NCBI GenBank assembly: GCA_040285855.1
Contig: JAUFOQ010000016.1
Coordinates: 2,108,001 to 2,172,000 of the forward strand
Origin: Eukaryota sp. GEM-RC1
Lineage: Eukaryota
DNA length: 64,000 nucleotides
Reading direction: 5' to 3'
Part shown: positions 1 to 64,000 of the stretch, one piece after another
How positions within the stretch are numbered: the first letter of the stretch is position 1
Layout of the letters: the number at the start of each line of letters is the position of its first letter
Notes under the pieces: model-generated
Database searches by the model: none
What the model was told of the DNA's origin: nothing
Seen by the model: only the letters and a program-made list of their open reading frames with translations
Translations under genes and position numbers: made by a program

Positions 1-77
1 TATTTAGTCTAAATAATTTGAACCAAGACTGACCTGACCTACTACTACATGTAGTACATGTACATAGTTTGACAAAC

Positions 78-520
78 TTTATTCGGTACCTAATAAGGTA
101 ACCTTCCTACAAACTATGAAATTGTAAAAACAAACAAATAAGATTAAATCCAAACGAAATCATCACCACCCGGTAAAAGATTACGTTTTTCAACATTGAC
201 CTTCACACCAAACTTGTACAATTTCTCAATTAATCTAGAGAAATAGAAAGACATATTCTGAAATATGCAAAACACTATACTGTTTTTCCATTCAGCCATT
301 CTAAACTTACGCTTCTTTTCTTTACACAGTTCTTCGAAATTCTTGAAAAAGTGATCACCAGCAGGACTAATCGATCCAAAAACAGAAACAACAAAGGTTG
401 AAACACAAGTTTGGAATAGGAGTTTCGATTTAATTCTTCAACTTGAAAGTCATACTTGGAGTGTTTGTGCTTTCCAGCAGCTGTTAACGGATTAAAAGAA
501 GAATCTACTAGTAATATCCT
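78..520 (-). mobile_element. 3' fragment of CRE/SLACS-like non-LTR retrotransposon (REL endonuclease C-terminus plus 3' UTR)
   Basis: Near-identical to ~50594-51040 (shared ...aataaggtaaccttcctacaaactatgaaattgtaaaaacaaacaaat... and downstream coding), which belongs to an RT-REL element. Confidence 0.8.
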
Positions 521-573
521 ACTAACACATCTCAGATGTTCATTGTAGACTGAATTTTCTTCTCTTCCTCAAC

Positions 574-1393
574 ATGAGCCTCGATACCGTCAATCAACTT
601 ATTCTCGATCTTGAGACCCAAATGAAGATCAATCCTAAGCAGGGTCGTTTGATGGACAAATGTGGATATGTCATGACAAAACCATATGAGAAACATTGTC
701 CTATCTGTCTGATCCGATCCTATAAGACTCAAAAACTCCCACCACCAGTCAGCATGACTCCTCTTGATCTCAACGCTATTGCTGCTGAAGGCGAAAAACG
801 CCGCAATGCCCAAGCAAAGGCGAAAGCCGAAGCTCCTCCAGCCGAATCTCAACCCAAACAGGAGAAAAAAGCCCAAAAAGGCTGCTCCTACTGAGTCTGA
901 TCCCGATTTATTTGGCAAAGGCTTAATTGTTGTTGGAAAAGTCCTTGAGATCTCTGAAGTAGAAGGATCTGACAAGCTCATCCAAGGAGAGATTGACATT
1001 GGTATCGGAGAACCAAGACATGTCGTTGCCGGCCTTAAAGCATTCTTTGCTCCCGAAGACCTGGTCAACAAACGCCTTTTGGTTGCTGCTAATCTCAAGC
1101 CCGCTAAACTTGCCGGAATTCTCTCTGAAGTTATGATTTTGGCTGCCACTGGTGACGATGGAAGTGTAAAGTATATCACACCTCCTGAAGGTGCTAACGT
1201 TGGTGAACGTGCTTCTATTGAAGGTTTCCCACAGCTGGCTGAACCAGCAAAGAATTTGAACTCAAAACAATGGGGAAAGATTGTTGATCACCTACATGTT
1301 CAAAACGAAGTTGCAATGTTTAAAGAACACAAGATTCTAGTGAATGGAACGGAATGCGCTTGTCACGTCAACGATGGAGCGAAAATAAAATAG
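574..1393 (+). CDS. tRNA-binding OB-fold (EMAP II/Arc1p/AIMP1-like) protein; one gene split by a +1 indel at A6 865-870
   Basis: C-terminal VGKVLE..GSDKL..IDIG..PRHVVAGL..VAANLKPAKLAGILSEVMILAA..PPEGANVGER is a classic tRNA_bind domain. Removing one A joins ORF 574 (..QEK) to ORF 764 (KPKKAAPTE). Confidence 0.85.
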
Positions 1394-1449
1394 AGATAAT
1401 TTATTAAATACAGATGTCTTTTGTTTTTCAAAATTTTAAATAATATACA

Positions 1450-4400
1450 CTATTGGTCAACTTTTCTTAGATAACTCGGTGGAACATACTTTGGTTCACC
1501 GATATCATTAATAGCTACAAACCAACCAGATCTCTCTCCAACAACCTCCACTAACTGAGCAGGGAGGAGGTTCATGTAGTGGCTAGCGGGAGCATCGAAC
1601 TTGTAGAGGGCTCGGTAAATGGTAGATGACGGAGGGGGTGGAGGTGGAGGAAGATCGTCAATAGAATCAGTGTTAGAAGGAAGACGTGACCGACTGTCAT
1701 CATTGATCTCTTCTTTAGTTTCTGGTTCTTTTATCACATCTGCTTTTACAATAGGTTCAGACTGCCTCTTTAACGTTTGTCTTTTTTAATAAAGGATTCT
1801 CAATCAATTCAGGTGAGCTCAATGGCCGATCAACTTCCGGCTCATTAACTTCATCTTCTACTTGTTCCACCTCCTCTACAAGTGGTTCCAACGCTTCATT
1901 CCCTGTGCCTGTAGCATCATTATCATCCACTTCCTCAGCCTGAACAGTCTTCTTTCCAGTCCTAAAGCTTGGAGCAGGGGGGAGGGGAGGATTGGACAGG
2001 GATTGAAGGTTGAATTCTGGTTGGAAAGAGTTCGGTTTGAATTGCTGATAATAATTTACAAATTTCAAATCGGTGATCCTCTGAAGACATAGTTAAACTG
2101 TTTTCAGCCACAGCTTTAGAATAGGTAGGCCGAACCTGAACTTTTCCTCTTAAACAAGTCAAATTAAAAAACTTAGGGGAAGAATTCACAACTTTACCAA
2201 TTACTTCATCAGAAATCTTTAATCTGCAAATCTCATCCCCTTTCTTACCAAAACGTTTCTTCTCAGTTACAACGACTGCACCTGGATTAACTTCTAGAAA
2301 GACCTTAACCTTGTGAGATTCATGAGGGACAACCAGTTTGAGACTGAAGGTTTTGGGCAATCTAAAACTAGCAATCAAATCAGGCGTGAGAGTCGCGATT
2401 TGGATTGTTCTTACTGATTGCTCTAGAACCTTTAAACCAGTAGTAGAAACGTGTTCAAATGTGTCATCTTCAGCTTCGAAATCTTCGTGGACAGAGTCTT
2501 CCTCTGGAGCAGTTTCAGAGTGACAGAGCTTGGATCTAGGCGTGAGAGGAGTGGACGCAGCAGCGGCTACTGGTGGGAGAGATTCTGATGAAGGAAGTTG
2601 TGGATGTAGCTCGTACAGGTCACAATCATCGACTGGGATCATCACGTAATCATCGGAAGTAGAGCTCACAGGTTCTTCTACGTGTAGATCATTTGCTTCC
2701 ACTTCTTGTATCTGATCATCTTCTGCAATCGTCACTCTCAAGTTCTTCCGATCTCCTCCACTCTTCTTTACTGTCTCACAAGGGGATTCTAAAAGAGACT
2801 CCTTTGGCTTTGCCCTGGTAAAGGAACCCTTGGGTCTTGGTAAGGGAGTTGTACATGGAGGGAGAGACATGGATTGAGCAGGGGTTGACTTAGGGACATC
2901 GAGCAGAACATCATTGACGATTTCATTGGTTTCGACGGGGTTCTGATTGACTTCAATAGACTTCTGTTTCGGTTCAACTGGTTTTTGAGGTTTTTGATCG
3001 ACCATTACTGGTTTTTGAGGTTTTTGATTGACTTCAATAGACTTCGATTTTTGACGAAGTTCCACTGGAGTTTGATCGACCATTATTGGTTTCTGAGGTT
3101 TTTGTTTGATCTCGTACTTTTCAGTAGGAGAAACTGCTTCATGCGGAGACTCAATCGGCTCAGGTTCAAATGACGAGATATCATCAGCTAAAGAAGAATG
3201 TGCTTTGAACTCTTGAACAGGGCTCACAGTTGGTTCAGCAATCTCAAAATCGTCATCACTTTCCTTTTCTGAAAAAGAGCTCACAGCCACGTGTTCAGTA
3301 GTCATCATGGGAGTATACACTGGTGGTTTACTCCTAGGTTTGGGAATAGGCTCGACATCTTCTTCAATCACAACAGTAGGTTCTTCAAGATCCTCCTGTT
3401 GTTCCTCAGAGTGATCATTTTTGATTGATGAAGGCTCTGGTTGACTGCAATCAGATTTCTCTTGATTTCCAGTAGATTCAACAGGAGTCCTAGCCGAGAC
3501 TCTTTTTCTGGAGACATTCTCTTAGTGCCCCAATCAGATTTTAATTTTTGATCAATATTTAAAGTCATATGTCTAACACTAGACAGAAGTTCTTGTTCTG
3601 ATGACACTGCTTTGGAAAACAATGATAAGGAATCTGCTAATGGGGAGCTCTTGTTTTCTTGAAGGGTGGATCTAGAAGATCTTTTGGGGCTTCTGGCAAT
3701 CGGACTTCTGGTAATTGGAGATTTGACTAAATTTGGGGATTTTTTAATTTTTTGAGGACTCGACTTTGCAGGTGAACACAAAAAGTGCGTTAGTCTAGAA
3801 TTTCTAGATAACACTTCCGAAACAGTTTTGCACTGAGGCGAACTCATCAAATTTGATGACATGTTGAGTGCAATCAACGACGGATGATTGCAAACAGCTT
3901 CTGCTATATCTAAACAACCATTATGAAACGGAATCTCATTCGATCTCAAGTTCAAAAAGACCAACGTCCTATTCAAAGCCAATGCATTGACCAGAGCCCG
4001 TGCTCCCTCTTTAGCCACGCAATTAGAAGAAAGATCTAACCGCTTCAACACAGTATTTGCTCTTAATCCGTGGGAGATGTTGATGACCCCGATATCACCG
4101 AGTTTGTTAGATCCCAGATGAAGTTCACGAAGGCAAGTGTTAGTGGAAAGGAGGTGTTTGAGAGCAGCGGAGGAATCAGAAGTGAGATTATTGGACCATA
4201 GGTTAAGGTGGACGAGCTTTTTGCCGGCATTTAGAATATGAACAGCTCCAGCGTCACCAAGATTGTTAGCAAAGAGATCTAGATGGACGAGAGAACAATG
4301 GGGAAGTACTGATGACAGATGGGCAGCTCCTTGGTCTGTAATGGAGTTAGCCCCTAGGTTTAGTTGAGCAAGAGAGTTGTTGGAGTAGAGGGATTGAGCG

Positions 4401-4771
4401 AGGTGGAAGACACCATTGTCAGAAATAGAGTTGTATCGGAGGAATAGGGACCGCAGAGAGGTGTTGGTGGCTAGAGATGATGATAGAGCAATGAGGCCTT
4501 CATCAGAGATACGGTTTCCAGCTAGATCTAGGACTTGGAGGGTGCAATGTGAAGAAGCTAGATATTGAGAGAAATGAATACAGGAAGAATCAGTAATCCT
4601 GTTGGAACCAAGGTCTATAAAACGTAGCTTGTTGAATTGAAGAAGTGTGGGGATTGAGATATCGCTAATAAGTTGGTTGAAGAACTTGACAGATAGAGGA
4701 CCAGCATCAGGACCTTCTGTCTTTAACAAAGTGTGTAACTCATCAAGAGACGAGACATTCTGCTCCTGCAT
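1450..4771 (-). CDS. Leucine-rich repeat (RI/NLRC3-like) protein with low-complexity linker and C-terminal SH3 domain; four ORFs joined at homopolymer indels
   Basis: LxxLxLxxNxIxDxG repeats in ORF 3368-4852 and SH3 (YRALYKF..GWF..YVPPSYL) in 1450-1737. Frames join by single indels at T5 3503-3507, G6 1977-1982 and T6 1782-1787. First ATG is at 4771. Confidence 0.75.
2940..3105 (-). repeat. Imperfect coding tandem repeat (QKPQKPxMVDQ / SIEVNQ units)
   Basis: Repeated tttgatcgaccatta and gattgacttcaatagactt blocks inside the LRR-SH3 linker. Confidence 0.8.
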
Positions 4772-4814
4772 TGAAGAGAATTTGTTGAGACGAAAATTGT
4801 TACAACCTTCACAA

Positions 4815-6422
4815 ATGACTAAGCGAAGTTCTTCTAATGAAACAGAACCCAAGAAACCTCGTCTTGATGTAGAAGAAGCAGCAGAAGAAGATTCTGTGGA
4901 AAAAGTACCTAAAAGAGAAAAACGTCGTCAACGTCTTATGGAATCTCCTACTGGTGAACTTACCGTCACCCTTACTCCTAAATGGGCAGAACTCTTAAAA
5001 AAAGAAACCACAACTGATCGAGCTAAAGAACTTAGTCAAGAAATACATTCCGTTGTTGAAACTCACTATGTGGAAGTTGGCCGAACTAAACGCGGATCAC
5101 GTATTGTGCAATCCGTGATAAAGTTTGGTGATAACGAGATCAGACAAACCATTATATCAGAACTCACTGGTCACTTTGTTGATTTCTGCCGTAAAAGTTG
5201 CACCCGTCACATCATCTCCAGGTTGATCCAACACTGCAACAAAACCCTGATAGCTCCTCTCCTTGTAGAAGTTCTCCCCGAATCTACTACTCTGATAAAG
5301 AACTTGGAAGGTGCTCGAATCTTACAGGATCTCTTCAACTCAATGAAGTACCTTAAGAAGCAGCTTACACTTGTAGTTCTGGGAAAGGATGTTCTGAGTA
5401 TCTGTGAACTAGAACAACTCGATCCCCTGAAAACCTCTCTTAAAGACATTCTTGAGAAGAGACCTCTGAGAAAGGAGGAGATTCTAAAGCGATCTATTGA
5501 TAACATGGCTATCATCCTATCTAAGGGAATTGGAATGTTAACTCTAGTACAAACCGCCTTCTGGTCGCTTGTTTCCTGTTGTTCTCCTTCAGTTATCCGT
5601 GCTTCAGTTGTCCCTCTTGTTAAAGATCACTTCATTGAGTTATTAGAGTCTTCATTTGGTCGTAAAGTTCTGATTCAGTGCATTAGATGTGGAACTGCGC
5701 GTGATCGAAGAACTTTTGTTAAGAAAGTTAAAGGAAAGGCTGCTGAGATTGCCTGTACAGAGGAGGTCTATATCGTTATTTTGGCTTTGATTGCTTGTAC
5801 TGATGATACCTCTCTAGTTAACAAACATATCCTTTCAGAGATTCTACCACATGTAGAGACAATGTTTACTTCAAAGTATGGATCTACTGTGCTTAAGTTC
5901 TTAGTTGCTGGTCGGGCTGCCAAGTCAATTTCTCCACCCATTCTAGAGTCTTTTTCTGTTATTGAGATCGATGAGGAGCTTTCCTCTAAGAAAGATGAGG
6001 ACATCCGATGTAAGGAAGTTCAACAGATCGTAGCTGAACCTATTCTAACCTGTATCCAAACTAATTTCCTTACTTACCTTGCACATCCTATCGCTCAGTA
6101 TGTTATTCTGGAGGCAGTTTCCCACTTAGAAGCCGATCTACTTAAAGAAACTTTGCCTGAACTCTTAAAGGAATTTGATATTGAAAAGATCACGTCATCT
6201 TTGTTGATTAGACCTGTTAAACGATTGTTCAGGACTGGTGTGGCTGAAGTTGTAAGTACAATTACTAATATTGTATTGACAGCGGATTTAACACCGTTTG
6301 TGGATAATGTTGATGTTGGATTCTTTTTGCAAGCTATTGTGGATTTTGTAAAAGATGCGGATGAGAAACTTTGTTTAAAGCTTCGAAAACGAATCAAAAA
6401 ACAAGGAATCAACTTAAATTAG
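4815..6422 (+). CDS. PUM3: Pumilio-like nucleolar RNA-binding protein (PUM3/Puf6, CPL domain)
   Basis: Puf repeats (GSRIVQSVIKFG), GTARDRRTFVK, DDTSLVNKHILSEI and CPL-like SKKDEDIRCKE. First ATG is at 4815. Confidence 0.8.
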   Translation: MTKRSSSNETEPKKPRLDVEEAAEEDSVEKVPKREKRRQRLMESPTGELTVTLTPKWAELLKKETTTDRAKELSQEIHSVVETHYVEVGRTKRGSRIVQSVIKFGDNEIRQTIISELTGHFVDFCRKSCTRHIISRLIQHCNKTLIAPLLVEVLPESTTLIKNLEGARILQDLFNSMKYLKKQLTLVVLGKDVLSICELEQLDPLKTSLKDILEKRPLRKEEILKRSIDNMAIILSKGIGMLTLVQTAFWSLVSCCSPSVIRASVVPLVKDHFIELLESSFGRKVLIQCIRCGTARDRRTFVKKVKGKAAEIACTEEVYIVILALIACTDDTSLVNKHILSEILPHVETMFTSKYGSTVLKFLVAGRAAKSISPPILESFSVIEIDEELSSKKDEDIRCKEVQQIVAEPILTCIQTNFLTYLAHPIAQYVILEAVSHLEADLLKETLPELLKEFDIEKITSSLLIRPVKRLFRTGVAEVVSTITNIVLTADLTPFVDNVDVGFFLQAIVDFVKDADEKLCLKLRKRIKKQGINLN

Positions 6423-6510
6423 TTTTATTAGCTGTGAATTTCAGTTTTATTAGTATTTTTTTATAGATTTTCTTTATTTTAGTTAAATTACCAACTTTTG
6501 CTTAAATACA

Positions 6511-6948
6511 TTAAACCCTGCCACTTAAGACTCGGGTTCTGTACGTTTCCTGATCCCCCCATAGTTGTGCAGCTTCATTATTCAGCGGGGAGTCAACATT
6601 GGGAGAATCTAGAAGACTCTGAATAGATAAAAGAATCGACCTAACATCATAAGCAGCGCTCCACTCTTCTTTCAGAATGTCCAGACAAATGTTACCATGG
6701 ACATCTACGTTTGGGTGGAAGATGGGAGAGGAAAACTTTACAACAGGAGGTTTATAAGGATACTCTTCTGAGAACTTGAAGGTAAGGGAGTATTCACAGC
6801 CGTCAAAGACAGTGCCGTCAGCTCCAAGGATTGTGCCGTTCCATTCAAGGATGGTATCGCCACTGGGGAAAGCAGAGATTCCATCATCATCTGATGACAT
6901 CATGGTCATAAGTTCCGATTGAAGACGACGTTGAACCTCAACTGACAT
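6511..6948 (-). CDS. UBE2C: Ubiquitin-conjugating enzyme E2 C (UbcH10-like)
   Basis: RRLQSELMTMM..GISAFP is UBE2C-typical; HPNVDVHGNICLDILK is the catalytic motif. Confidence 0.9.
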   Translation of the reverse strand: MSVEVQRRLQSELMTMMSSDDDGISAFPSGDTILEWNGTILGADGTVFDGCEYSLTFKFSEEYPYKPPVVKFSSPIFHPNVDVHGNICLDILKEEWSAAYDVRSILLSIQSLLDSPNVDSPLNNEAAQLWGDQETYRTRVLSGRV

Positions 6949-7644
6949 TGTTTAGTTGGTGGTTGGAAGAAGCAAAAAGGCAGTTTTTGATTTCCTTCAA
7001 TCTTCCTCGCCCCATACGAACCGTGAAATCCATTGCTCAAACTTGATCAAGGGATTCTCTTTCTGTCTTAACTAGTCAGATTTTAGTTCGATTTTGTTAA
7101 GGTTTTTGGATGTCACATGAAGAAAGCAAGTTTCTTTATTCCTAACCGTCATTCTGATGACGTGATTTGCTCAGGTTATGATTGCAGTCAAGAACATTGT
7201 TCAGCATTCGTGTTTAATTAAAGTAACTTGCATTTAAGTTTCTTCTTTGAATGAAGAATGTTCTGCTTTTTAATTGGCAATTTAATTGATCCCTTGAACT
7301 CAAGCTTTTTAAGGGTTATGGTTTAATCCCAAGTCATTGTTTTTGGGAATATATTTTCATTCCTACATCAACAAAGATGAATTATTTCAATACTAATTAG
7401 TGCCAAATAATAAATAATTCACACCACATGTAATTAAAAAGACTTTATTTAAGAAAAACAGAACAACTACAATTGATTGACAGCTGCCCTAACGACATCC
7501 TCATTCCAAAATCTTCCATTGACTTGAAGAAACAGTTCGTCAAAAGAGGTGTTCAGTCATGTCCTGAAACTATGCAGGATGACTGTCATGAAACAGCCTT
7601 TTCAAAGTCTGGAATGTGCATAATTAAATCAAATATCTGATTCA

Positions 7645-8037
7645 TTACAGCTCGATATAGGCTGGCAGATTGCGAAGACCAAATAGCGGACGGATATAGC
7701 AGATAGCCTTTCCTGGAATGGCGCTAATTGTTTTATCCCGATCTTGGGGTACAACATGTGTTTGATGATAGGCTCTGGATAGATCAAAACATGCTATATA
7801 TCTTGCTTTGCATAGTAATTCAGAGATTGCGGACAGGGAAGGAATGACTGTCGTTATAGAGACTGTTATGAAGTTAATCTTGGTGTAGTCACCAGCAAGG
7901 AGTGGTTTCTTTGCTGCATATTCGATTAGTAGAACATGATATTGGAACTTTTTGTGTCCTTCTACATGATCAGCGAAACCCTTATCAACAAGTCCCTGAA
8001 CAACGTCTTCTGCTATTGGGAAGACGGGAGAAAACAC
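7645..8037 (-). mobile_element. Ty3/gypsy-type LTR retrotransposon reverse transcriptase fragment (degenerate)
   Basis: DYTKIN..CFDLSRAYHQ..DRDKT..PLFGLRNLPA matches LTR RT motifs; truncated before YxDD. Confidence 0.75.
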
Positions 8038-9119
8038 ATTATCGAATTCATAAAGTGTTTCGTGAATGATTGTTCTTTGTTATTCATTTTAGGTAGAGAG
8101 GTCGTACACAGCATAATTATCCTCATATGTATCAAAGACTAATTGATCGTCTGGCTCTTTAACGATGTTCACTTCATCTTTGACTCTACGTTTTTGGAGG
8201 GCATTTGGCTGCAGTATGGCCAGATTTTTTAAAACAAGAAATTGTCTTTTCTCCATTTGAATTGGTTTAAAATTATGTAGGAGGGAAATTCAATGCTTAA
8301 TTGGTGGTTCCTGAATTATTGAAACAACTAGTATTGTAATTAGTGCAATTTATTGGCCGATTATCAAATTCTTGTGTACAGTCAATGCGTTTTGAAACAC
8401 ACTTGGAAAATACAGCCACTCCCTGGAAAAAAATACAAAAAATACAGAAATACAAAAAAATACAGTATTTGTATTTTCCAAGTATTTTTGAAATATCCAT
8501 AGGCATACTAGTATGTATATCAATCAACCGTTGTTTAAAGAAAATTATTAACCATAGGGTTAATTCATAGATATAATCTTCTTCACATTAATGTGTTTCC
8601 AAACTCTTCTTAAAACACATAACGTCTCACCCACAAGAGTGTCAGTTCAAGAAAGGTGTTAAACCGAGAGTTTCGTCAGTCTGGTTGTAAAAGACATTTC
8701 GACATGGAAAACAAACCGGTGTTACGACAATGATAACACCGTGGTAGTTAGATACTTGGAAGTTAACTTTAAAGCAGTTTTTTCAGACTACATGTCATAG
8801 ATGTTCTATTTTGTATACTTGGGTTTTTTTGTTGATTACAGAGGCCAATCTTCAAAGTAACCTGTTTGATATCAAAACAAGTGAATTTACTAGAAAATTC
8901 TTTTATTTTTTGATTCAAATTGAAAAGAACAAAACTCATTTTTAATTTTTCAAGAAATGTTTATAGAGGAGCAGGACAAAAATAGATATCAAATTAAAAT
9001 CCATGAAACACTATTCACGAATTCCTGGTCAGTAGTTCCACAGTTCTTATTTTTAGTGATAATTGATTTAATAAATTTGGGTACTCATCGGAACAGGAAA
9101 AAATCAAACGAATATGCCA

Positions 9120-9650
9120 ACTTGATAAGTTGAATCTCTTATTCTGAGACTTCCACATAGACTCAAACTCCATTTCCAACTGAGAAGCCGTTTCACCAAT
9201 ATGTACAACAAATTAGAACAAATAGAAATTTTGGATCAAATTTTCGATCGAGCTTAGCAATGTCATTAGAATTCAATATATTTTACGTTTTGGAGCTGTT
9301 TCTAAGTGGTTAAATCCTTTTGAAGTTATACTGTTATTATAAGTTTAAGCAAATGGATCTAATGTTAAAACATCAAGGATAATATACACCTGTACCTGCA
9401 TCAATAAGAAGACTATCTAAAAGTCCGCCTTGACCAGAATTATTAAATAAATCAAGACCGAAATGAAATCCATGAGCTTAAAACATTTCAGATGTTACAT
9501 CTCTGACAGTATTATGAAGAACAGAACGAAATGAATTAATTTGGGGCAATTAATGACATGTCTAAAAGTTGCGTTCCGACAATGACTACATACATATTCA
9601 GCATTGTCGACCAATTCAACAGGAAACAACCCCAAAGGTAAGCGCATATG
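9120..9650 (-). mobile_element. Scrambled fragments of a CRE-like retrotransposon
   Basis: Blocks match ~50425-50520 (gataagtt.aatctcttattctgag) and ~52130-52280 (gaattattaa.taaatcaagacc..gaaatccatgagc). Confidence 0.65.
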
Positions 9651-10582
9651 GAATTTACAGACTTCAGAATATTTTTTATAATATTTAAAATATTAAAAAG
9701 AGTGAGAAAAACAACAAAATAATTACTTAAACCAAGAAACGACTTTCCGATTTTTAGAATTGTACCAATCATTACGTGGTCTTAGAGTTTAGTGACTCCT
9801 TCCTCTGATATTATATCATTAAAGTCCTTCAGACATTTATACAAAAATTGGGGTTTATGATTAATCAGTGAAAGACTTTTTTCAAAAACTATTAATATAT
9901 ATTGTGGAAAGATGTTTTTTCGGACGTTTGTTCAGGATCTTTCATCCGTTTCAACGTAACGTGCCGTACGCACCATAAAAAGAGCTTTATATTACGATTA
10001 AAGATGACATTTTTACTGATAAAATCAAATTTGGTTATTTATTTACAACATAACTTTCATTCAACTCCCAGTTGAACCAACTAAATTGATGAAAACAAAT
10101 AGAGATCATATGAAGAACTCAGACCAATTGATTGATGAATGTCTAAAGAGAATGAAATGTCAAGAGTGAGATCAGTGGAGAAGACGTTAGAAGTAGAGAG
10201 TAAATGAAAGACAATCGGACGAAGATCAGAGAGATAATTTGTTAAGGGAATAACAGGTGCTAGAGAGAGGATGGTCCGTTGCCAGAATCACCTGAGTAAG
10301 CTTATGAAGAATACATGAAATAAGCTATTCAACCTCTATTTCACAAGAACATTTGATCGAACGAGATCTTTGGCTTATATGGATGATTTGAGAAAGTCTG
10401 TAACAAGGTAACTGCTGTTCTCAAGGACTACCAGCAGAAGGATCGTCGATTTGAAAGAGTGATGGAGAGCAGATTGAAAGACATAAATTTCAAGCACGAC
10501 AAAAGTCAATTGTCGTGCCTCTCCAATTCAACAAACTTGAAATGCAGGACCGGCAACCCCTTCCAGAGGACCCCTTCTGTTA

Positions 10583-12076
10583 ATGGCTACACCGAACTAC
10601 ACTGACTTCTTCCCTAAACCCAACCAATCTGCTTTTGATAATGCGGACGGTTTTTGCCTCAAAAACGAACAGTCTGCAAACCCACCGTCGCAACCTCCAG
10701 TACTCAGAAGTCCTAACCCAAGACATCGAATTGATCGCTCCATATACTCTCCAACTCCTCGTGCTGTTGACAAGTCTCAACCTTCCCCAAATCAATGCGC
10801 CTCCAGCCTAATGCACATCTCCTACACTGACTTTGAAGTCCTCGGAACAGTAGGATCTGGCTCCTTTGGTGACGTCTACAAGGTCAGATCCCCTCAAGAC
10901 GGAGAACTCTACGCCATTAAGAAGCTACACCCCTACAAGGGCATTAAAGACAGACAACGCCGTATCAGAGAAGTGATGACCGTTAGAAAGCTAGGAAATC
11001 ACCCGCATATTGTACAGTACATTGATGGATGGGAAGAGTGTGGTTGTCTTCATATCCAATCAGAGCTCTGTGAGTTGGGCTCACTTGCTTCTCTGCTACA
11101 GCAGAACGGACCTCTAGAGGAAGAAGTTATTTGGAACTTTATTCTAGACATTACGTTAGGACTCAAGCATTTACATGATAATAGAATCCTGCATTTGGAC
11201 ATTAAGCCTTCTAATCTATTGTTAACTCAGAAACAAGACTGTTATGAACTTAAATTAGGAGACTTTGGAATGGCTATACTTGAGTCAGAGATCAAAAGTC
11301 AATGGACTTCTGGAGACGAAGGTGATGCTGCTTACATGGCTCCTGAGCTGCTTGGTTATAATGCTTCTGGTTCTGTTAAAAGATCTGTAGGACGTGCAGC
11401 TGACCTTTTCTCGTTAGGTTGTACCTTGTTTGAAATGGCTGCTCATTTAACTTTGCCTGCTTCTGGTCCTATGTGGCAGTTGCTAAGGTCTGGGCGTGTG
11501 GAGCTTTCTCCTCATGTGGGGACTCACTGGTATAAAAGGTCAGAAGAAATGCAATCTCTTTGCTTATCATTGTTGAATCCTGTTCCATTTGATCGACCTT
11601 TGGTTGATGACGTGTTGTCAACTGGCATAATTAAAGGATTGTTGTTTGAGCGGTATGATGAGGAAGTTCCATTCCCGCCAGTGATTCAGAATGATAATCA
11701 GGTTAAGTTGTATAGGCAAGTTCCATCACGTGGATCTTCAGTAACTGATCTCTTTTCATCAATCAACAGTATGGATCAACAGTCAATGAATGATGATGAT
11801 TGGTTGATGTCATCTGAGCCAGCCAATCAGAATTCTTCAGACTTCCTAAAATCCAAGTTGAGAAAGTCGAAGAGTAAAAGAATTGAACAACTACGACGTC
11901 CGAGTTTCCTATCAATTGATTGTTCTCATGATTTTCTGGTGACTTCTGAAGACTTTGGTACCAGTCCTAAGGCCACTTTTCCATCGTTAAGTCTTGATGA
12001 TGAGGAAGTGAGTAGGCTAGATATTAATTCCTCGCCGCGTTTTTTAGATTCAGATGATGATGAGGTGTTACAGTAA
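10583..12076 (+). CDS. Wee1/Myt1-family protein kinase
   Basis: GSGSFGDVYKV, YAIKK, HLDIKPSN, KLGDFG and the Wee1/Myt1-typical EGDAAYMAPE and LPASGPMWQLLR. Confidence 0.9.
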   Translation: MATPNYTDFFPKPNQSAFDNADGFCLKNEQSANPPSQPPVLRSPNPRHRIDRSIYSPTPRAVDKSQPSPNQCASSLMHISYTDFEVLGTVGSGSFGDVYKVRSPQDGELYAIKKLHPYKGIKDRQRRIREVMTVRKLGNHPHIVQYIDGWEECGCLHIQSELCELGSLASLLQQNGPLEEEVIWNFILDITLGLKHLHDNRILHLDIKPSNLLLTQKQDCYELKLGDFGMAILESEIKSQWTSGDEGDAAYMAPELLGYNASGSVKRSVGRAADLFSLGCTLFEMAAHLTLPASGPMWQLLRSGRVELSPHVGTHWYKRSEEMQSLCLSLLNPVPFDRPLVDDVLSTGIIKGLLFERYDEEVPFPPVIQNDNQVKLYRQVPSRGSSVTDLFSSINSMDQQSMNDDDWLMSSEPANQNSSDFLKSKLRKSKSKRIEQLRRPSFLSIDCSHDFLVTSEDFGTSPKATFPSLSLDDEEVSRLDINSSPRFLDSDDDEVLQ

Positions 12077-12354
12077 AATATAAACAAAAATTAAATTAAA
12101 CTTTGTAAGATTATGATTTATTTTCTCAGACGATAGTATGAATTGATATAACCATGATGATGATGTATCTTATTTGTGAGTCATAATAGAATCTGGGCAT
12201 GACGTGAAATAGTTTAGTTGTCTATTACATCTTCATTTGGAACAATTGATAGTTGCACACTAATTCAGGAACTTAAAAAAGTAACTACTTTACATCAACA
12301 CGGCAATTGTTTTCCCACCGCTTGGAATTCCCTAGCAATTTTAGAATGTTTATA

Positions 12355-12490
12355 TTCTTTTTTTGATAGACGAATTATTTATTCTAAAAGTAATAGACAA
12401 CAACACTACAATGTACATACATCTTATAATCAATATCCTCAAAGTCCAGATTGCCTAACTGGAAATTCTCACCTACCTTATATTCCGAGA
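12355..12490 (-). mobile_element. 3' end plus A-tail of a CRE-like retrotransposon
   Basis: Matches 22520-22640 (ttattctaaaagtaatagacaacaacactaca..caatatcctcaaagtccagattgc), preceded by a T run on the + strand. Confidence 0.7.
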
Positions 12491-13109
12491 AAGAACATAC
12501 ATTTTCCTAAATACATTGAAACAGGAAACAAGCACTTTCCGTACCAATAAACCCTAACAGGTTGAAACATCGACTCTAACACGTGTTAATATGTGTGTAC
12601 CGTGTGAGCGATTTTTAAAAAGTTCTACATGGAAACGGCTTAAAAAGTTAAAAAAATCTGACGAACTTCAGTCGGTTAACCGAGTGTTACCAGAATTTGA
12701 AAGAGAAATTGGAACAGTCAAAATAGCACGTATGGTCTACATCCACTATTGAACTACCACGATACCAGTGATCTACTTAGTTTTATCACTATCATTTTCT
12801 CCTATTTCTCTTGTTGAAATTCATATTTAAATCGGGTTATGACAAAACTAAAGGAGCGTATTTCTGTCTTTCTGAAATCATCTTCAAACACTACATCTGC
12901 ATCTAAATACAGTGCATCTAAATACAGTGGATGGAAAACAGAACCGAACGAGTTGAACAAAGTATGTGTGACACAATTCAGATAGTTCACACTTTGAAGA
13001 AGCAAAACGGAAGTACATACCATTCCTGCTCTATCCACTATAAACGGAATAAACTCAAGCAATTTCAGCAAGGTAGACTACTAAAACCCAACAGAAACCA
13101 GGGATATAT

Positions 13110-15750
13110 GGAATAAAAACACTAAAATAAACACAAATACTAGAACTCAATATCATTAAAGCAACAATCATTGCCATTAAAACTCACATCAGCTTTTTCT
13201 TCATAAAAAACACTGAGAGCCAATAGAGCTTTTGAAATCATGATAGGAATCGTTTTAAATATTGTAAAAACAATACGATTCAACCAAAATTTGAAATCAA
13301 ATTTCTTGTTCATTCTTTTTTTAACCACTTTCTCAAAATCGGAGAGAAAACAAAGAGCATCTCTACCAAGTCGACCATAAATTGAAATTGCAAAAGGACA
13401 TAATTTGTACTCAACATGTCTTATATGTTTGAGAGCAGTCAGTGGTTCATCATATTTGTTTCTCTTGTATTGTTCTGAAAAATCCAGTGGAGAAACTTCA
13501 TTTTTACCATCTTTGAATGCACTTTTTTGCAAACATCCACAGTAATCACATCAACAACGGTTAGTTCATCGTTGCCTATGGAACTATGACATCAGCTCTT
13601 CTTTTACCAAAAGTCTTATCAGAATCACTATTTTTTGAATTATTGATTTCCAGTGACATCAACAGTCGCTCAACGAAAGGTTCGATTTTGTAGGACTTAC
13701 ACATGGCATGAATTTGATCTCTAACAGCATCAGTAAGTAATGAAACGATTACAACTCAAAACGTGAGAAAAAGTAACTAATTTACCACATTAGCATTGAA
13801 GATCATTGGGTAAATTAGAGGGCCACAGGAAACATCGAAGTCTGAATGTTGTAGTCCATTGGTGATCATTCAACAATAAACCATAAATCTGAGGAATTTG
13901 GTTAATCAAAGCAACTGAAGAACTGTCCTTCAAATCGATTAAAAAACTTGCGAAAGCTGGATTTTTTTCTTTGGCCGAGCCAAGTCGAATTTTAAAATCC
14001 AGACATTCAAAATGTTTTAAAAGGTGTTTTTGGAGTTTCTTAAGAGCAAATTTTAACGAAATGACACATCGTTCTGGTATTTCACAAATATCTGCTGGAA
14101 AACAAGTTTGCCAGAGGTCAGGTGAAATTAGCGACAATTCTGATCTCAAATTTACCAAGAAAAAACTACTTGTCGAAACAAGAAGATTTTCTTGACTTGG
14201 GTACCGTCTACAGAACTCAAAGACAAAATTCTTACCACCACCAATGAAAGCAGATTTGGTCCACCATTTAGACGAAGTGAAACCAATACCACCTAGATGA
14301 GGATCTGAGAAGATGTGATTGTTCAAAGCAGCAGGATCCACTGATAACAAAAATGCATGAAAGTCAGTACGAATTTTGTTAAAGCTTCTACAGAAGTTAT
14401 AGGTAAGTACAGGGGAGATAGCGAAGCAGATGGGTAACTTTTCCTGAATAACAAATTTTTAGCATAAATAATTTGAGATGTTTTTCCAATTGCAATTCCT
14501 TAATTTGATCTAATTCTTTTCGCATTGAATCCAAATATACATTCAGATCTTTAACAATGTTGTCATGTGAACCAAGATAACAACCTAGAAATCTAAAGCT
14601 TGAAGATAAATGGTTCACAAAGGGAACCTCTAAAGAATTAACAATTAAAGTTACAGGTACCTTGACAATCAAAAACATTTTTGCACATTTAATTGAAGTC
14701 CAATTGCATCGTACAAATCAGCAGCCTGATTCGCAATAACACGAAGAGTTGACATAGGAGCAATAAAAGAAATGTCATCCATATAAGCTACGATTTCTAA
14801 GTCTGCATGTTCTTCTTTGAGTTTTTTCAGGATTGGATGAATAGCCAAACAAAAATAGAAGGGACCAAGAGGATCTCCTTGTTTAACACCAGAAACAGAA
14901 TTAAGAACAAATGAATTAAAAACTAAGTCAGAAGAGTGACCATAAAAACAATGAAAAAGGTACCTAATTCTGGAAAACTCTTTTCCAATTCAGAACAAAT
15001 GGCAGATCGTTTAACAGAATTAAAAGCATTCTTAAAATCCAAATTGAAAATGCAATTATTTTCAACCGCATTGAAGAAAACACCAGAAGAAAGGGCAGCC
15101 ACGGAAGCTCCATCAATGGTTTTAATACCATATTGATAAGGTGAAAAGAAATCCTTGGCTTTGTTCGAAATTCTTCCAAAGACAACAGAAGCAAACAAAC
15201 GGTAAATAGCTTCACCGACAGCAATAGGACGGATTTTCTTGTTAGGCTTAATCAGTGCAACCAAACCAGAAGCAGACAACTCTTGAGGAGGAACAACCTT
15301 CGATAACAAAACATTGTTGAAAAAAAGACATAAATCTTCAACAATAAGTGAATTTTGACGTGAAACAGATTTGAGCATATCAAAAGTAATACCTGAAGGT
15401 CCAGGAGCTTTTCCTGAAGGGAGTTTTAAAATACAACTCATCAACTCATCCACTCTAATGGGGTTTTCTTTCCAATACAAAGAAGGCAAAGGCTTGACAG
15501 GAAAAAATTTTTCCAATGGATGAAGAGCCTGAATTTGAGAAACAGTGTCCTCAGAAACAGGAGCAAGATCTGATGAAGAAATGGCATTCTTAGCTGAACT
15601 ATACCTACCTCGAAGAAGTTGTTGACGTACAACTTTATCCTTTGGTAATTTCTTTGGAGCAAACACTTTCTTAGGGCGAGTACAGGATTGAGATTGTTTC
15701 TCAAGAAAAAACTTCCAGATGTGAAGAACATCCCAAGAACCTAGTGAAAG
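13110..15750 (-). mobile_element. CRE/SLACS-like non-LTR retrotransposon (RT plus restriction-like endonuclease), 5'-truncated and frameshifted
   Basis: KAPGPSG, IRPIAVGE, LDFKNAFNSV, GVKQGDPLGP (~14865-14893), AYMDD (~14775-14790), GGIGF, then PFAISIYGRLG in the REL region. Confidence 0.9.
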
Positions 15751-16924
15751 CGCAGGGATATTGCCGTTTAATATATGTTACTTACGTTTGCCAGTCAAGT
15801 TGTCATTCTGATGCTGACTCTTTGCTATGTACAGTCTGATTTTTTCATATTCACATACATCATTTAGTTGTATTTTCTTTTTAGCAAGATCTAAATTAAT
15901 AACAATAAGTACATAATATAGTAACTCTTTCCTAGTTCTATTTATTGTAAATGTACTAAACTAAACAACTAAAATTTGATATCATTAAAACAACACTCGT
16001 CGCTATCAAATCTTACAACAGCTTTGTCCTCATAAAACGAACTCACTGCTAGTATTTAATATGAAATAGTTCTTTTTATTCTCCCCTTTTCTATCTAGTT
16101 CCTTGGAGGATTCTTCGGACTACATGATCTCCAGTGAATGTGTTTTTGATAAGCAGAGACTGTCTACAAACACTCGGTGGATTTCTTCTCTTTTCCAGGT
16201 GCACAACACGAAGATTCAACAGCATTTTAACGGATGTTCTGTCTTCTTGACTACTTTTGTATTTGACAAATTGAATTTTTTCATGAATAATAGTCAACAG
16301 GTAGCTTGTAAACTCAAACAGATCTTCACATTCCACTGATGTTTAAAGACTAATGTAAACATAGAAGATATATTTGGCGTTAAATCAATTGAACTCACAA
16401 ACTCTTTATAGCAAAGAAATAGGAACCATTTTGATGACATAATATCTGTAGTAAACAAATTCAACAATGATCACAATGAATGATTTTCGCATCTCTATCA
16501 GCACCAACTAACAACAATTTACAAGACCATCAATATTGGATAATGCCAAATTATTTGTTTTACGGTCCAAAGAAAAAACATATCGAACATTAGAATATTT
16601 CTTTTTTTGTTAAACCGTATTCTGTTTCAACCCTCTATAAAACAGAGTAAAAACTACTACATCTCATTTCTTACCTAAAAACGATCTACCTTGAACTTAA
16701 TTGACTGAATCATTGAAAGACCGTATTACTGTATTTCTTTTATTAGAGTTGGTATGGACTGAATTTAACTATACGGTGTACATATACATAAAATCAAGGT
16801 AATTCACAAACTCATTGTAACAATTAAAATCATAAATCTCATACACAACAAACAAATTCCATAACGCACACATAACAATGAACATTTCAAGGACTCCTAA
16901 TAGCCCTTCTGGAGTAGGCTTTTG

Positions 16925-17556
16925 CTTTCAAGACTGCTGACCCAAAGTCTTGGAAACGAATGATTCCAGGGAGGATTGAATTTCATTGTTTTCAGTAGGA
17001 GTAGAAGGAGCGGATTCGACGGCAGAGTTACGAGAGGACTTTGTGAGAGGTTCTGGAGTTGTGGCTTCTTTGCTAACAACATTAGCTTCTTTAAGGTTCT
17101 TGTCCATTTTACTGCTTCTTTTCTTAACAATGTGAGTTTTTCATGAAAAACATTACGATCAATTGAATAAAACTCAGAAAGATCTTCGTTTTCTTCAGCA
17201 TTCATACCATACACTTTCTTAAAACGTGAAGAAATGTCCGGCACTTTGGCTCCTTTTGAAGCTAAATATTGAGTTCTAGAATTAATAAAGTGAACAATAT
17301 TCTCAAAAAAGTCTTCCTTAGATTGTACCAAGTCTGAGAGGAATTCATCATTGTTGGTACTTATAGAAAGTCCATTGGTGGCATTATCATGAGATCGTGA
17401 AAATAGAATATAATCCCCATTGGGACCAAGCTGGACACTTTTACCATCAACCCCTGTCGATGTATAACTAAAGACGTTATAAACATCCTGGTGTTTGTTC
17501 ATATTCTTTCTTCGGAAAGCATTAGAGCGTAGTTTCTTGTTGTAAGTGACAGACAT
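16925..17556 (-). CDS. Hypothetical protein (probable homopolymer frameshift near 17145)
   Basis: Long ORF with protein-like composition from the ATG at ~17556; a second frame continues VKKRSSKMDKNLKEANVV. No recognisable motif. Confidence 0.5.
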
Positions 17557-18873
17557 AGACGTAGCATCATCTGACGACTGAAATGAGAGTGAATAAAGAC
17601 ATGTACGAGACGTTGGATTTTTGAAGAAAAATATTTTTTCCGTCACTATCAATTAGATGACAAACAACAATATCTTACAAGATTGTTTGACCAAATTCTT
17701 TGAAACAGATCTTAATCAACAGATACAAGCATGGGGATGTATCAAATGCATGGCTATAGGAGAACTTAACTCGCTTGACAAATTGACATCACTTTTGTCT
17801 CACATACACCTTATGAGCTTTCATCCGAATCCTGAAAATGACTTAACTTCTTTATCTCCTTTAATCTCCATCTGCTCACATATACTGGCCAAGGGTAAGA
17901 CAATGCCGTCGATACCATTGTGGAACGTGGTATTCAAAATTGTTTGTTGTTGTTGCTCTAGTGTAGATGTTAAGAGAATGCTAAATTGTTTTCCTGTTTT
18001 TTTATTTGTGCTTAAAAATCTTTATAATAAAAATGTCTTCCGAAAAAAATCTTTACAAGTAATCTATAACACGTTGTTAATCACAAAGTCTGAAAGAATA
18101 TTGTTTCTCAATGATATTTCCGAATTTCTTTGGAGTGTTAAGGAATGTAATTTTTAAGATACTGAATGTATTGCTATTGCATATGGACAATTATACCTGA
18201 TGAACAAGATCTGTTTGAAAAAAAAAGTTGGTCAAACTATCTTCTAATATAATTGTTCATCGGATGTCATGAATTAACAGTGAATGAAAGTAATAAATAT
18301 AGCTACGTTCAAATAAGCTTGGTCTGTTAGCAGAGGATGTAAAAAGTTACTTTTTACATCACATTAAGATACTAATCAAGAGAGAAACAAATGTTAGTAT
18401 TGCATTCCTAATCTTTTTTAACATAAATAGTGCAAAAATGAGACAAAAGTGAAATGGAATCTTGAAGTAAGTCTGAATTTCTTAAAATATGATTGACAAA
18501 CAAACAATCCGTGTCAAACAAAGATAGAACCTCAACAATTTCGTCTCAATTAAAGAAGATAGAACAGTTGAAAGATGGAAACATTTTTGAAAAAAAGGAA
18601 CAAATATACATCCTTAACTACCAACTAAAAGAGACAGGAGAAACTCTTTCGTTCGAGGACGGTCACAATGAAAGCAGCAGGTGATACATCCAGGCAAGCC
18701 ATTCAAAGTAAGAGAAATGAGGAGAAACCGAGACTAAGAATTAGAATGAGACAAGCAATTACAATAACAGCAACATGACCAAAGTTTTCACTAGGAAAGA
18801 AGACAGCGATGATCAATGCAAAAGTCACTCTCAATGATGTAAGAGCAAATGAACACAGATTCTTCTTCACAAT

Positions 18874-19864
18874 ATGGATCTGCTCTTCACATCCAATCCA
18901 CCTTCAGACTGTTTGAGTCATGCTCTAAGTTACATGGAGATGTCATCCTTTGATTTCAATCACACTGTCTCTTTACCAAAGTCTCTTCTACACTGTGATC
19001 CTACCCAAACTGATTCTATCAGTCTCACATTAACTAAAAGAAAACCGAGCTGCTCTTCTATCTGTTGGCTTATCCCCTGAACCCTTGTTGTCTCTATTCC
19101 TCAACGATGTTTACTCCAAAACTCCTTCAAATCCAACTCTCGACTCCGTAACTGATCTCTTCAACCTCTCCAACAAATGGGTTAACTTCCTTACTCATTC
19201 ACTGGAGTATTCATCTACATCTCTTACTGACAGTGGGAAACGAGAAGCATCACATCTCCTATCACGTTTACTGTCATGTGCGGAGTACATTTCCTGTCAC
19301 GATCCCTCTTTCAATACGTCATTTTGTTCTTTCTTTGTCAGCACCTGCAGAAAGCTCACCATTGATCCTTGCTACCCTCTCTTTCTCTACTGCTTCCCAG
19401 ATCACGCCCTCTCCATCATCCCCACTTCCACTGACTTTCCCCCATATCTATCCAACTCTTGTAACCTTGCCCCTTTAATAATTAAAGGGGCTGTGTTACT
19501 CTCAGCTAAGAAAACCTCTCTGACTTCTCTGCTGTACATCTCCCTACTTCTCTTCTTAGCTGAAGAACATGGTAACACTGACTCTCTGCCCTTAGCTTCG
19601 TACTTTGCTATCTCTTCAGATCTTCCATCTTCTCTATCTGAATGTATTGAGCGCTTGGAGGTTGAGACTCGACTGGAGCTTGACTCTGGTGATAGTTCTT
19701 TGCCATGTAGTTTTGTCATTGATACAACTGGTACGTTAGATCAAGAAGCTCAAAAAGAAGAGGTCAGTGAGGAATGGGCAAGTATACGTGATGTGATGTC
19801 GATGGTTGGGGTTTCCACGGAGGAGAGAATTAACACTGATGATCTGCAAGACCTTGATGCTTAG
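18874..19864 (+). CDS. Hypothetical protein (ORFs 18874 and 19085 joined at C4 ~19074-19077)
   Basis: Contiguous ORFs that join by removing one C; acidic C-terminus; no recognisable family. Confidence 0.55.
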
Positions 19865-20335
19865 ATACTTTGTTGTTTTTTAAAATTTTGATGCCTTCTT
19901 AAGATGTTTTTTAATGAGGGATTTATCTGTCGATCACTACTTTGTTGTAGTAATTAGAATAAATTAGTTTTTTTTCCATTTGTATTTCGAGTTAGATCTA
20001 GTTTGATAAGAGTTATTATTAGGTGGACGTCACAATCCTTTTGTTTTCCATTCAATTGATATAGAACTGTATTTTACGCAATTTTGAAATGAGATCTTTT
20101 GAATTAAAGTTTTCGTTCATTTTGTGGAAAATTGATTTACCAGAATGCGAAGAATTATAAAGAGAGATTTTGGTACCTCGATTTTTTGTAGAAATCGATT
20201 GTTTACAGAAATGGAAAAAACAACACGTGGTTAACGGCTGGAACAATTTCTGATCCGTAAATTGTCTTTGAACTAGAAATCCAAAGAATACGTTCTCACA
20301 GAAGATTGAAGAAACAATTTACCTGCGACTAGGAG

Positions 20336-20752
20336 ATGTCTGCGACAATTGAAAAGAAAAAACCAGATATCTTTTCTCAATTGATGTTGGTCGTTAGCAA
20401 GGTGCCGTATAACGGACGAGAGTCCTACATTGTTGCGGAATACGTTGCTGAGTTTGAGGGCTTGGTCGTCATTAAAGACATTAGACCGGAACCCTTTGAA
20501 GACAAAACACAATGGGAGGTCCCAAAGAAATCAGTTAAACAATGGCCTCAACGAGGCCAACTGCCGAGTTTAAAAAAAGGAGATACAGTTTACTCTCAAT
20601 GGTGGTGTCCAGACGTTGAACCAGGATTTTCTTCAATGTTTTATAAAGCAAAAGTCATTGAAGCAGATGAAAATACTGGCCGTGTGGATGTTGTTTTTGA
20701 AGGAGAATCTGCTGTTGTACCAATCCCGAGAGACAAAATGTTCATTGAATAA
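20336..20752 (+). CDS. Tudor-domain protein, SGF29-like
   Basis: KKGDTVYSQW..SSMFYKAKVI..VDVVFEG resembles the SGF29 C-terminal Tudor domain. Confidence 0.6.
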   Translation: MSATIEKKKPDIFSQLMLVVSKVPYNGRESYIVAEYVAEFEGLVVIKDIRPEPFEDKTQWEVPKKSVKQWPQRGQLPSLKKGDTVYSQWWCPDVEPGFSSMFYKAKVIEADENTGRVDVVFEGESAVVPIPRDKMFIE

Positions 20753-21238
20753 AAAACTCGCTTGTTTAAGCGTTGGCAAGATAAAAAACTATGTATTAAA
20801 AACTAAAAGTGAACACAAAACAGACTAGTACTGTATAAGCATAACTCAAGACAAATAGCCATAACAACTGTGCTGCTGAGCGAGATCGCGTATTGTTAGT
20901 CTGCGTTTTCAATCACTTCTGCTAGGACAAGGCAAAAGAAACACTGTTAAAGCAGACATATCACCTTATTCTTCAGTATTGGTGTGAAAACCTAGATCAA
21001 CACCACAGATGTAGTTGACTGTCCTTCTAATTTGCAATTGGACATTGCAATTTGCAGATGTACATGTCAGCGATGCGAAAGAATTAATTTAATTATAATT
21101 TATTGAATTAATTCCCTGAGAATTAATTAATTCTAGCCGCTTAGAATTATAATTAATTAGATGTTACACCTTAGAATTATAATTAATTAACGGCAATTAC
21201 TAGAATTAATTTTATAATTTTCTTTTCTTCACCTTATG

Positions 21239-22103
21239 CAGGGATCGAAAAAATATATTGCAATATATTTCTAGCATAAAAAATGCACAATAAATATATT
21301 GGAAAATGTGATCATTGCAATAAATATATTGGAAACTGAGATGATTGCAATATTTTGGGTAAAATTTAGTTCGTGAAAATGTAAGAAATTGAGACGTCCT
21401 GCTGAAATTTACTGACTGAAAATCAACCACATCAGAGCTTTTAGTCAGTTACGCTTTCAGATACATGTATAAGAACATTAATTATACTTCTTAACGTACT
21501 GTAAATCTTGACACCGCTTCTGATCATAATGTACACTCACACTTCACAACTCATCTTTCTACTTTGCTCTTCTGTTGGTATCAATACTTGTTTACTTCAA
21601 TGGTTCCTATGATGTGATGTATGCGTGTTTCAACTTTTTAGCGATTCGTCACGTACGTATACCACGTTCATTACAGTCCCACCTACTATAGTATAAAACT
21701 TCCCGCTTCTTGGTACATACTTTGGGCAGGGATCGAAAAAAATAAATTGTATTGCGGGGTGCCACAATGATTGGGACGTGTCTTTATTGATACGTAAATA
21801 AACACATGTACCAGTTTCCACAAATCTCATTGCTTGAAGTATGTGCTGAGTGATGACAATAGAGATGTAGAAACCAACTGTAGGTCCCATTTTAACTTCT
21901 TTGGACTTGGAGTGGATATGCAGTGAAAGAAAGTGTTCTTATGAACAAGACTTGTTAGAGTTACTCTGCATAAATCTCGTTGTGACATATTGCAATAAAC
22001 CCTTTGCTGCAATAAATATAATGCGCATCAAAAGCCGTGTAATATTTATTGCAATATAATTTATTTCAATATATTGCAATACAATTTATTTTTTCGATCC
22101 CTG
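21239..22103. mobile_element. Non-autonomous hAT element (MITE)
   Basis: TIR cagggatcgaaaaaata / tattttttcgatccctg, perfect 8-bp TSD accttatg (21231-21238, 22104-22111) and ATTGCAAT subterminal repeats. Confidence 0.9.
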
Positions 22104-22519
22104 ACCTTATGTCGTCTTCTCCAACTCCCAAAGAGATAACCTTGTTCTTTTTTACCTTTGTTGAACCACAACCCGATGTTCCTGATGGAAAGCCTAATAC
22201 CTCACGTCTTTATCAATGTAAAAGGTGCGACTTTACAACCTGGATTGCTAAAGGCTACCAAACCTAGCACAACATGCACGAGGAAGAAGTTGCAAGTTTC
22301 AGAAGTTCCTCTACACAAGGCCAAAAGAATGTTGGACGTTCTACATGAGGAATATCCAGCTATGTAATCTTACACATGTTATAGCCCGGCATCACCAATC
22401 TTTGAGTCCCCCGACTTTGAAAATGGAGTAATCAAGATACTTGAAGGATATGAGAGAGAACTCACTGATGCAGAAAAGGCATCAGTCAGTAAACTGAAAA
22501 GAATTCCTCCCACTGAAAA

Positions 22520-22828
22520 TTTTTTTTATATCGAATTATTTATTCTAAAAGTAATAGACAACAACACTACAGTGTACATACATCTAATAATCAATATCCT
22601 CAAAGTCCAGATTGCGTAACTGGAAATTTTCACCTACCTTATCTTCATAATGTCTGCCAAGAGATAATAAAGCACTAGATACAGAAGTCACCATACCTTT
22701 AAAGATAGCAAACACGATTCGATTTTTCCAAAATCTAAGATCAAAAGTCCTAGATGTTTTTTCTTTTACAATCTTCACAAAGATTTCAAGTAATGATGTC
22801 GCAGATTCACCTAAAGAACCATACAGTT
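22520..22828 (-). mobile_element. 3' fragment with A-tail of a CRE-like retrotransposon
   Basis: ORF FDLRFWKNRIVFAIFK is homologous to the C-termini of the other RT-REL copies; T8 run at ~22520. Confidence 0.75.
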
Positions 22829-22829
22829 T

Positions 22830-24690
22830 TTATAAGAATGCCTTCAATTCAATCTTTCGCTCAAGTATTTTCTCTGAATTGGAACAACACTTTCCACCCC
22901 TTTACCATATTTTAAATTGATGTACGGATCTCCATCTGATCTTCTTTTCATTCTAAAGTAATTTCTTCAACAAGAGGAGTTAAACAAGGGGATCCTTTAG
23001 GACCCTTTTTCTTTTGTTTGGCTCTTCAATCCATTTTAGTTAAGTTTAAAGATAGATTTCCTGATATTCATTTGTGTGCTTACGCTGATGATTCTTCACT
23101 GATTGGTCCTTTAAGTTCTCTTAAGGATGGTTTAAAACATTTTGTAAGTTTATCTCAATCAATTGGTTTAGAAATTAAACTACCTAAATGTTTTCTTATT
23201 GGTAAGCGGTTTGCGGAACTTATGTATGGTGAGCAATCTATCCAGTTTGTGGACTATAACACTGAAGCTGTCCGTTTTTTGGGTTCCTATTTTGGCAATT
23301 CTTTGCAGATTGAGAGTGTGATCAAGAATTATCTTCAGAAAATCAAAGTTCAATTGCAGACTATACAAGATCTCAAGATCGATAACCACTTGGCTTTTTC
23401 AGTACTTTCGGTCTGTTTTGGATCGAAAATCAATCATCTTCTTATATCTTTACCATCTGAGCTTTCTCTTGGTTTTGCTCGTGAGTTCAACTCTTTGAGA
23501 ACTCAATTTTTAGGGCATTTGGTTGAAATCAATTGTTCCAAAATTCCTTATCATGCCCTTTTCAGTTCAAAATTTGGTGGTGTTGGTTTTCAAGAGCTGA
23601 ATATTTATGTAAAAGTGCTTTCGTTGGTGGTATGAAGAACGTTCATTTTGAGAGTAAACTTCGGTTCGAAAATATTTTCGATTTAGTTGTAGACGGCTCT
23701 TACGCTTTATTGAACTCTTTGGAGGAGTTAGTTCAAGGTTGGCCTATTAAAGTATGGAACAAAAGTTTCCCGAAAAGCGTTTCATCTATTCCTGATAGGT
23801 CAATTGAATTTCTTCCTCTTGCTGTAGTTAAGTTACAGAATGCTACATTACTTGGGTTGGAAGACTTGGATTTTAGTAAAAGACTTAGTGTGACTAAGAT
23901 TGATAATCCCGTCTTTGCAGCTTTTTTATGTGACATTCAACAACCTAGACCTTTTGGTTTACATTTGAACAATGATGCTTGGAAGCAAAATATGCGTCTT
24001 CGTTTAGGTTTATTCCCTAGTGGTTTGCTAAATAATTCAATCTGTGTTTGCGATAATCGATCTACAGCCACATTTCGTCATGTTGTTAGTTGCAAGAAAT
24101 TTTTGCAATTTCGATCTGTTCTACATAACGCTGTTCGTGACGTTACTTATGAAATGTTCAAATCCTACATTTATAGTTGTAAAATTGAACCTCTTCTGAA
24201 ACATTATAGTGACAATAACGTGTTTGATTCTCGGCGTGGTGACTTAATTGCTCCTTTCCTGGATTCATCTCAAGTTGTGGATGATTTTACTGCAGTTGAC
24301 CCGTTTGCAAAAGTCTACCAAGATTCCATATTGAATGATTCGAATGGTCATCTGGAAAAGGCTGAACAACGAAAGTGTTCAAATTATGCGGATACTTTGC
24401 AGAAGCTTAATGAACATCTATATTCTAAGTTTTCATTTGTTCCATTTGCCATTTCAATTTTTGGTAATATTGGTCCAGCCGGTTTAAAGTTTTTCAGTGA
24501 TTTTAGTCTTTTATGTCGTTCTAATGGCAAGGTGTTTAATAGCGCTGTATGGATTAATCGAATTATGTTCGCTCTTTATAGAAGCATTCCCAAGTATTTA
24601 CCATTTATTCGAAATTGTATAGGGACAATTCTCGTGTTGATGTGGAGAATTTAACTTCTTTCATTTTCTGAATTAGTATGTATTAATTTA
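22830..24690 (+). mobile_element. CRE/SLACS-like non-LTR retrotransposon, 5'-truncated
   Basis: KNAFNSI, GVKQGDPLGP, AYADD, FLGS, GGVGF, C-x-C..H..C finger, RRGD..DFTAVD..EQRK REL motifs. Confidence 0.9.
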
Positions 24691-27600
24691 TTGTTGCAAA
24701 TAAACTCTCATATACAGTGAAAATACAAAAGGGTACAACAAGTAATTCGAGTGTGAAGCCGAATTCAATAATTTCAATTTAGCACAATATTTTTGCATTT
24801 TAAATTTTTCACCAATAAACAAGGGGTTTTTAGCATTAGATTTAGCAAGTTTCTTGTTGGAATCATTACAAACATCGATAGACATAACATCAGCAATAAT
24901 GAAAGATCCGTCAAGACCAGGAAATATGACATCACCGCGGCTATTTCCAAACGATTTGTCAACAGCTGTATCATCAAACAAACCAGCCAGAACTGGTTCT
25001 AAAAAGGAAACTATTCCACAAGATTTACACATACAATAAAATTGATCCCTTACTGAATCATGAACCTTACTTCTAAAAGAAATAAAACGGTTACAATTCA
25101 ATAAATGTGTAGGTGTTACAGATTGCCCACATTGGCATTTCAAATTATGTGGAAGGTTATCAGGCCAAATATATGACCGTAAACGCATGTTTAATGACCA
25201 AGAGTTATCATCAAGACGAAGACCGTAAACTTGAGGGATTTGAGTAATCAGACATGAAGCAGAGCTATTAGAAACATCCATTAAGAAATTTGCAAAAGCG
25301 GGATTTTTTTCCTTGACCATACCAAGTCGAACATTATAATCCAAGCTTTCAAAAATATTTGTGAGTTTCTGTTGTAATTTTTTCAGACAGAACTGAAGAT
25401 TAGTCGAAGATCTTTCAGGTATTTCAGACACAGATTCTGGGAAACACTGAGACCAAACGTCAAAAGGTAATTTGATTAACGCTTCGTTTAAGTCAAATAA
25501 ATATTTACATGAATTGGGGTTAATAACGGAAATATCCTTAGGAGATCGATTAACAAATTCAAAGATGAAATTTTTCCACCGCCTAAAAAAGCAGATTTGC
25601 AAAGAATTGATGATTTGGTAAAACCAATACCACCAAAATGAGCAGAAGTAAACAAATGACTCCTAAGTAACGTTGAATCAACTTCTAACAATGAAGCAAA
25701 AAATTAATCCTCAACTCGTTAAAAGATCTACAAAAGTTCAGAGCGATTGAAGGAGCAATAGATCTCAAAAGATGTGTGATTTTTCCGGAGTAGCAAATTT
25801 TTAAAATAAAAAACTTGATATGTTTTTCAATATCATATGAAGAAATTGTGTTGAGTTCTGAACCAATTTTGTCCAAACAATTAGATAATTCTTGAGAAAT
25901 TTTAGGAACATTCCCAAGCCAACATCCTAGAAAACGAAAAGCATCTTCAACATAATTGATAAATGGAATCTGAACTCCATTAATAAATAATTTTTGGGCA
26001 GATCTACCAATTAATACACATTTGTCTGGGTTCAGAGATAAACCTAATGTTTCATAAATATCAGCCTCTTCCACAGCGACTTTTTTTAACAATTCAAGTG
26101 GACCAATAATAAGAATATCATCCATATAGCCAACTATCTTAAGGTCCGGGTATTTTTTTACAATACACAAAAGCGAATCATGAATAGCCAAACAAAAGAA
26201 AAAGAGGACCAAGAGGATCTCCTTGTTTGACACCAGACATAGATTTCAATGAATATGAATCATAAATTAAATCGCTTGGTTTTCCATAAAATAAATAAAA
26301 GTAGGATGTCAACTCAAGAAAGTCTTTTTCAATAGCAGCAAAAACAGATTTACGACTGACTGAATTAAAGGCATTTTTAAAATCAACATTAAAAATGAAA
26401 TTATCATCATGTGAATTGAAGAACAAATTCGATGTTAAGGCAGCAACAGAAGCCCCGTCATTTGTCTTAATTCCAAATTGAAATGGAGACAAAAAGCGAC
26501 CCGCTTTATCGACCACTCGATTAAACACAATTGATGCGAATAAACGAGAAATTGATTCTCCAACTGCAATTGGACGGATTCCATCAGGCTTAATTCCGTT
26601 ACCTGGTTTTACTAAAGCAATAAGTCGAGCAGCAGTCAATTCAATTGGAGGAATAACTTTCAAACAAACCATCTGTTGAAAGTAATTAGCAAGATCTTTA
26701 GAAATTTCTGGAGCTGCCTTGCAAGCAGCTTTCAACAAATCAAATGAAATGCCTGAAGGTCCAGCTGCTTTACCTTTAGGAAGTCTAGCAATAGCATTTG
26801 CAACTTCAGTTGGGAAAATAGGATTATCAATCCAGAATTGACAAATTTGAAATTTAACGCACAAAAACTCTTCTTTTGGATACAAGTTGACCAATTTCTG
26901 AACCGTTTCAGAATTTGGAATAGCCATTGCTGAAGAAAAGATAGACTTAACTCCAGAACCATAACGACCACGAAGACATAATTTTCCGACGACCTTACGG
27001 TTGGAAAATGATTTAGCCTTTTCAGAACTTGATTTCCTTAACATCCTTTTGTTCTTTTTGGCAAAGAACTTCCAGACCCTCGTGATGTTCCACCGGTTCT
27101 GGTTCAGGTTTGAAGTAAAAGATTGTAATTCCATAGCAAGAGGAATAGAAGCCGAAGGACTGGATTCAACTGGAATTTTGACTGGACAACGTAAAGAATC
27201 GATCGTTGTACAAGATTTACAAAAAAGAAGGGGTCTACCATTAAACACATCAGTCACAATTTTATGACAAAAGGGCAACTAGAAGAATTTTTAGTCGCTG
27301 GTTTTTCTTTCAAGTCACTAACTGAAGCAAGAAGTAAGTCAGCGGAATCAAGGTCTTCAGAATTAGGAGTATCAAACGAGTCAAGGTCAAGAGATGAATT
27401 GAGAGAAAAGGAATCAGACTGAAGTTTTAACTGTTCTTCTTTGGCTACTGGACATGTTGTTATACAATGGCCAGACTGGCCACAATTAGAACAACACCTA
27501 GAAGTCTTAATTGGTTTCAATGAAATTTCTTTTACAATTAAATCAGGTTGAACAGGAGGGTCAACAACATCACAGGAAGCTTTAAACTTCGAAGAGCGTG

Positions 27601-28060
27601 AAGCAGCATAAGAAGAAGAATTAAGACCAACTGATGAATTGAGCACTTTCTCGGCTAAAGGGCTTACAGGAAAAACCGGAATCGTAACTTGATGCAACGA
27701 AGGTGTACAAGGAGCAGGAGAATCAGAAAAAACAGCAGACGGCAATTGATCAGAAAGAGAAGGAGCATTCAAATTGGAGAAGGACTTTCTCATAACCAAT
27801 ATATTGGAAAGTGGAGGATACGGGTTTCGGTGAGGCAAAGAAGAAGATAAAGAAGTGACATGATGAGGAGCAACCAGAGGTCTCGCAGCAGAAAAAGATG
27901 ATGAAAGAAACGAAGCCGACTTACCACTGAAACGATTTACAAGGTCAGGGGGGTTTTTTGGGAAGATGATGAGAAGCAGATTTTGGAAGAAAATTGCCAG
28001 AAGGCATGTGGGAGGAAAAAACCCACTGAAAATGAAAATGAAAACAATGCTCATGTCAAG
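24688..28060 (-). mobile_element. Near full-length CRE/SLACS-like non-LTR retrotransposon (CCHC knuckle, RT, REL), frameshifted
   Basis: CSNCGQSGHCITTC knuckle, KAAGPSG, GIRPIAVGE, VDFKNAFNS, GVKQGDPLGP, GYMDD, CQCG..H..C, RGD..ADV..EKFK. Confidence 0.9.
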
Positions 28061-28507
28061 AGCTTCAACGAAAAAATTGATGACGTCGATACTATTCCAG
28101 AAAACACTGCTTCGGAATACTTAGACTTATCATTTATTCCATCAACTTCTAACTAGGTGGAAAGACTATTCAGTCGTGCAAAATTAACTCTCGGTATTTC
28201 TTCTTATTTATCTAATTATAGGGCAGCTGAGAGGACGTTTACAATCAAAAATGTTCGAGAAACAATTGTTTCTTTTATACAAAAGAACTTGGATTTAGTC
28301 AAATCAATTGTGAGTAAGAATCCTCATCAGACAACAGGATTAAATTCGGCCGAGCTTGTTATAGATGTCGATTCAGAATGATAGTACGTTGATTTTTGTC
28401 GTATGATAATAAAGAATTAATTGTAATTAATTGCAATTAATTAATTGTTGGTCTGTAGAATTGAAATTAATTAATTGTTGGTCTGTAGAATTAATAATTT
28501 AATTTAA

Positions 28508-29385
28508 GGGTGCATCCCGCATTTCATCAAATTTTGATCTTCTGTCCCAGATTCATCAACACATTATCTTGTTTTCCGGTTCTCATCAATATATTGATTT
28601 CATTGCTTGTGACCCATATGTGACCCATAGCATCTACACTTACCGCGATCAACAAAACACCTTTGAAAGAGGTACGAATATGAGTCCCGTCTAATGCAAT
28701 TAATGGCTTTGTAAATGGATATCCATCATTACTTGCCTTAAGTGCCACAAAACACGAAGTAAAGACATTCTCAGTGACATTACTCACGGCTACAGAGCCT
28801 GGATTCTTCTGACTAAGCTCTTCGCCAAGGACCCACAAAAGCATATGATGATTTCAATGTCCCTAAGAACAGGGATTGTGCTTTTGACAGTCTCTTGCTA
28901 CGGAGCTTTTGGACATTTGCCGATCAAGATCGTGGAAGATTTTAGTAGGAGAGAGCTTTTCGTGTCGCAGGAGATCCCTTAAAAGTCTACCAAGTACAGG
29001 TTCGGGGACTTATTGTTTTGGCAGTGCAGTGCAGAATGCATGGTGACCTCTCAAGGTTTTAAGTGTAAATGGATGTTCCTCTCCATCAGAAGTGCAATGG
29101 ACATGAAAGGAGCATTCTTCGGAACTGCAAGCAAAATCTAGTCTTCTATTGTTCGACTGACTGCAGAAGATTTCTTTATCTGTCTTTATAGAGTAGACGT
29201 GGAGAAAGGTCGAAGCATCAAGCTGATTCTTTCCAAGAATCTCACCCACTTGAAGTTGCATATTTCCAGGATAGAATGCATTAGCCAATGCAGAAAGTGT
29301 GTTTTTCATTCAGTAAGTTAAAAGAATGGAGATGATGATTTAGGGTTTTATAAATTGAATTATGATGAAATACGGTGTTTTTCCA
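28508..29385 (-). mobile_element. Internally deleted Mutator-like (MULE) element
   Basis: MULE transposase motif IALDGTHIRTSFKGVLLIAVSVDAMGH and a C..C.F..H finger; imperfect TIR core ccg(c/t)atttcatca; 9-bp TSD ttaatttaa (28499-28507, 29386-29394). Confidence 0.8.
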
Positions 29386-29439
29386 TTAATTTAAATTAAT
29401 TTTTTCGCATCACTGCATTGTGGTACATATACAATCTAC

Positions 29440-30575
29440 TAGACCTTGGAATCGGATTTTTTATCTCAAATCCGATCCGATCCGAATCCGACTGATCGAA
29501 ATCTGAATCCGATCCGAATCCTGGTGTTCAATATCCGAATCCGATCCGAAAAATCCGATCGGATTTACCATTTTACCTAATACATTTCATTGAATCTGTC
29601 TTTACTGAAAAAATGAATAACAAAATTGAATTAAGATTTATTAGTCAAACAGCAACACTAATTATCATCATTGGGAAAAAGTCCATCATCAGCCATAAAT
29701 CCAAGTTTTGTCCATGAATTGAGTAAAACCAAAACTTGAACTGTGTCACATTTGAGCGAAGCTCTTTTTCGGATACAATTAACCCAGCACGGGAAAAGAG
29801 TCTTTCACATGGTACAGACGATGCCTGTATTGAGCAATAATCGAAGAAGATTCTAGCAAGTGTTGGATAAGTGGTTTCATTTCTCTAAGATATTCCAGTC
29901 TGGTTGCCCACACTTGGAACACGTTCTTCTCCCAGAAGAAAGAGTATGAATGAACAAGTATACTCTACTTCGTTTCCCCTCTGGGAGTTTCTTCAAAGAG
30001 CAGTGCCGATGGCCAGTTTTCTTTCATAGAGGGAATTAGTTGAAGCGTCTTCTTCGTTTGGTGAGGATCCAGGAGGAAGAATTAAGAGTTGGGGAGAAGG
30101 TTGGATATCGATATCAGATAGAGTATCTTCAGAGGAGGATGATAGGAGGACTTCGCTGTTATTGGTGACAGAATCCGAGAGGACGTCTACATCGGAATAG
30201 TAAGACATTTGAAACAGATGTAGTTACCGAATTTACTTGATTCATACTCAACTGTCATCCTTTCAAATCAATCGTTTTTAAATACTGTGTGATATTAGTC
30301 AAAAACGGGGTTTATGATCACTACAGTGAAATAATTGTTTTTGTAAAAATAATAACTAAAAGTCACCAATATATCATTATTAGTATTTGTACAGTAATCA
30401 GATGTATTTTGCGTCCACAATAATACCATAATCATAAAAAATCCGATCGGATTTTTCGGATCTGGTAGGATAAATCCGATCCGAATCCGAATCCGAGCAA
30501 AACCCAGAAAATCGCTCCGATCCGAGAAATCCGATCGGATTATCCGATCCGAAGTTGATCCGATTCCAAGGTCTA
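29440..30575 (-). mobile_element. Non-autonomous hAT element
   Basis: TIR tagaccttggaatcggat / atccgattccaaggtcta, perfect 8-bp TSD caatctac, ATCCGA subterminal repeats and a hAT dimerisation remnant (YPTLARIFFDYCSIQASSVPCERLFSRAG, ~29785-29875). Confidence 0.92.
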
Positions 30576-31575
30576 CAATCTACCCTCCCATTATGACCAA
30601 ATTCTCACTGTCCGACTTTTTGTCTTCCCTTAACCGATTCCCTTACTCCAAATAAACGTTTCCTTTTTCGTATCTTCGGTGTCAACATCATCGTGATCTC
30701 TTTCGTTCATGTTTTTGATGGTTATCATAAACAAAACTCACATTTTGACTTCACATATCTGTCTCCTATTGCTACAACATCTTTGATGGCTCACGTGTTG
30801 TTAATTATCACTTGGCTAACACAATCTCATGTGTTCTGGTCAGATCTTATTCCTTATAATCTCCTCCCCCTCGAACCACTCTAGATCATGTCAAACAATG
30901 TTTTGGTCTTGTCTGTGGAGGAAATTTGTGTTGAGAGAGAAGCTCTCTCAAAAACAGTCACTTCCCCCTCAATAACGCCTTTTCAGCATTCCTCCTCCAT
31001 CACAATCACCAGAAATTCTATTGTGCACTCGTACGTGCATAGTTCTCTCCTAATTGAATGTTAGTGAACATTTTTTCCTCCAAATAACGCTTATCCACTT
31101 GCTGTGAGTCATAGCACCTCATCCTCTCCCTAGATAGGCGCTTTGAAAGTTATTGCCTTTCTTTTATCGCGATCTGAAATCCTGTACCAGATCATTGCTT
31201 TGGTGATCTTAGCCTTTACACTTTCTCTTTATAGTTGTTATCTGTTGATAAATGCTGAAAGCAGCGGTCAAACTCCCTGTAGCAGTTCATATTCATCAAA
31301 ATTGTCACGGTGTCTCTTTGATTTTGCCCAAACATCTGTTCACCTAACTGGTGATAGATCCAGCTCCAATTCTCCCTTCAATAGACACACGGTTGTCTTA
31401 GCTTGTTGTTTTATTTGTTATAAACGATCGTCGATCGCTGTTCATTCTGTAAAAACCAAACCCTCCGAATAAGACTGGTCTGACACCTGGTCATATTGGG
31501 AGGGTAGACTGTACCCATATTTAGAGACATGTAAGATTAATAGCTTTTCCATTTTCGACATTCCATTGCACAACA

Positions 31576-33286
31576 ATGGGTTGTGGAACAAGTCGTCACC
31601 GACTCGACGTCCAGAATTGCTGCCCCTGCGTTCTCAAGCGTGAAGCTGTGCTACCGTATCACATTCTTTCATCCCGCCTGATTTCCCTTTCCTCACCGAT
31701 TATCAATGTTTCATCGCTGGAGAAGCTTGTTTTTTTCTTTAAATCTGGTGAGTATGATACTTTCGTCTCTCCCGATTCAAAAGGTTCAGCATCAGATTTC
31801 TCTCGATTACTCCTTCTTCTGGAATATGTCAGCCACAACATTACACTCTACGTCCCCTCCAACACCAGTCTGTCGCCAAGATCCATTAAGCACATCCACT
31901 CAAAATCAGATCCTAATATAGACTTTGAAAAGCCACTGGATCAAGGTCCCTCATCGCTAGAGGAAGTGTTTGCCACCAAGACTGGGTCTCCTCTAGGAAT
32001 CGTGCTTCTCCTACAACTTCTTGTACAGTCTGTTTTCCCAACGTCATGCTGTGACATTATAATGGCTTTCCCTCGATGTACTAACATATGCATCAACAAC
32101 AAGGTTAAGTCTGACATCAGCTCATTATCCAACACTTATCTCTGTAGGATGCTATTCCAGGACGAAGTCTTCTACATTGACATAATCTCTGCTCTCAACA
32201 AGAACATCTATGGTTCTGTCTTCAACTCAATCCCTGCTCCTACCTCAACTGCTAACTGGCTTCAATACATCATCCCTGAAGATCTTTTTGACTCTCTCTA
32301 TGTCAAATCTTCCATTACTTCCAACCAGCTTTCCCACGAGTTCAATGGATGCGTAATGTTTCCTGGATCCTGTGTGTTGAGAGTAGAGCTATCTGAAGGT
32401 TATAACGAGAGCGAGTTACTGACTGATGACTTTGGCCAGGTTGACTTTAAGTTTACTTGTCATCGTGAGGATGTATCTTTCAATTTTACTTGTTTGTCTA
32501 GAGAAAGTTTTGGGAATGACGCGAAATCAGATGTTTCTCTATTTCCAAAGGGAGATTTAGATTTCTCTTGTTTTAAACGATTTCTGCATGTCCCTTCTGA
32601 TTCAATTATTCGTCAAAAGTACAAATCCAAGGACCATTATCACGTCAATGTTCGTGCTACTCTGAGGTTTGCCAAGCCTGGTCAGTATTGGGTTTTGTTT
32701 GAGGGAAATACGCTTCATAATCAGACTTATGTTGTTTCTTTACTTCGGGTGTTGGTTGTAAAAACACCGAAAGTATTTATTCCTTTCCCTCATAATTTAA
32801 ATTCTGAATTTAACAGCCTCATTGATGTCGTATCACCTTCATCTTACGTTCTTGCTGCAAAGCGATCTATTCCCTTTCATATTCGTATTCCGGCCTTTGT
32901 AGTTGGTCTGCAGCTTCGACTGGATGACTTCTCTCCCGTGACAGTGTTTCCAAGATGGTTGTGGGAGAAACTCAAGAGTAATTGAAGAAGATATTGAAGG
33001 AAAGATGTTTGTTCACGTAATGTTTTCTTTAAAAGTCAATGTTTCTGTATCATCTGCACTTACGATCTACTTTCAAAAGTCTTCTGGTGGATCATCACTG
33101 TTGTTGTTCAGGTTTTTAATATGCTCAAAGCAACAAGAAGCTAAGTTACCCATGGGATTTGTTCACAAGCTATGTACAGAAATGTCCCGGTCTGGGCTAC
33201 CTGAAATAGAGCTTTCTCCAGTGGAGAAGATTGATTTAGGGTTTATTAATGAGGAGCACGAAGATTTCTCCAGTCTATTTGTGTAA
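31576..33286 (+). CDS. KY/hillarin-like (transglutaminase-like fold plus Ig-like domains) protein with N-terminal MGCGxS acylation motif; frameshift near 32947
   Basis: MGCGTS N-terminus and C-terminal beta-rich repeats (F..PGQY..; VSPSSYVL..FHIRIP). ORFs 31576 and 33005 join by one indel. Confidence 0.55.
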
Positions 33287-33722
33287 GTTCACTCCGTGTA
33301 TATTTTCTTGGTTGGAGTTGATTGGGTTTTATCTTGATTTGGATGTTTTTCAACATCACACTATTTCATATTCATTTAAGCATTGTACAGAGTCCTTCTA
33401 AATGTTTCTGGTTAGAAGAAGAGTATCATCAGTTGTTATTAATTCGAAGCTGGTGATATCAATATTGAATGGTTATAAATTTTTAATTATTTCTATTACT
33501 TGGCAACTGGAAATAATGGGAGGACACAATACCGAATGAGGATTACCGTTTACTACACCATTTAACAATCTCAACTCACAATAATTAACGTTTAATATAA
33601 CGATCATTTACGTACAGTGTGTGACTTATTTACACGAACGCTGTTAGTTGCATTTGGCGAGAATCATAATGAGAATTCTCAAAAAACAGTCAGGGTTTCT
33701 GTGTTAATCGCATTTCCTAAAC

Positions 33723-35323
33723 ATGGACCTTTCCCACTTTTTGGACTGGTCTGCTAAACTTGATGACTGTTTCTCACCTACTGCTGTTGATGATATTACT
33801 CTTCAGCTAATTGGTGAATATTTGGACTATCATGGCTTCTCAGATGTCCGATTGTTTCTTGAACGTCGTGCAAGTCGCAGTTTCTTGTCAACTTCTTCCC
33901 AAAGGCTTTCGCATGTAGTTAAAGGTGCCATTCATCTATCAAATCTCTGCAAATCCGACACATCTGTACTTCCAGAAAATTCTTCTCCACCTTCTTGTCT
34001 CAGCATATTAGAAGAACCACTAGAAACCACTAACAACACTCTATTTTGCTTACCAGGCCAAGACATCAACACACTGATCTCAGAAGTCCGCAACAATCAA
34101 TCAAACCAAACCTCTACCATATCCTTTGACATCTTCGACTGCTCTCTTTCAACTTATCTCATTGGAGCCTCCCTTCCATCCCTTCTAAGAAGATGTGTAA
34201 GTGACATTGGTCTTCTGTTTTCTGACCCAGATTACGTATTCGATCTTCAGTCCTCCCAATCCACACTTCCCTTCATTGTCATTAGAGCCCTACCCTCTAA
34301 GCACCACTACAATTCCATTCAAATGTTGATTGGTCTTCGTAACTCCCTTGATCTTGGTGAATCCCACCTACCCTCTCCTCTCCCTTCCTTCTCTTCTCCC
34401 TGCAGTTGTTTCCCCAACTGTAACTGGTGGCAGGCTGCTTCATGCCGATTCCTCTCTACTTGGGCTAAGCTTCGTCCTCTTAATTTCTCCCCACAAATGC
34501 TCTCTCTTCTTATCAACTCTCTAGCTAAACTTCATTGTCCGATTCTCTCCGCTGCCATTAATCTCTTGCAACCTTCCCCACTCGCTCCTTGGCTTCTTTC
34601 CTTGACAGCTCCTAATCCTTTGTTATCGAGGTCATTTTCTCACGATGAGGTTCAACGGCGAGCAGTTCAACTTTTGATCATTGTGATGTTTTAACTAAGA
34701 TAATTAGTTTTGTAGATTTTTCACTTTTCGCCAAATTTGCTTCTTCTTCACTCTTACCGGGGTATACCGGGGTTGTTTCTAGAAGTTTTAGTGTCGAATC
34801 TGATTGCTTTTCGTTCTGGTTTAATGTTTTAACTAATTTCTCCTCTTTAGTAATTCAAAAAGATGTCAAATTTGCAGAAAAGTTGCTAACTCTGTCCTTT
34901 GAGCTCTACTGTAAGGGTGATTTCATGGCTTCCATGGCTATCTTCTCACCACTAAGAGACATTAAGCAAATACAACTTCCTGAAGTACAAAGTCAACAAT
35001 TTGCTGAACTTAAGATAATCTTCTCCAATCAAGGTAACTTTACTAAACTGAAATCAATCGAAAATGATTGGGGGACAAGACGAATGCCTCTAGTTCCGTA
35101 TCTTGGAATGCATTCGTCATTAGTTGTCTCTATTGATGAAATGAATTCTAATTCTATTGGGAGTATGATTAATATAGATAAATTGAAGATGTTTGATGCG
35201 GTAGTGTCTAAAATTGACACTTTAAAGGCAAATGCTTCGTTGTCTTATATGAATGGCGAGTTGTCACACTTTGAGAAGAAGATTTTGACTCAAATGGCTG
35301 CGTTTTATCTTGCAGAATCTTAA
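33723..35323 (+). CDS. RasGEF-domain protein with N-terminal LisH-like motif (short intron or frameshift at ~34683-34716)
   Basis: LIGEYLDYHGF (LisH-like); AVQLLI..DFSLF; GDFMASMAI; PLVPYLG..SIDE..MINIDK (Cdc25-type GEF). Confidence 0.7.
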
Positions 35324-35849
35324 ATTTGTGACTTGGAATTTAATTTGGCTTGTTCTTTTCTGAAAACATTTGACATGAATGTGTGATTAGTAATGAGAAT
35401 TTTTCCCTAAATTTTTTGATTTTGATGAGTAGTGCTTATAAGTGTCAGAAAAATAGACTATTTCGTTGCCTTATTTGGATTTAGACTTCCTCGTCGTTGA
35501 AATTATTCAAATTATTATTGAATTACTGTAATAAATGTGTTTTAATGAACAGTACATCTTGTCGTCAAAATGAAAAGTCACTTTCAAAAGTGTAAGATGA
35601 AGTTACAGTAAACCTTTGCGACAACGTTCTCAGAGGTCTACAACGGGATTTGGTTTTTATCATTGATGTTCTAAACGTTGTGATTTTTGATTTGAATTTG
35701 ACAGTAGTAAATTACACTCATATCAATTTCACTTGTCAACTACTACACAGGTTTGGGTTTGTCTTATTAGTCTCTGAAACTAAATTGATGTTGATATTAA
35801 TTAGACAACCAGTGTACTTGAATGTCAGGAAGCTATCGACTGATTTAGT

Positions 35850-36419
35850 TAGCACTGGGCGTTCGGATATCCGATCCGACCCGATCCAAATTTTTGTGTC
35901 TGAATCCGACCCGACCTGAACTACTACAATCTGAACCCGATCTGAAATCAGTACAAGCAGATTCTTCTAAGTCTTTTCTTCACTGTATGAGAGCACCCCC
36001 GCCATAGCCAGCTTATTACTTAAATGAATAAACCAAATTTTTTTTTGAAAATCACTAAGGTACTTTAATTGTGAATATTAATCTTGGAAAAAAGATCAGA
36101 AGAGGATTAACGCCTTCTAAAAACTCGTGTTTGAGTGTAATTGCATCAGTGGACTGCAATTTTGGCTTGTACAGTTAAATTCATTGTCCTAATAGGAGTG
36201 GAACAATTTAATTGATGTGATGAATATATGTATTTAAGATTTTGTTGAGGTTGGTCATAGTCGTATCATGGTTCTATACTTAAAAACTGGTTTCAGATAA
36301 CGGATATCCGAAACCAATCTGAATCCGAACCATCAAATCCGAATCCGATCCGAATCCGAATAAAAGGCCATGTTGAATCTGAATCAAATCCTATCTGAAA
36401 TCTGAAATGAGAACGCCCA
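35850..36419. mobile_element. Non-autonomous hAT-like MITE directly upstream of the actin gene
   Basis: TIR core tgggcgttc / gaacgccca, 8-bp direct repeat gatttagt (35842-35849, 36420-36427) and ATCCGA subterminal repeats. Confidence 0.7.
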
Positions 36420-36454
36420 GATTTAGTGAATTTTCCCTCAGCTTTCTAATTGAC

Positions 36455-37659
36455 ATGGACGGTTTGTCTATCTCTTCTTGGACTGATCGTAGAGTCTACT
36501 GCTCCTATTGTTATTGATAATGGATCCCATTTGTTGAAAACCGGATTCGCTGGTGATGATGCCCCTCGTATTGTTTTCCCTTCGATCGTCGGTCATTCTA
36601 AGCAGCAAGGGATGTTCAGCCGTGATTTTTATGTCGGCGATGAAGCCCAATCTAAAAGACACGCTCTTTCAATTAAATACCCAATTCAGAATGGTATCAT
36701 CACTTCTTGGGAAGTATGTGTTCTCTACTCGTGTTTTTATCTCAGGACATGGAAGTATGAATCTCTTTTCTTTATGATCTCAGAAAATCTGGCATCATAC
36801 TTTCTATAATGAATTAAGATCAGAACCCAGTGAAAAACTTGTACATCTCACAGAACCACCATTGAATTCTAAGTCCAACAGAGAAAAAATGACCCAAATC
36901 ATGTTTGAAACTTTCAATGTTAAAGGAATCTACATTACATCATCTGCAGTTCTTTCATTGTACGCATCTGGTCTTATGACAGGCATCGTTTGTGATTCTG
37001 GTTACGATTGCAGTTGTATTACTCCCATCGACGAAGGATATTGTCTTAACCACGCTTGTCAACAATTTGATATTGCCGGTGGTGATCTCACCAATTATAT
37101 GAACAAACTTTTGTCAATCAGAGGTCTTGTATTCCCTTCATCTGACGTTGAATGTGTGCAAGTCATGAAAGAAAAAGAGTGCTATGTTGCTCTGGATTTC
37201 GACCATGAATTAACAAAAGCAGAAAGATCTTCAGCTCTTGATCGTCACTACACTTTACCCGATGGTCAAGATATCACCATAGGATCTGAACGTTTCAGAA
37301 CACCCGAAGCTCTCTTCAAACCAACTCTAATTGGTCTTGAATCTCCTGGTATCCATGAGCACATCAACAAGTCAATCATGAAGTGTGATGTTGGACTCCA
37401 TCGCGAATTGTATCAAAATATTGTGTTGTCCGGAGGTAGTACAATGTTTGATGGAATCGACAAACGTATGGAGAAGGAAATAATCAACCAAGCACCCCCT
37501 GGTACTCAGATTAAGGTTGTTGCTCCCCCAGAAAGAAAACACTCTGTGTGGATTGGAGGTTCCATTATATCATCTTTGACAACCTTTGAATCTATGTGGG
37601 TTACTCGTGAGGATTATGAAGAATGTGGTTTCTCAATCGTTGACAGACAATGTTTTTGA
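36455..37659 (+). CDS. Divergent actin; join(36455..36461,36493..36713,36746..36754,36784..37659), 370 aa
   Basis: [34 protein letters not shown] (after splicing), [25 protein letters not shown]. Three GT-AG introns of 31, 32 and 29 nt restore the frame. Confidence 0.92.
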
Positions 37660-37928
37660 CTTACCTGACTTCGATTTCTTCGATGATGTGTAGGGAAAGT
37701 CTCTTATTACTTTGGCAGACGATTTTACTTTACAAATAAAAAACTCTTTTCACAAATATTGATTATGATCCTTCAATCTGAACTCGGGCCAATTTCTCTT
37801 TTTGAAAGAAAACTCATAATCCTAGATAATTCATGACACAAAGAAAACATTAAGATATTAAAAAATGAAACGGCGAACAAGAGAAGAACGTGAATTTATC
37901 AGTGTTATACCATAACCGAATTTTCAAA

Positions 37929-38651
37929 GATTCTGGGTAAATGCACCACATTATGCACCACATATTCTATTTATTTTGTAAACTGCACCACATTCATAAT
38001 GCACCACATTAATATAACCACACCACACATCACCAGTCAACATTAGGTACCCTGATCAACACGAATGTTGAACATTGTACAATTGTGGATTACTTAAGAT
38101 CCTTGGAAGGCAGATGTTCTTTCAGCAAACAGAATGTAACTAACATCAAGAAAAAGAGAACACAGAAGACTAAACTTACATCGTTCCAGAGCATGTAGAT
38201 GACCAAAATGACCTCATTTGTATCAAAGAACTCAAGGGATTTGTTACCTCTTAAAAGCTGGTTACAGATCGAGAACAACTGTGTAATAAAACATGGTAAT
38301 CTCTGCCAAACAACCTAGACGAAGATTACTTAAGGCAACAATTATGTTCTCTCCTTCGCGAGCTTCCTAACCTCTGCTTCCTGTTGCACGTAGACCTTGG
38401 AGAAGACTTCCTGGATCTCCCAATTAGAATCCATTTAAGTCTGCTCTTAGAGATCCGTCCTCCATTGAACTATCTGTTAGGCGTACAAGAATTCCACCTA
38501 ACAAGGCCAAAGATAATGTTTTGTCCTTTTGATCTATAAATGGTGTTTGCTGTGCCTTCTGTAAAATGAAAAATATATTATGTGGTGTAAGTTATATTGT
38601 GTGGTGCAGTTTACAAAATAAATAGAATATGTGGTGCATTTACCCTGAGTC
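37929..38651. mobile_element. Non-autonomous Mutator-like element
   Basis: About 60-bp TIRs (gggtaaatgcaccaca..tattctatttattttgtaaactgcaccaca) and a 9-bp TSD attttcaaa/tttttcaaa with one mismatch. Confidence 0.8.
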
Positions 38652-38874
38652 TTTTTCAAATGCCATGCGCCTATGGGTCATGGCTTTCGGACGCATGGCG
38701 CATTGGCAATACTGCGCATATGAACACATGTCGATAAATCCCGTATTACTGGTTTGCATTTGCAAATCTGTTCTCATAAACTACCTTACACTTCATCAAT
38801 GCGCGAAACTCATCCCACCGACTGATAAAAGTAATGAGAAAAGGGTTTTTGAACAAAAACAGTCAAAAAAAGGT

Positions 38875-41580
38875 TTAAACATTGTTAAGCTGAAGATCAT
38901 TCCATAATTGTTCTAGTAAAGACATACGAACTTTCGATCCCATTAACTTCGTAAAAGGATGGTGATCTTTTCGCAGTAGTTCAAGGACAGTAGGATTGTC
39001 AAGATCAACTACAGACTTGAGAAGCAAAATATCATTGAGACAAACAGTTTCCGAATTGTTTAAAAATTTCATAAAAGACTGAACAAACATTGAACAATTA
39101 ATCTCCACCATTAGCTTAACCAAGTCAAAAGTAGAGAGAACTGCATGGTCCTTAAGAATCTCCTTGACCACAAAAGGACCAGGGAATTGACAGCTCATCA
39201 ATGTCAACAAGAGTGTCCAAAATGAATTAGAACAAGAGAGGGAATTCTTAGAGAAAATGCCAGTGGAAGACAATTTGAGTAACAAATTTGAATAATCTAG
39301 AGCCACAGGATCTCCAGCATCTTCGAGAATCTGGAATGTTAAAAGATTAATAACTTGAGTTAAAACAGTGTCAACACTGGCAATTTCAATAACTGATGGA
39401 TTTGAACAAATGAAATCCAAATATGAATAGAAACTTGAATCTTGATTAGTAGAATTATCTAGCAAATTTTTAAAAGATGACAATCCATCACGTGAGAATG
39501 ATTGACAGAAACTATCAGAATTATAGTGAAGACTTGGTCTGACATGTTCTGATGATTCTTTGGAGGTACTAAACTCAGTGATTTTAAATTTTTGAAAAAC
39601 TTCCTTACAAATTTCAGATAGCAGAAGACTTAGATTTGCATCATCAAGTCGTTTCACATAATCTTCAACGTACTTATTAGCTGGATTTTTAAAAAATTCA
39701 GCTGAAAAGTGAGTCAAATAACAAAGTATTCCATGAACATAATTCAAATTTTCAAACCGATCTTGCTTAATTACACTATCTAAAATATTTAAATTTTCAC
39801 CTGCAGCTGAGAACAAAACCCCAGCAGAAGCAAATCTAAGATATCCATTGGGATGACTTAGAAAAGATCGTGTAATACCGATAATAAAATTTAAATTATT
39901 TGAAATATCAGAATCTGCTTTTGGGACAAACAAAGGATTAAACTTCATATCACATAATAACGAAAGTCCTGCAAAAACACATTGAAGTGACGACGAGCTC
40001 AAAAACAACATAACAATTCTAAAACATGAATAATTTTGTAATATTTTGGTCAAATTAATGCTAGTTTTTAATCCAGGTCTAACTGAAGAAATCAAGCGTG
40101 TTCGTAGTTTTGAAGTGAGATGAAAAAATGCATTAAATAGAACGTATTTAGTAGGGAGTGTGGTCTGTTCAACTTTAAAAATAGCGGACTCAATTAATTG
40201 AAATAATTCAAAATTTTGAATTATAGAATATTTAGAACTGAACAAATGATTGGACAGCAGAGAACATAAAATCAGAAAAACTTTCGAAACATTGTCCAAC
40301 AGTACATCAGTAAGCAACTGTTCTTCAGAAACAAAGATTTTTAGCACGCTGATTACAACTTCAATAATTTCAGATATTTCCGTTGTATCAAGGTAATTCA
40401 AACCAATCACAATCAATCTAGCAAATGAGCCTGTTCTCTTCTTGAGTGGAGAACTACACGATGAAACGTGATTTCTGACCAAGTCAAACAGAAAACCCTT
40501 GACTTCTTTGGAAGAAACCACAGTCAAAATAGAATCAAGACTAGAAACAAGAGCATCGTTAAAAGACGGATGTACAGTAAGCGTGCCAATGTCAAATACA
40601 GCTTCTATGTAGGAATACAGAAAACCAAAACTATCAGCGGTTAAGTTGCTGTTAAGAAAACGAAGTATAGCGTCAGTACTGCATTGAACTAACTTGACTG
40701 CCGCCCTCCAAGTAGTCTGAGGAAGTAGTGAAGGGAGAGCAGGGAGGGAGGGGAGGGAGGAAACGTTGAAGAAGTAAGCGTCGACTTGACAAAGACAACG
40801 AGAGATGAAGGAGGAGATGAGAGAGGAGATGGTGGTAATAGCAGATGGAACATCAGAAGTTGGAATAGAAGAGAGAGAAAGAGAGATTAGAGCAGGGAAG
40901 GACTGTATGGTATCCTTGGAGATCAGTTCAAGATCTTCAGCAAGTGGCGATGACAGTCGTTTCAAGCAATCAATCAGACCTTCCAAAGGGGAAGTGCTAC
41001 AAGAAGGGTAGTAGGATAAAAGTAGCTCATTCATATATAGGGAGTCTCGAAAGCAATCCATCAGGATTGTAAGAGATCCGTCTACTATGAAAGGATCAGA
41101 TGAAGACAAAAAAGAGAAGAGTAGGTCTATTGAATCATTGGAATGTTCAATGAAAGGTAATAAAGAAGATAGAAAAACTCTGTTTGTTGAAGATGAATGG
41201 AGAAAAAGGTCAATGACGGTTGGTGAATGGAACAAATCAGGAAACAGTGAATCTAAAGAAGATAGAATGGATGGTTTGCCTATGGAGGAGTTAGTCTCTG
41301 GGATACATAACGACAGTTGATGTAACAACTTGGAAGAACAGAGAGAAAAGGGAGAATTAGGGTGACTTTGGAAGAGTAAATGATCAACTAATGGTCGGAA
41401 AAGAGAGATATCAGAAGGTGCAGAACGTTCCGCCAACCGTTGAGTTATACGGAGAAGTTCAGCAATATCACATCGTCTCTGAATTTCTGTGTGACGAGGA
41501 AGATCCAGTAGAAGAGGAGCTAATTCCTCAGCAGTTATTCGCTTTTTAGACGAAGATCTGATATGTGCGAGGTCGTGCAT
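38875..41580 (-). CDS. Hypothetical 901-aa alpha-helical (ARM/HEAT-like) protein
   Basis: Uninterrupted 2.7-kb ORF with Leu/Ser-rich helical character; no diagnostic motif. Confidence 0.75.
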   Translation of the reverse strand: MHDLAHIRSSSKKRITAEELAPLLLDLPRHTEIQRRCDIAELLRITQRLAERSAPSDISLFRPLVDHLLFQSHPNSPFSLCSSKLLHQLSLCIPETNSSIGKPSILSSLDSLFPDLFHSPTVIDLFLHSSSTNRVFLSSLLPFIEHSNDSIDLLFSFLSSSDPFIVDGSLTILMDCFRDSLYMNELLLSYYPSCSTSPLEGLIDCLKRLSSPLAEDLELISKDTIQSFPALISLSLSSIPTSDVPSAITTISSLISSFISRCLCQVDAYFFNVSSLPSLPALPSLLPQTTWRAAVKLVQCSTDAILRFLNSNLTADSFGFLYSYIEAVFDIGTLTVHPSFNDALVSSLDSILTVVSSKEVKGFLFDLVRNHVSSCSSPLKKRTGSFARLIVIGLNYLDTTEISEIIEVVISVLKIFVSEEQLLTDVLLDNVSKVFLILCSLLSNHLFSSKYSIIQNFELFQLIESAIFKVEQTTLPTKYVLFNAFFHLTSKLRTRLISSVRPGLKTSINLTKILQNYSCFRIVMLFLSSSSLQCVFAGLSLLCDMKFNPLFVPKADSDISNNLNFIIGITRSFLSHPNGYLRFASAGVLFSAAGENLNILDSVIKQDRFENLNYVHGILCYLTHFSAEFFKNPANKYVEDYVKRLDDANLSLLLSEICKEVFQKFKITEFSTSKESSEHVRPSLHYNSDSFCQSFSRDGLSSFKNLLDNSTNQDSSFYSYLDFICSNPSVIEIASVDTVLTQVINLLTFQILEDAGDPVALDYSNLLLKLSSTGIFSKNSLSCSNSFWTLLLTLMSCQFPGPFVVKEILKDHAVLSTFDLVKLMVEINCSMFVQSFMKFLNNSETVCLNDILLLKSVVDLDNPTVLELLRKDHHPFTKLMGSKVRMSLLEQLWNDLQLNNV

Positions 41581-41582
41581 AA

Positions 41583-42097
41583 ATGTTTTTGAAACCCAAA
41601 CTCGCTCAAGATGCGCTCTTCACGCTTTAAACAACTTTTTCCAACGTTCTGAAGTGTCATTAGATGAATTAGAAGCCATTGCTGCTTCTCTCTCACCAAA
41701 TTCTTTATTTTCCCCACATCATTCTTGGTTCAAATGGGGAAACTATGATATCAACGTTATTTCCATTGCACTGCAAAAACGAAATTACTGTATTGAGTAC
41801 TTCGACAAACGTTTACCTCTGAAAGACATCTTTTCCAGTTCAACCACCTCTTCCGCCCTTCTCCTGAATTTCCGTTGCTGGTCAGACTTCATTCCATTCA
41901 AAAAAACCCGTCATTGGGTTACTATACTATGTAAACAAGATGACTGCTTCATCAACATGGATTCCAAACTAAGAGAACCTCTGTCACTTAACAAAGAATC
42001 TCTACTAGAATATCTGGAATCTCTTGAGGATTTACAAGTTCTTGTCATTAAACAAGAGCTTGATTCTCATCAAGACTGTAGTTTAGAAGAAGCGTAA
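41583..42097 (+). CDS. Josephin-domain deubiquitinase (JOSD1/2-like); probable missing T in T5 41586-41590
   Basis: In frame upstream of ORF 41654: ETQTRSRCALHALNN (catalytic Cys), then GNYDINVI, RHWVTI and NMDSKL. Confidence 0.85.
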
Positions 42098-42741
42098 CAT
42101 GAACGTTGAAGATCCAGGTGGATTAGCACTGCGCTGGTTGATTCTAGCAGATGAACAGTATTGTCACTAAAACCACAGGGAGAAATGATGATCATTTTGG
42201 CTGCAAAATGAAGAAACAAAAATAAAACTGTTAAATTGTCAATATTTGTAAGGAGAATCGTTATACCGCCAAACAATGACATCATGGACAATGGGAATAT
42301 GAAGTTAAATGAAATCAAATGGATTGAAATTGAGCAGTTTGAGATTAAAAGAAATAATATAGAAGTGACTAAAATACCAAAAAAGAAGCGACACAGACCA
42401 TTGGATAAACTAGTAGGTCGATGTTCAACTGCTGATACCACAGCAGAAAGTGTAAGAAGAAGTGTAGTAGTTAAGGACGAGAGACGTGTCCAGTAGTGAT
42501 GAAGTGATGACACAAAGAAGAGCGAGTGTAAAAGAAGTAATGAAGAAAAACGCCACACTGAAAACGACAAGTTCTTGTGCATTTTGAGAAGGAGAACTAG
42601 GGAAGATAAATGACAGAGAACGGTGAGACATATGTGACCAAAAGAAAGAAAACAGACCAAATAAGCCAGAGCTACAGCAAACAATGCTTCAATTGATCGG
42701 GGTAGGTAAACTTCTGGTCTTATCTGATGCCTAGAGTGCAT
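42070..42741 (-). CDS. Multi-pass membrane protein, unknown function
   Basis: 223-aa ORF with several long hydrophobic segments. Confidence 0.6.
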   Translation of the reverse strand: MHSRHQIRPEVYLPRSIEALFAVALAYLVCFLSFGHICLTVLCHLSSLVLLLKMHKNLSFSVWRFSSLLLLHSLFFVSSLHHYWTRLSSLTTTLLLTLSAVVSAVEHRPTSLSNGLCRFFFGILVTSILFLLISNCSISIHLISFNFIFPLSMMSLFGGITILLTNIDNLTVLFLFLHFAAKMIIISPCGFSDNTVHLLESTSAVLIHLDLQRSCYASSKLQS

Positions 42742-43844
42742 AAGTAGTTTTCATTTTGGGTGAATATCCCCACACACCCAATTCCCACAAACTCTTTTTA
42801 CTTATGGGATATACTTTTGGAATACTTTGGGACTCAAGACTCGACTTAACGAGCATGTCTATCCACGCTTCGGAAGACACCAAAGTGAGGGATGTTTGGT
42901 CCTATCTCTGGATGGGGACGATCCATCTTCTGATGAGTCATCAGAGACTCTGATGATGCTTCTGTGAGGATCCTCTTGCGTGAATTTTATTCCCCTTCCC
43001 TTTCCTCTCCCCAACAATTCCCCCATCTCCTCTTCTGTGGTCTGTTGTGTCCTTTTATACATGCCATTATCCTTCCTAAGGTTATCTGAAGTACAATCTA
43101 GTGCAGAACTTCACTTCCTTCGTATTCAATCGAGGTAGCTTCTTTCTTCCATTAAAGTAAGTTGAAGTTGTATTTCCCATATGTGATTTTAAATTTCTGA
43201 GATAAATATTGTTTATTCGTAATTAGAACCAACCAATGTGTGCTGCAAATAGGGATCATTACCTACCGATATATTTGTCTCGCAAAGGCAGTTGCTTCTG
43301 CAATTTCCAATTGTTTAGTAATATAACCATTGGGTTTTTAAGACTGTATATCATTGGTCTATCGCACAGTAGCAATAATCAGTCATATAGAATGCTTAAA
43401 GAGAGGACTGGATGTTGTCACACTTGTTTTCAAGGTGTTTGAGAGAAGTCAAAATGAAGTAAAAGTAGGAACAAAGGAAGATCTGATGATGGGGACTGAG
43501 TGTTTCTAAAAGGAAGACGAGTCTTGAGTTTCTGGCAAAAGACTTCTGATCATTGTAGCCTGAATAGAGACCGGAAAAGGCGCATCTTAAAAGATAGAAT
43601 CGTGAATGAAACTAACATGAAGATATTCTGAGAGAGTGAGGTATAATGACTAAAATTGTTGAGAGGAGGTAAGATAGTTGTACACCGTATCTAGAGAAGG
43701 AGACAAAGTTTTGCCATAAATTAACCGAGTTGTAAAGTGGAAAGTAAACTGTTGACAAACTAACAATCAAGTAGGAAACTGAATCCTGTCGAGAGGAAAG
43801 TGACGAGAACGAATCACAATGTCGACAATTGTTATTTCCTTCCC

Positions 43845-44790
43845 ATGTCTCCTGTCAGTCTTCCCGAAGTAGTTCACGGCCCGGAGTATACACTTTATCC
43901 TTGTGGTTCATCCTCTCACAACCATGGTGACACTATATTTCCCCCGCCTCTTAAGAAGTCTCACCTGTCTTCTGTAGATGACATCCCACTGTATTGCCTT
44001 ATTGATTTTAAAACGGTCATTACCGATAGTGAACGACTTACTCCACTCCTTTTCAATGTTAAGAAGAAATCTCTTCCGAAATGCACTACTACAGAATCTT
44101 CAACAGAAATTGTTTCTGAAGAACAAGAGGCTGCTGAAGTTCCAACAATCAGTGAAGAAATTGAAGTGTCCAGGCCAGAGCTGGTACCAAATGCGGAGGA
44201 TGATCAAATCATCCTTATTGTCCTCACATTTATTTACACCAATTTCGTTTCTACTGTTGTCATCAGTACCAAAAAAACAAGTGATTTTGATGGTGTTCAA
44301 ACAATTACTTTTCCATCAGAAGAAGTCATGATTAATGGTCTTATATCTTTACTGTCCGAGAAAAAGCCTAGATTGCTTATAAGTTATAACTCTGAAAAAT
44401 TTTTGTTCCCGTTTTTAATTGCACGATGTAAACTTTGGAACATCTCCACCACATTTAATGTGGATAGGCCATTCAGGCCTTTTATTCCCATCTGGTTCTA
44501 TAGATGGTGTAAGCAAAGCGAATTTGGACCATTTATTTCCCTTAACATGACAAATGTTGTAAAGTCAACCTATGTTTTCAAAGGTGGTAGAGGTTTAGAA
44601 AATGTTTGCTCCAAATTGTTTCAAAAGGCAATACCTAATTTATTTTTATCACCAACTGAATTCAAACCTTACTTCCAACCAATTCAAAAAAATCCTAAAA
44701 ATATCAACGGTTAGCCCTGAACGGAAGAGGGAGTTTACTTTGCTTGCTCAAAATATTAAAACTTCCAAGTTATGGATGGATGACAGAAAA
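43845..44790 (+). CDS. Degenerate family-B DNA polymerase 3'-5' exonuclease-like domain (probably the N-terminus of the Fanzor ORF)
   Basis: Motif order matches PolB Exo: LIDFKT (ExoI-like), DDQIILI, FPSEEVMI..KPRLLISYNSEKFLFPFLIAR (ExoII YNxxxFDxPxLxxR-like), ISLNM..GLENVCSKL. Catalytic Glu and Asp are substituted. Confidence 0.65.
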
Positions 44791-44859
44791 CGCAACTCTC
44801 TGGTTGAAGATTTGCTGAACAAAATTAAGATGTTGTCCGAATTGAAGAATTATTTTTTG

Positions 44860-47701
44860 ATGAAGAAATTCAGCTTGTTTTAGACCGCCCTCCGATTAAA
44901 GTCGTAAAAAAAGGATTGGATAAGGTTTTCAGAGATTATGAAAACATTCAATTAATTAAAATCTGTTCTAAACGAAATCAAAAAAGCAACTGTGAGGGGG
45001 AACCACCTTCTTGAAGCATTTGCTTCTACGTGAATTTGAAGATTTTGGAAGAATCGAAGCTGAATCAATAGTCAAAGAAAGAGAATTGATGTTACTGCAC
45101 GATGACCCTTCGTTGTCCATGATTGGAAATGATTCTGAGTCTTCTGAGAATTGTAATATCTGCTATAATTACAAAGACTTTTCGGTTCGCTTACCAGATT
45201 TGAGTCCTTTTTTGGCTCTTGGATCAATAAGGCACGTTCTCCGACGAATGTATGTGGAGAAAAAAAGGCTTGCGGTATTTCCGACTTGAAAATGTCAAAA
45301 ATAGAAGCAGAAGCAGTTTTACAAAATGAAAAATTTGATCATTCTTTGGAAACAAAAAATCGCATTGCACTACTGTAATAATTTTTATCCAATTCTTGAC
45401 TCTCTGTCTCATGAAATTGGAACTAACAACATTTCTTTTCCTAATTTGGATTTTATGTCAGGCATTTATCATTATACGGCTAAACAAATTGAAACCAATT
45501 ATGCTAACAATTTGGCGAAATACTTCCACAACTATGTCTTTCGCTACTTTAACATTGTTACGTTGAAGAACTATCGTCTTAAACAAATTAAAGAGCAACA
45601 CTTAAAGAAGGAATTGAAATCAAAATTAAATTCCATCAGAGAACTGATTATTGATGGAAACTTTGAAGACATTCCAATTGATGATCATATCATTTTCCCC
45701 TTCCCGCAATCAGAATTGACTTTAATCTTTTTTGCATATTTGAAATTCTGTTTGTTCCCTACCATTGCCAAAGGCAAGAATCTTTACTACGCTCAGAAAG
45801 TCAAGCCACTACAATTTCTTTCTCATGCTGTTTATATCAACAGAATCATTCAGTCTTTTTGTTCAATTGATGGAAAACCCTTAAAGGTTAATAATCCGTT
45901 CCCAATGACCAAGACGTTGCTCCCACAGCATATTAGATTAGATACTGCTTGGATAAACCAAAGAGTTTTAAATTTGAAAGGTTCCGCTAACGTTATTCGA
46001 AAGGAAGTATTTGACTCTGTACTTACCTAAACTGCTATTACATCATCAGGATCATTTGGTCTGAAGTATTCTTCGATTGTAACAGATGGCATTTCCTGTT
46101 CCTTGGTTATGATTCGAAAAGATTTGCTGGATGAAAACGGTAACACCTTTGAAGATTTTACCGCAAAACCACTAATATCTTCGGAAAGATATATTGACTC
46201 TTTAACGTCGGAAGACATTGAAAAAATGAACCTGACAGAAAAGAGAATAATTGGCATTGACCCGAATGAATATGACTTGATGTTTTGCGTATCTCCAAAA
46301 ACAAATGAAGAGATATTAGTTGAAGAATTTTCTTGTTCCGACAACAGTCCCACGAAAAAACGGCTACCTTCAGAAATGAGACTGAAACAGAAAGGTGGTA
46401 TTAAAAAAAGAAAAAAACAATTGAACCAATGGAGACAAACCCCATCTCAACGAGTACGACTGAAACCAAACCACTTTTTGACCAGCTTCAGGTACAGTAC
46501 TGGGGAGAGATCATATGACCGAAAAAGCAAGAAATATCGGTTGACTGAAAGAAGAAAACTAAAAACTTCCTTCTTTGAAATTACGAAAACAGAAACTGAA
46601 AGATCGCTCCAAGATTATACAGTCGAAAATTCTAATGGTAGAACTGTTTCTGGTCAAGAAATCCTCGACGAATTTGCTCTTGCCGTCTCTAGAGGACAAC
46701 AAAGGTCCAGTTTCAGTGATGAGTTCGAGACTTACATCAAAGAAGCTGAACGGAGTTGTGTATACCTGAGTGATTTCTATGAAGACGATTGGTTTACGAA
46801 AAGGAAGTTTCAAATTTATTCCAACAATCAACAGAGTGAAAAGAATATGTTGGAAAGGTTTAAATTAACCTATGGATCTCCAGAAGACCTTGTCCTTGGT
46901 TACGGGGATTGGAGTTCTAAGGGAAACACAAGAAAAGGTAAAACTCCAGCTATTAGAGGAGCAGAAATCCGAAGAATGTTAAGAAAATTCGGGTATAAGG
47001 TATTTCTAGTTGACGAATACCGTACCAGCAAGTCCTGTTCAAAGTGTGCTGCTCAAGGACTATTTGGATTATGTACAAATGATCCATCTATCAAAGTTTT
47101 AGGCCCAAGAGGACTGCGTCAAATAAGACGGAAGAAGAAGAAACTCAAGGAAAAAGTACTGGTCTACAACCGTAAGGATCCACCGAAAAAGAGAAGCTTT
47201 GAGGACGAGTGGGAGAAGATAAAGAAGTCCGTAGAAGTAAAAGCAAAGTCAACACCATGGGGGCTGGTAAAATGCAAAAGGTGCAAGACTTATTGGAACA
47301 GAGATCTCAACTCTTCGATAAATATCTATTCCATTATCGAAGCCGCCATCAAAGGTCAAGCTAGACCATCTATTCTCGAGAGATCAAAAACTTTAACAAC
47401 TGATTTCGAGAGTGGTAATGTTACTTTGAAGAGAGATCGAAAAAAGACTGCAGCGAAAAAGACTCGTAAAGAAAGAGAGTGTGGAGAATGTGGACAAACA
47501 GGTCACGACATACGAACATGTCCACAGCTAGATGAGTCAAACCAGGGTTCACCTAAAACTGGATCGAGAAAAAGAAAAGGAGGAACCCCAACGAAGGCAG
47601 TCAAAAGAAGAAGATCTCCCTTGAAGAAATCAGTCCACCATCAACGGTCGGGCAGCGCTATGTGTATGAAGCTATCTCAGTCTCACCGTATCATCTCATA
47701 G
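44860..47701 (+). CDS. Fanzor1 (eukaryotic TnpB-like RNA-guided RuvC endonuclease); disrupted in this sequence by homopolymer frameshifts and one in-frame TAA at 46028-46030
   Basis: IETNYANNL..YFHNYVFR, PFP..LPQHIRLDT, IVTDGISCS, RuvC-I IGIDPN (46259), YGDWS (~46904), RuvC-II VDEYRTSKSCSKC (47012), CKRC and RuvC-III WNRDLNSSINI (47303). Confidence 0.92.
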
Positions 47702-47815
47702 CATAGCGTGTCTGTGATGCCTAAATGGATATGACCAAAGTGGGAGCAGGATTTACTTTGGGAGGATTATCCATTTGGAATGAACTTCACAGATGGAACA
47801 TGAACAAACATCTAG
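47650..47815 (+). ncRNA. Putative Fanzor omegaRNA (scaffold plus guide)
   Basis: Stems cgctatg/catagcg and tatga/tcata span the stop codon; nested stems tctgtga/tcacaga, aaatggata/tatccattt and ccaaagt/actttgg follow. This 3'-end position is canonical for TnpB/Fanzor RNAs. Confidence 0.7.
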
Positions 47816-47846
47816 ATTAATTTTGCAAAATTCGTTTTCCAACAAT

Positions 47847-49175
47847 ATGATTGACATTTGGCTTCTTCGTGATGATAAGGATGGTAATTCTGAAGCTGTA
47901 AGGGAAAGTCAGCGACGTAGATTTGCTGATGTCACTCTTGTTGATCAGGTTATCGATAAGGACAAACAATGGCGTGAATCGGTTGTCAAGAAGGAGAAAC
48001 TTCGTGCTGAGCTCAATAGAACCTCCAAGCAAATCGGCAAACTTGTCAAGGATGGTGAAGACATCACTGAACATCGAGCTACTGTTGCCTCTCTAAAACT
48101 GGAAATCACTCAATTAGACGCTTTTGAAGCCACTCTTCTTTCAGAACGTGATGAAATACTTAAAACCATTGGCAACATTGTTGAGCCCCAAGTTCTTTTC
48201 TCAAACAATGAAGAACAAAACCGTGTCATCTCAACCTTCTCTTCCCCTGAACCCCGCGATCACCCTGCTACCCACAGTCATGTCGACCTTCTCCACATGA
48301 TCGGTGGTGTTGACTACGAACGTGGAACAAAAGTTGGAGGAAGCCGTAGTTATTTCTTGACTGGTCCCGGAGTCAAACTCAACATGGCTCTCATCATGTG
48401 TGGACTTAACTTCCTATCTGATCGGGAATACACTCCCTGTCAAGTTCCTTACCTAGTCAAACCAGAAGTAATGGCAGCTACAGCTCAGTTGTCAGACTTT
48501 GATGATCAACTCTACAACGTAGGTTCAGATAAGGATCTCAAGTATCTCATTGCTACTTCAGAACAGCCTTTGTCCGCTCTGCATCAAGGGGAATGGTTAG
48601 CACCTCAGGATTTGCCAAAGAGATATGCTGGTTTCTCTACTTGTTTTAGGAAGGAAGCAGGAACTCATGGAAGAGATACGTTAGGAATCTTTAGAACTCA
48701 TCAATTTGAAAAGGTAGAGCAGTTTACAGTCACGGAACCTTCTAAATCCAAGGAAATGTTTGATGAGATGATTGGTAATGCTAAGGACTTTATGGAGCTG
48801 TTAGGTCTTCCTTATAGAGAGGTTGAGATTGTTTCAGGTGCATTGAACAACGCTGCAGCTGTTAAACATGATGTTGAAGGGCTTTTCCGACATTCTAATG
48901 TCTATAGAGAACTGGTATCGTGCTCAAACTGTACGGATTATCAGTCAAGAAGACTTGATATTAGGTATAGAAGTGCAGGAAAGTCTGGATCTCTTAAGGG
49001 GCAGGCTAAAGAGTACGTTCATTTGTTGAACTCAACTTTAACGGCTACTGGAAGGACCCTTTGCTGTATATTGGAGCAGTATCAGACCCCTGAGGGTATT
49101 GAGGTTCCAAAGGCATTGGTTCCTTATTTTGGATCTGACTTTATTCCGTTTGTCAAGGCTCCACTGAAGAATTAG
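47847..49175 (+). CDS. SARS1: Cytosolic seryl-tRNA synthetase
   Basis: MIDIWLLRDDKDGNSEAVRESQRRRF, YLIATSEQP, CFRKEAG..GIFRTHQFEKVEQF, ELVSCSNCTDYQSRRL, HLLNSTL. The conserved start is ATG 47847. Confidence 0.97.
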   Translation: MIDIWLLRDDKDGNSEAVRESQRRRFADVTLVDQVIDKDKQWRESVVKKEKLRAELNRTSKQIGKLVKDGEDITEHRATVASLKLEITQLDAFEATLLSERDEILKTIGNIVEPQVLFSNNEEQNRVISTFSSPEPRDHPATHSHVDLLHMIGGVDYERGTKVGGSRSYFLTGPGVKLNMALIMCGLNFLSDREYTPCQVPYLVKPEVMAATAQLSDFDDQLYNVGSDKDLKYLIATSEQPLSALHQGEWLAPQDLPKRYAGFSTCFRKEAGTHGRDTLGIFRTHQFEKVEQFTVTEPSKSKEMFDEMIGNAKDFMELLGLPYREVEIVSGALNNAAAVKHDVEGLFRHSNVYRELVSCSNCTDYQSRRLDIRYRSAGKSGSLKGQAKEYVHLLNSTLTATGRTLCCILEQYQTPEGIEVPKALVPYFGSDFIPFVKAPLKN

Positions 49176-50329
49176 ATTTTTAAAAAATGTTAGGTTTTTT
49201 TGTTTTTGAAAATTAGTGTTAAACTTTATATTTACTCATTTGTTTTTGTGGTGTGTTTTCATTACCTAGACTTAGTCTTTAGGGGAGCTTGATTGTAAGT
49301 TAATTTGAAGTACCATAAATTTTTACAACATTTGTTTGTGCTGTACTTCTGTTATTAAGATGACATTTTATCCAGATTGACATCAAACTGGCACAGTTGC
49401 CGCCTTTGTGTTCTATATTTGTTATATCGTCGAGGTCCTAATACAAGCTTAGTAGAGGGTATGCTTGTATAGTTTCACAAAATAAACTCATAGATTTCTT
49501 TTTACAAAAACTGATCTCTATATAATACCGGAGAGAGTCATTTTGGAATTATATATAGATTTCATTTACTAGTTACATAAGCCCTTAGCCATTATAATTT
49601 GAAAAAAAAAGACTGGAACATCTGATGGACGAGCCTGTAACGCAAGATAAGCTAAACTTCAAGGAAACAATGATATTGAAGTTTGTCAATTTTTACGGCA
49701 ATTATATTTGTTCTATAGACATTAGCTTTAGGGAAGCGTTTGATCTCAAGGTGGTCGATAATTTACCAGATTAACGAAAACCTGGTTTATTTTGGTTTGA
49801 TTAATCTACCTCTCTGTCAGGATTGATCAGCATACTTCAAAAGTAACTGATTGATGTTATTAAGTTTCCATTTCAATGGTAGTGATTTTGTAATGATAAA
49901 AATTTCATTTTTCAAAACAGAAATTCAAAGGACTCTAATACCTAGGCCTTTTTTATTACCACCATATTCAAATTGAGATTAATGGATGTCGCAGCGGTAG
50001 AGATCGAAGTATACACCACCTGTTCTCAGACGATCATTTAAAAAAAATTTAACATCAAAAAGTGCCAAAAATAAATGTAAAATATATTTAATTAAAACAA
50101 AATATAACCCAAATACAAACAAAATATGTATTTGTTCCGTTTGGTGCCTAAGTTCTTTAAATCAATTTTCACAAAGTTGTATAAAGACTGTGGTACTGTT
50201 GACCAGGAATTTTCGGTGTCCAGTGTTTCATAGCTTTTATTATGATATGTATTTTTGTACCCTCCATCAATAAACTGTTCTTTAAATATAGTACTAGTAC
50301 AGAAAGGGATGATCAAATGCATTGTGTGT

Positions 50330-53300
50330 TCATCTATGGAAACTGCGAGAAACTGTACTAGTACTGATTTAAAGAACTTAGGCACCGAACGGAACAAAGA
50401 AAAAATCAAACGGTTATGCCAAATTGATAAGTTAAATCTCTTATTCTGAGTCTTACACATAGATCCAAAATCAGTTAAAAACTTGGAAGCCATTTCACCA
50501 ATACTATCGAAAATAGAAATAGCAAATGGAACAAATACAAATTTTGAATATACATTTTGATTGAGTTTAGCAACATCTTTGGAAGAGAGATGTTTATTCG
50601 GCACCCAATAAGGTAACCTTCCTACAAACTATGAAATTGTAAAAACAAACAAATTATACTAAGATTAAATCCAAACGACTTCATCACCACGCGGTAAAAG
50701 ATTACGTTTATCAACATTAACCTTCACACCAAACTTGTACAATTTCTCAATTAATCTAGAGAAATAGAAAGGCATGTTCCGATATAAGGAAAACACTATA
50801 CGGTTTTTCCATTCAGCCATTCTAAACTTACGCTTCTTTTCTTTACACAATTCATCGAAATCCTTGAAAAATTGATCACCAGCAGGACTAATAGATCCAA
50901 AAGAGAAACAGCAAAAGGTTGAAACACAAATTTGGAATATGAGTTTCTATTTAATTCTTCTACTTGAGAGTCATACTTGGAGTGTTTGAGCTTTTCAGCT
51001 GCTGTTAATGGATTAAAAGAAGAATCTAATATCCTACTAACACAAGATTTGTTACATACATCTACTGTAGTAAAATCCATAAATGATTGACTCGACTTAA
51101 GCCACGGAGTATGTAGATCCCCTCTTTTTGATCAGTAAATTCATTTTCTGAAAGATGATTCAAAACTGGTTCAACTTTAGAGTGAAAACCATGTGCTTTA
51201 AACATGGAATAACAAGAATCACGTACACCATCATGAATTACTGCACGGAGATGAATAAAATAACGACAATTAATTAAATGACGAAAAACACCATTAGCTG
51301 CACAAGAGCACGTTGAATAGTTTAAAAAATTTGCAGGCCAAATAGCCAAACGAAGACGCATATTGATCATCCAAGCTTCATCAGATAGATGTAATCCATA
51401 CACCTTTGGAATTTGAGAAATAAATCCAGAAGGACCACTATTACAAAGATCGATTAAAAAAGCAGCGAACTCGGGACTATTAGTTTTAGCCAAGCTAATA
51501 CGATTATTAAAGTCCAAGAGTTCAAACTCCTTGTCAATTTATTTTGCAGCTTACATACAGCAGACGGTACAGATGAAATATTTTTAAAGGAGTCTCCTTC
51601 AAATGAGCAGGGAACAAAGATTCCCACATTTCAGGAGACAAAGATGATACCAAATCTTTAGCAGATTGAATCCAACGGCAATTACTGGAATTCAACAGAT
51701 TGATTCCATCCAAGGGAAACCGTTTCAAAAATTCAAACATAAAATTCTTAACACCTCCTAAAAGAGCAGATTTTCTAATGATTTTTGCATGGGTGAAACC
51801 TACTCCTGCGACTTCAGAAGAATAAAAAGCATGAAATGGAATCTTAGACTCATCAATTTCAGCCAAGTTAGAGAGAAAATTTGTTCTAATAGAATTAAAT
51901 TTCTTGGCAAATGTTTCAGTAAGGGAATAGTCTAATGAACGTAGAAAATGATTAATTTTCCCGGAAAAACAGAAAACAAATCAATTTTACGTTTTTCAGC
52001 TGTTTCTAGGTGATTAAAACCTTTTGAATTCAAGCCATTAACATAAGTTTGAGCACATGGATCTACTGTTGTAACATCAAGGATAATTTGACTAGAATCA
52101 ACAAAAGGACCATGTAAGTCATCTCGACGAGAATTATTAATTAAATCAAGACCCAACTTACTAAATAAAGGTTCAACTTTGGCATGAAATCCATGAGCCT
52201 TAAACATTTCAAATGTAACATCTCTTACAGCATTATGAAGAACTGAGCGAAATTGAATAAATTTGGGGCATTTAATTACACGTCTAAAAGTTGCACTGCG
52301 ACGATGGTTACAAATGCACTCAGAATTGTCCAGCAATTCTGTAGGAAACAAACCTAAACGCAATCGCATCTTTAATTTCCAAGCCTCATCAGACAAATGC
52401 AAACCAAAAGGACATGGTTGTTGAGTGATCAAACAAGTTCAATTCTTAATATCATTTAAGAAAGCAGCAAAAACGGGATTATTAATTTTAGTAATACTAA
52501 AACGATTTTCAAAATCCAGGTTGTCAAATGCCTTCAAAAGCTTATTCTGAAGTTTGACCACACATAAAGGGAGAGACAATGGAGATTTTTCAGGAATACT
52601 GGGTAAATGAGAATGAAAACAGCTATTCCAAATATCCAAATCCAAATCGTTAATAACTGAGACTAACGAAACTAACCAAGGAGTAGACTGAATGAGATTT
52701 TCAGTAAACGAAAAGCCGTATCTGGATTTAAATTCAAATAGAAAATTCTTCATTCCACCAATAAACGCACTTTTGGTTAAGTATGAAGCTCATGAAAAAC
52801 CCACACCGCCAAAATTAGCTGATGAAAACGCGTGATAAGGCAATTTCGAGTCATTAACATCTACAAGATCACTTAAGAACTTAGTTCTCAAAGAGTTAAA
52901 TTTGCTGGCTAAATCAATAGTAAGTTCAGGATTGACTGAGCGCAAAAAGTGATTGATTTTGGACGCAAAACAAGTCGTCAATAGGGAAAAAGAAATATGT
53001 TTACCAATTTTCAGCTCACCAATCTGTTTAAGCTTCACCGAAATTTGTTCGATGAATTATCCACCTTCAAACGTAATTGATCGCCATTACCAATGAAAGT
53101 ACCCAAAAACTTAATAGCATCGACACTATAATTGGAAAACGGAATAGTATGCCCTTCAACAATGAACTCAAAAGGTGATGAACCGATCAGAAAACATTTT
53201 TCATAATTCAACTGAAGACCAATCTCATTAGAGAGCTCTATAAATACTGGAAAAGCTGATAATAAATCATCAATAGATCCAACTAAAGAAGCATCATCAG

Positions 53301-53450
53301 CATAAGCACACAAATTCAAAGAAGGGAACTTCCTTTGAAACTTACGAAAAATTGACTACAAAGCCACACAAAATAAAAATGGACCAAGAGGGTCGCCTTG
53401 TTTGACTCCACGTTGGGAAACCAGATTATCAGAATTATAAATTAGATGAA
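50330..53450 (-). mobile_element. CRE-like RT-REL retrotransposon (53450-~51970 plus ~50590-50330) interrupted by a second CRE-like copy (~50594-51940)
   Basis: GVKQGDPLGP, AYADD, GGVGF and REL ..LETAEKRKIDLF resume as SKDVAKLNQNVYSKFVFVPFAISIF. The inner copy has its own REL and a 3' UTR matching 78-520. Confidence 0.85.
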
Positions 53451-54027
53451 AAGTTAGATGAAAAAAAATTGTTTTATTTTGTTGTAAATGTATTTGCATG
53501 TTCGTGAAAAATTGTCAAAAATACAAAAAATGTAAATAAAGTATACTGAATTGTAAATACATGTAGTATGTATTACTTCACTGTTGCAAATATACTCTAA
53601 ATAACATAAATCAATAGAAATTAAATATATTTATGAGGAGCCCTGGTATACATCATAAACCAATAAAATAAAATTAACAATGCGTTCTAAACTGTCTACA
53701 TGTACTACACCCGTTGGATAGATTCTAAAACGAGGGTGGCACTAAATCGAGGAAAGATTGTACAGTCTGGATCAGTTCGATGACGTCATCTACCTGGTCC
53801 AGACCAACTCCAAATTATTAAAACACATTCCTACATGTCAAGGACTTGTAGACTTCATCTTCATTTGTGGATCACAACGTATTTTGAAAAAATAATCGCG
53901 AATAATGCAACAGTCCCGAAAATTCCATTCATACAGAATTAACTGAACATCGGCGGTTATAAACAGGTATAATAAGAGACATAAGATACAAGATTTTTAA
54001 AAGAAAACTACAAGGACTAACTGTGCT

Positions 54028-54511
54028 CTAATTGGTCAAGATTTTCTTGAATTCCTCAAAGTCTATATAACCTGAAATAAGAAGAAGATGGAAACAAACC
54101 ATCACTGTTTGTGTCTGCTGCTGAGAACATATCCCGCAGTTCTTTGTCTGTCATATCGGTGCCAATGGCATCCATCATAGATTTTAGCTCTCCTATTTCG
54201 ATTTTTCCATCAGAATTCTTGTCAAAAGAGAGGAAGGCATCATAGAGTTCATCATCAGGTTCAGAGGTTTCAATAGCAGCATTCATAAGACAACAGAATT
54301 CGTCAAAGTCGATGACGCCTAAAAATTAGATATGTGATAAGTCATTACCGTTGGAGTCAAGGTCAACGGCTTGCATCATGGAGTTAAGCTCATCATGAGA
54401 GGGGTTCATGCCCAAGGAAATCATAACCTCCTTCAGTTCATCAAGTTCAATGACTCCGTTAGAGTCTTTATCAAAGAGGTTGAAAGCTTCGCGAAGATCA
54501 GCGAGAGACAT
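54028..54511 (-). CDS. Calmodulin-like EF-hand protein; complement(join(54028..54071,54100..54318,54349..54511)), 141 aa
   Basis: Four EF-hands (DKDSNGVIELDE, DLDSNGVIDFDE, DKNSDGKIEIGE, DTNSDGYIDFEE) after removing 30- and 28-nt GT-AG introns. Confidence 0.92.
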
Positions 54512-54557
54512 TTGGGAGAGGTTCTACTCGATTTTACAACGTCAGAATCCGTCTCGA

Positions 54558-55816
54558 ATGGATTCTGTCCAGCTCGCTTCTTCTATAACTCGTCTGCTGC
54601 ACATCCCTGTTGAGTTCTCTTCTCTTAATGATTTTTCTTCCAGTTTTTGTGTTGTTGTTTTAGAGCGCTTGTTCCACACACAGTTATCATCTGTACATAG
54701 ACCACCTAAATCTCAACATGACCATCTTCATAATTTCAAACAGGTTCTATCGTTTCTGTCTTCATCGCTGCATATTAATGTTAGCCATCTTAGTCCACAT
54801 AAACTTCTTGCCCATGATGAAGAGCACATATCAAGCATTATTGCTGTTCTGTCTGCACTTTCAGGGGTGTTCAGGCAATCACCATCTCCCGATCCTTCTT
54901 CTACGTCTCCTTCTTCTTCTTCTACGTCTCCAATGTTCCAGGAGAGCAAGCAGCATTTGGACCATTTAAAACTAATTGAACAATCTCTCAAACATCATCC
55001 TCCACGTGATTCTACTTCCCTACACAGACCACCCCCTCCACATTCTCGAGTACCTGTTAAGAGACGAGTATTGAACAAGTCAAAAGTGAAACCTACAAGA
55101 AAACAGAGCGGCAGTGTTCAAAAACCAGTGAAACCTTCTACAACTGGAGTTATCAATCCTAGACTTTCAAGGACTTTGTTTGAGTACAGTCAGTTATCAA
55201 AACTGGTAGAAGATGGTCCTCAATCAAAAAGATTGAATCAGAACTCAGTCACATTCTTGCTTCTTTAGATAGAGTGACGTCAACTTCTCAATCAATTCAA
55301 AAAGCAGCTGAGCGAAGGGTAGCCCATTTAAAGAATGTTTCAGAAAAAGCCAAAGCTCTACAACCACCGACTTCAAAGTTCGACGTTCACAATGTTATTG
55401 ATTCCACTGTAAATACCAACACAAACCTTTCAGTTCCTCAGAATCTATTCATTAAACAGCTCAGAAAATCTAGAGTGATAGAACGTCGTTTCAAGCATGA
55501 AGAAGATGCTTTAAAGAGAGAACTGAACCAAAAGGCTAGAGAAGCTGTTCAAAGAGCAGGTGCTTCAGTTGAAACGCAGCTTGCTAGGACTTTTGAAGTT
55601 ATTAAGGAGGGTCTTGAGACTAATTATGAGGATTTAAAACACAAAACAAGGCAGGAGCAATTAGAGATTTATCGAATAGAGAGGGAACGTAGGGAGAAGT
55701 TGAAGGATATGAGCAGGATAATGAATGAGCAGTTGCATCAGTTTGAAGAAAAGAACAAGAATGCTGTGAGACGGTTGGCTTCTGTCCAAATGAAGTCAAT
55801 GTTGTATGATAAATGA
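54558..55816 (+). CDS. CEP95-like centrosomal coiled-coil protein (indel at A5 ~55226-55230)
   Basis: N-terminal FKQVLSFLSSSLHINVSHLSPHKLLAHDEEHISSII resembles the CEP95 N-terminal domain; C-terminal coiled coil; one added A joins the two ORFs. Confidence 0.6.
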
Positions 55817-56347
55817 ATTTGGAGTCGTTGTTTTATTGATTTTACATCGAAATTTGATAAATTTATATGGTATATTAAATATACTTTTGGTAATATTGGT
55901 CCAGCCGGTTTAAAGTTTTGGTAATGGTTATACTAGTAAGTTTGAAAAATTTCAGTTCCAATTTGTTCAGCTATGAGTTACAAGTACACCACACGTTTGC
56001 GGTTATTACAGTCTGAAGCAGGTTACACCAACGCAGCATCTAAACGAATACTAGAATATTCAATCACAATTCTGATGTATTGTATTCAAAAATTGGCAAA
56101 TGACAATTAGCACATAGTGAGTGCTTTAACATACTTCGCACTGAGTGCAATTGGTAACTTAGCGTAAATGTTATAACAAAATGTGCTTCAAGAAATGGAC
56201 GGCTAATGCTTGCTTAATTAAACGCTGCTTGCAATATCCTAAGAATAACTAAATTTGTACCATCCAAAAGGTGTCTAGTTTTCTCTTAATAGAACCAATG
56301 TTTATTTTTCTAATATAAGATATTAGTATAATTGACAGTTACTACTA

Positions 56348-58238
56348 CAGTATTCAGAGTATTTAGTCTGGATAAACAATTAGTCTGGACTTTAATTAGT
56401 CTGGTCCAGACTAATTCATGTTTAAATCTCTTTCAAAAGGTCATTTTTAAACAACAATTAGTCTGGTTTTCACAATAAAGTGCAAATACACTACACTACA
56501 AAGATACATATGTATTCAGGGACTGTCAAAAATATATTGCAATATATTGCAGGGCCAAAAAGATTTGCAATACAGTATTGCAATACTGCAATATATTGCA
56601 ATAATTGGAAGCAATATAAATATTGTTGAGTAAATTATTTATTGTACTAATTCCATCAATAAGTCATAAGATCATCATTAGGCATCATCCAAGTTGACTA
56701 GTTTCTGACTGACCATCTTGCGAACCAAACTAATGTCCCAAAACTCTCTGTTCACAGAAAGAAATAGTTGATTGGCAAGTCTTCGATCAGATAAGTTGTG
56801 TCGTGACATCCCTTGCGCCATTCGAGCTTTATTCAAAAGTCGTTCTACTGCATTTGAAGTTGTTGGGATGAACTTTAAATTGCAGTAACCTACTGTTTCA
56901 CCTCTCATTCGAGTAAAGACATCTTGAACAGAGGAAACAGGTCCAGGTCGTTCATCAATTTCTTCCTCTTCATCATCATCACTATCACTACTCACATTAT
57001 TTATTATTACTTTACCATCTAAAGATGACGACAATCGAGATTGACCAGCAACTATTTCAATTTCATGTTCTTTAAAACACTTAACCATAACTTCTTCCTC
57101 ATCTGTAAGACTCAACCCTTCATTCTTCAAGATTTTCAGCACTGCTGATTTGAAGATGAATTGGTTGGGTGGACATCGTGGAGCATCTACTGCGGGATAC
57201 ACGAGCTGTTTTTTCATCTCTTGATTTGCATTATATTGGCAAAATACGAGCATTGTTGATTTAAACAAATGCTCAGCATCCAATGAATTAGAATTCTCCT
57301 TTTGCAGTTGAAGACTGACAAATTGTAATTCCTTCATATGATGCATTAATAGAGTAATCCTCGTTTCTTCAGCGAAACTTGGAAGTAAATCAATCAGTTC
57401 ATCGTCTTCAACCTCATTGAGCATGTGGTCGATGGGCAATTTAAGTTCTAATAATCTTTTTATTAAAAAAAAGTTTTTAACATGTCATGAGTTGAATACC
57501 ATCTAGTAACATTACGTTGCTTTGGAGCTAACTTTGTGTAATTTCGGAGATTGGTAATTCGTGTCGGTTCTCTGAGAAGTTTCATCACCCGATCCAATAA
57601 ATCATCAGAGAAAAAATTGGTTTAAAAATATTGTTCAAAATTGAAATTATTGCAATATATTGCAATACAAAATGAGGCTGCAATACAGTATTGCAATACA
57701 CAATACACAGTATTGCAATTATTGCAAAAGTGCAATATATTTTTGACAGTCCCTGTATGTATTACAAAAAGAACTTTGATAGTTAGTGGACTGTGGTATC
57801 AGGTTTGAAAGCTACAGAACCCAGGAAAATACAACTTCTTGGAATTGGTAGAAGAAACTTTGAGAGAAGAAAACGGTTAAAGAGATGAAAGATGATTAAC
57901 ATATGCTCGTATAGCAATGATTCTTTGTGGATTGTCGTTAAAGACTAACGGAATGTGGGAAACGAGACAGTTGCAAGCATTCATAGCCAATTATCCAGAA
58001 GAATTTGAAGGAATGTTGCCAGACATTGTTTCTGACAGTGATTGGGTTTAAGGTAGATATAGTTAAATGTTTCATAGTTTTTCTGATACTACAAGTTGTA
58101 AAAAGTTGATCCAGATTAATTCTTTTTTATATTCAATAGTCTGGACTTAAATTAGTCTGGACCAGACTAATTAAAGTTTTTAGCAATAAATATCACACTA
58201 AAAATTAGTCTGGTCCAGACTAAATACTCTGAATACTG
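56348..58238 (+). mobile_element. Tc1/mariner-superfamily (pogo-like) deleted element
   Basis: TA-flanked TIRs cagtattcagagtatttagtctgga / tccagactaaatactctgaatactg, subterminal attagtctgg repeats and a transposase-like C-terminal remnant AMILCGLSLKTNGMWETRQLQ (~57915-57980). Confidence 0.8.
56517..57755 (-). mobile_element. hAT element with partial transposase, nested in the pogo-like element
   Basis: TIR cagggactgtcaaaaatatattgca / tgcaatatatttttgacagtccctg, perfect 8-bp TSD tatgtatt and ORF 56678-57439 with FIPTTSNAVERL..LFLSVNREFW. Confidence 0.93.
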
Positions 58239-58881
58239 TAGTTCAGTATGTAGGATATAAGAAAAACCGATTTATGTGCGGAGAAAGACACACAACAAGA
58301 AAACAACAAACAAATAAACACTATTAAAGAAAATTATCAAACGAACTACCTAATTCCGAAAAGCAGTTGCCTCCAAACAACTTTGACATGATGGGATCAA
58401 CATATCTATTCATAGACCTAAACATCGATTATAATAGGATATTGTCTACAACTAGTAGAATACTTTTTATCAAAAATGGGGATTATGCGAATGACGGCAA
58501 ACGAAGTCGTCTATGATGTGCAAGTGATACAACAAGAATTTGAGAAATATCGAAGAGAGCTTAGATTATTACTAGTAGTATTGATTTACTACTGTTTGAG
58601 ATGGTGTATACATAACTGTTATTTGTTTGTTCAAGCCAGCAAAAAGACAATCATTAAATAAACCTTTCTTCTTTGATTAAGTTTGGTTGCTCATTAATGA
58701 TACAGCTCTATTTTAGACTGTTATGATTAAACAACTTTCCCAATCAAAAGAATAGAAATGATACCAACATTTATGATACACAATTGACAAACAAACAAAA
58801 GAACTGATTCGTCTCTACAACAAGTACATTAGTGTAATAATGCACTTGACCGGCTCCTCAGTTATACCGGAAAAAAAATCT

Positions 58882-59724
58882 CTATACTGGTCTACGTCTG
58901 TGTGGCTTATGTGCTCTTCGTAGTTGCGTTGGTGCGGCAGCATCACTGCGATTAGGAGATCGAACCTGAACCTGATGATTAAGGGGAGTAGCAGGGGAAA
59001 TTTGCTGTTGAACTTCTGCAATCAATAGAATTGCAGGTAATAGGTTCAGTTCGGATAGAGTGGAGTTGTAATCAGATAGCTCCGTTCTTGGGGGCCTAAA
59101 GAACTTTACAGGACCAGAAAGCGCAGTAGTTGAAAGGAACCAACTCCTAATGTTTCTGAGTGTAGAGTTTGCCGGAAACTCATGTCTGACAACATCTCCA
59201 TTGTAGCGTATCTGTACCTTGCAATTCTGGGCGGTATAAACGGGAGGCGAAGTTGGTTGCGAAGGATCTTCCTTGGGAGGTAATCCTCTCTCCTTTCTTA
59301 TGCGATTTTCACGCTCACGGTGAGCTTCCTCTTTCATACGCTTGAGATACTCACGGTCAGCAGCTCTTTCAGCTTTCTGTTCTCGCAATTCTTTTTGTCT
59401 GAGTTGTGATTTGATGGATGACTCCCACTCCCTCATTGAGGGAATTTCTTCTAGTTTTTTGAGCTCGTTTGCTTGTTGTTGAGCAACTTGTTCACGTCTA
59501 TGAGATTCATAACGCTCACGGTGTATGTTTGGTAGCGGAGAGGAACTTATGGGTAGATTGTTGTTTACAGGAGAGGCATTAATAGGTTGAGAACAGAGGG
59601 GACAACTGTTGCCCCGTCTGCTGAGAAGAATTTCAAGACACTGAGGACAAAAGGAGTGTCCACATCGAAGTACTGTTCTATTTTCCTTAGTTGTTCCATG
59701 TAAGTGACAAAATAGGGAAGACAT
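58882..59724 (-). CDS. RING finger plus UBX domain protein (C-terminus possibly frameshifted)
   Basis: CGHSFCPQC..CPLC RING, coiled coil, then CKVQIRYNG..HEFPANSTL..PPR..TLSELNLLPA UBX. Confidence 0.85.
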   Translation of the reverse strand: MSSLFCHLHGTTKENRTVLRCGHSFCPQCLEILLSRRGNSCPLCSQPINASPVNNNLPISSSPLPNIHRERYESHRREQVAQQQANELKKLEEIPSMREWESSIKSQLRQKELREQKAERAADREYLKRMKEEAHRERENRIRKERGLPPKEDPSQPTSPPVYTAQNCKVQIRYNGDVVRHEFPANSTLRNIRSWFLSTTALSGPVKFFRPPRTELSDYNSTLSELNLLPAILLIAEVQQQISPATPLNHQVQVRSPNRSDAAAPTQLRRAHKPHRRRPV

Positions 59725-60047
59725 TTGTTCAAAAAATTGTGTTTTTAAACATACTTTTCAATTACTGGGTGGTTGGATCAGGAATTCCTAGAATTCCTAC
59801 AATTACGATTACTGCAGTAATTCGTACAATTACCAGAGATTTTCTGCGGAAAAATGAACTTCCGGTTCTGATTTCGATTTCTATTCACACGATTTTTGCA
59901 AAGTGACAAAACAAACCATATATATATGGAAATCCCTCTCAAACATGTAGCACAAGTTGGAAATTGTGGTTCCGTACTTCGACTGCAAAACAAGTTTATT
60001 TTATACCCAAATACTCAATGTGGATAACACACTTTTTTGTTTGAGAC

Positions 60048-61046
60048 CATAGTTCAGATATACACGGGTTTGATTTTTCATATACTGTATATACACAATA
60101 TACATATACATTTGTATATACTGTGATATACACTAAGTAACAATTGTATATACAGTTCATACACACATACATCAACAAATACATATATATTAACTACTTT
60201 ATTCAACAACAAGTCTAATCGTCAACCACAAAACGTTTAACAGTCTTTTTTTGTATTCTTTCTTCTTTTTACACCTGCATCTTTGGACACAGTTACCATG
60301 GTCACATCCTTCTTCATTTCCGAACAGCAACCAGATAATCCGTCATCATCACTTACCGTAATCTCTTCACTGTCGTCTTCAACATTGATTTTTGGCACCT
60401 CTTCGAACGCTTCGTTTAAGTCAAATTAATATTTACAAGAACTGAGGTTAATAAGTGAAATATCATTTGGAAATCGATTAACAAATTCAAAAATGAAATT
60501 TTTCCGCCCCTAAAAAAGCAGATTTACAAAGCTTTGACGATTTAGTAAAATCAATACCACCAAAATGAGCAGAAGTAAACAAGTGACTTCTAAGTAACGT
60601 TGAATCAACTTCTAACAATGAAGCAAAAAATATAATCCTCAACTCGTTAAAAGATCTAGAAAAATTCACAGCGCTTGAAGGAGCTGTAGATCTAAAAAGA
60701 TGTGTGATTTTTGCGGAATAGCAAATTTTTAAAATATACAACTTAATGTGGTTTTCTATGCCATATAAAGAAATTTTGTTGAGTTCTGGGAGTATTTAGA
60801 CTAGCCCATTTCAAAAGGTCATTACTTATTTGCTTAATGACCTGAATCTTTGTCCTTGACAATGGACTAATACAGTCTGGTCATCCAGTAGACTCTGACA
60901 AGTTCATAAACCTTTGTATAACAAGTAACTGAACTCATATACAAATATACACCGTTAACCAACATCTTGGGGATTTTTATATACACTGTATATACAGATT
61001 TTCTGTATATACAGTATATACAGTGTATATGTACATCTGAACTATG
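60048..61046. mobile_element. Non-autonomous hAT element carrying retrotransposon and pogo fragments
   Basis: TIR catagttcagat(a/g)tac, perfect 8-bp TSD tttgagac (60040-60047, 61047-61054) and TATAC repeats. Internal 60408-60787 is homologous to ~25478-25858. Confidence 0.88.
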
Positions 61047-61644
61047 TTTGAGACTATAACATACAGATACTTTGGGAAACTTCTATATAAGGAATAAACA
61101 ATGCGATTACGCCAAAGAGACTGATTAATTTTTTTTTTGAAAAGGCATCAAAGAAATTTTCAGCAGCAAATCCAACATTATCACGAATTGAAATAGCAAA
61201 AGGAATGAACGTAATGAAATATTTGCGAGGGAAACATCAACCACAAGTACTGATTCTAGTGGCGATCGACAAGCAACTCTTTTTCTTGATAAGTTATGGG
61301 TTGTGAAACTACTGGTTCCAACATAACAAGGGCACTAGAGTCGATTGTTGTCACGATGATTGTCGTACTACAATTTGATGATTTCAGACAATAACACACA
61401 CCTTCTGCGGAATATGCTGAATTTTTGATATTAAAAACATGTAAGGATCCGCCAAATAGGAAGACTTCTGGTAACAAACTATCATTACATAGCGTCCAAG
61501 ATTTACAAACGCCGAAGCCAAGTTGCTTTGAAGTGAGAGATCTTTATAGAAATGGTCTACAGTACTAGAAAAAGCAGAAACAAGAGGAAAGATGCGTCTT
61601 TGATACACGTCTTTGACTTTCGGACTTTCATTTTGTTCAATTCG

Positions 61645-64000
61645 ATGAATCGTTCTCTTGCTGGCTTGTTCTGTGCTGTACTCTGTGTCACATTAGTGAC
61701 TGTCGAGGGTTATACGATAAATTCGGATACTAACCTTGGCCCAGGTTCATATACCAATGTGTATTGGAATTCAGGAAGCTTAACTGCCACTGATTTAGTG
61801 GTCGGTACATTGTATCTGTCAGCAACTTCACCAGTTCAGTTTTCAGGTCAGATGACCGTGAGCTCTGTTGTTGTGAATGGACGCTTGTACTTGATCAGCG
61901 GCGCAGAAGGCTCGGTAATTCGTACATCGGACCTTTCCGTCGAACCGCACTCCTTCCTGTCAAGTTCGGTACCCTTCACTGTTTCTAACGATATCAGCGT
62001 TACTCTTGGTTTTCTCTCCCTTGACACTACAGAGTTCCGTCTCACTCCAAATCGTTGGATCATTTCTAAATCTGTAGTCCGGCTTCTGAACACATCGGCT
62101 GTGCCTTTGGGCGAAGCTCACACCTCATCACAAGTTGAACTGTCCGACAGTGTTCTGGAACTCGTCTCAGGCCGCCCCTTCCAAGTAACCGGATCTCTTT
62201 CCCTCAGACATGGTAGTTTAAGAGGCCACGACGTCATCATTACTGACGATTTTTCCATGGCTTCCGCTGAACTCCAAGCTTCTAAAGTAATCACCGATGG
62301 TAATTCAGGACTCTCCCACTTCTCCTTCCTCCGTCCAACCACTACTCTCATCAACAATGGAAACTTGCATATCGGCCATCTCAACACTTTCTCTCTTCCT
62401 TATCTCTACTTTGAAGATCTTACCGGTTTCATCAACCAAGGCACCACTCTACTCGATGACGTCTTAGCCTTTTACCGCTACAACCATGACTGCTCCACCC
62501 ACGATAACGCTCCTTTCCTTTTGAACCATGGCTCTCTCACGAAGCAATCCTCTAACTCTGATGCTGAAAAGTTTGAAACTGATATCCACTTCTCAAGTGA
62601 CGGTGACTTCACACTAGCCAAAGATCATTCCTTCAGACTTTCTGGTCGTTTTGACTATGATCGTCGTCACTTCATCAGAGGTAGTGCTACCTTGGGTGAG
62701 TCTTCCAGGTTCTTCTTATGGGAGGATACTCTTCATCTTACTAGTCCTTCCAGTCTTGTAGGACCCCTCTCTGTCTTTCATTTGGAAACTGATGACGCGA
62801 TGTTGATTGTTGATGGTATCTTTGATCTCAATAAGCGTCTGGACCAAACCTTTGGCCGAGTTGATTTTAGCGCTAATGCCACGTATGATCTTGATCAGGT
62901 TATTGCTACTAACAACGTTGTGTACAACTTCTTTGCTGATCAATCCCCGAAAACCAATCATCTTGAGATAGTTTCCCTTTCTGACGACTCTGCAGTTGCT
63001 TTCCATCAAATCTCCAAGGATTTCGTCTTTGAGACCATCTCTGTTAGGGATAATGCTGTGTTAACCCTCCATTGTGTCAATGGAACTAATACCATTAACC
63101 GATTCCATATTGAATCTGGCACTATCGCCAAACTAGGTGGAGGATGTGGATTCACTTTCACTGATGACTTCATTCTTGATGGAGATGTTGAATTTGATGA
63201 CGTTGGTGATGACGTGCGTTTTCCTAATCTGACAATTGACACTAATATCATCAAAATTCCCTCGATTAATGGCTCTTTTGTCGTAGATGGTAAATTGAAC
63301 GTGACTGATGGGGAGCTAATCATTGGAGACATTGAAGATGATTTCATTGTCAAAGGACCTATCTACTGTACTAATGGAAAAATCATTGTTAACAGCGTTG
63401 GTAGAAACTTTGGAGCAGAGGAATTATATTTGGATAATTGTGAACTCGTGATCACCAATATCGGTGAGAATGCAACTGTTGATGATGGTATTTCCGCTGT
63501 TGATTCCACATTGGTCCTTGACAAGATTGGAGATAACTTGGATGTTGGTGGCTCTGTTGGTTGCAAGAGATGTACAATTAGATCAACAACTGGAGATGCT
63601 GACTTTAAAGACAAAATTGTGATCGAAGATGACTCTACTTTTGACCTTGTAATCACTCATCCTGATAGGGAAGTTTCCTTTGAACTTGACCTTTCTGATT
63701 CCACTTTTGATCTGGTACACAATGGCACAGATGTCACCTTTGTTGATACTGATGTGGTTAATGCTGTTATTGATTTAGTAAATACTGGTAAAGATGGCAA
63801 GGATGATGTTACTTTTGAAGATGATCTCTTTTGTGAACAGGGAAAAATTACTATCGATTACATTTCCAACAATTTCAATGCCGATGAATTAATTCTCAAT
63901 CATTGCGAGTTTTTAATTGGTAAAATCGGCGAAAACGGTACCATTTCTAAAAACATTTCTGCCATTGATTCCACATTGGTCCTTGATAAAATTGACGAAA
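61645..64000 (+). CDS. Large secreted or surface protein, beta-helix/adhesin-like (3' partial)
   Basis: ORF is open from ATG 61645 to the window end (absent from the ORF track because it has no stop). Signal peptide MNRSLAGLFCAVLCVTLVTVEG; G/T/D/N/V/I-rich beta-strand repeats. Confidence 0.85.
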   Translation, partial: MNRSLAGLFCAVLCVTLVTVEGYTINSDTNLGPGSYTNVYWNSGSLTATDLVVGTLYLSATSPVQFSGQMTVSSVVVNGRLYLISGAEGSVIRTSDLSVEPHSFLSSSVPFTVSNDISVTLGFLSLDTTEFRLTPNRWIISKSVVRLLNTSAVPLGEAHTSSQVELSDSVLELVSGRPFQVTGSLSLRHGSLRGHDVIITDDFSMASAELQASKVITDGNSGLSHFSFLRPTTTLINNGNLHIGHLNTFSLPYLYFEDLTGFINQGTTLLDDVLAFYRYNHDCSTHDNAPFLLNHGSLTKQSSNSDAEKFETDIHFSSDGDFTLAKDHSFRLSGRFDYDRRHFIRGSATLGESSRFFLWEDTLHLTSPSSLVGPLSVFHLETDDAMLIVDGIFDLNKRLDQTFGRVDFSANATYDLDQVIATNNVVYNFFADQSPKTNHLEIVSLSDDSAVAFHQISKDFVFETISVRDNAVLTLHCVNGTNTINRFHIESGTIAKLGGGCGFTFTDDFILDGDVEFDDVGDDVRFPNLTIDTNIIKIPSINGSFVVDGKLNVTDGELIIGDIEDDFIVKGPIYCTNGKIIVNSVGRNFGAEELYLDNCELVITNIGENATVDDGISAVDSTLVLDKIGDNLDVGGSVGCKRCTIRSTTGDADFKDKIVIEDDSTFDLVITHPDREVSFELDLSDSTFDLVHNGTDVTFVDTDVVNAVIDLVNTGKDGKDDVTFEDDLFCEQGKITIDYISNNFNADELILNHCEFLIGKIGENGTISKNISAIDSTLVLDKIDE

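What the first reader, a model, noticed from the sequence alone, without database searches (positions are those of the whole stretch)
43845..47701. Giant Fanzor1 apparently fused to a degenerate PolB 3'-5' exonuclease-like domain
Seen: six single-base corrections, all in homopolymer or doublet runs (A7 44686-44692, T6 44853-44858, A4 44958-44961, CC ~45006, A7 45260-45266, A6 ~45355-45360), plus the TAA at 46028 give one ~1284-aa ORF: exonuclease-like domain, Fanzor1 REC/WED, RuvC and zinc finger, basic tail. Established: Fanzors are RNA-guided nucleases usually of several hundred aa, carried by transposons or viruses. I know of no described fusion to a PolB proofreading domain. ExoI reads DFK and ExoII reads YNSEKFL, so the domain looks catalytically dead. 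Inference: it may bind DNA ends or RNA at the break, or be a relic of a viral or Polinton-like carrier, defining a new Fanzor architecture.
Basis: partly seen in the sequence, partly recalled or inferred. Interest (0 to 1): 0.9.

Follow-up and report, generated by a model that had tools for sequence, protein, structure and literature searches.

The report
Fanzor fused to proofreading exonuclease
This is a broken copy of an RNA-guided DNA-cutting gene (Fanzor) joined to a DNA-polymerase-type trimming domain; unbroken relatives in a protist keep all catalytic residues of both parts, so the family likely cuts DNA and then trims the cut end, a pairing I found in no paper searched.

Summary
The fusion is real as a family trait, and this copy is broken. 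ORF 43845-44714 hits PF03104 (PolB exonuclease, E 3e-11); ORF 46031-47701 has Fanzor1's RuvC triad and zinc finger. Two multi-copy protein families of Eukaryota sp. TZLM3-RCL are annotated as unbroken exonuclease-Fanzor1 proteins. The window aligns collinearly with one of them across seven disruptions: four frameshifts backed by homology, two more disruptions (shifts or stops, undecidable) and the TAA at 46028. The 28-residue exonuclease-to-Fanzor junction is the same length in both families and the window, and the fused proteins form one clade (IQ-TREE 99/97; FastTree unsupported). The window's tail holds a CCHC knuckle, and a strong hairpin follows the stop (candidate omega-RNA). Likely role (inferred): trimming the 3' flap that Fanzor leaves, so that homing repair can copy the element back. 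Whether the breaks are decay or assembly error is open (about 65:35). The scan's notes held no earlier report of this.

The parts
43845..44714 (+). ORF1 (289 aa): short low-complexity leader plus the N-terminal three quarters of a PolB-type 3'-5' exonuclease domain; homology leaves this frame near 44690
   Evidence: PF03104 E 3.3e-11; 31% identity to P0016 residues 268-505, E 1e-22
44004..44012 (+). ExoI motif, degenerate: D-F-K (relatives D-V-E / D-I-E)
   Evidence: codons GAT TTT AAA; alignment
44385..44405 (+). ExoII motif, degenerate: YNSEKFL (relatives YNCDKFD / YLNTFD); the Asp position reads TTG
44809..44823 (+). ExoIII position, degenerate: DLLNK (relatives YCVND / YCMRD), in a shifted frame
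   Evidence: frameshift-aware alignment
44686..46030 (+). Disrupted stretch: four homology-backed frameshifts (about 44690, 44856, 44960, 45006), two further disruptions in 45260-45360 (two shifts or two stops), and TAA 46028-46030
   Evidence: clustering in 35% of the gene p 0.009
44809..44910 (+). Exonuclease-Fanzor junction: ExoIII helix runs through 28 residues into the first Fanzor1 strand (PPIKVVK), ungapped against P0016
   Evidence: 28 residues in all 8 relatives with the whole junction, plus one partial; continuous helices in the P0016 model
44892..46030 (+). Fanzor1 WED/REC half (broken)
   Evidence: tblastn of P0016, 30% identity, E 1e-93 for 45296-47389; P0016 model matches SpuFz1, TM 0.76 over the target
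46031..47701 (+). Open C-terminal frame (556 aa): end of WED, RuvC, TNB zinc finger, tail
46253..46276 (+). RuvC-I, GIDPNEYD (catalytic Asp kept)
47009..47047 (+). RuvC-II VDEYRTS (shifted catalytic Glu kept) and first zinc-finger pair CSKC
47273..47317 (+). Second zinc-finger pair CKRC and RuvC-III WNRDLNSS (catalytic Asp kept)
47480..47521 (+). CCHC zinc knuckle CGECGQTGHDIRTC inside a basic tail of about 110 aa that the TZLM3-RCL proteins lack
   Evidence: sequence; zf-CCHC_6 E 0.048, below cut-off
47721..47778 (+). Long hairpin just after the stop codon: candidate omega-RNA scaffold stem or right-end structure (inferred)
   Evidence: -22 kcal/mol, z -4.3, 0 of 200 shuffles (window chosen after seeing the fold); 16 of 1500 random 70-nt windows fold as well; no Rfam match of note
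47847..49175 (+). Right neighbour: intact host seryl-tRNA synthetase; bounds the element
   Evidence: PF00587 and PF02403; start MIDIW

Best explanation
The window holds a broken copy of a Fanzor1 gene fused to a family-B-polymerase-type 3'-5' exonuclease domain, and in the unbroken relatives this exonuclease likely trims the 3' single-stranded flap that the RNA-guided cut leaves, so that repair can copy the mobile element back. Shown: the fusion, its conserved 28-residue junction, intact exonuclease and RuvC motifs in relatives, multiple copies, a 2A-like motif ahead of the protein, and loss of the exonuclease residues plus seven disruptions in this copy. From literature: SpuFz1 nicks the non-target strand 16-17 nt past the TAM, so the TAM-side end carries a displaced 3' tail; OMEGA nucleases are proposed to drive restorative homing; the T4 polymerase exonuclease takes part in intron homing. 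Inferred: the element inserts between TAM and guide-matching flank, so that tail is sequence that must be removed before the end can prime copying of the element, and a tethered PolB exonuclease, which acts on single-stranded 3' ends (established knowledge), would remove it and block simple re-ligation. The 2A motif would free the protein from whatever is translated upstream. The window's lineage lost exonuclease catalysis first (several multi-base codon changes) and then most likely decayed.
For: Unbroken fusions in two families with about 21-31% identity to each other. Exo motifs complete in P0006, P0007, P0016, P0164 and P0166; P0001 has ExoIII D>E. RuvC triad kept in all full-length copies and the window. 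Junction 28 residues in 8 of 8 whole junctions and ungapped in the window's DNA, which does not depend on a gene caller. Shared insertion between ExoI and the next strand in all three lineages. Fused proteins form one clade, 99/97. P0016 model: Fanzor part matches SpuFz1/PpFz1/GtFz1, E 1e-15 to 1e-21. Cut positions: PMC10432273 passage. Restorative homing: PMC13565253 passages. 43Exo and DexA in intron homing: passages of PMC12153337 and PMC2988022. 2A consensus GD(V/I)ExNPGP (PMC3708506) met in 4 of 5 proteins that reach this region, NLGP in the fifth.
Against: No activity, RNA or transcript was tested. The window's lineage kept the domain at 31-34% identity while losing its catalytic residues, so catalysis is dispensable in at least one lineage. 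Nearly all Fanzor1s lack the domain (1 of the top 150 representatives has it; 0 of 80 viral loci), so it is not needed for homing in general. No transposase, terminal repeats or target duplication were found, so excision and homing are assumed. The exonuclease part of both structure models is low-confidence (pLDDT under 50 over most of it), so its position relative to the DNA is unknown. The 2A motif alone does not ensure skipping. FastTree on 125 rows gave the same clade with support 0.028.
Confidence: 0.5

Rival explanations
1. End-destroying cutter: the exonuclease chews back cut ends so that repair is mutagenic (deletions), serving competition with rival elements or viruses, like engineered TREX2-Cas9 fusions.
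For: Same anatomy and intact motifs. Engineered exonuclease-nuclease fusions exist (PMC13370227, search listing and start of abstract only).
Against: Fanzor guides come from the element's own flank (PMC10432273 passage), so the natural target is the empty host site; destroying it gives the element no gain. No guide array was seen in the window.
Confidence: 0.17
2. The exonuclease matures the omega-RNA: it trims the 3' end of the read-through transcript to a guide of about 15 nt.
For: The guide is the 3' end of a transcript running into flank DNA. The DEDD superfamily includes 3'-5' RNases (recalled). The window's tail has a CCHC knuckle of a type that often binds RNA (recalled).
Against: The domain is of the PolB DNA-proofreading type (PF03104; Pol delta best in PDB). 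Unfused Fanzors obtain mature guides without it.
Confidence: 0.12
3. Polyprotein cargo: exonuclease, Ulp1-type protease and Fanzor are independent accessory functions strung on one ORF for expression; the exonuclease acts in transposition or on free DNA, not at the Fanzor cut.
For: 2A-like motif and an optional protease module show a polyprotein logic. DEDD/DnaQ exonucleases are known accessories of other transposons (passages of PMC6338049, and PMC3627910).
Against: The linker is short, helical in the model and of invariant length across lineages with about 21-31% identity, unlike a cleavable spacer; the protease is absent from one of the two families.
Confidence: 0.13
4. The window's breaks are long-read assembly errors, and the locus encodes a full-length live Fanzor with a catalytically dead exonuclease used as a nucleic-acid-binding module. 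This concerns this copy only and is compatible with the best explanation for the family.
For: 5 of 6 switch intervals hold runs of 6 or more (p 0.002); all seven disruptions lie in 35% of the gene (p 0.009); RuvC and zinc-finger residues are all kept.
Against: TAA 46028 is a substitution. Eleven host ORFs with 13 runs of 6 or more in total are unbroken, as is the 1.67-kb C-terminal frame with 5 such runs (long ORFs are selected for being open). Neither window ORF has a genuine near-identical cluster mate, which argues against a collapsed repeat. Three of the four sure shifts are extra bases, whereas long-read errors are mostly deletions (recalled). Replication slippage also favours runs.
Confidence: 0.35

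Closest known systems
Fanzor1 (SpuFz1 8GKH, PpFz1 9CF0, GtFz1 9CER; giant-virus Fanzor1s)
   Same: WED/REC-RuvC-TNB core, DP(N) RuvC-I, Glu six residues before the zinc finger, RD RuvC-III; fold match TM 0.76 over SpuFz1; nearest unfused relatives are 600-800 aa (median 643).
   Different: About 300-residue PolB exonuclease directly ahead of the first WED strand, where unfused relatives have a median of 12 residues (100 rows); 1300-1750 aa in all; 2A-like motif; optional Ulp1-type protease; CCHC tail in the window.
Proofreading domain of family-B DNA polymerases (Pol delta, archaeal PolB, T4/RB69 gp43)
   Same: PF03104; ExoI DxE, ExoII YN..FD, ExoIII YC..D in relatives.
   Different: No polymerase domain; insertion of about 50-95 residues after ExoI; fused to a RuvC nuclease; dead in the window copy.
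T4 td intron homing (I-TevI with host-phage 43Exo and DexA)
   Same: A mobile element's endonuclease cut is processed by a PolB 3'-5' exonuclease during homing (passages).
   Different: There the exonuclease is borrowed in trans from the phage replisome and the cutter is protein-guided; here it is fused to an RNA-guided cutter. The parallel is inferred.
Transposon accessory DEDD/DnaQ exonucleases and 2A-like motifs of APE non-LTR elements
   Same: Mobile elements carrying a 3'-5' exonuclease or a GDVExNPGP motif near the N-terminus.
   Different: Those are DDE transposons or retrotransposons; none in the passages read is fused to a Fanzor.
Cas2-DnaQ/DEDDh trimmer fusions (recalled) and engineered TREX2-Cas9
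   Same: Exonuclease tethered to a CRISPR-type protein to trim DNA ends.
   Different: Cas2 fusions trim prespacers in adaptation; TREX2-Cas9 is artificial and uses an unrelated DEDDh enzyme.

Membership tests
Fanzor/TnpB | Motif D-X(125,275)-[TS]-[TS]-X-X-C4 zinc finger-X(5,50)-RD (PMC3627910) | tested here: met
   D 46259, TS 47024-47029 (254 residues apart), CSKC and CKRC, RD five residues after the last Cys
Fanzor | RuvC-II Glu six residues before the zinc finger; DP-type RuvC-I | tested here: met
   E-YRTSKS-C; GIDPN, with DPN as in SpuFz1 rather than the DPG consensus
Fanzor1 | Closest to Fanzor1 by sequence and fold, with enlarged REC/WED | tested here: met
   P0007 best PDB sequence hits are SpuFz1, PpFz1 and GtFz1; P0016 model top 7 Foldseek hits are Fanzor1, Fanzor2 E 0.07. 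Tested on the relatives, linked to the window by alignment
Fanzor1 | omega-RNA at the element's 3' end with a flank-derived guide | tested here: inconclusive
   Hairpin 47721-47778, z -4.3; no second copy to define the end
Fanzor1 | RNA-guided, TAM-dependent dsDNA cleavage | not testable with these tools
   Needs biochemistry
Fanzor1 | Carried by a DNA transposon or virus (ends, target duplication, transposase) | tested here: inconclusive
   No terminal repeat pair flanking the gene, no Pfam hit under E 0.05 in 15 upstream frames; relatives are multi-copy on several contigs
PolB 3'-5' exonuclease (DEDDy) | Sequence family PF03104 | tested here: met
   Window 43.5 bits, P0016 49.4, P0007 35.5, cut-off 23
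PolB 3'-5' exonuclease (DEDDy) | Catalytic DxE, D, YxxxD in the window copy | tested here: not met
   DFK, FL, DLLNK
PolB 3'-5' exonuclease (DEDDy) | Catalytic DxE, D, YxxxD in the relatives | tested here: met
   P0006, P0007, P0016, P0164, P0166 complete; P0001 ExoIII D>E; fragment P0005 ExoI E>K
PolB 3'-5' exonuclease (DEDDy) | DnaQ-like / RNase H-like fold | tested here: inconclusive
   Model pLDDT 41; Foldseek best archaeal PolB E 2.7e-3, integrases alike; VIA best Z 6.4, rmsd 3.8, 116 aligned, RNase H-like folds
2A-like peptide | GD(V/I)ExNPGP near the N-terminus | tested here: met
   Relatives only: 4 exact, 1 NLGP; none in six frames of the window. Skipping activity not testable here
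Ulp1/SENP8 (C48) protease | His...Gln-x-Cys catalytic motifs (P0006, P0007 only) | tested here: met
   GTHWS and QPDGYNCG; SENP8 E 1e-6; absent from the P0016 family and the window

The most novel reading that the evidence does not exclude
A natural 'cut-and-trim' RNA-guided nuclease: a clade of giant Fanzor1 proteins in an anaerobic protist lineage that carries its own active proofreading exonuclease, is released from upstream translation by a viral-type 2A skip, and swaps further modules (a deubiquitinase-like protease, a zinc knuckle). It would be the first OMEGA/Cas12-lineage effector with built-in end processing and a ready-made editor for deletions or templated repair.
Probability: 0.5. 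Interest if true: 0.88.

Novelty: new variant of a known kind. Interest (0 to 1): 0.76.

Why it matters
What Fanzors do for their carriers, and how their cuts are steered into homing rather than re-ligation, is open. A lineage that fused an end-trimming enzyme to the cutter makes this testable with one point mutation. Intact, multi-copy versions (KAL0225525.1, KAL0227451.1, KAL0212156.1, KAL0212775.1) can be expressed now. Engineers fuse exonucleases to Cas nucleases to change repair outcomes; this appears to be a natural version. The window adds a third lineage in which the exonuclease was kept but inactivated, which hints at a second, binding role.

Tried and rejected
No whole genome is held for the window, so other copies and element ends could not be mapped. 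No sequencing run was listed, so breaks and expression were not tested. Short introns as the cause of the breaks: the host has 29-32 nt GT-AG introns, but each of the 12 frame-restoring GT-AG candidates at the six breaks either removes sequence that aligns to P0016 or lacks the host-like GTATG...CAG ends; rejected for the first four breaks, not excluded for 45260-45360. TAA/TAG read as Gln: rejected, host genes end in TAA, TAG and TGA. Longer relatives of ORF1: 0 of 1166 candidates; exonuclease region of P0001: only itself of 2186. Viral contigs: 80 Fanzor loci kept of 437, none with the exonuclease profile; longest Fanzor frame 851 aa. Exonuclease-pattern scans gave 2 of 340 (whole PolBs) and 8 of 217, none with a Fanzor within 3.5 kb. 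Metagenomes: 0 of 374 and 7 of 128 with no exonuclease, three of them on contigs too short upstream. Phage records: no match. ESM Atlas: no usable hit for P0007; only sub-0.9 PolB-exonuclease leads for P0016 262-800. No 2A or protease remnant upstream in the window. Frameshift-aware alignment to the P0006 family alone was too weak. The exonuclease's donor (cellular or viral PolB) was not resolved. The primary T4 homing paper was not held, so it is cited through two other papers. Earlier scan notes held nothing on this fusion.
Full report
Setting. The window is from a gene-dense, AT-rich microbial eukaryote: host genes (kinase, UBC, PUF, actin-like, SerRS) use the standard stops and carry short GT-AG introns. 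It also holds many fragmented non-LTR reverse transcriptases. The locus lies between a 223-aa ORF on the minus strand (42070-42741) and an intact SerRS starting at 47847. No whole genome and no sequencing run were available.

Observation. ORF 43845-44714 matches the PolB exonuclease family PF03104 (E 3.3e-11) and ORF 46031-47701 the TNB zinc finger PF07282. The C-terminal ORF keeps GIDPN, VDEYRTSKSC, CKRC and WNRD, meeting the Fanzor motif of PMC3627910 (passages) and the shifted RuvC-II glutamate (passages of 10.1101/2023.08.09.552727, and PMC13565253).

Unbroken relatives. A search for longer relatives of the C-terminal ORF gave 1 hit among 7986 scored candidates: P0001, 1324 aa, of Eukaryota sp. 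TZLM3-RCL, with PF03104. I recall this isolate as a Skoliomonas (free-living metamonad); the passages read did not state it. Its cluster has 9 members; four (1120-1755 aa) span exonuclease and Fanzor at 92-94% identity. A phmmer search of 1.84 billion representatives with P0002 gave 2105 hits; among the best 150 (median 643 aa) one is much longer: P0016, 1473 aa, again from TZLM3-RCL, with a cluster of 4. It carries PF03104 (E 5e-13) and PF07282; 43 other long or top-ranked hits scanned did not, and a custom exonuclease profile hit 1 of the 150. The two families are only about 21-31% identical.

The window against P0016. tblastn gives 31.5% over the exonuclease (E 4e-23) and 30% over the Fanzor (E 1e-93); a frameshift-aware alignment runs collinearly from P0016 residue 241 onward with shifts near 44704, 44865, 44959 and 45011, stops at 45287 and 45302, and TAA 46028. 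The four middle segments score 67 against P0016 506-700, above all 500 shuffles (maximum 65, mean 32), a thin margin over the best shuffle. From the ExoIII tyrosine to the first Fanzor strand there are 28 residues in 8 of 8 whole junctions, and the window's DNA matches this without a gap. Since that spacing comes from raw DNA, the fusion is not a gene-caller artefact, although I could not see the relatives' DNA. Unfused relatives have a median of 12 residues ahead of that strand (100 rows).

One origin. On the RuvC-containing core, IQ-TREE (40 rows: 5 fused, 25 representatives, 10 viral; LG+G4, no mixture model, bootstrap not fully settled) groups the fused proteins at 99/97 with the window sister to the P0016 family at 97/91. 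FastTree on 125 rows recovered the same clade with support 0.028 (69 of 147 representatives were dropped by a motif filter). All three lineages share an insertion right after ExoI. Long branches and probably related hosts are caveats.

Catalytic state. Relatives read DVET/DIET, YNCDKFD/YLNTFD and YC.ND/YC.RD; five full domains are complete and P0001 has D>E in ExoIII. The window reads DFK, YNSEKFL and DLLNK. Several of these need two or three base changes, far more than the light decay implied by seven disruptions, so exonuclease catalysis was probably lost before the gene broke (inference). RuvC residues are kept in all lineages.

Extra modules. Five relatives that reach far enough carry L.LDGDVEANPGP (one NLGP), the 2A consensus of PMC3708506 (passages). 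The two families share the region ahead of it (P0006 and P0166, 64% over 129 columns), which suggests a common carrier end. P0006 and P0007 have a Ulp1/SENP8-type protease between 2A and exonuclease. The window has neither but has a C-terminal CCHC knuckle in a basic tail, and a hairpin at 47721-47778 (z -4.3; top 1% of random windows) where an omega-RNA would lie.

Structure. A model of P0016 262-1442 (108-row alignment) is confident for the Fanzor part and matches PpFz1, SpuFz1 and GtFz1 (E 1e-15 to 1e-21, TM 0.76 over SpuFz1); the exonuclease part is low-confidence and joins through helices. The window's ORF1 model is poor (pLDDT 41), and its matches show only an RNase H-like arrangement with archaeal PolB on top at E 2.7e-3. 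The exonuclease call rests on sequence.

Decay or error. For error: runs of 6 or more in 5 of 6 switch intervals (p 0.002) and clustering (p 0.009). For decay: a nonsense substitution, unbroken host ORFs and C-terminal frame despite similar runs, and no genuine 90% cluster mates. Introns do not explain the first four breaks. I put decay at about 65%.

Mechanism. SpuFz1 cuts the non-target strand after bases 16-17 and the target strand after 20-21 (PMC10432273, passages), and OMEGA nucleases are proposed to cut empty sites to restore their element (PMC13565253, passages and section 6.2). The TAM-side end then has a 3' tail of flank sequence beyond the insertion point. A PolB exonuclease removes single-stranded 3' tails, and T4's does so during intron homing (passages of PMC12153337 and PMC2988022; the primary paper was not held). 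I infer that the fused domain does this in cis (0.5). Rivals: mutagenic end destruction (0.17), polyprotein cargo (0.13), omega-RNA trimming (0.12).

Novelty. Ten full-text searches (listings and abstract starts) showed no paper on an exonuclease-fused Fanzor. Term searches within PMC10530073, PMC10432273, PMC3627910, PMC13565253, PMC10691335 and 10.1101/2023.08.09.552727 found the word 'exonuclease' 0 times (passages only); PMC11423790 had no 'fusion'. Supplements of PMC10530073 (2 files) and PMC10432273 (9 files searched, one picture-only PDF unread) had no 'exonuclease' or 'PF03104', but they list sequences without domain calls, so an unlabelled member could be there; bioRxiv supplements and subscription journals were not seen. 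The paper 10.1101/2023.05.03.539051 does not mention Fanzor (passages). Fusion was not found outside TZLM3-RCL and the window (see Tried and rejected). Verdict: new variant of a known kind; interest 0.76, carried mainly by the intact relatives.

Noticed in passing
P0006, P0007, P0016, P0164, P0166 (TZLM3-RCL), N-termini: 2A-like motif preceded by sequence that differs between copies (three kinds) yet is shared across the two families in P0006 and P0166: may mark a common carrier end, or translation by read-through from upstream ORFs.
   Followed up: partly
window 42890-42985: Strongest 70-nt fold of the locus (-25 kcal/mol), about 900 nt upstream of ORF1; 9-10 nt words at 42823 and 42879 recur in the 3' hairpin. 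Possible left-end structure, or chance.
   Followed up: no
window 9000-9700, 13100-15800, 22900-24700, 24700-28100, 50100-53500, 60400-60800: Several fragmented non-LTR retroelement copies with RVT_1 hits, 60-90% alike, some with a duplicated internal block of 1002 nt.
   Followed up: no
window 37926-38654, 30574-31513, 29543-30462, 56344-58242: Short elements bounded by near-perfect inverted repeats of 24-40 nt (MITE-like); 56344-58242 has nested repeat pairs around a 268-aa ORF without a Pfam hit.
   Followed up: no
window 36456-37659: Actin-like gene with two tandem short introns (32 and 29 nt) separated by a 9-nt micro-exon GACATGGAA.
   Followed up: partly
L024:5077-7629: Viral Fanzor1 frame of 851 aa (stop to stop) with a weak N-terminal PF00910 helicase hit (E 7e-4): perhaps another fusion or a read-through from a neighbour.
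   Followed up: no
L095, L096, L097 (viral contigs): Stand-alone ORFs of about 250 aa matching the exonuclease profile without polymerase motifs.
   Followed up: no
P0015, P0022 (TZLM3-RCL): Fragments of a third Fanzor family in the same genome, 51-54% identical to P0002; N-terminal architecture unknown.
   Followed up: no

Follow-up and report, generated by a model that had tools for sequence, protein, structure and literature searches.

The locus described here is quite likely a copy, with multiple breaks, of a young exonuclease-Fanzor1 gene that exists in several copies, is likely mobile and in its intact form is predicted to be an RNA-guided DNA cutter. It lies in a window of 64,000 nucleotides, the whole stretch of DNA that was analysed (Eukaryota sp. 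GEM-RC1, contig JAUFOQ010000016.1). Here, a frame of approximately 1,280 amino acids joins a PolB-type 3'-5' exonuclease domain directly onto the N-terminus of a Fanzor. Fanzor1 itself is a known family, and it is this architecture that is new. The features of the locus are, in window coordinates:

43845-47701, + strand: whole broken exonuclease-Fanzor1 frame, approximately 1,284 codons, traced by tblastn and a codon walk of the sister protein P0048
43998-44880, + strand: PolB-family 3'-5' exonuclease-like domain, predicted inactive (Pfam PF03104, E 3e-11)
44664-44676, + strand: frameshift 1 (+1), without a long run, missing in 6 of 6 spanning sisters
44853-44858, + strand: frameshift 2 (-1, in a T run), also in the sister P0047
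44889-45046, + strand: N-terminus of the Fanzor, which by inference comprises the first WED strand and the first REC helix; directly 3' of the Exo III helix and crossed by two frameshifts
44980-45000, + strand: frameshift 3 (+1, in an A run) and frameshift 4 (+1, in a G run), the latter also in P0049
45260-45266, + strand: frameshift 5 (-1, in an A run), from comparison with sisters
45348-45349, + strand: frameshift 6 (+1, without a long run), 5' of which ORF 45326 is out of frame
46028-46030, + strand: in-frame TAA in the WED region
46259-46267, + strand: RuvC-I DPN with the catalytic Asp, from motif positions
46310-46471, + strand: basic insert of 54 amino acids after RuvC-I, partly of low confidence in the model, filled in RCL and third-family relatives
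46574-46651, + strand: second RuvC insert of about 25 amino acids, with short strands in the model, common to the clade
47012-47047, + strand: rearranged RuvC-II Glu (DEYRTS) and first CxxC, from motif positions
47117-47233, + strand: zinc-finger (TNB) insert, a predicted basic helical hairpin that holds RRKKKKLK (AlphaFold2 helices 594-616 and 625-640, pLDDT 95-98)
47273-47311, + strand: second CxxC and RuvC-III NRDLN, with the catalytic Asp at 47303, from motif positions
47480-47521, + strand: CCHC zinc-knuckle-like motif in a basic C-terminal tail, from the sequence
47655-47794, + strand: candidate omega-RNA scaffold, with a hairpin spanning the stop codon and, behind it, a long rod (47710-47794), from RNA fold z-scores

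We compared the read-through protein, with an X at the stop codon, to known structures. It matched only three Fanzor1 structures at E-values up to 1 (SpuFz1 at 1e-16 in phmmer), and a 92-row profile returned the three Fanzor1 chains at E-values of 1e-75 to 4e-116 and everything else at 1.5e-5 or worse. An AlphaFold2 model of the read-through (pLDDT 79, pTM 0.77) matched SpuFz1 in Foldseek with an E-value of 6e-18 and a TM-score of about 0.66, and Fanzor2 with an E-value of 2.6e-3. The original prediction had called the RuvC triad that of a Fanzor1; profile and fold searches place the Fanzor1 structures far above Fanzor2 and TnpB, and by sequence and predicted fold the protein is a Fanzor1. The RuvC triad that was said to be retained is indeed found, with Asp at 46259 (IGIDPN), Glu at 47015 (VDEYRTS, six residues before CSKC) and Asp at 47303 (NRDLN). 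The signature described for Fanzors, D-X(125,275)-[TS][TS]-XX-C4 zinc finger-X(5,50)-RD (PMC3627910), is formed by D312, T567-S568, C571/C574/C650/C653 and R659-D660, and another Fanzor trait, a rearranged glutamate of RuvC-II that precedes the zinc finger by six residues (PMC10711439), is present as E564-x6-C571. The DPN at RuvC-I was seen correctly by the original prediction, but it is not unusual. DPG has been said to occur "near exclusively" at this position in Fanzors (PMC10711439). In our survey of 164 proteins from outside the clade, 111 could be scored (the other 53 lack a scorable motif pair), of which 56 read DPN and 55 DPG, and the active SpuFz1 also has DPN. A glycine at this position thus does not define Fanzor1, and given the 56 homologs we rejected DPN as a sign of damage.

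The sister protein P0048 (1,182 amino acids) maps to positions 43845-47393 of the window with a register drift of no more than 3 nt throughout, which indicates that the exonuclease and Fanzor parts belong to one frame, with no intron joining them. The window copy differs from P0048 at 33 of 1,182 positions, 7 of which fall into out-of-frame stretches. The true start is located around 43845, about 1.5 kb 5' of ATG 45326, which is not the start. Relative to P0048, the window copy carries one stop (TAA) and six single-base frameshifts (at about 44676, 44853, 44980, 44996, 45260 and 45348), two of these in the exonuclease domain and four in the Fanzor part 5' of the TAA; as assembled, it therefore cannot make protein. 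According to the original prediction, ORFs 45326 and 46103 lie in one frame, with a single nonsense codon between them. The shared frame and the intervening TAA at 46028-46030 hold, but the six frameshifts have to be added to the nonsense codon. That inactivation was recent is supported by the sisters spanning the TAA codon, which read Glu in six of seven cases and Lys in one. The idea that the gene could be resurrected by fixing one codon is not supported, given the four frameshifts in the Fanzor part and the two in the exonuclease domain, which had been overlooked. In an HMM of 84 unrelated Fanzors, P0048 residues 349-400 correspond to profile positions 10-61 (iE 5.5e-5). With the Fanzor N-terminus at 44889-45046, ORF 45326 is thus short of about 90 profile positions, and a repair of the TAA only would still leave these out. 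It is consequently very improbable that we are dealing with an ordinary-length Fanzor1 that starts at 45326 and is silenced by one codon, as had been proposed: the read-through from 45326 does fold as a Fanzor1 in the structure model, but its match to the Fanzor profile does not begin before about position 93-117, the part for positions 10-61 is located further upstream and beyond frameshifts, and the sisters P0041 and P0048 read through the break at 45348. Two further explanations of the TAA were rejected. An alternative code, in which TAA is read as an amino acid, is countered by host genes that stay open for 460-900 codons under standard stops and by the Glu in sisters at this site. An intron across the TAA would delete residues encoded by the sisters and would be unlike the short actin introns of the window (4 of 11 GT..AG pairs of 25-90 nt across the TAA keep the frame).

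We next weighed whether the breaks represent decay or assembly error. Four of the six frameshifts sit in runs of 5-7 identical bases, and two of those four also occur in a sister; no sister has the TAA or either of the two frameshifts that lie outside long runs. None of the 12 named sisters is a full-length copy. Their breaks fall at nine distinct sites (an in-frame 3-nt gap in P0044 is left out of this count), all nine at runs of at least 4 identical bases, compared with 28% of background windows, a pattern that fits long-read error, slippage or inheritance. The window copy may thus be intact or nearly so in the cell, its breaks being long-read assembly errors left uncorrected in a repeat. 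We consider this the less probable reading, though one of some weight: besides the runs at four of the frameshifts, several runs are broken repeatedly among the sisters (47186 in four copies, 45693 in three, 47276 and 45208 in two each), the named sister species were assembled from Nanopore reads with Illumina correction (PMC11316075), and the window's host genes remain open over long frames, whereas the reverse-transcriptase remnants are broken. Assembly error accounts poorly for the TAA, which is a substitution found in none of the seven spanning sisters, and for the two private frameshifts outside long runs. We therefore favor, with some reserve, real decay of the window copy.

The window copy belongs to a family whose 90% cluster contains 13 members, 12 of them named Eukaryota sp. 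GEM-RC1, dispersed over at least seven contigs that differ in length, with members 94-99% identical to P0048. By sequence, the family is young and multi-copy and, judging from copy number alone, likely a mobile element. The sister proteins are automatic gene models; two of them, P0042 and P0050, continue past the exonuclease into the N-terminal part of the Fanzor, where they overlap P0041. The consecutive locus tags of P0042 (exonuclease, GEM-RC1 family) and P0062 (Fanzor, RCL-like family) may reflect a chimera or a nested insertion. At least three further Fanzor1 families occur among GEM-RC1 proteins, one cluster having 26 members, and TZLM1-RC contributes fragments; together these (the P0217, P0060 and P0058 clusters; P0003, P0004 and P0207; P0062 and P0155) form a sizeable radiation, nearly all of it annotated in pieces. 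Eight relatives from these protists make up one branch (SH 100 in an unrooted FastTree phylogeny, three rows of which are less than half filled). The nearest Fanzor relatives carry the NCBI name Eukaryota sp. GEM-RC1 and the remoter ones TZLM3-RCL and TZLM1-RC, and from these strain labels we infer that all three are the Skoliomonas metamonads of PMC11316075; the protein identity of 94-99% points to GEM-RC1 or a close relative as the host.

The Fanzor part is enlarged by inserts. Its D-to-E spacing is 252 residues, whereas 111 other homologs range from 146 to 211 with a median of 168, and its CxxC pairs are 75 residues apart, compared with a median of 31.5 and with gaps of 60 or more in only 3 of 86 scorable others. 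A K/R-rich insert after RuvC-I, reported in the original prediction, is present (KQKGGIKKRKKQ at 46385). So is the zinc-finger insert, but its net size is about 40-45 amino acids rather than 70, the gap being 75 against the median of 31.5. The motif RRKKKKLK likewise occurs as described, at 47126, but it lies inside helix 594-616, predicted with confidence (pLDDT about 95), which leaves a function as nuclear localization signal unsupported; since it is part of this predicted helix, we rejected it as a free NLS. The RCL and third-family proteins have a D-to-E spacing of 277-281 and a CxxC gap of 77-78, and the inserts are thus features of the clade. Long inserts are also found in the unrelated Fanzor1 homologs P0139, P0146, P0147 and P0175, which include proteins of 1,033 and 913 amino acids and, in P0146, P0147 and P0175, CxxC gaps of 94-179 residues; the zinc-finger gap evidently tolerates large insertions. 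The CCHC tail is common to GEM-RC1 and TZLM1-RC relatives (P0003, P0059, P0060, P0061) and missing in RCL proteins. Only P0060 gave a zf-CCHC_2 match, at an E-value of 0.015 and below the cut-off.

We examined the exonuclease domain by aligning its motifs with those of the RCL orthologs and of four PolB loci. In P0048, PF03104 matches with an E-value of 6e-10, and exonuclease and Fanzor share one frame. In the window copy, Exo II reads YNSEKFL and has lost its Asp, Exo III reads DLLNK and has lost Tyr and Asp, and the register of Exo I is ambiguous between DFK and DSE. An active DEDDy motif set is thus absent from the window's family, and the exonuclease is predicted from its motifs to be inactive. 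The TZLM3-RCL ortholog P0055 is unbroken and 1,473 amino acids long, with relatives of 1,479, 1,222 and 935 amino acids at 90-93% identity, the first of which, P0204, is likewise an unbroken ortholog. P0055 aligns with P0048 over 1,210 columns that cover both domains (27% identity, E 3e-102) and matches PF03104 with an E-value of 5e-13. The DEDDy motifs FDVE, YNCDKFD and YCxND are kept in P0055, P0204 and P0206, the three copies that span the domain, and the RuvC triad is also kept in P0055 and P0204. On these motifs, the unbroken RCL protein would likely represent a naturally occurring DNA cutter that is guided by RNA and brings its own module for trimming ends. The junction between exonuclease and Fanzor is short and alike in the GEM-RC1 family and in the RCL lineage. 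An exonuclease HMM matched 11 of 233 fetched proteins, every one a member of these two families, the other GEM-RC1 and TZLM1-RC Fanzor families being represented by fragments only. Additional searches, within their limits of length and sensitivity, returned no more exonuclease-Fanzor fusions: one gave just the window's own fragment, one led to four loci, all ordinary PolB, and plain Fanzor clusters (score 0.75) came up as well. The best matches of the exonuclease are yeast Pol delta (E 9e-4, with P0206) and archaeal PolB (E 0.003, with P0042). Its structure model is poor (pLDDT 36) and fixes neither Exo I nor the position of the domain, and this model matches archaeal PolB only weakly in Foldseek, with a bias from the PolB rows placed in the alignment.

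A 2A/StopGo-like sequence, LxLDGDVEANPGP, precedes the exonuclease at about residues 103-111 of P0055 and 112-120 of P0204; the site reads NLGP in P0206, and the motif is absent from all six frames of the window. Class A 2A peptides contain GDVE..NPGP following a leucine-rich stretch (PMC12338488), and the GDVEANPGP of P0055 and P0204 resembles them as a putative skip site. The gene models disagree on the RCL sequence before this motif, which may form a product of its own.

The broken Fanzor copy sits in a compact eukaryotic genome, with a seryl-tRNA synthetase gene directly 3', a Josephin gene 5', and actin. The seryl-tRNA synthetase occupies 47793-49175 and likely starts at 47847, only about 50 nt past the candidate RNA rod, which places the element in or beside the promoter region of that gene. 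The divergent actin-family gene (36466-37659) has two introns of about 30 nt each (GTATG...CTCAG). Frameshifted RVT_1 reverse-transcriptase remnants are found at 13100-15800, 22900-24700, 24700-28100 and 50100-53400, the last also containing diverged repeats spaced by about 1,001 nt and an inverted repeat of 34 nt (50131-50164 / 50365-50398). Just 5' of the element, a 223-aa hydrophobic ORF on the minus strand (42070-42741) may be a host gene or part of the element; it had no match in Pfam, NCBIfam or PHROG. A left element end was not found within 42100-43840. No terminal inverted repeat of 14 nt with fewer than two mismatches links 42050-43900 to 47560-47900, where the search gave just two 14-mers with two mismatches each. 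Neither the element nor its flanks occur a second time in the 64-kb window, whose 27 + 60 translated frames match no transposase family. The candidate omega-RNA region has no Rfam match at gathering score. Its RNA fold z-scores were -3.0 for 47702-47800 (1 of 200 shuffles as good), -1.7 for 47650-47799 and -1.3 for 47620-47810; the fold is significant in the narrow post-stop window only, and one window inside the ORF scored -2.2.

How might an intact form of this gene work? Characterised Fanzor1 proteins use a 3'-end RNA and cut next to a TAM (PMC10432273, PMC11423790, PMC10530073). By analogy, an omega-RNA from the 3' end of the element (candidate 47655-47794 plus flank) would load the protein, which would then cut TAM-adjacent sites matching the flank and so favor persistence of the element, as for other Fanzors. 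After the RuvC cut, the displaced non-target strand would have a free, single-stranded 3' end on its TAM side, near the WED domain, onto which the exonuclease is joined. The ancestral exonuclease, catalytic by motif in RCL, could chew back this 3' end and hinder clean re-joining, the role that we prefer for it. In the GEM-RC1 family, where its metal ligands are lost, the exonuclease would be only a nucleic-acid-binding or vestigial module. Since no transposase was found, movement of the element would need one supplied in trans.

That the anaerobic protists in question possess a natural two-nuclease Fanzor1 whose captured proofreading domain trims its own cut ends, in the RCL form behind a 2A skip site, is a tentative proposal. 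Exonuclease fusions to MmeFz2 and SpuFz1 lowered editing (PMC12923547, PMC13434818), so that a helpful role of the exonuclease is not a given. Possibly, if doubtfully, the domain instead trims the guide RNA at its 3' end or merely binds nucleic acid, rather than acting on cut DNA. It is joined almost without linker to the inferred first WED strand, and in SpuFz1 that strand contacts the start of the guide-target duplex (PMC10432273). A binding role would also fit the GEM-RC1 family, which kept the domain though its catalytic residues are lost. A role on the guide is at odds with the sequence matches, every one of which is a DNA-polymerase exonuclease. Such exonucleases act on single-stranded DNA. 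We find it rather unlikely that the domain was left over by chance from a captured PolB gene, be it of host or viral origin, as a hitch-hiker without function. Its degeneracy in the GEM-RC1 family and its weak, mixed best matches are in line with this, and DnaQ-like exonucleases are known as accessory domains of other mobile elements (PMC6338049, PMC3627910). However, the in-frame junction is similar and of equal length in lineages that are 27% identical, and the catalytic motifs are intact in RCL, which together imply long retention under selection.

We found no description of a natural exonuclease-Fanzor or exonuclease-TnpB fusion in the literature covered, which consisted of papers free of subscription. 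The word "exonuclease" is absent from the main texts of PMC3627910, PMC10530073, PMC10711439, PMC10432273, PMC11423790 and PMC10691335, and likewise in the text supplements of two of these; Fig. S1B of PMC10530073 lists extra Fanzor domains and may bear on novelty. The literature search also returned no report of a Fanzor in Metamonada; the range of Fanzor1 would now extend to one metamonad lineage. If the trimming proposal is true, a natural Fanzor of the cut-and-trim kind would be seen here for the first time, its active and exonuclease-dead forms occurring in sister species. How Fanzor cuts aid the persistence of elements in eukaryotes is an unsettled question, and a Fanzor in which a fused 3'-5' exonuclease was retained while lineages diverged widely would allow for a direct test of end processing in persistence. 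It would also bear on editor design, where artificial exonuclease-Fanzor fusions failed. The window's own copy is of little weight here, being one damaged member; the unbroken RCL protein can be assayed as is, and P0055 or P0204 is the better assay object.

Our protein resembles the Fanzor1 enzymes SpuFz1, PpFz1 and GtFz1 (PDB 8gkh, 9cf0, 9cer) in its fold, its D-E-D triad, the glutamate six residues before the zinc finger and its multi-copy dispersed loci; it shares DPN at RuvC-I with SpuFz1. Known Fanzor1 proteins usually have 600-700 amino acids (PMC11423790), whereas the exonuclease-Fanzor is about twice that size and differs from the references in its PolB exonuclease N-terminus, its zinc-finger helical hairpin, its CCHC tail and the lack of inverted repeats in our search. 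The FRI domain of PpFz1, an insert of about 100 amino acids inside RuvC (PMC11423790), provides a precedent for the RuvC insert of our protein, which is about 80 amino acids long, in two pieces and basic. With the PF03104 proofreading exonucleases, RCL proteins share complete Exo I, II and III motifs in register. Unlike in the polymerases of this family, no polymerase domain lies behind the exonuclease, which carries, past Exo I, an acidic insert of about 40 residues; in the GEM-RC1 family, the Exo II and III aspartates are lost as well. The DnaQ/DEDD exonucleases of transposons also place a DEDD exonuclease on a mobile element, but none is fused to Fanzor or TnpB as described in PMC3627910 and PMC6338049. 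An exonuclease tethered to a Fanzor has been engineered with TREX1, TREX2 and T5 on MmeFz2 and with T5 on SpuFz1. Those fusions are artificial, whereas the exonuclease-Fanzor is natural and joined almost without linker.

Follow-up and report, generated by a model that had tools for sequence, protein, structure and literature searches.

An omegaRNA scaffold is likely encoded at positions 47630-47794 of the window (the whole 64-kb stretch of DNA that was analysed), as the right end of a Fanzor1 element that is present in many copies. According to the predicted fold it is probably made of three stems and is about 164 nt long. The gene upstream is a Fanzor1, so an omegaRNA is expected at its 3' end, and a structured RNA is predicted exactly there, at the 3' end of the ORF and on the same strand. 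The features of the element and its flanks are collected in Table 1.

Table 1. Features of the Fanzor1 element and its flanks, in window positions.
Feature	Positions	Strand	Remarks
Possible left-end region	42725..42993		four 8-10-nt words in common with the terminal stem (42725-42890)
PolB-type 3'-5' exonuclease domain	43845..45001	+	PF03104, E 2.6e-11; frame changes near 44677, 44853 and 44999
Fanzor1 WED/REC part	45002..46030	+	broken: frame changes near 45262 and 45350; in-frame TAA 46028-46030
Open C-terminal half of Fanzor1	46031..47701	+	TDG, RuvC D-E-D, C4 zinc finger; first ATG 46109
CCHC zinc knuckle	47480..47521	+	in a basic tail of ~100 aa past the RuvC end; seen in the translation
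Likely SL1	47630..47653	+	stem-loop 47633-47653; pair probability 0.98-1.0; UC...CG spacing as in SpuFz1
Second stem (hairpin 1)	47655..47709	+	47655-63/47701-09 and 47665-69/47696-700; 26-nt loop; holds the stop codon
Third, terminal stem (hairpin 2)	47710..47794	+	three nested helices extended by G-U pairs
Inferred guide	47795..47809	+	~15 nt, with a start that may shift by a few bases; non-coding, A-rich, ahead of the seryl-tRNA synthetase gene
Host seryl-tRNA synthetase, downstream flank	47847..49175	+	PF02403 from residue 1, PF00587

The Fanzor1 gene

A preliminary description of this DNA had called the upstream gene a Fanzor, and the sequence and fold matches in the PDB and the catalytic triad all place it in Fanzor1. 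The best PDB sequence matches of the ORF at 46109-47701 were SpuFz1 (E 1.9e-11), PpFz1 and GtFz1, and the same ORF matched PF07282 above the cut-off. Its RuvC triad is D51 (in a DPN motif, 46259-61), E303 (47015-17) and D399 (47303-05), and E303 stands six residues before a C4 zinc finger (C310/313/389/392). Yoon et al. (PMC10711439) give a DP(G/N) first motif and a Glu six residues before the zinc finger as the Fanzor signature. The TDG motif of the WED domain is at 46082-46090, in the same open frame and just upstream of the first ATG. Triad, zinc finger and TDG motif together identify the gene as a Fanzor1. The CCHC zinc knuckle in its tail is also found in 17 collected relatives from related protists. 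Elsewhere in the window, another zinc-knuckle-like stretch with a weak match to the Fanzor tail lies at 27437-27550 on the minus strand.

The preliminary description had missed that this ORF is actually the end of a much longer fusion of an exonuclease and Fanzor, which starts at 43845. The protein P0021 (1182 aa, a single ORF) aligns to positions 43845-47278 at 82-95% per segment, carries PF03104 (family B polymerase exonuclease) ahead of the Fanzor, and itself shifts frame before RuvC-III. Copies that are 94-98% identical encode the PolB-type 3'-5' exonuclease and the Fanzor1 behind it as one ORF. Of the 13 proteins in the nearest cluster, 12 are named as distinct genes of Eukaryota sp. GEM-RC1, a skoliomonad (PMC11316075), on six contigs. 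An AlphaFold model of P0021 had a mean pLDDT of 69.8, mostly above 80 in the Fanzor part and patchy in the exonuclease part, and matched the structures of PpFz1, SpuFz1 and GtFz1 at E 2e-17 to 2e-14.

The reading frame of the window copy is not intact: compared with P0021 it has five frame changes, plus the in-frame TAA at 46028. Four of the five frame changes are at runs of 5-7 identical bases, and nanopore reads underlie the assemblies of the named relatives (PMC11316075), so some of the breaks may be assembly errors. An alternative genetic code was considered for the TAA and rejected, as the position is Glu or Lys in the paralogues and long neighbouring frames follow the standard code.

An exonuclease fused to Fanzor1

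The same domain order was found in single ORFs of 1399-1479 aa from Eukaryota sp. TZLM3-RCL (P0026, P0034 and P0182), so the fusion is not an accident of gene calling. The exonuclease part of P0034 was matched by 24 of the 209 collected proteins, all from these protists or the window, and by none of 159 distant Fanzor1 loci. A profile built from eight proteins matched the exonuclease regions of archaeal PolB and Pol delta in the PDB, with E-values down to 1e-9.

Active DEDDy exonucleases have three motifs: D-x-E at ExoI, N...D at ExoII and Y...D at ExoIII. All three are kept in P0034, P0182, P0184 and P0026. P0021 and the window copy have lost the catalytic motifs; they have D-F-K at ExoI and lack the ExoII Asp and the ExoIII Tyr and Asp. 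With the catalytic residues lost, the degenerate domain of this family would do no more than bind nucleic acid. In P0034, P0182, P0116, P0191 and P0192, all from related protists, the exonuclease is preceded by a D-(V/I)-E-x-N-P-G-P motif, which we take to be 2A-like, and P0116 has a Ulp1 protease domain (PF02902) between this motif and the exonuclease. No such motif was found on the plus strand upstream of 43845. Further Fanzor1 subfamilies with many copies and a zinc knuckle in the tail, two at least, are present in GEM-RC1, represented by the P0051 cluster (26 members) and by P0002, P0003 and P0030-32.

A literature search that covered mainly openly accessible papers, without the survey supplements, brought up nothing on naturally occurring fusions of an exonuclease with Fanzor, nor on Fanzors of these protists. 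The main text of Bao and Jurka (PMC3627910) contains none of the terms 'polymerase', 'protease' and 'fused', and Yoon et al. (PMC10711439) use neither 'polymerase' nor 'fusion'. The exonuclease-fused family is apparently undescribed so far, and the omegaRNA itself appears ordinary.

The predicted fold at the 3' end

The two hairpins of the preliminary description consist of five helices, and each of these is perfectly Watson-Crick paired at its position, with no match at an offset of 1-2. The stop codon (TAG, 47699-47701) does sit in the 3' arm of hairpin 1, and hairpin 2 is indeed three nested helices extended by G-U pairs. Compared with 300 dinucleotide shuffles, hairpin 2 is more stable than chance (z about -4), both in its core at 47718-47780 (z -4.45, 0/300 shuffles) and at 47705-47800 (z -3.0, 1/300). 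Significance did not extend to hairpin 1 alone (z -0.48, 78/300) or to the whole interval first proposed (z -1.33, 33/300); at 47640-47830, z was -0.86. Across the 64 kb, 8 of 3044 windows of 84 nt had a raw energy below that of hairpin 2, and 27 of the 3044 did after adjustment for composition, which puts hairpin 2 in the top 1%.

The position, size and strand of the scaffold first proposed fit an omegaRNA, but its 5' end is probably about 25 nt farther upstream, where a first stem-loop (SL1) had been missed. This SL1 candidate, 25 nt upstream of hairpin 1, completes a fold of 47628-47796 with three abutting stems and pair probabilities mostly above 0.9 (0.7-1.0 in hairpin 1). The fold including SL1 had z -2.19 (3/200 shuffles). 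On the plus strand it has 9 G-U pairs and -52.6 kcal/mol, against 2 G-U pairs and -42.2 kcal/mol on the minus strand.

Saito et al. (PMC10432273) report that the SpuFz1 scaffold starts with U5-C6-C7, that C6 pairs with G20 of stem-loop 1, and that the guide follows directly after stem 2. Xu et al. (PMC11423790) describe an SL1 with seven pairs in three Fz1s, the remainder varying freely. In the distant relatives described below, UC(A) stands unpaired before SL1, and the loop of SL1 is flanked by CG on its 3' side. A strict descriptor of SL1, written after the candidate had been seen, matched 25 of 44 relatives, none of 170 control stretches, and two places in the window, including 47630. A looser descriptor, built from the UC...CG spacing of SpuFz1, matched 38 of the 44 relatives, none of the 170 controls, and 31 places in the window when both strands are counted. 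Nine of these are on the plus strand, and 47630 is the most stable of them; about 0.03 matches are expected by chance in the 115 nt that make up the expected location of SL1. Among relatives with a strict-descriptor match, nearly all have the start of SL1 within the ORF (-9 to 103 nt; 95 of 135 loci), and here it lies 72 nt inside. The linker from SL1 to the next stem is 1-2 nt here, compared with 6 nt in SpuFz1 and about 10 nt in the distant relatives.

Positions 47596-47638, when translated in another frame, match the last residues of the Eukaryota sp. TZLM1-RC protein P0039 (5/2000 shuffles; the best match of 206 proteins in 3 frames each). This suggests that different species have homologous DNA at 47596-47638, with a one-base difference in the frame of the tail; it does not bear directly on the fold.

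Distant Fanzor1 ends

A total of 159 distant Fanzor1 loci (L001-L159) were collected, 80 of them from 428 metagenome matches and 79 from the 80 top-ranking matches among 185 viral ones. Their pairwise alignments stop sharply past the stop codon, and 132 loci gave a boundary. In 135 of the 159, conservation ends at a distance of 17-123 nt from the stop on its 3' side, these being the loci with both a RuvC-III motif and the end motif, so that they were chosen by the end motif; hairpin 2 ends 93 nt past the stop. A structure was drawn by hand from 44 non-redundant ends: SL1, then a terminal stem which closes two hairpins. Changes on both sides were seen in 18 of its 25 pairs, more than in any of the slid controls. 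A terminal inverted repeat (TIR) of about 30 nt is visible in 18 of the 44 ends, and many of the others came without upstream sequence. Taken by themselves, L001-L159 are a large family of Fanzor1 right ends of about 115 nt, with a covarying SL1 and three-way junction and a terminal stem that is the 30-nt TIR. One of these loci, L018, encodes a Fanzor1 of 1098 aa (720-4016) whose RuvC domain is interrupted by a very long insertion of low complexity.

Three covariance models were built from these AT-rich ends without the candidate: R1 from a poor automatic structure, R2 from the hand-drawn one, which covariation supports on the relatives, and R3 from SL1 only. Neither the whole-end models R1 and R2 nor R3 matched 47630-47794, even at E 10, and blastn of both element ends against the 159 loci gave nothing below E 0.08. 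The scaffold is 164 nt here, against 100-127 nt in the distant relatives. A multiloop like theirs, pairing 47658-71 with 47785-96, was tried and kept as a minor option only (-45.7 against -52.6 kcal/mol). An Rfam search of 44500-48500 returned seven sub-threshold matches, none on the hairpins, and an exact 24-mer had no match in the metagenome contigs.

Element ends

A search for TIRs, and for duplicated target sites (TSDs), found none above chance; the longest exact inverted match was 8 nt and the best inexact one 15/20, as expected by chance for so many trials. No second or protein-less copy of the element was found inside the 64-kb window, and 42700-43860 has no long frame for a transposase. 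The possible left-end region, in which the words recur at 42725-42890, ranks first in shared 7- and 8-mers among all 200-nt windows of the 64 kb, and 1 of 150 control segments was alike, in a test chosen after the matches had been seen. Local alignment of the right end with this region scored 37-38 against a background of 35 +/- 5, so there is no colinear homology. Since the test was post hoc and the alignment is not colinear, this is only a hint that 42725-42890 is a left end with shared binding words. In the same region, 42929-42956 has an 8-nt word three times (forward, reverse, forward), so arranged that two overlapping palindromes result. Farther left, at 42070-42741 on the minus strand, a 223-aa hydrophobic ORF without a Pfam match was tentatively taken as the host gene of the left flank.

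The recurring words leave some room for another account, in which the hairpins are only DNA-level end signals, that is, subterminal palindromes for an HUH enzyme, a tyrosine recombinase or another transposase acting in trans, and no guide RNA is made any more. This seems unlikely. Helitron2 elements with Fanzor1 do have hairpins at both ends (PMC3627910), and the other strong hairpins of the window are located at inverted-repeat ends. But the shared 7-10-nt words do not take the arrangement of a Helitron2-type asymmetric TIR, and the locus shows no TIR or TSD. The G-U pairs favour a plus-strand RNA, and the looser SL1 descriptor matches. A role in DNA would also be compatible with a role in RNA, as known scaffolds include the element ends.

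The window has several short elements with inverted repeats of 24-40 nt (56344-58242, 37926-38654, 50131-50398, 29543-30462 and 30574-31513), likely non-autonomous DNA transposons, which have no ends in common with the Fanzor element. It also has dispersed, decayed repeats at 13934-14956, 22976-24504, 25276-26300 and 51168-53475. One decayed-repeat stretch reads like a reverse-transcriptase motif, which suggests non-LTR retroelements.

The proposed guide boundary

Downstream of the element is a seryl-tRNA synthetase gene of the host, and its orthologue P0209 starts at the same Met. A start at 47793 was rejected; the start at 47847 leaves 53 non-coding bases after hairpin 2. By analogy with known scaffolds, the guide would start at 47794-47797 (47794 +/- 2), at about even odds. 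A start just past the last stem would fit SpuFz1 and also the distant relatives, which are conserved up to the terminal stem and no farther. The G+C content is element-like (0.36-0.52) up to 47799 and then falls to 0.20 at 47800-47824. A comparison of the inferred guide with possible targets in the window was uninformative, with at best 12-14 of 15 matches, in A-rich DNA.

The boundary could instead lie at 47710, if SL1 and hairpin 1 (47630-47709, 80 nt) were the whole scaffold and hairpin 2 were flanking DNA. Such a size and two-stem layout would fit SpuFz1 (75 nt; PMC10432273) and PpFz1 (PMC11423790), but a top-1% hairpin would have to lie directly past the end by chance, and an end 8 nt past the stop is below the range of the 135 relatives, so we give this little weight. 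Equally improbable is that the fold arose by chance, or that it belongs to the host as a 3'-UTR or as a promoter element for the seryl-tRNA synthetase, with the Fanzor element ending near the stop codon: hairpin 1 and the whole interval first proposed are not significant, 27 windows score lower than hairpin 2, and R1-R3 have no match at the locus, but three consecutive high-probability stems lie exactly at the usual Fanzor1 scaffold position, and the G+C content falls only past their end.

Proposed function

If 47630-47794 is an omegaRNA scaffold, the known Fanzor1s suggest how it might work. An omegaRNA of about 180 nt would be cut from the 3' end of the element transcript, SL1 would dock on the RuvC/TNB face of the Fanzor1, and the terminal stem would be placed where WED meets RuvC. 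With a sequence taken from the flanking DNA, the guide would target the element-free site just upstream of the seryl-tRNA synthetase, and a cut at this empty site would be repaired from the occupied copy, so that the element would be kept. Such restorative homing has been shown for TnpB and is only proposed for Fanzors, according to a review (PMC13565253). The Fanzor gene of this copy is broken, so its RNA would need a protein in trans, and could be loaded by the protein of another copy, as for the ghost loci of SpuFz1. The element would likewise be moved by a transposase acting in trans. The same general layout of Fanzor elements is described by Jiang et al. (PMC10530073) and by Bao and Jurka (PMC3627910).

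Fusions of exonucleases with RNA-guided nucleases have been engineered by hand, whereas the fusion of a PolB-type exonuclease and Fanzor1 described here is natural and occurs in many copies. The natural fusions of related protists include both catalytically intact and degenerate exonucleases. With at least 12 near-identical copies and a predicted scaffold, the guide boundary, the TAM, the targeting of empty sites and the role of the exonuclease can be tested directly. We tentatively suggest, as a possibility that we still consider somewhat doubtful, a protist-specific class of Fanzor1: fused to a proofreading 3'-5' exonuclease that has kept its activity in some lineages, split off from a polyprotein through a 2A-like peptide, in some cases preceded by a Ulp1 protease and followed by a zinc knuckle, and using its own long three-stem omegaRNA. 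Such a class might cut and chew its target or trim its own guide, and might spread without TIRs or a transposase of its own.

Comparison with known systems

The exonuclease domain resembles those of family B polymerases such as Pol delta and archaeal PolB, by PF03104 and by the profile matches in the PDB. Unlike in those enzymes, no polymerase domain follows, and the exonuclease is joined directly to the first strand of the Fanzor.

SpuFz1, compared through its structures (PDB 8gkh, 9ceu-9cez), is the best sequence match (E 1.9e-11), has a fold TM of 0.72 by target, and has the same DPN, E, D triad (D383/N385 in SpuFz1; PMC10432273). As described by Saito et al. (PMC10432273), its RNA has a 5' UC, an SL1 with CG and a terminal stem before the guide, as predicted here. 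The Spu-1 element has no internal transposase, and none was found in the one here; broken or protein-less loci of Spu-1 can supply RNA, as the broken copy here might. The SpuFz1 scaffold differs in being 75 nt long with two stems and lying wholly past the stop, against about 164 nt, three stems and a 72-nt ORF overlap here. Spu-1 has 30-nt inverted repeats, whereas none was found at the ends of this element, and SpuFz1 lacks the exonuclease domain and the zinc-knuckle tail.

GtFz1 of Guillardia theta is akin by its description (PMC10432273, PMC11423790): its omegaRNA of 150 nt overlaps 17 C-terminal codons, and its element has no inverted repeats. It differs in having four stem-loops with packing of SL2-SL4, an Asn as third catalytic residue, and no fusion. 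The reRNA of the SfAV Fanzor1 (Yoon 2023, PMC10711439) is alike in its predicted three-stem fold without a pseudoknot and its non-autonomous element, and differs in having a clear TIR and TSD within the scaffold and a protein of about 600 aa.

The distant relatives L001-L159 (25-35% identical) differ in their three-way-junction scaffold of about 115 nt, their TIRs of about 30 nt (18/44), their proteins of about 670 aa and the lack of an exonuclease (0/159). What they would have in common with the element described here is an SL1 that matches the same descriptors inside the end of the ORF, and a 3' boundary at the terminal stem, which is sharp in the relatives and predicted here.
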